Source: an uncultured archaeon
GTDB lineage: Archaea; Iainarchaeota; Iainarchaeia; Iainarchaeales; CSSED10-239
Reading direction: 5' to 3'
Length of the DNA: 17,877 nucleotides
Assembly (NCBI GenBank): GCA_964496765.1
Contig: CAZCAP010000001.1
Location: forward strand, 45,632-63,508
Position numbers and translations under genes: made by a program. Position 1 is the stretch's first letter; each line of letters opens with the position of its first letter. The notes under the pieces were generated by a model. That model did no database searches. It was not told the origin of the DNA and was given only the letters and a program-made list of their open reading frames with translations. Shown in pieces: positions 1 to 17,877 of this stretch.

Positions 1-525
1 TTGGGTGTTTCTGTTGCTGCAAAAACATTGATGTCCTATTCTATGCAGCTTAGAAATTCTGATGAAGTTTCTAAAATGCTAACTAACCTAATATCAAGTG
101 TAACTGGTACGTTATCCAGCATGGCAAAGTACATTGCTCCAATCGTTCTTGGAATCACAACAGCTCTTCAAAAGATAGTTATATCCACTCTTACGTCCAT
201 TGCAAACAGTGGTACTCTTGATGAAATGAACAATGCATTTAACTCATTTACAACATCAGGGATAAGCACAGGTGGAATGGATGTTTCAGGAATAGGTTCC
301 ATTGGTTCAATAGATATGGGTGCAGTTAGTCAGCTTGCTGGTCCAACAACCTTCTTAATAATAGTTGCAATCTATGTGATTGAGATAGTTATTATTATGA
401 CATTCTTTACAACAATGGTTGAACAGGATAACATAACTCTTGCAAAACTAAGAATAGCACAAACATTACCAATAGCTACCATTTTATTTATCTTAACCAC
501 AATTGTGTCTAATCTAATATTTTAA
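1..525 (+). CDS. Polytopic membrane protein, C-terminal part (5' end outside window); possibly the PilC/FlaJ/TadC-like platform protein of the adjacent pilus locus
   Basis: The reading frame is open to base 1, so the ttg at position 1 is an edge artefact rather than a start. Long hydrophobic segments are present (YIAPIVLGITTALQKIVISTL, TTFLIIVAIYVIEIVIIMTFF, LPIATILFILTTIVSNLIF). The gene lies directly upstream of, and co-oriented with, a run of class III signal peptide genes. The family assignment is contextual; I saw no diagnostic motif. Confidence 0.45.
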   Translation: MGVSVAAKTLMSYSMQLRNSDEVSKMLTNLISSVTGTLSSMAKYIAPIVLGITTALQKIVISTLTSIANSGTLDEMNNAFNSFTTSGISTGGMDVSGIGSIGSIDMGAVSQLAGPTTFLIIVAIYVIEIVIIMTFFTTMVEQDNITLAKLRIAQTLPIATILFILTTIVSNLIF

Positions 526-539
526 ATTATTGAGAAAAT

Positions 540-1022
540 ATGAAAGCAGCAAAATTAGCTACTCTGAAAAAAGCATTATTAAATCAAAAAGTAATTACAA
601 ATGTTGTTCATGATAAAAAAGGTATAAAGACTAATGAGTATCATTTAACCTATAGAGAAAGAGGAAAAACACTTGAAATTCATGATTTTGTTTCTAATGG
701 AGGACTCACCTATAAAAAAGCAATTGCCTTTAAAAAGAAATTAATTAAACATGCAAAAGATAATAACATGAATAAGATTGTTGCAAATACCTGGATATTT
801 TATGAATATCCAAAATATGCTGAGTTGTTTGGATTCAAACTAGTAGAAGGTAGTGCAAGAGATTATGAACGTCTTAAAAAAAAGTATAATGTTAAAAAGA
901 TAATAGGGGCAGATGTAAACAAATACAGATTGTATGCCTTTGATAACACAGGTAACATATGTGTAATGAAATTCAATTTTAAACATACGCTCCCAAGATG
1001 GGAATTGGATTTAAATGGATAA
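540..1022 (+). CDS. Hypothetical soluble Lys-rich protein (160 aa); weak GNAT-acetyltransferase-like pattern
   Basis: ATG lies 14 nt after the upstream stop, and the ORF has no hydrophobic segment. The stretch FVSNGGLTYKKAIAFKKKLIKHAKDNNMNKIV...YAELFGFKLVE loosely resembles the GNAT core (strand, G-rich loop, helix, then a ...LY.k.GF.. strand). The antisense ORF 863..1399 is a shadow. Confidence 0.55.
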   Translation: MKAAKLATLKKALLNQKVITNVVHDKKGIKTNEYHLTYRERGKTLEIHDFVSNGGLTYKKAIAFKKKLIKHAKDNNMNKIVANTWIFYEYPKYAELFGFKLVEGSARDYERLKKKYNVKKIIGADVNKYRLYAFDNTGNICVMKFNFKHTLPRWELDLNG

Positions 1023-1028
1023 TTAAAT

Positions 1029-1535
1029 ATGAATAAACTATTCAAAAAAATTAGCTTGAATGAGAAGGGAGATGAAGCATTTGAATCCTTTCGTCTTCTA
1101 ATTGCTTTTGCTCTAGCAACAGCTGTTCTTGTAATCATTATCGTTATGGTGGGCAGAGTAAACAACCAATCAATCATTATCAGCACAGCGAAGCTTGAAG
1201 AAGGAGTAATTTCTGCAAGCAAAGGTCCAGGAGTAACCACTGAAACCCCATTTATTATTGAAGATGTTATGCTTTCAGGAATAATTTCTAAAGATAGAAT
1301 ATCCAAGTTAACTGGATACTCAAAAAATTGTATAGCTTTTATAACAGGTCCTGGTTTTGAAAATAATGATGCATACATAGAAGTAAATAAAAAGTACATT
1401 AAAACAGATGTTTATGTTTATTGTGGTTTCGGGAATTCAATTCCTTCTGAAATAACTTCATTATTTAATTTCAATTGTCCAACATATTGTGCATTATATT
1501 TTAATGTAAGTCCACCAAGTAGCTTATACCCATAA
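1029..1535 (+). CDS. Prepilin-like protein with class III-type signal peptide (non-canonical KG|D site)
   Basis: The N-terminus MNKLFKKISLNEKG-DEAFESFRLLIAFALATAVLVIIIVMV has a basic leader, a Gly, then a hydrophobic helix of about 20 residues. Its globular part shares the motif IS..TG.S...(I/V).F with ORF 2167..2703 (ISKLTGYSKNCIAF vs ISENTGLSPDQVRF). ATG lies 6 nt after the upstream stop. Confidence 0.65.
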   Translation: MNKLFKKISLNEKGDEAFESFRLLIAFALATAVLVIIIVMVGRVNNQSIIISTAKLEEGVISASKGPGVTTETPFIIEDVMLSGIISKDRISKLTGYSKNCIAFITGPGFENNDAYIEVNKKYIKTDVYVYCGFGNSIPSEITSLFNFNCPTYCALYFNVSPPSSLYP

Positions 1536-1555
1536 CTATAAATTAATTATAATTG

Positions 1556-2068
1556 ATGAAAAATATGAACATACTAAACAAATTAAAATGGTTTTTAATT
1601 GCAATCATTATTCTAGTACTTGGTTACTTCTTTGGATTAATCATCCTTGGAGTTATCTTTGGAATAATAATACTTTTAACCATATTCTTTGTTTTGAGTC
1701 TAATACTAAATAAGTTAATTGATTTAGTTAAAAGTGGTTTTATGAAAAACCTAATTAAGATGGTATTTGCATCAGGGATCACTGTTGCTATTATCCTGAT
1801 CTTTTGGAAACTATTCTTTGTCCCCATTATCATAAAATCAAGCACAACAGGAATAACACTCATATGGGTAGTAACTGCTATTTTATTTGGAACGCTATGG
1901 AACTTTATGACAATTAGAAGAAGAGTAATATATACCTATAAGAATCATTTATTTGATTATAAACAATCAAAACAGCAACCAGGAATACACGTATGGGATA
2001 TACTTTTCATGCTTATAATCCCAACCATAATAACAGTATGCTTTAATCTAGTATATCAGATAGTTTAA
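1556..2068 (+). CDS. Small integral membrane protein (about 5 TM helices, basic loop before the last helix)
   Basis: Four hydrophobic segments are followed by a basic loop (RRRVIYTYKNHLFDYKQSKQQPG) and a final TM. I prefer the ATG at 1556 over the track's TTG at 1553. The antisense ORF 1624..1863 is a shadow. Confidence 0.7.
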   Translation: MKNMNILNKLKWFLIAIIILVLGYFFGLIILGVIFGIIILLTIFFVLSLILNKLIDLVKSGFMKNLIKMVFASGITVAIILIFWKLFFVPIIIKSSTTGITLIWVVTAILFGTLWNFMTIRRRVIYTYKNHLFDYKQSKQQPGIHVWDILFMLIIPTIITVCFNLVYQIV

Positions 2069-2089
2069 AGGAAACGTCAGAGAAATACA

Positions 2090-2097
2090 TTTAAATA
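2090..2097 (+). promoter_or_regulatory. TATA-box-like element (TTTAAATA) upstream of pilin gene 2167
   Basis: TTTAAATA matches the archaeal TATA consensus TTTAWATA. It lies in a 98-nt AT-rich spacer, about 70 nt upstream of the ATG, which leaves room for a leader carrying the RBS at 2150-2157. Confidence 0.35.
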
Positions 2098-2149
2098 TGT
2101 TTTGATTTAATGTTTTAATTGAAAAACATATAATATTTATGTCTATTAT

Positions 2150-2157
2150 AAGGAGGA
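2150..2157 (+). promoter_or_regulatory. Shine-Dalgarno site AAGGAGGA for ORF 2167
   Basis: This is the strongest RBS-like sequence in the window, ending 9 nt upstream of the ATG at 2167. Confidence 0.6.
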
Positions 2158-2166
2158 CGAATAAAA

Positions 2167-2703
2167 ATGTTAGACTTATCAAATATTTTAAAATTTAAAA
2201 ACAAAAAAGGACAAGCATTCTCAACCTTTCAATTATTAATTGCAGCTGTTGTTGCACTTGCTCTTTTAGGAGTATTAATGCCAATAATTATGAAGACACT
2301 TGGATTTGCTCAGGGAGATCCAATCTCAACCTCAAAGCAATTGCTTCAAGGTCAGGTTGATAATCCAGGAACTCTCGCATACACAGATTCCGTTGCTTTC
2401 ACAGACAAAAAAAAATCATTAACAGCATCAGGAATATCTGAAAACACAGGTTTATCTCCAGATCAAGTTAGATTTGCAAGTGATCTAGATAATGATTTTG
2501 ATGTGCTAGTTGATGGAAAAGGAATAAATTATAAAAAATCAACTAAGGGAACATACAAGATAGGAATTATCTGTGATTATATAGAAAATTTAGATGATTC
2601 AATAGATGCATACGTAGAAATACCAACAACAGCAGATTCAGGTTTATTTCCTAACATAACTGAACAAAAAGTATGTGTTGTATTCCCTAAGAGAGCTTCA
2701 TAA
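2167..2703 (+). CDS. Archaeal-type prepilin-like protein (class III signal peptide, KKG|QAFSTFQLLIAAVVALALLGVL)
   Basis: It has the canonical architecture of basic leader, G|Q, then hydrophobic helix, plus a strong RBS. It is a paralogue of ORF 1029..1535 by shared internal motifs. Confidence 0.8.
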   Translation: MLDLSNILKFKNKKGQAFSTFQLLIAAVVALALLGVLMPIIMKTLGFAQGDPISTSKQLLQGQVDNPGTLAYTDSVAFTDKKKSLTASGISENTGLSPDQVRFASDLDNDFDVLVDGKGINYKKSTKGTYKIGIICDYIENLDDSIDAYVEIPTTADSGLFPNITEQKVCVVFPKRAS

Positions 2704-2745
2704 AGCTCTTTTCCCTTCCCTTTTTTATTTCTTTTCTTTTATTAT
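2704..2745 (+). terminator. Pyrimidine/oligo-T tract after pilin gene 2167..2703 (candidate archaeal terminator), running into an AT-rich promoter-like stretch
   Basis: The sequence agctcttttcccttcccttttttatttcttttcttttatt is almost pure pyrimidine with T6 and T4 runs. Archaeal termination typically uses oligo-T. It is followed by ttatatatt and aggatga (SD-like), the latter ending 8 nt before the ATG at 2767. Confidence 0.4.
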
Positions 2746-2766
2746 ATATTTAGGATGAATTAAATT

Positions 2767-2988
2767 ATGAAAAGATTAATTGCAGATCTAAAGAAAGCTC
2801 TTAAGGAGAATAGAGGACAGGCAGAATCAAGTACTCTTTACATGCTTCTTATTGTTGTTATTGTTGCAATCATCCTAATAGCTGTTGTTAAACCAATGTT
2901 TAATAATTCTGTTAAAGCAAGTGCTAAAAAAGCAGCTCTTCCTTCTAACACAGTTACTGGTGGAACTGAAGGAACAGCTACAAGTTAA
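2767..2988 (+). CDS. Mini prepilin (73 aa; predicted mature 56 aa) with class III signal peptide, candidate major pilin
   Basis: MKRLIADLKKALKENRG|QAESSTLYMLLIVVIVAIILIAVV is followed by only about 30 residues, which include an NNS sequon and a Thr/Gly-rich tail (TVTGGTEGTATS). The gene has its own upstream signals. Confidence 0.7.
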   Translation: MKRLIADLKKALKENRGQAESSTLYMLLIVVIVAIILIAVVKPMFNNSVKASAKKAALPSNTVTGGTEGTATS

Positions 2989-3115
2989 ACTTATTATCTT
3001 TAGTTGAATGTTTCTAAATTATATAAAAACTAAACGTTATGTAGCCATAGGTTACAATTTAATAAAACGTAATATATTTAATTCTTTCTATATAATATAT
3101 ATTTGGTGCTAACAA

Positions 3116-3613
3116 ATGGAAATAGTTATATCTGATTCATCAACTTTAATATTATTATCTAAATCAAAATTGTTAATAAAACTTATTCAGTTTGTAAAAA
3201 TTCACATACCAAAAATAGTTTACAGTGAAGTGTTAAAAGGTAAAGAAAAAAATTATTATGATGCTTTTGAAATTGAAAATTTAGTTATGAACCACAAAAT
3301 TACAATTTCTGAACCAAGTCAAAGCATGGTCAATGAAATTGCAAAATTATATAAGATTGATATTGGAGAATTATATGCAATCGCTCTCGCAAAAGAATTA
3401 AATAAAATAATATTGATTGATGATAGAAAAGGAATAAATGTATGTAATTGTTTGCATTTGCAGTTGTATACCTCATGGTTACTTCTGTTTGAGATGTATA
3501 AAACTAAATTAATTACTAGTGAAAATGCAAAAGAATCCTTAAATTTATTAATAATAAATGGAAGATTCAATAAATCAGAAATAGAAGAAATGAAAAAATT
3601 AATTATGGGATAA
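3116..3613 (+). CDS. PIN-domain toxin, DUF3368/COG2405-like
   Basis: The sequence follows the family pattern throughout: MEIVISDSSTLILLSKSKLL (N-terminal acidic residue plus LI.L), ...IPKIVYSEVLKGKEK..., IGELYAIALAKELN, then ILIDDRKG and NGRFNKSEI. A GGTG RBS lies 7 nt upstream (3105-3108). Confidence 0.8.
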   Translation: MEIVISDSSTLILLSKSKLLIKLIQFVKIHIPKIVYSEVLKGKEKNYYDAFEIENLVMNHKITISEPSQSMVNEIAKLYKIDIGELYAIALAKELNKIILIDDRKGINVCNCLHLQLYTSWLLLFEMYKTKLITSENAKESLNLLIINGRFNKSEIEEMKKLIMG

Positions 3614-3615
3614 AT

Positions 3616-3999
3616 ATGACCTTGAAAAATGTAAATCTAAGACTCGATGAAAAAGCAACTAGCCAAGTAGACTTAATTATAAAACTAGATACTCTTCTTG
3701 ATAAGGCAAACGTTTATAGAAAAGCAATAGACATAGGACTTAAAGAAATTTCTAAAGAGCTTGCAATTAAATTATATTCAGAAGACGAAATATCTATGTC
3801 TGAAGGTGCAAAACTTTGTAACATTTATATAGGTGAGTTTATGGATATGCTTAGAGAAAGAGGAATAACTCAGAAGGCCTATACTCAAGAACAAAGAGAT
3901 TACATACTAAGTAACATAAATGCACTTAGACCTGCTTTTCTTGCTGAAAAAAAGAAGATTATTAAATATAATTCAAAAATTAAAAAAAACACAAAGTGA
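3616..3999 (+). CDS. UPF0175 (COG2886)-like antitoxin partner of the PIN protein, with a Lys-rich C-terminal extension
   Basis: The core LAIKLYSEDEISMSEGAKLCNIYIGEFMDMLRERGI matches the UPF0175 signature (..LY.eg.iS.g.aAel.g....eF...L.erGI). Its ATG lies 2 nt after the PIN stop, consistent with translational coupling. Confidence 0.75.
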   Translation: MTLKNVNLRLDEKATSQVDLIIKLDTLLDKANVYRKAIDIGLKEISKELAIKLYSEDEISMSEGAKLCNIYIGEFMDMLRERGITQKAYTQEQRDYILSNINALRPAFLAEKKKIIKYNSKIKKNTK

Positions 4000-4017
4000 A
4001 AATGAAAAGAAAACTAA

Positions 4018-4025
4018 TTTAAATA
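4018..4025 (+). promoter_or_regulatory. TATA box TTTAAATA positioned for a leaderless transcript of ORF 4047
   Basis: This is a perfect TTTAWATA match. Its centre is about 25-26 nt upstream of the ATG at 4047, which is the usual archaeal TATA-to-TSS distance. No SD lies in between. Confidence 0.4.
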
Positions 4026-4046
4026 CTTCTTATTATATTTTAGTAT

Positions 4047-4631
4047 ATGATTTCAAGTGAAGAGTTAAGAAAAGGACAAGTTAGTGCACCTTTCGAAGTT
4101 CTGGTTGCTGTAATTGTTATGGGTTTCGTTATTCTTGCAGGAACCTATGCACTAAAGAATTTATCTGAAAACACCTGTCTTGGAGATAAGAGAAAGGAAA
4201 TGGGTGATCTTGTTTCTTCCCTAAGAGATGTTGTTCTTGGTTCAGATCTTACTTTTAGAAATATAACCTTCCAAACAAAAGCTTGTTTCAATGCAAAAGC
4301 AGAAAGCATTCAATTGAATATCTATAATGAACAAAGTAGATGTACAGCCTACTGTGGAAGTGGAGTTAGCTGTGTTCTCCTAGAATATGTTTATAATGAT
4401 GAAGTCAAGCAACAACGTAAATATCCAATACCTCCAATCTGTACTGGTCTTCCACCAACAATAAACTTTATTACTGTTAATGCAGAATGTGGAATACTAC
4501 CAGATGATCCATGGACTTTAGTTGATCCAGTTACTCAAAAAATAATTGAACCAGGAAGATATAGATTATTTAGAGCAGAAACAGCTGCTGGAACAACAAC
4601 AGCAAACTTTTGCTTTCTAAAAAGCAAATAA
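4047..4631 (+). CDS. Prepilin-like protein, class III signal peptide (RKG|QVSAPFEVLVAVIVMGFVILAG), 8-Cys globular domain
   Basis: The leader is canonical, and QVSAPFEVL approximates the QxSxExxxL class III motif. There are eight cysteines, including the cluster SRCTAYCGSGVSC. Confidence 0.75.
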   Translation: MISSEELRKGQVSAPFEVLVAVIVMGFVILAGTYALKNLSENTCLGDKRKEMGDLVSSLRDVVLGSDLTFRNITFQTKACFNAKAESIQLNIYNEQSRCTAYCGSGVSCVLLEYVYNDEVKQQRKYPIPPICTGLPPTINFITVNAECGILPDDPWTLVDPVTQKIIEPGRYRLFRAETAAGTTTANFCFLKSK

Positions 4632-4652
4632 ATTAATGATAGGTGCAAATGA

Positions 4653-5345
4653 ATGATTGAATTTACTTTATCCAAGCTCAATTTGTTAATCTTTGTAACT
4701 GCTATTGCTGCAATTGTTTTATTTTTCATGAATACTGTTTCATCAAATCTAATGACTAGACAAGGCTTTGAGCTTGCCTACAAGACAGGAAAAGAACTTA
4801 AGGCAGCAATTGATTCTGAAAGCTATTGTACTTTAAAATATATAGACATTCCAGTTAAACTAAAAACAAATGAAAGCCTATCATCTGTATATTCTGTTCC
4901 CTATATAATGAATATATCTACACATGAATTTGATCCAATAGAACAATATGAAAATAAACTAGTAATTACTATTATGAATCAAAAAAAAACAAAAATACTT
5001 GCTGCCTATGATGTTGACTATAATGGGGAAATTACTTTCATAAATGCATTTAAAACAGATACAAATCCAAGATATTATGAGGGTGTGAATAATTGGGAAA
5101 CAAATGACGAAAATATAAATCTCAATCCAACAAGAGAAGACTCAATTGATGCAACTATCCTTTTTATTAAAAAAGTACAAGATAATAAAAATCATTTTTA
5201 CATGATGCCCTGTTCAAAAAAATATGGCTATAGAACATGTTTATATTATGTAATGCCCAAAATATATCCAGATAATGACCTGGATCCAAATGTAAATGTA
5301 AACTGCATAGAAATTGAAAAAGAATTAATAACAGAACCAAACTAA
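4653..5345 (+). CDS. N-terminally anchored extracellular protein of the pilin cassette (pilin-like, no canonical Gly cleavage site)
   Basis: MIEFTLSKLNLLIFVTAIAAIVLFF is an immediate hydrophobic helix after a 4-residue leader. An AGGTG RBS lies 7 nt upstream (4641-4645). The gene sits 21 nt after ORF 4047, and ORF 5359 follows 13 nt later. Confidence 0.5.
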   Translation: MIEFTLSKLNLLIFVTAIAAIVLFFMNTVSSNLMTRQGFELAYKTGKELKAAIDSESYCTLKYIDIPVKLKTNESLSSVYSVPYIMNISTHEFDPIEQYENKLVITIMNQKKTKILAAYDVDYNGEITFINAFKTDTNPRYYEGVNNWETNDENINLNPTREDSIDATILFIKKVQDNKNHFYMMPCSKKYGYRTCLYYVMPKIYPDNDLDPNVNVNCIEIEKELITEPN

Positions 5346-5358
5346 ATGAGATGAAATA

Positions 5359-5910
5359 ATGGTAAAAAATAAAAAAGGATTTATTGGAGCAATCGGAGAT
5401 GATCTTCCTAGTCTTATTCCAATCTTCCTTGGTTTGATTATTTTTTTCGCAGTTTTCTTGAGCACCTACAACACATACAAAACAAACACAGGCCTCTATT
5501 CACTTGAACAGGAAGCAATATCCATTTCAATGATCCTAAAATCAGAACCACTAATCCCTGATTATAATTTATTCATGAAAACTTGTAATAAAGTTAGCAC
5601 AACAAAAAAATGGAATGCATTTATTGTTGACCTACCATTGGACACAAACCAGCAGGAAATATTAAGTATTAATGATCCTGATAATCTATATGGAAACCAA
5701 ATTAAGATTTTTCCAGAAGATCCAGCAACAAACCCACCAAAAAGATATATTTGTGATGATAATCTAGAAAATCTAACTAATCTATTAAATATCAAAGACG
5801 CAACAACTAAAAAAATAACCTATCTATATCCAATAACATTACAGGATGGAAAATTTGCTAAGCCCGCAAGATTGTATGTTATTGTTTCTGAAGAACAAAA
5901 AGATGTATAA
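5359..5910 (+). CDS. Prepilin-like protein with variant site (KKG|FIGAIGDDLPSLIPIFLGLIIFFAVFL)
   Basis: It has a basic leader, a Gly at residue 7 and a hydrophobic helix. GAGATGA (one mismatch to GAGGTGA) lies 4 nt upstream. Its stop lies 2 nt before the next start. Confidence 0.6.
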   Translation: MVKNKKGFIGAIGDDLPSLIPIFLGLIIFFAVFLSTYNTYKTNTGLYSLEQEAISISMILKSEPLIPDYNLFMKTCNKVSTTKKWNAFIVDLPLDTNQQEILSINDPDNLYGNQIKIFPEDPATNPPKRYICDDNLENLTNLLNIKDATTKKITYLYPITLQDGKFAKPARLYVIVSEEQKDV

Positions 5911-5912
5911 AT

Positions 5913-6743
5913 ATGTTAAATGTACTTGAAGTAATAAATAATAGAAAGAAAGGCCAAGCAGCAATAACTGATGCACTCTTCTTTCTAACCATAATTGTAA
6001 CGCTTGCAGTATTATTGTTTAAGTTTTCATCCACCTATGGAGATAGAATTGATCTTGCAACTTCAAATCTTTATTTTAAAGAATATTCTAACTCAGCAAT
6101 GAAAACAATATTTTATTCAGAGGTTCCACTTGATTATTCTCTTAATCTTGAAACCGCAGGAGAAGCAGATTATTTAATGACATCAATTAAAGCAGATTAC
6201 TTTAAAGATGGGGTTATTGGAAAGACACTACCACAAGTAAGTGGAGGGGATCATAATTTAATTAACAAGATATCAGGAATGGATGGAGATGATATTGCGA
6301 AATTTAATCTCTATCACACAATTAAAGCTGTTATGTATCCTCTACCAACCTATGATTATGTATTCTATTTGTACAACATAGATTTAGAGAGATTTGAATT
6401 TGTTCTAATTAAACTAACTGATTTTGGGGCAATTAGTAATCAAGCCACAAACTATCAAGTAACCTATAGTGATGACCCCTTCCAAAAGTATTATCTGTGT
6501 AATCCAAATAGTTATTCTGAGATTAGAACTCTAGTTGAAAAAGTAAATAGAGTATACGCATCATCAATACCTCTACAATTTGTTGTAAATAATGTGGATA
6601 GGCAAATAAATAATACGTTTGCAACCTGGGCAGCAACCACAGCAATCACAGAGGATGATCTAGTAAATGATTACATGAATTGTATAGAAATAGATGATGA
6701 CCAAATTAAAGAAGATGCAGCTGCAAATCCACTAATGGATTAA
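5913..6743 (+). CDS. Prepilin-like protein, class III signal peptide (NNRKKG|QAAITDALFFLTIIVTLAVLLF), large 276-aa member
   Basis: It has a canonical KKG|QA leader and is the last gene of the cassette. Its acidic C-terminus overlaps the convergent gene at a shared TTAA. Confidence 0.75.
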   Translation: MLNVLEVINNRKKGQAAITDALFFLTIIVTLAVLLFKFSSTYGDRIDLATSNLYFKEYSNSAMKTIFYSEVPLDYSLNLETAGEADYLMTSIKADYFKDGVIGKTLPQVSGGDHNLINKISGMDGDDIAKFNLYHTIKAVMYPLPTYDYVFYLYNIDLERFEFVLIKLTDFGAISNQATNYQVTYSDDPFQKYYLCNPNSYSEIRTLVEKVNRVYASSIPLQFVVNNVDRQINNTFATWAATTAITEDDLVNDYMNCIEIDDDQIKEDAAANPLMD

Positions 6744-7432
6744 AATTTCAATCCTAAATCATCATCAGAATCTTCGTTATCATTATCCAATAAATCTAAA
6801 TCTTCTTCTTCCTTAAGTAATTTAGAAATATCTGTTTTCTTTGTGGGTTTTGTTGTTTCCTTTGCTTTCTTAGAAACCTCTTTTGATTTTTGATTTTCAG
6901 ATTCTTTTTCCCTATCTTTCTTTATTTTATCTTGAATCTCTTTATTCTTTGCTTTATTTATTTCTTCGGTTTTGTTTTCATTTTCAATCTGAATATACAA
7001 ATCATCAACAACAAGTCTTAGTTTATCCCTATCAATTGAAACATCAAAATTATCATCAGTTTGCTTTTCCGTGCTTGGAGATTTAATTCCTGTGTCAGAG
7101 CTTGCTCTATAGTGTTTAGTAACTGCACTCTTAACAATGTTTTTTTCTAACTCAATATTATTTACTTTTAACTCATCATAAATTGCATCAGCAATACTAT
7201 CAAGATCAGGATTAATAACCTCTGACATATCATCAAGAACCTTGTTCATTAGTTCCTTCTTATCCAATGATACATTCGTTGGCACTACTTTTTCAATCTT
7301 GGTTTTAGAATTACCTACAGTAGAATAATCATCAGAAACATCATCTATTGGGCTTGTGGTGTACACAATTTCCCCATCAACAATCTTTCTATAATGTCTT
7401 TTTTCTCGTCTATTTAATGTATTTGCATCCAT
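6740..7432 (-). CDS. Hypothetical acidic / Lys-Glu-rich protein with a C-terminal acidic tip ...EDSDDDLGLKF
   Basis: The long minus-strand ORF has clean coding character. The track start at 7486 is a TTG inside promoter-like AT-rich DNA. The first ATG is at 7432, with tatataat about 30 nt upstream on this strand. The protein has a charged, coiled-coil-like central region and no TM. Confidence 0.6.
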   Translation of the reverse strand: MDANTLNRREKRHYRKIVDGEIVYTTSPIDDVSDDYSTVGNSKTKIEKVVPTNVSLDKKELMNKVLDDMSEVINPDLDSIADAIYDELKVNNIELEKNIVKSAVTKHYRASSDTGIKSPSTEKQTDDNFDVSIDRDKLRLVVDDLYIQIENENKTEEINKAKNKEIQDKIKKDREKESENQKSKEVSKKAKETTKPTKKTDISKLLKEEEDLDLLDNDNEDSDDDLGLKF

Positions 7433-7527
7433 AATTATCAAATTTAGTATATAACAGGTATATAATAATCCTTTTAAATGTTTCAATTATAAATATAATA
7501 TATATTTTAAATAAAAAAGGATTAAAA
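7433..7527. promoter_or_regulatory. AT-rich divergent promoter region between the minus-strand gene 6740..7432 and the plus-strand operon 7528..13154
   Basis: The region contains several TATA-like words (tatataat, ttataaat, tttaaata) on both strands. Exact boxes and transcription starts cannot be assigned by eye. Confidence 0.4.
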
Positions 7528-8049
7528 ATGATTGATATTATCCTAAACTATGTTTGGTTTATTCTTAAGCTATTGGCATTATGTATTGCTTTATCAATTC
7601 CAATACTTATTTTAACTTATATATTTAAGGGATGGTTTGAAAGATCAAAGAAAAGTTTTTTGTTTAAACTATCTCTGGTTACCTATCTAATCTCTCTAAT
7701 TGGAATCTGTTTAATCTATTTCATTCCTGTTTTCAAGATTGGGTTAGGAGATGGCTATGGTTTCTGGAACTATATTGTATTTATTTTCCTACATCTTCTT
7801 TGGTTTATAATAATAAATATCCTAATTACAGCTATAATAATTATATTTGGAATGATAACAAAAGGAATATATGATTCATTCCTAAAAAAGAAAAACTTGA
7901 AAAACAAAAAGAAAGTAAAAGCAATTGAACCAATAAGCATAAAGTTCCTATGGATTAGTTTAATAATCACATGGATTATTATATTTATAGTATATATTGT
8001 GTTCCCTAAATTAATTGCAATGCTATTATACTTAATTTATTTATCTTAA
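7528..8049 (+). CDS. Small integral membrane protein (4-5 TM, basic loop KKKNLKNKKKVK before the last TM), likely co-transcribed with the giant gene
   Basis: It is strongly hydrophobic, and its stop lies 23 nt before the giant ORF start. It contains a GLGDG motif between hydrophobic segments. The antisense ORF 7770..7970 is a shadow. Confidence 0.7.
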   Translation: MIDIILNYVWFILKLLALCIALSIPILILTYIFKGWFERSKKSFLFKLSLVTYLISLIGICLIYFIPVFKIGLGDGYGFWNYIVFIFLHLLWFIIINILITAIIIIFGMITKGIYDSFLKKKNLKNKKKVKAIEPISIKFLWISLIITWIIIFIVYIVFPKLIAMLLYLIYLS

Positions 8050-8072
8050 ATATAAATGGATGATGAGAAACA

Positions 8073-11000
8073 ATGAAAGACTTTGATATCAATAAAATAA
8101 TTACTGTAGTATTCCTCCTATTATTTTCAACAGGTGTATTTGCATACAATGTTGACTATGATAGATTAAATCCAGTAGTAACAAGTACAGTAAATAATAA
8201 ATCAACTCTTTTTTTTGCAGATGCAACATCCAATGCACAGGATCAAATAAATGATTTCGGAGGAGGGTGTTATACTGAGACACTTCCAAAGGAAAGTATT
8301 GAAAAAATATGGAATGATATTCTAGTTAATGGATTTAGAATTGATAAACTCTCATCAAACATAGAAGCAAACACAAATAGAGATACACTTGATAAAAGTG
8401 AAGTGATGTTAACTGACTCAACAACCAAAGGTGGAGATGTTGTTATTAAAAAAGACATGCCTTCACAGATCATGGAACCTCTTGAAACTCCAGGAATCCT
8501 TGGAGAAGTTTGTTCAGGTCCCTATTCATATTCTATTAATTTAAAATCAACTTTAAGAGTAGGAAGATGCGCAGATAATAATGTTGCATGCTATCTCTCA
8601 AGCGGTGGATTGTTTAGACAAAATGGAAACGAAGGTTTCTTTAAAGAAATACAAACAGTTGGGCAGGATATGCTAGACATGGTTGGTGTTAATAAGGTAA
8701 AAGAATTTGCTGGAGAGGTTGTAAATTCAGATCTTAACTTTGATACCAATGTTGATCTAGGAATGTTCTCTGATATGTCAGCTGAAGAATTAGCATACTT
8801 TAGTCAAACACAACTTGTGGATGCTAATAGAACATCAATTGATATTCAAAAAACAAATTTATTATTAGATAAGGCAATTAAGAATAGTTATAAAACAGAC
8901 ACATTCAATGCAAGCATGGAAACAACCTGTTCAGGAGAAAATTGTTATATTAATGTTTATTCTCTATTTGATAAAGTATTTAATCAATACTTCTCAGCAG
9001 ATCTTGTAATGTCTTCAGTATCTCCTCTTCTCTGGAAAGCAGCAACAGGAATATTTGGAAGAGGAACAAACATTCTAAGGAAATACACAGGAATAGATAA
9101 TATTAGTAAGAAGATTGCTGGTAAAGATAAGTTTTTCAAACAAGGTGGGTTTGTTGACAACATTTTAAATAATAGAAATAATCCTCTAAGAGCAATAAGC
9201 AATGCAACAGAACTTAAGACAGCACTAAGAGATGTTGATTCATATTCTAGATTACTTGCAGAAAAACAAGCAACCAATCTTAAGAAACTACAGAGATATG
9301 AGCTTGAACCAGTAATGAATGACTATGTTAAGGTTCTAAAAGATAAGAAACAAATTGATGCTCTAAAGAAAGAATTTTTTGAAGGTGGTAAATTCGCTAA
9401 ACTTAACAAAGCTCAAAAAAGAATATTCTTTGAAGTTGCTCAAGATTATCATGATCAAATTAAAATAACTAAAGCTGTTATTTCTAGTCTAGAAACAGAT
9501 CCTATATATAAAAGTGCATATGAAACAGCAAGAAAAGAACTTCTAAACATATCAACAGGAGAAGTTAAACTAGGAACAACAATTCCAAAAGATATGACTG
9601 ATTTTTATAAAGCACTAACAAAAGAACAATATAAAGCACTTGAAGATAATACTATACAAATAAACAAACTTGCAAAAGACTGGGAAAGCTTTTCTAATGA
9701 TCAAATACCTTGGAAGGAAGGACAAAGCAATCTCAAATCAATAACCGAAAGAAAATTTTACAAACAAGAAGTAAATCCAAATACTGGAGCATTAGAAAAC
9801 AAAGAATATTTAATGAATAAAGTAAAACCAACTGACCAAGGTAATCCAATTAAGATTACAGAAACTGGCGGGGGTGGAAAGGATGCATTTATTCCTCTTG
9901 GTGATGGAAAAGGAACACTGCTTGATAAAAAAAATACATTTGTTACACAAAAAGTAACAGTTAACTTTGCAGATGGCCCACAGGAAATTATAAAATATGT
10001 ACCCTATGCTGAGCAGGTTGATGTTGTTAAAGGAGGAACCTTCTTTACTGATCAGCTACAAGCATTTAAATCAATGCCAGATGTTTATATTGAATATAAA
10101 AGTGTAGCTGGACCAATGAAAAAGGTTAGAGCAACAGATCTTGCTGAATCAGATATTGATCCAGCATATAATTCATTTAATTGGTATCCAATTAAATTAC
10201 AACCAGATGATGTTGTAAAGTATGGTTATGATCCTGTTGAGTTATCAACTGATTTTACAAAAACAGCAAACATACGTTTTGGAGATATGGAAACAGTTTC
10301 TGGAAAAACAATGGAGCTTATGCAAAACCAAGGATGGGTTTCAGGAAAAGGAATTAATTGGATAAATCAAAAAATGAAAGCAATGGATGTTACAAACTTT
10401 AAAAAAAGCCCATTAAACATACTTGCTAATCCATTGAAAGCATATGCCTACAATGTATTCTATTGGGAATTCAAATCTGGTTTTGTTCACAATCCTCTTG
10501 GACTTGATATGTTTAAAGATTATTCACTATACAGAATACCAGATACATACACAGCAGTAATCATACAACCAGGAGAAACAGGAGATGTATACAAGGACGC
10601 ATATATTGATTTCTTTGCTAATGATGGTTCTGATCAGGGAGACCTATTTGAACAATACTTTAACTCAATGCTCTTTTGGATAGTTAAGATTGCAAAGGAA
10701 GGATTATACAATTGGGATATAGGAGCTGCAGAAAGTGTAAGCAATTGGATAAAAGAATTTACTGAAAATCAAATAAGAAGAAGTGCAGTGGATGATATTG
10801 TTCTATTAACTGATGCAGAAAATGGTGGATGTACGAGCTCATGTACAGTTAAGATAGGAGATGGTACAGTTCTTGAAAAAAGAACATTAGATAATTCAAT
10901 GCTTCTTGATACTCAAAAAGAAAATGACCCTTTCACTTCTGATGTAACAACCAATAATCAAGAATCCAATACAATTAACCCAACAATACCAACTATTGAA

Positions 11001-13154
11001 AAATTAAATATAGTTATGTCTGTTCCAAATGGAGTAAAAACACCAAACTATGTTCTTGAAAACACAACTGCAGAAAACACAAAGGATGAAGGACAAACAT
11101 TAATTACCTTCTCCCATCATACAAACTATGATGGAACCATTGCAGGAGATACAACAAAAGATTCTGTAAATCTAGCTCAGGCAAATAATGATGAAACAAC
11201 CTGTTCAGCAAAGATCAGAGATCTTGAATTACTTGGTGTTCCAATTGGTTGGACAGTTAATTGGACAGGAAAAACCTACAGAGCAGGAATGGTTTCTGCA
11301 ATTTCTAGTAACCTTGCATATTATGTTTTATCTGCACCTAGTCATCGTATGATGATGGGTATGGTTGTTGGAGACATTGTCCCACAAATGCTAATCGTAC
11401 CAGAAATAAATAACTGTATTGATGATGAAGAAGGTTATTACACACACATATTTGTTGCTAAAGAAGAATATGAAAGAATTGAAGGAGATCCAAAAAATAA
11501 AATAGGAGACATGGTTTCAAAGGGTGCTGATGGAGTTACTCAAACATTATCAGGAGTAACAAATGGTACAAAGCTTCAGGATGTGGTTCAAGCAGGAGCT
11601 GCAGAAGTTAAGAATCTAGCAGAAACTAAACTAAAGGATAATCCAATTGTTCAAGCTAGATTTGAAACAATAAATAGCACAACAGGTTCTCTTGAAGGTA
11701 AACTTTTCTTCTTTGAGCTTGGAAAAGGTTCAAGCTGTAGAGCAAGTGGATACAATGATAAGGGTGTTGAATACCTAACTGACGCACAAACCAAACAAAC
11801 ACTTGTTATTGATAAAGAAATTGGAGAACTTGCATTAATTGATGAAAAGGGAAATAAAAATATTATTATTCCATCAGAAAAAAAGGACTTTGTAAGATTA
11901 ATTGCAACTAATCTAGGTATTCCAGCAAAGGTAATACCACACAAGATAAGTTACATACCTGTTCCTGATGATAATTCTCCATTGTTCACAATGGATGTTT
12001 ATGGTAATCTAACTATTGAGAACCAGGACGTTCTTTCTTGTCTTAAATCAAACTATAATTCCCAAACAGGATTAACAATGGAAGGATCAGTCCTAACTGA
12101 CTATATTGGTCCAGTAAAAATGATAACAAACAGTAACCCAATTGATCCAACCACTCAATATGATTTAATACCTAAAGGCCTTCTAGGAGCAACAGAGATT
12201 GTTGCTGAGGGAAGTCCAAGGAAGATTGCAGATGGAGCAGGCGCAAAAGCTGTAATCATGGGTAATCGTATGACCAGATTAAGCCCTGTTGAAGGAAAAA
12301 CTGAAGGGGTAGGACAGAACATAGCTATTCAGTTTGAAAGAGGCCAGCTTATTTACAATGGAGAGAAAAACAGCTATATACTCTGGGTTGAGCAAACAGC
12401 AGTAATTAACCAAACTGAGGTTGGAGGACTTAAAACTAATCTTGTAAAATACACAAATGATCAAGGTTGTGAAGAGGTTGCACTTGATTTCAAAATAACT
12501 CCAAAGGAAGGAAGTGGAGAAGCTGCAAAAAAAGCAGCAACAATGAACACTGCTCTTGAAAACGTTGGACCTTTCCAAATGTTTGATACTGCAACTAAAT
12601 CATTTATTTTCTATACAACTCCTGCACCAGAGTGTGAGAAAAGATTAAAAATAATTGATAAGCTCACTGGTCAGGTAATAACTGATCAAGCAATAACAGA
12701 TATTGTTGAAACTCCAGATGGAATGATTGTAACAACCGCTGATGGACAACAGCATAATTTCGCATTCTCTGCAGAGGATGGAGTACCTAAGCTTAAATAC
12801 AATGATGAAACACAAACTCTATTATCTGCTCAGGGTAAGAATGGTGCTTTCTACTATGATCCAAACACAGGTAACTGGTACACAGAGAACGGACACCTAA
12901 TCCCATTCAATCCAGAATACAAGGATGGAATCATGTACAAGACTGGTGAAGATGGTAAAGTTTATGGAACACCAAATGAAAATCCAATGAACATAAACAT
13001 AGGTTCTACTGGTGGAGCAAGCAAGGGATTCAATATACCTCTAACTCCAGAAAAAACCGGAATTGCAATTACCTATGTTGCTGCAATCATCTTTGGATTA
13101 GTTGCAATCTTTGTAATGATTGGTCCAATAAATAGAAAAAAGAAGAAAAAATAA
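8073..13154 (+). CDS. Giant secreted, C-terminally anchored surface protein (1693 aa); candidate adhesin or S-layer-like protein
   Basis: This is a 5-kb uninterrupted ORF. The N-terminal signal peptide is MKDFDINKIITVVFLLLFSTGVFA|YN. A helical K/E-rich segment falls at about nt 9200-9750, and a T/N/P-rich linker at about nt 10925-11000. The C-terminus is PEKTG, then a TM (IAITYVAAIIFGLVAIFVMIGPI), then NRKKKKK. No enzyme motif was recognised. Confidence 0.85.
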   Translation: MKDFDINKIITVVFLLLFSTGVFAYNVDYDRLNPVVTSTVNNKSTLFFADATSNAQDQINDFGGGCYTETLPKESIEKIWNDILVNGFRIDKLSSNIEANTNRDTLDKSEVMLTDSTTKGGDVVIKKDMPSQIMEPLETPGILGEVCSGPYSYSINLKSTLRVGRCADNNVACYLSSGGLFRQNGNEGFFKEIQTVGQDMLDMVGVNKVKEFAGEVVNSDLNFDTNVDLGMFSDMSAEELAYFSQTQLVDANRTSIDIQKTNLLLDKAIKNSYKTDTFNASMETTCSGENCYINVYSLFDKVFNQYFSADLVMSSVSPLLWKAATGIFGRGTNILRKYTGIDNISKKIAGKDKFFKQGGFVDNILNNRNNPLRAISNATELKTALRDVDSYSRLLAEKQATNLKKLQRYELEPVMNDYVKVLKDKKQIDALKKEFFEGGKFAKLNKAQKRIFFEVAQDYHDQIKITKAVISSLETDPIYKSAYETARKELLNISTGEVKLGTTIPKDMTDFYKALTKEQYKALEDNTIQINKLAKDWESFSNDQIPWKEGQSNLKSITERKFYKQEVNPNTGALENKEYLMNKVKPTDQGNPIKITETGGGGKDAFIPLGDGKGTLLDKKNTFVTQKVTVNFADGPQEIIKYVPYAEQVDVVKGGTFFTDQLQAFKSMPDVYIEYKSVAGPMKKVRATDLAESDIDPAYNSFNWYPIKLQPDDVVKYGYDPVELSTDFTKTANIRFGDMETVSGKTMELMQNQGWVSGKGINWINQKMKAMDVTNFKKSPLNILANPLKAYAYNVFYWEFKSGFVHNPLGLDMFKDYSLYRIPDTYTAVIIQPGETGDVYKDAYIDFFANDGSDQGDLFEQYFNSMLFWIVKIAKEGLYNWDIGAAESVSNWIKEFTENQIRRSAVDDIVLLTDAENGGCTSSCTVKIGDGTVLEKRTLDNSMLLDTQKENDPFTSDVTTNNQESNTINPTIPTIEKLNIVMSVPNGVKTPNYVLENTTAENTKDEGQTLITFSHHTNYDGTIAGDTTKDSVNLAQANNDETTCSAKIRDLELLGVPIGWTVNWTGKTYRAGMVSAISSNLAYYVLSAPSHRMMMGMVVGDIVPQMLIVPEINNCIDDEEGYYTHIFVAKEEYERIEGDPKNKIGDMVSKGADGVTQTLSGVTNGTKLQDVVQAGAAEVKNLAETKLKDNPIVQARFETINSTTGSLEGKLFFFELGKGSSCRASGYNDKGVEYLTDAQTKQTLVIDKEIGELALIDEKGNKNIIIPSEKKDFVRLIATNLGIPAKVIPHKISYIPVPDDNSPLFTMDVYGNLTIENQDVLSCLKSNYNSQTGLTMEGSVLTDYIGPVKMITNSNPIDPTTQYDLIPKGLLGATEIVAEGSPRKIADGAGAKAVIMGNRMTRLSPVEGKTEGVGQNIAIQFERGQLIYNGEKNSYILWVEQTAVINQTEVGGLKTNLVKYTNDQGCEEVALDFKITPKEGSGEAAKKAATMNTALENVGPFQMFDTATKSFIFYTTPAPECEKRLKIIDKLTGQVITDQAITDIVETPDGMIVTTADGQQHNFAFSAEDGVPKLKYNDETQTLLSAQGKNGAFYYDPNTGNWYTENGHLIPFNPEYKDGIMYKTGEDGKVYGTPNENPMNINIGSTGGASKGFNIPLTPEKTGIAITYVAAIIFGLVAIFVMIGPINRKKKKK

Positions 13155-13156
13155 AG

Positions 13157-13185
13157 TTTCTTCTTTTTTTTAAATCTTTTTCTTA
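13157..13185 (+). terminator. Oligo-T terminator candidates after the giant gene (T8 at 13164-13171, T5 at 13177-13181)
   Basis: tttcttcttttttttaaatctttttctt lies immediately after the stop codon. Archaeal terminators are oligo-T runs. Confidence 0.45.
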
Positions 13186-13267
13186 AAATATATATATTTA
13201 TAAAGTATTTCTAAGTAAATTATATATAAATTAATTTATTAAATATTAAAAGTGATTGTGATAAAAT

Positions 13268-14761
13268 ATGTCAAGACTTGAAGAATACGAAGAATCAAGA
13301 AGAAATAACTATAACTATCTTCTTGAAAACAAAATAGAACCCTATCCCTATGAATTCAATAGAACACACACATCAAAAAATATTAAAGAAAAATATTCTA
13401 CTCTTGAAGCTGACAAGTTCACAACTGAAGAAGCATCCTATGCAGGACGTTTATTACTATTTAGAAATATTGGAAAAATAATTTTCCTAGATCTCTATGA
13501 TTCCTATGGAAAAATGCAAGTGGTTGCAAAAGATGATACCCTATCAAAAGAAGATTTTGATTTACTTCAACATGTGGATAAGGGAGACATTCTTGGAGTT
13601 AGAGGAAAAATATTTAAAACAAAAAGAGGGGAAATCTCAATTGAAGCAGAGAGCATAATTTTTTTATCAAAAGCTTTCCTTCCTCTTCCTGATAAGTTTC
13701 ATGGTTTATCAGATCCTGAATTAAGATATAGAAAAAGATATTTAGATTTAATGACAAATCAGGATGTTAAAGATGTCTTCTATAAGAGAGCAGAAATACT
13801 TTCAATCATAAGAGAAGTGTTTGCTAAACGTGGTTTTCTTGAGGTTGAAACTCCACTTCTTCAACCACTTTATGGTGGAGCTAATGCCAGACCGTTTGTA
13901 ACCGAAAGCTTTGTTTGGAAAAGAAAATTATATTTATCCATTTCTCCTGAGCTCTATCTTAAAAGATTACTAGTTGGTGGGTTTGATAAAGTTTATACAA
14001 TTTGTAAAAACTTTAGAAACGAAGGCGTTGATAAATCTCATAATCCTGAGTTTACTATGGTTGAAGCCTATGAGGCCTACAAGGATTACAACTCAGCAAT
14101 AGATTTAATTGAAGAGATTTACGAAACAATTGCATTAAGATTATTTAATACTACAAAAATAGTTTATCAAGATAAGGAATACGATTTCAAAAGACCTTGG
14201 AAGAAGCTTACAATGAAACAAGCATTACTTGAGTTTGGAAAAGTAGATGTTGATAAACTTAGTGATGATCAAATTAAAGAGATGCTTAAAGAACATAAGG
14301 TTGTTCTTGAAGATTATAAAAGAGGACTTGGAATATCTGAGTTGTTTGAGGTTCTTTGTGATGAACATCTATCAGGACCAATACATATCATAGACCATCC
14401 AAAAGAAACAACACCTCTTTGTAAATTACATAGAGATGATAAGACCCTAATTGAAAGAAACGAACCCTACATGCATGGTATGGAATTAGCAAACATCTAT
14501 TCAGAACTGAATGATCCAAACATTCAAGAAGAATTAATGTATGATCAAAAGGACCAAGGTAGAGCAAAAGGAGAAAGTCATCCAGTCGATACAGATTACA
14601 TTGAATCATTAAAGTATGGTATGCCACCAGCCTATGGAATAGGTTTTGGGGTTGATAGATTAGTTATGTTATTTACAAACTCTCAGAACATAAGGGATGT
14701 AATATTATTTCCAATGCTTCGTGAAGAAGATGGGAAAACAGAATCAGAAGAAAAGAAGTGA
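13268..14761 (+). CDS. lysS: Lysyl-tRNA synthetase, class II
   Basis: There is an N-terminal OB-fold region (GRLLLFRNIGKIIFLDLYDSYGKMQV) and ELRYRKRYLDLMTN. Motif 2 is ICKNFRNEGVDKSHNPEFTMVEAYEAYKDY and motif 3 is GIGFGVDRLVMLFTNSQNIRDVILFP. An AGTGAT RBS-like sequence lies upstream. Confidence 0.9.
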   Translation: MSRLEEYEESRRNNYNYLLENKIEPYPYEFNRTHTSKNIKEKYSTLEADKFTTEEASYAGRLLLFRNIGKIIFLDLYDSYGKMQVVAKDDTLSKEDFDLLQHVDKGDILGVRGKIFKTKRGEISIEAESIIFLSKAFLPLPDKFHGLSDPELRYRKRYLDLMTNQDVKDVFYKRAEILSIIREVFAKRGFLEVETPLLQPLYGGANARPFVTESFVWKRKLYLSISPELYLKRLLVGGFDKVYTICKNFRNEGVDKSHNPEFTMVEAYEAYKDYNSAIDLIEEIYETIALRLFNTTKIVYQDKEYDFKRPWKKLTMKQALLEFGKVDVDKLSDDQIKEMLKEHKVVLEDYKRGLGISELFEVLCDEHLSGPIHIIDHPKETTPLCKLHRDDKTLIERNEPYMHGMELANIYSELNDPNIQEELMYDQKDQGRAKGESHPVDTDYIESLKYGMPPAYGIGFGVDRLVMLFTNSQNIRDVILFPMLREEDGKTESEEKK

Positions 14762-14769
14762 GATAGGAT

Positions 14770-14901
14770 ATGACTACAAAATGTGTTAAGTGTAATAAAG
14801 ACCTAATAACTGATAATGAAATATATTGTTCTGGTTGCAAAGCAGCAATTAAACAAAAAATAGAAAATATACAGAGATTAGATAAATTTAAAAAGGCATA
14901 A
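14770..14901 (+). CDS. Zinc-ribbon micro-protein (43 aa, C-x2-C-x11-C-x2-C plus basic helix); not in the supplied ORF track
   Basis: I hand-translated it as MTTKCVKCNKDLITDNEIYCSGCKAAIKQKIENIQRLDKFKKA. The ATG lies 8 nt after the lysS stop, with gtgag/agga upstream. A paralogue lies 71 nt downstream. Confidence 0.55.
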   Translation: MTTKCVKCNKDLITDNEIYCSGCKAAIKQKIENIQRLDKFKKA

Positions 14902-14972
14902 CTGTATAATAATATATAATTTATTAGTTTAATTAAAAAACAAAAGGGATAGATAAAATAAAGTGATACAAT

Positions 14973-15131
14973 ATGGTAAATAAATGTATTGAATGCGGAC
15001 GAATTATTGATTCAACCAGAATCTATTGTAAAGGTTGTGAAGCAAGAATTAAAGAAAGAATCAAGAAAAGAGAAGAAACAATTAATAAAATAAATAGTGC
15101 TGATTTCTTTGAGAGACAAAGACTCAAATAA
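14973..15131 (+). CDS. Zinc-ribbon micro-protein paralogue (52 aa, C-x2-C-x10-C-x2-C plus basic helix); not in the supplied ORF track
   Basis: I hand-translated it as MVNKCIECGRIIDSTRIYCKGCEARIKERIKKREETINKINSADFFERQRLK. A GTGAT RBS lies 5 nt upstream (14963-14967). It shares KC..C...IYC.GC.A.IK..I with the 14770 ORF. Confidence 0.55.
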   Translation: MVNKCIECGRIIDSTRIYCKGCEARIKERIKKREETINKINSADFFERQRLK

Positions 15132-15174
15132 AATTATTTTTATTAAGATGAAATTTAATTTTGGCTTATTAATG

Positions 15175-15190
15175 GCTAACTATTGTTAGC
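15175..15190. other. Short perfect hairpin gctaac-tatt-gttagc followed by T-rich sequence (possible terminator of the micro-ORF pair)
   Basis: It is a 6-bp perfect inverted repeat with a 4-nt loop, 44 nt after the stop at 15131, followed by tctatttct. The stem is weak (6 bp). Confidence 0.3.
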
Positions 15191-15254
15191 TCTATTTCTA
15201 ATAGAACATAACTATATATTATGTTTGGTAAACTTATATTTAGGTGCTAAGAAT

Positions 15255-16235
15255 ATGAGATATATTATAAATTTGTCTAGATTTGTGTCCATTAATGAAA
15301 AAAAAGAAATAATGCTAGAGATTAGAAAGCAAGGAATTGATGTTAAACCTGATCCCTGGTCTTCTCTTAGATTAATTACTGATAAACCTATTTTCGATAA
15401 GCCCTATGTTTCTAACGTAATTGAACTAAAAGAAACTTTTTTTCCAAAAACCATTTCTGAAACCGTTGATCATCTAAAGAAATATGAAATTAAAGATATT
15501 AATGCAAAGATATGGGATACTGTTCCATTCCATAGAAAAGCAATTGTTGATAGATTTCTTAAGAAATCTAAGTTTATTAAAACAGGAAAAATAATTTATA
15601 TTGAAGCAAAGCCTGGAACCAATAGACCTGAACCAGAGGTTAGGCTTGGAATCATACTTGATGAAAGAAATTCTCGTTTGCTTGGAGATAATTCAAGAAC
15701 TCCAAACAAGTTTGATGATAAAAAGAAAATAAATATAAATAAAAAAGAACAATCTTTCTCTTCATTTAAGAAAAATATGCCAGGAACCCAAATTCATCCT
15801 GATTTGTTAATTGAATCTCCAAAAACAATAGGAGAAATATCTGATTTCGTTCGTCTTTCTAAAACATTTAAGATGAAAGTTTACATATCCACTCTCAATG
15901 ATCCTGATTGTGCAAGAGCAATCTCTGAGTTTAAAAATCTTAATACATTTGAGAAAGCAGATGTTGAGATAATTCAATTCTCTGATGATCTAAAAAAGGA
16001 ATATCTTCTGGTTGGATTTTCACTTTGGGGAAAAGATAAAGTCTCATCCCTTTCTAACTTAAACATAGGTTCAAAGAGGCTTCTTTTTATTTTTGGAAAC
16101 GAAAAAAGAGGTTTGAAGAAAAGCACAATGGACATGTGTGATAGGGTAATTAAAATTGGAGAAAACTCCTCAGAACCACTGAGAGCAACCCAGGCAGCTG
16201 CCTTTGCTCTAGGTTATTTGTTTGAAAGAAGATAA
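15255..16235 (+). CDS. SpoU/TrmH-family (SPOUT) RNA 2'-O-methyltransferase with an unrecognised N-terminal domain of about 190 aa
   Basis: The C-terminal SpoU motifs are LLIESPKTIGEISDFVRLSKTFKMKV, LLFIFGNEKRGLKKSTMDMCDRVIKIG and SEPLRATQAAAFALGYL. I prefer the ATG at 15255, which has an AGGTG RBS 8 nt upstream (15242-15246), over the track's TTG at 15183. Confidence 0.8.
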   Translation: MRYIINLSRFVSINEKKEIMLEIRKQGIDVKPDPWSSLRLITDKPIFDKPYVSNVIELKETFFPKTISETVDHLKKYEIKDINAKIWDTVPFHRKAIVDRFLKKSKFIKTGKIIYIEAKPGTNRPEPEVRLGIILDERNSRLLGDNSRTPNKFDDKKKININKKEQSFSSFKKNMPGTQIHPDLLIESPKTIGEISDFVRLSKTFKMKVYISTLNDPDCARAISEFKNLNTFEKADVEIIQFSDDLKKEYLLVGFSLWGKDKVSSLSNLNIGSKRLLFIFGNEKRGLKKSTMDMCDRVIKIGENSSEPLRATQAAAFALGYLFERR

Positions 16236-16242
16236 TTTAAAT

Positions 16243-16632
16243 TTATTTTTTTTTCTTGGATTTAATTTTTTTGATACCTTTATTTATTATTTTTACAATT
16301 TTTTTTTGTTTTTTATCAATATTCTTAAAACCAGTATTCACTTTCTTTATTACTTTATTCTTCTTTTTATCAATATTCTTAAAACCAGTATTTACTTTCT
16401 TTATTATTTTATTCTTCTTTTTATCAATCTTATCTAAAGTAGTATTAATCTTCTTTGTGATTTTTCTTTTTTTTGCGTTCTGTTTTTTAAAATGAGCCAT
16501 CATCTGATTAATAAGTTGAATTTCTTTAGCTTTCATTAGTTCTCTATTCAATATTTGATTATTTGGTGTAGATTTATGATAAGACTTAAAATTTTTCTTT
16601 GATGTTGATTTTTCCTTTTTTTGTACAACCAT
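16243..16632 (-). CDS. Highly basic Lys-rich protein (129 aa) with four 18-aa tandem repeats (IDKKKNK[IV]IKKVNTGFKN)
   Basis: A GAGGTG RBS lies 5 nt upstream of the ATG (16638-16643 on the plus strand). The repeat period of 54 bp is a multiple of 3 and the frame is maintained. The plus-strand ORFs 16222..16437 and 16256..16495 are low-complexity shadows. Confidence 0.7.
   Translation of the reverse strand: MVVQKKEKSTSKKNFKSYHKSTPNNQILNRELMKAKEIQLINQMMAHFKKQNAKKRKITKKINTTLDKIDKKKNKIIKKVNTGFKNIDKKKNKVIKKVNTGFKNIDKKQKKIVKIINKGIKKIKSKKKK
16311..16418. repeat. Two near-identical 54-bp tandem units (52/54 identical), flanked by one degenerate unit on each side (about 16257-16472)
   Basis: By direct comparison, unit 16311-16364 differs from unit 16365-16418 at two positions (C/T at offsets 29 and 43). 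The repeat lies inside CDS 16243..16632. Confidence 0.9.
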
Positions 16633-16736
16633 ACTTACACCTCTTAATTAAATTTATTTCTGTTTACATATATATTATAAGTCAACTAATTTATAACCTG
16701 TTCTATAATAACCATTTTGGATTATTTGCACAAAAA

Positions 16737-17877
16737 TTATTCAACGGTTACTGATTTTGCAAGATTTCTTGGTTTATCGATCTCGCATCCTCTTTCTTCT
16801 GCAACCCAATAGGCTAACAACTGCATGATTATTACATTTACAAATGGGGAAACAAAAGTTGGAACATCAGGAACATAAATCACATGATCTGATAATTTTT
16901 TTATATCTTCATCTCCTTCTGTTGCAATTGTGATTATTTTTCCACCTCTTGCCTTTACCTCATTAATATTAGAAATTACTTTTTCGTAGTTCTGATCCTT
17001 GTTTGCAATTACCACAAGAGGCATGTTCTTATCAATTAATGCAATTGGACCATGCTTCATCTCTGCAGCAGGATATCCTTCAGCATGTATGTAACTTATT
17101 TCCTTGAGCTTAAGAGCTCCTTCTAGAGCTATTGGAAAATTAATTCCTCTTCCTAGATATAAACAATTATTTGATTTTGCAATTTCTTTTGCAACAATCT
17201 TAATTTCTTCTACCTTTTTTAAAGAAAGCTTAACATATTCAGGTATTCTTGTTAAATAATTTATAAACTCTCTTGCTTCTTCTTCATTCATCTTTTTAAT
17301 TTTTTTAGCTATATACAAGGTAATTAAATAAAGACAGGTTAATTGATTGGTGAATGACTTTGTTGAAGCAACCCCGATTTCTGGACCTGCTCTTGTGTAA
17401 ACCCCACAGCAGGATTCTCTTGCAATGGTTGAACCAACCACATTAACAAGTCCAACTGTTTTTGCACCAAAGTCTTTAACTTTTCTTAGGGCAGCTAAAG
17501 TATCTGCTGTTTCTCCGGATTGAGAAATTACAATAACAAGTGTATTTTCATTAATTATTGGATCTCTGTACCTAAACTCACTAGCATAATCAACCTCAAC
17601 AGAGATTTTTGTATACTTTTCAAGAAGAAACTTAGAAACAAGACCAGCATGCCAAGAGGTCCCACATGCAACAATAACAATCTTGTTTATTGTTTTTAAA
17701 TACTTATTAGTTAACGTAAGATCAATTCCTCCAAGCTTAGCATCCATGTTCTTGAAATCAATTCTTCCTGAAAGAGCTTGAGAAATAACTTCTGGTTGTT
17801 CAAATATTTCCTTAAGCATGAAATGCTTATAACCACCTTTTTCAATTTGATCAAGAGACATTCTAATTTCTTCAATC
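16737..17877 (-). CDS. glmS: Glutamine--fructose-6-phosphate aminotransferase (isomerising), SIS-domain C-terminal part; N-terminus outside the window
   Basis: Two SIS domains are present (VACGTSWHAG...SQSGETADT and LGRG.NFPIALEGALKLKEISYIHAEGY.AAEMKHGPIAL), with the canonical C-terminus DKPRNLAKSVTVE. The frame stays open to the window edge, beyond the track's Met at 17861. Confidence 0.92.
   Translation of the reverse strand, partial: IEEIRMSLDQIEKGGYKHFMLKEIFEQPEVISQALSGRIDFKNMDAKLGGIDLTLTNKYLKTINKIVIVACGTSWHAGLVSKFLLEKYTKISVEVDYASEFRYRDPIINENTLVIVISQSGETADTLAALRKVKDFGAKTVGLVNVVGSTIARESCCGVYTRAGPEIGVASTKSFTNQLTCLYLITLYIAKKIKKMNEEEAREFINYLTRIPEYVKLSLKKVEEIKIVAKEIAKSNNCLYLGRGINFPIALEGALKLKEISYIHAEGYPAAEMKHGPIALIDKNMPLVVIANKDQNYEKVISNINEVKARGGKIITIATEGDEDIKKLSDHVIYVPDVPTFVSPFVNVIIMQLLAYWVAEERGCEIDKPRNLAKSVTVE

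Follow-up and report, generated by a model that had tools for sequence, protein, structure and literature searches.

A probable lineage-specific type IV filament locus kept throughout Iainarchaeota

The Epd pilus, like Tad pili, has a major pilin with no globular domain, and archaeal type IV filament (TFF) loci often include S-layer-like accessory proteins (10.64898/2026.04.22.720090). For DPANN archaea, T4P loci whose "dark matter" pilins cannot be recognised have been presented (Makarova, Wolf & Koonin 2019, Fig. 2A; PMC6393860). Here, we compared with these systems a locus from an uncultured archaeon of the Iainarchaeota, carried by a DNA stretch of 17,877 nucleotides (the window). Positions 1-6743 contain the end of a platform gene and seven ORFs whose products have a hydrophobic helix near the N-terminus. 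A first-pass annotation had read them as a divergent, type IV pilus-like archaeal locus in which a platform gene is followed by six to seven genes for prepilin-like proteins, and comparative genomics supported this reading. This segment, extended functionally to ~13154, probably encodes the subunits and accessory proteins, one half of an archaeal TFF system that is lineage-specific and Epd/Tad-like. The features are listed below, with a slash between positions -1 and +1.

1..525 (+): platform protein, C-terminal 174 aa of 744 aa; polytopic, T2SSF/TadC/FlaJ-like (full gene, L007:7752-9986)
540..1022 (+): 160-aa basic soluble protein, between platform gene and P1
1029..1535 (+): P1, pilin-like, NEKG/DEAFESFRLLIAF; full-length paralogue of P2; four near-invariant Cys
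1553..2068 (+): 171-aa multi-pass membrane protein, between P1 and P2
2167..2703 (+): P2, pilin-like, KKG/QAFSTFQLLIAAV; conserved Cys136 and Cys170
2767..2988 (+): P3, 73-aa head-less pilin (candidate major subunit), mature ~56 aa, NRG/QAESSTLYMLLIV...KPMF
3116..3613 (+): PIN-like (DUF3368) toxin of a TA pair
3616..3999 (+): UPF0175 antitoxin of the TA pair
4047..4631 (+): P4, pilin-like, RKG/QVSAPFEVLVAV (also given as RKG/QVSAPFEVLVAVIVMGF); eight near-invariant Cys
4653..5345 (+): P5, leaderless, N-terminally anchored, starting MIEFTLSKLNLLIFV; four near-invariant Cys
5359..5910 (+): P6, pilin-like, Phe at +1, KKG/FIGAIGDD..IPIFLGLIIF; two near-invariant Cys
5913..6743 (+): P7, largest pilin-like protein, 276 aa, RKKG/QAAITDALFFL; two near-invariant Cys
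6740..7486 (-): 248-aa acidic Lys-rich protein
7528..8049 (+): TM, 173-aa multi-pass membrane protein
8073..13154 (+): BIG, 1693-aa surface protein

Gene order, spread and insertions

Synteny comparison identified relatives of the locus at 80 genome loci, all in DPANN/Iainarchaeota-like MAGs. A fixed order recurred among them, namely secretion ATPase, platform, P1-P7, a small membrane protein and a surface protein of 1500-1700 aa. The gene cluster is kept throughout Iainarchaeota (Diapherotrites, DPANN), which are tiny uncultivated archaea. The seven ORFs of the window correspond to seven conserved families in fixed order; P1-P7 were all present and in order at 9/9 close loci and 16/29 distant loci, and the conserved unit extended past 6743, to about 13154. 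The P1-P7 families carry no annotation, but machines of this kind are well known.

As the first-pass annotation had noticed, a TA pair and two non-pilin genes (540-1022 and 1553-2068) interrupt the series. The 160-aa gene, whose product had no Pfam or NCBIfam match, was limited to the window lineage and a 93%-identical relative, L014 (11/94 loci). The toxin (PIN, E=0.006; precomputed PF11848) was found at 7 loci only and the antitoxin (PF03683, E=1.6e-9) at 6 loci only. Both the 160-aa gene and the PIN/UPF0175 pair are lineage-specific and were inserted recently. The 171-aa gene between P1 and P2 occurred only in the Forterrea-like clade of the window (21 loci), and the 248-aa gene occupied its position only in the window's clade (13 loci).

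Platform gene, ATPase and peptidase

The platform protein matched positions 5-125 of the 125-position Pfam T2SSF profile at E=0.017. Its homologues (43-45% identity) are named T2SS F family and contain PF00482; of the platform family, 16/18 members matched Pfam T2SSF (best E=4.8e-6). The gene cut off at base 1 encodes a T2SSF/TadC-like platform of 744 aa. Looking upstream of base 1, as had been advised, recovered the rest of this gene but no ATPase within 10 kb; the window itself contains neither ATPase nor peptidase, as first described.

In relatives, a T2SSE ATPase gene lay directly upstream of the platform gene at 56/58 distant loci and at 0/10 loci of the window's own clade, where the cognate ATPase gene no longer adjoins the locus. 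The encoded family, which corresponds to Pfam T2SSE, is ~760 aa long with a long N-terminal extension, and among solved structures its nearest homologues are afGspE (2OAP), CpaF and FlaI. A short T2SSE paralogue also lies upstream in sister lineages and is deleted in the window lineage. A secretion-related ATPase is mentioned for the Forterrea genome in PMC5905446. The first-pass annotation had made the presence of a secretion ATPase and of a peptidase a check on its reading: the ATPase was found in relatives, but neither the window nor ~2 Mb of related loci yielded a prepilin peptidase. Two multi-pass membrane proteins were considered for this role and rejected by motif. The 171-aa protein lacks the GxGD motif of A24 peptidases, and TM has neither a conserved Asp nor GxGD.

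Seven subunit families

The first-pass coordinates and N-termini of ORFs 1029, 2167, 2767, 4047, 5359 and 5913 were confirmed. ORF 4653 has no Gly, as had been seen, and also has no leader. Class III signals had been proposed for this set of genes, and this was borne out in part. The FlaFind 1.2 motif [KRDE][GA][ALIFQMVED][ILMVTAS] (quoted in PMC4307647), followed by an uncharged hydrophobic stretch, was passed by five of the seven ORFs (2167, 2767, 4047, 5359 and 5913) and failed by 1029 and 4653. None of the seven other window proteins tested passed, and in related loci the background rate, taken from non-pilin ORFs of 100 aa or more, was 16/650 (2.5%). A stricter pattern, [KR][GA]Q plus helix, was present in 0/650 background ORFs versus most members of P1-P4 and P7. 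Indeed, P1, P2, P3, P4 and P7 have a homologous N-terminal module in common, made of a basic leader, Gly/Ala at -1, Gln at +1 and a hydrophobic helix. The N-terminal motifs are each conserved across 39-79 orthologues, and so are not due to chance.

The window P1 fails the strict motif because its +2 residue is Glu; its orthologues pass, with a family consensus of KG/QAFExFRLLI. P1 and P2 aligned over their full length in profile-profile comparison (hhalign, 99.5%, E=3e-23), and the N-terminal 76 aa of P4 were homologous to both (about 96%). Positions 15-28 of P2, which span the junction, were invariant in 71 homologues. In P3, Q18 (Q+1) and KPMF were invariant in 39 sequences, some relatives had T, C, S or E at position -1, and mature peptides were 38-56 aa long. 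Its N-terminus showed profile similarity to P2 (80%) and weak similarity to P7 (67%), and its matches to Pfam Flp_Fap were weak (E=0.02-0.1, far short of the Pfam cut-off). We propose P3 as the candidate major subunit, by analogy with Flp and EpdE. P6 has the near-invariant family motif GxIGDDLPSLIP.

P5 stands apart. Its N-terminus in the window is MIE-FTLSKLNLLIFV, as against MLG-FTLSK in most relatives, and position -1 is E or D in the window clade and G or A in most distant relatives. Profile-profile comparison revealed no similarity of P5 to P1-P4 or P7. The window P5 is not a canonical prepilin.

The globular families P1, P2, P4, P5, P6 and P7 contain near-invariant Cys in even numbers, which fits extracytoplasmic heads. 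A pilin-like N-terminal helix with a beta-sheet head, anticipated by the first-pass annotation, was seen in both AlphaFold (AF2) models. The P2 model (pLDDT 87.9) has helices at 19-44 and 52-64, then a beta-sheet, and the P6 model (pLDDT 89.9) has a continuous helix at 16-60, then a beta-sheet head.

Known pilins were not recovered by any search. Pfam pilin models matched none of 137 members of the seven families and no window protein, and NCBIfam pilin models matched no window protein. The P1-P7 family profiles found no pilin among PDB sequences, and Foldseek of the P2 and P6 models against the PDB gave nothing at E<0.3. The suggested relation to PF04021 did not hold up, being undetected by HMM in all 137 members. 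Taken with the lack of a peptidase and the non-adjacent ATPase in the window's clade, the lack of sequence or Foldseek matches could mean that the ORFs encode plain signal-anchored (type II) membrane proteins, with N-termini only superficially like class III signals and no relation to any filament. However, a mere anchor has no need of an invariant Gly-Gln junction, and the [KR][GA]Q junction falls exactly at the helix start in five families. The tight linkage to a T2SSE ATPase and T2SSF platform at distant loci and the pilin-like architecture of the two models also argue against plain anchors. We hold this to be the least credible of the readings weighed, and extremely improbable.

Proposed function and comparison with known systems

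TM always precedes the giant surface protein and is part of the conserved locus, of which BIG is the conserved last gene. BIG has no Pfam domain. Its N-terminus carries a Sec-type signal and its C-terminus a sorting-like signal, FNIPLTPE followed by a TM helix and KKKKK; the tail (FNLPSLPE, TM helix, basic residues) is conserved among relatives. At 41 loci, a gene resembling an archaeosortase is close by.

In the filament that we propose, an ATPase-platform motor would pull subunits out of the membrane and stack them via their N-terminal helices. P3 would be the major subunit, comparable to EpdE in Methanococcus and Flp in bacterial Tad pili. P1, P2, P4, P7 and probably P6 would act as minor pilins of low abundance, priming assembly or forming the tip, and P5 as an uncleaved membrane-anchored accessory protein. 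The filament may serve adhesion to surfaces or partner cells, with TM and BIG as putative envelope partners, S-layer-like or adhesin; the first-pass annotation had put forward cell-cell attachment or uptake as a plausible function.

The same machinery might instead form a short pseudopilus, type II secretion-like, that exports or inserts BIG and TM or locally opens the envelope for them. TM and BIG are found downstream at 7/7 close and 17/27 distant loci, and they stay beside ATPase, platform and P1 where P2-P7 are absent (L036, L047, L078). Seven distinct one-copy pilin-like families also resemble the pseudopilin sets of secretion systems, and S-layer-like accessory proteins of archaeal TFF loci have been proposed to prime the envelope (10.64898/2026.04.22.720090). 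However, the Sec-type and sorting-like signals and the nearby archaeosortase-like gene point to an independent route for BIG export and anchoring, and a head-less Flp/EpdE-like subunit is typical of true pili. To our knowledge, a type II secretion-like function has never been shown in archaea. We thus judge a pseudopilus unlikely.

Alternatively, the pilus might be of the competence type, importing nucleic acids into a genome-reduced symbiont. Com pili, too, combine a single major pilin with at least four minor ones. Forterrea-like Diapherotrites are predicted, in PMC5905446, to centre their metabolism on nucleotide salvage. Yet Pfam annotations of the 80 loci include neither a ComEC- or ComEA-like channel nor a DNA-binding gene, the ATPases are nearest to afGspE, CpaF and FlaI types, and a DNA-binding motif was identified in no subunit. 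DNA uptake therefore appears very unlikely.

The adhesive filament that we favour has the Epd pilus of Methanococcus maripaludis (TFF "system 1", EppA-dependent) among its closest known counterparts. In most subunits of both, a basic leader is followed by Gly/Ala at -1 and Gln at +1. Both pair a very small major pilin lacking a head with several larger minor pilins (here, candidates for both roles), and both are encoded in an operon-like cluster with a FlaI/TadA-type ATPase (here, in relatives) and a TadC-like platform. Adhesion is the proposed role of each. Unlike Epd, the present families have no HMM-level similarity to PF04021/DUF361 or any Epd pilin family. A single platform gene (744-780 aa) replaces the two of system 1, a dedicated EppA-like peptidase is absent in or near the locus, and the ATPase has its long N-terminal extension and is unlinked in the window's clade.

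With bacterial Tad/Flp systems (Flp, TadE/F pseudopilins, CpaF/TadA, TadB/C, TadV), the locus shares a tiny head-less (here, candidate) major subunit with an acidic-aromatic pair early in its mature part (QSEW in P3, EY in the Flp motif), and the solved structures closest to its ATPase include CpaF. DDLPSLIPL in P6 loosely recalls the TadE-type N-terminus, a resemblance undetected by Pfam. In contrast to Tad, Flp_Fap matches are marginal, TadE is unmatched, secretin, TadZ and TadV genes are missing and the host is an archaeon.

P5 may be analogous to ArlF/ArlG (FlaF/FlaG), which combine a hydrophobic helix at the N-terminus, lacking any canonical cleaved leader, with an extracellular beta-rich domain, and are presumed to tie the machine to the S-layer; the analogy is suggested because a giant surface protein is encoded nearby. 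There is, however, no sequence or fold match, ArlH, ArlCDE and ArlX genes are absent, and no archaellin family was detected.

Finally, the DPANN loci of PMC6393860 also combine a recognisable ATPase and TadC with a surface protein and small signal-peptide ORFs unlike known pilins. That paper gives one illustrative locus, possibly of the same type, and a general statement. The present comparison defines seven specific families, with their fixed order and motifs, across 80 Iainarchaeota genomes.

Gene content of the locus and its platform protein

The first-pass annotation had read bases 1-6743 of the window as a divergent type IV pilus-like locus, with pilin-like ORFs lying downstream of a putative platform protein. 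Each ORF coordinate and N-terminus on which this reading relied was found in the window, where G+C ranges from 27 to 38% and same-strand genes are packed tightly from base 1 to 13154. The features below include the seven conserved pilin-like families, which we call P1 to P7.

From base 1, forward: platform gene, truncated at the window edge
540-1022, forward: 160-aa basic protein
863-1399, reverse: 178-aa antisense ORF
1029-1535, forward: P1
1553-2068, forward: protein with four transmembrane segments (4-TM)
2167-2703, forward: P2
2767-2988, forward: P3
3116-3613, forward: PIN-like/DUF3368 gene (PIN, E=0.006; precomputed PF11848)
3616-3999, forward: UPF0175 gene (E=1.6e-9)
4047-4631, forward: P4
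4653-5345, forward: P5
5359-5910, forward: P6
5913-6743, forward: P7
7528-8049, forward: TM, a 173-aa multi-pass membrane protein
8073-13154, forward: BIG, a 1693-aa giant surface protein

No Pfam or NCBIfam model matched the P1-P7 window proteins, and profile searches of Pfam, NCBIfam and PDB sequences with P1-P7 returned no pilin family. Within 1-6743, the only annotated genes were the two at 3116-3613 and 3616-3999, adjacent small genes that carry both domains of a PIN(DUF3368)/UPF0175 toxin-antitoxin (TA) pair. This pair is an insertion, since it was present in just 6-7 loci, limited to the window lineage and the relative closest to it. The 160-aa protein encoded between the platform gene and P1 had no database match and shows that same restricted distribution, and the 4-TM gene was restricted to the window's clade, made of Forterrea-like loci. 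As these three elements are absent beyond that clade, what had been described as interruptions of the locus are genuine insertions into a conserved array of older date. The antisense ORF at 863-1399, overlapping both P1 and the 160-aa gene, is probably not a real gene, given that conservation lies with the forward-strand genes.

Downstream of BIG, we noticed a lysyl-tRNA synthetase of the class II type (13268-14761; tRNA-synt_2, E=1.7e-83); many archaea use a class I enzyme. On the reverse strand, 16243-16632 encodes a very Lys-rich 129-aa protein with a 54-bp (18-aa) tandem repeat in 2.9 copies at 16310-16464. Scans for tRNAs, Rfam families and tandem repeats gave nothing of relevance to the locus.

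Identical-protein look-ups retrieved the same locus on other contigs, and one of them, a 56.9-kb ENA contig (L007), reaches 10 kb further upstream. The remainder of the platform gene, which the annotation had proposed to seek there, was thus recovered, and the ORF truncated at base 1 turned out to encode a 744-aa polytopic membrane protein. In the window lineage, this protein matched T2SSF over the whole domain with E=0.017 and 15.5 bits, under the 25.2 cut-off. Among 18 aligned members of its family, 16 matched T2SSF (best E=4.8e-6), which bears out the putative assignment as a platform protein. The family comprised 388 homologues, many from Candidatus Diapherotrites or Iainarchaeum MAGs, and several carried a precomputed PF00482 match or are called "type II secretion system F family protein" at NCBI. 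This is therefore a PF00482-type polytopic protein of the T2SSF/TadC/FlaJ kind, encoded next to an ATPase in relatives. The family profile matched no solved structure among PDB sequences.

Conserved gene order and linkage to a secretion ATPase

The platform alignment was scanned against GTDB species representatives, which gave 235 relatives; 80 loci were kept, all from DPANN-type MAGs, among them one with 93% identity and Candidatus Forterrea multitransposorum (64% identity), whose genome is complete. Gene order was established with iterated HMMs built on the window proteins. It reads ATPase, platform, P1-P7, a variable opposite-strand gene, a membrane protein of ~178 aa and a surface protein of 1500-1700 aa, so that the conserved unit reaches well past 6743.

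Conservation of locus elements in distant loci and in the window's clade
T2SSE ATPase directly upstream, same strand: distant loci 56/58; window's clade 0/10
P1-P7 in order: distant loci 16/29; window's clade 9/9
TM and giant protein downstream: distant loci 17/27; window's clade 7/7

The array was hence linked to both a T2SSF platform, which adjoins it in the window, and a T2SSE ATPase. Looking upstream for an ATPase, as had been suggested, succeeded in the distant loci, where the gene adjoins the platform gene, but not in the window's clade. The locus ATPase belongs to T2SSE (Pfam E=5.6e-18), and among solved homologues it is nearest to afGspE (2OAP), the Tad ATPase CpaF and FlaI. A "secretion-related ATPase" is mentioned in the Forterrea genome paper (PMC5905446), and the window's clade therefore encodes one somewhere; the window genome may have one as well.

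A short T2SSE paralogue of 400-469 aa (Pfam E ~1e-29) was seen on the opposite strand ~2 kb upstream in the sister lineages L014 (the 93%-identical relative), L023, L094 and L096. In three of these it measures 400-413 aa and occupies the interval between the F420-ligase-like and AP-endonuclease/Zn-ribbon genes (L014:3851-5053, L094:3878-5074, L096:1634-2875). In the window lineage, the corresponding interval (L007:4810-4961, on a contig whose encoded proteins match those of the window) lacks precisely this gene between its F420-ligase-like and Zn-ribbon neighbours.

In several relatives, the open frame of the locus ATPase runs ~500-1000 codons beyond the usual 760, reaching ~1260-1300 aa in L029, L032, L051, L053, L054, L075, L077, L079 and L089, and 1815 aa in L083. 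Judged from the reading frames, these longer forms may have gained a large additional domain at the N-terminus or arisen by fusion of two genes.

Predicted class III signals and relations among the pilin-like families

We applied the FlaFind 1.2 motif as quoted in PMC4307647, [KRDE][GA][ALIFQMVED][ILMVTAS], followed by a required uncharged hydrophobic stretch. P2, P3, P4, P6 and P7 of the window passed, which sustains the class III signals proposed for these five ORFs, but P1 and P5 failed. None of 7 other window proteins tested passed, and the background was 16/650 (2.5%) among non-pilin ORFs of at least 100 aa from related loci. When a helix was required after a stricter [KR][GA]-Gln junction, the pattern occurred in 0/650 background ORFs and in most members of P1-P4 and P7.

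P1 of the window reads KG|DEAFESF, with Glu at +2, where orthologues read KG|QAFExFRLLI; it fails the motif because Asp-Glu replaces Gln, and 46/78 P1 orthologues passed. P5 in the window begins directly with MIEFTLSKLNLLIFV. Since it starts without a leader and has Glu in place of Gly, it is not a prepilin in this window. At the P5 N-terminus (4653-4661), all members of the window's clade, which is also the one that lacks an adjacent ATPase, have Glu or Asp as third residue. In most distant relatives, P5 begins MLG-FTLSK, with Gly or Ala as third residue, a possible three-residue leader.

The suggested relation to the Pfam Class_IIIsignal family (PF04021) did not hold as an HMM match: there was nothing at E<=1 in the window proteins and nothing at E<=0.1 in 137 family members. 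With PF04021/DUF361 (Epd-type, QxSxExxxL), the locus pilins have in common only the +1 Gln and a nearby acidic residue.

The annotation had seen no prepilin peptidase in the window, and our motif scan agreed: no A24-family class III signal peptidase (PibD, FlaK, EppA) was found by motif in the window or the fetched loci, and a GxGD multi-TM motif scan of all ORFs in ~2 Mb of loci gave no credible peptidase. Three candidates were rejected. The TM protein, considered as a minimal TadV-like GxGD peptidase, reads GLGDG in the window, but across 35 orthologues this motif is not conserved, nor is any Asp; the 4-TM protein has no GxGD motif; and a 336-aa polytopic protein upstream of the ATPase (L011, L013), considered as an EppA-like 9-TM peptidase, lacks catalytic motifs, its sole match being a weak one to GPDPase_memb. 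The peptidase would then be encoded elsewhere. Such separation from the pilin locus is common in archaea (PMC4858521).

Comparison of the families with hhalign related P1 to P2 over their full length (99.5% probability, E=3e-23), P4 to both P1 and P2 over the N-terminal ~76 residues (about 96%), and, N-terminally, P2 to P3 (80%) and P3 to P7 (67%). P5 and P6 showed no relation to any other family. C-terminal to the helix, near-invariant cysteines number 4 in P1, 2 in P2, 8 in P4, 4 in P5, 2 in P6 and 2 in P7, that is, an even number in every globular family, consistent with disulfide-bonded extracytoplasmic heads. In L025, L026, L028, L031, L037, L040, L073, L084 and L087, the array was noticed to hold additional P2- or P4-like paralogues, from one to three of them; the minor-pilin set therefore grows by local duplication.

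AlphaFold2 modelled P2 (71-sequence alignment; mean pLDDT 87.9) with a helix at 19-44, a short break, a helix at 52-64 and then a beta-sheet. P6 (92 sequences; mean pLDDT 89.9) was modelled with a continuous helix at 16-60, an alpha/beta head and a long terminal beta-hairpin. In P6, Phe occupies position +1 and the motif GxIGDDLPSLIP is near-invariant; the P6 family is small, with 156 representatives among 1.84 billion proteins.

P3 is head-less, with a mature form of 38-56 residues in which the +1 Gln and a KPMF following the helix are both invariant. Its architecture is that of bacterial Flp and of the Epd major pilin from Methanococcus. Against Flp_Fap (PF04964), the window P3 scored E=0.096 and 13 bits, below the gathering cut-off of 32.2 and thus outside the family, and the best value among 137 family members was E=0.02. 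The Flp motif G/XXXXEY places EY at +5/+6, whereas the acidic-aromatic pair of P3 is EW/ES at +3/+4.

The giant surface protein and the nature of the system

The best-supported reading is that of an archaeal type IV filament system that is Epd/Tad-like and confined to Iainarchaeota. Conserved families in fixed order behind a T2SSF platform, with an ATPase linked in distant loci, uphold the pilus-like locus first proposed. P3 would probably be the major subunit, with P1, P2, P4, P7 and probably P6 as minor pilins, P5 would act as an uncleaved, anchored accessory protein, and TM and BIG would be co-conserved partners in the envelope.

The main rival is that the same machinery acts as a pseudopilus in service of BIG. 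In its favour, the TM-BIG pair stays beside ATPase, platform and P1 in three loci where P2-P7 are missing (L036, L047, L078). BIG has its own Sec signal, however, and its C-terminus (13026-13154) carries a conserved three-part tail of FNIPLTPE, hydrophobic helix and basic stretch, which reads (P)FNLPSLPE in relatives (L013, L030, L033, L036, L066, L078) and looks like an exosortase/archaeosortase-type sorting signal. The rival is weakened by this Sec signal and sorting-like tail. In 41 related loci, the ATPase is preceded at a distance of a few kb by a small archaeosortase-like gene (Pfam Exosortase_EpsH, E=3e-8); in the window lineage, none was seen in the 10 kb that precede the locus.

The co-conservation of TM with a BIG whose FNLPSLPE-type tail would be a hitherto unrecognised C-terminal sorting signal, and an archaeosortase-like gene often just upstream of the locus, also touch on a broader idea, which we consider improbable. 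The filament module would be part of an integrated, phylum-specific surface organelle mechanically coupled to TM and BIG, for example a piston or pseudopilus deploying, anchoring or retracting a giant adhesin for host-cell contact, rather than a free-standing adhesion pilus.

DPANN archaea are believed to live in attachment to other cells, a contact for which type IV filaments are the leading candidates. The Iainarchaeota filament subunits have been annotated as hypothetical proteins only. To these, our analysis adds seven delineated families with their motifs and an order that stays fixed over 80 genomes, a head-less protein as candidate major pilin (P3), two confident structural models (P2 and P6) and an ATPase unlinked from the locus in one clade. 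Annotators gain usable family definitions, cleavage-site motifs and the true locus extent; P3 becomes a target for proteomic or antibody studies, and P2 and P6 become targets for structure determination. These results are useful for annotation and DPANN cell biology and will not surprise the specialist. Type IV pili are already listed for Diapherotrites in metabolic reconstructions (PMC8561730). This is no new kind of machine: divergent, unrecognisable pilins are in the literature on DPANN type IV pilus loci, some of which, according to Makarova, Wolf and Koonin (2019, PMC6393860), contain components that show no detectable resemblance to known pilins and can be told only from their context and signal peptides.
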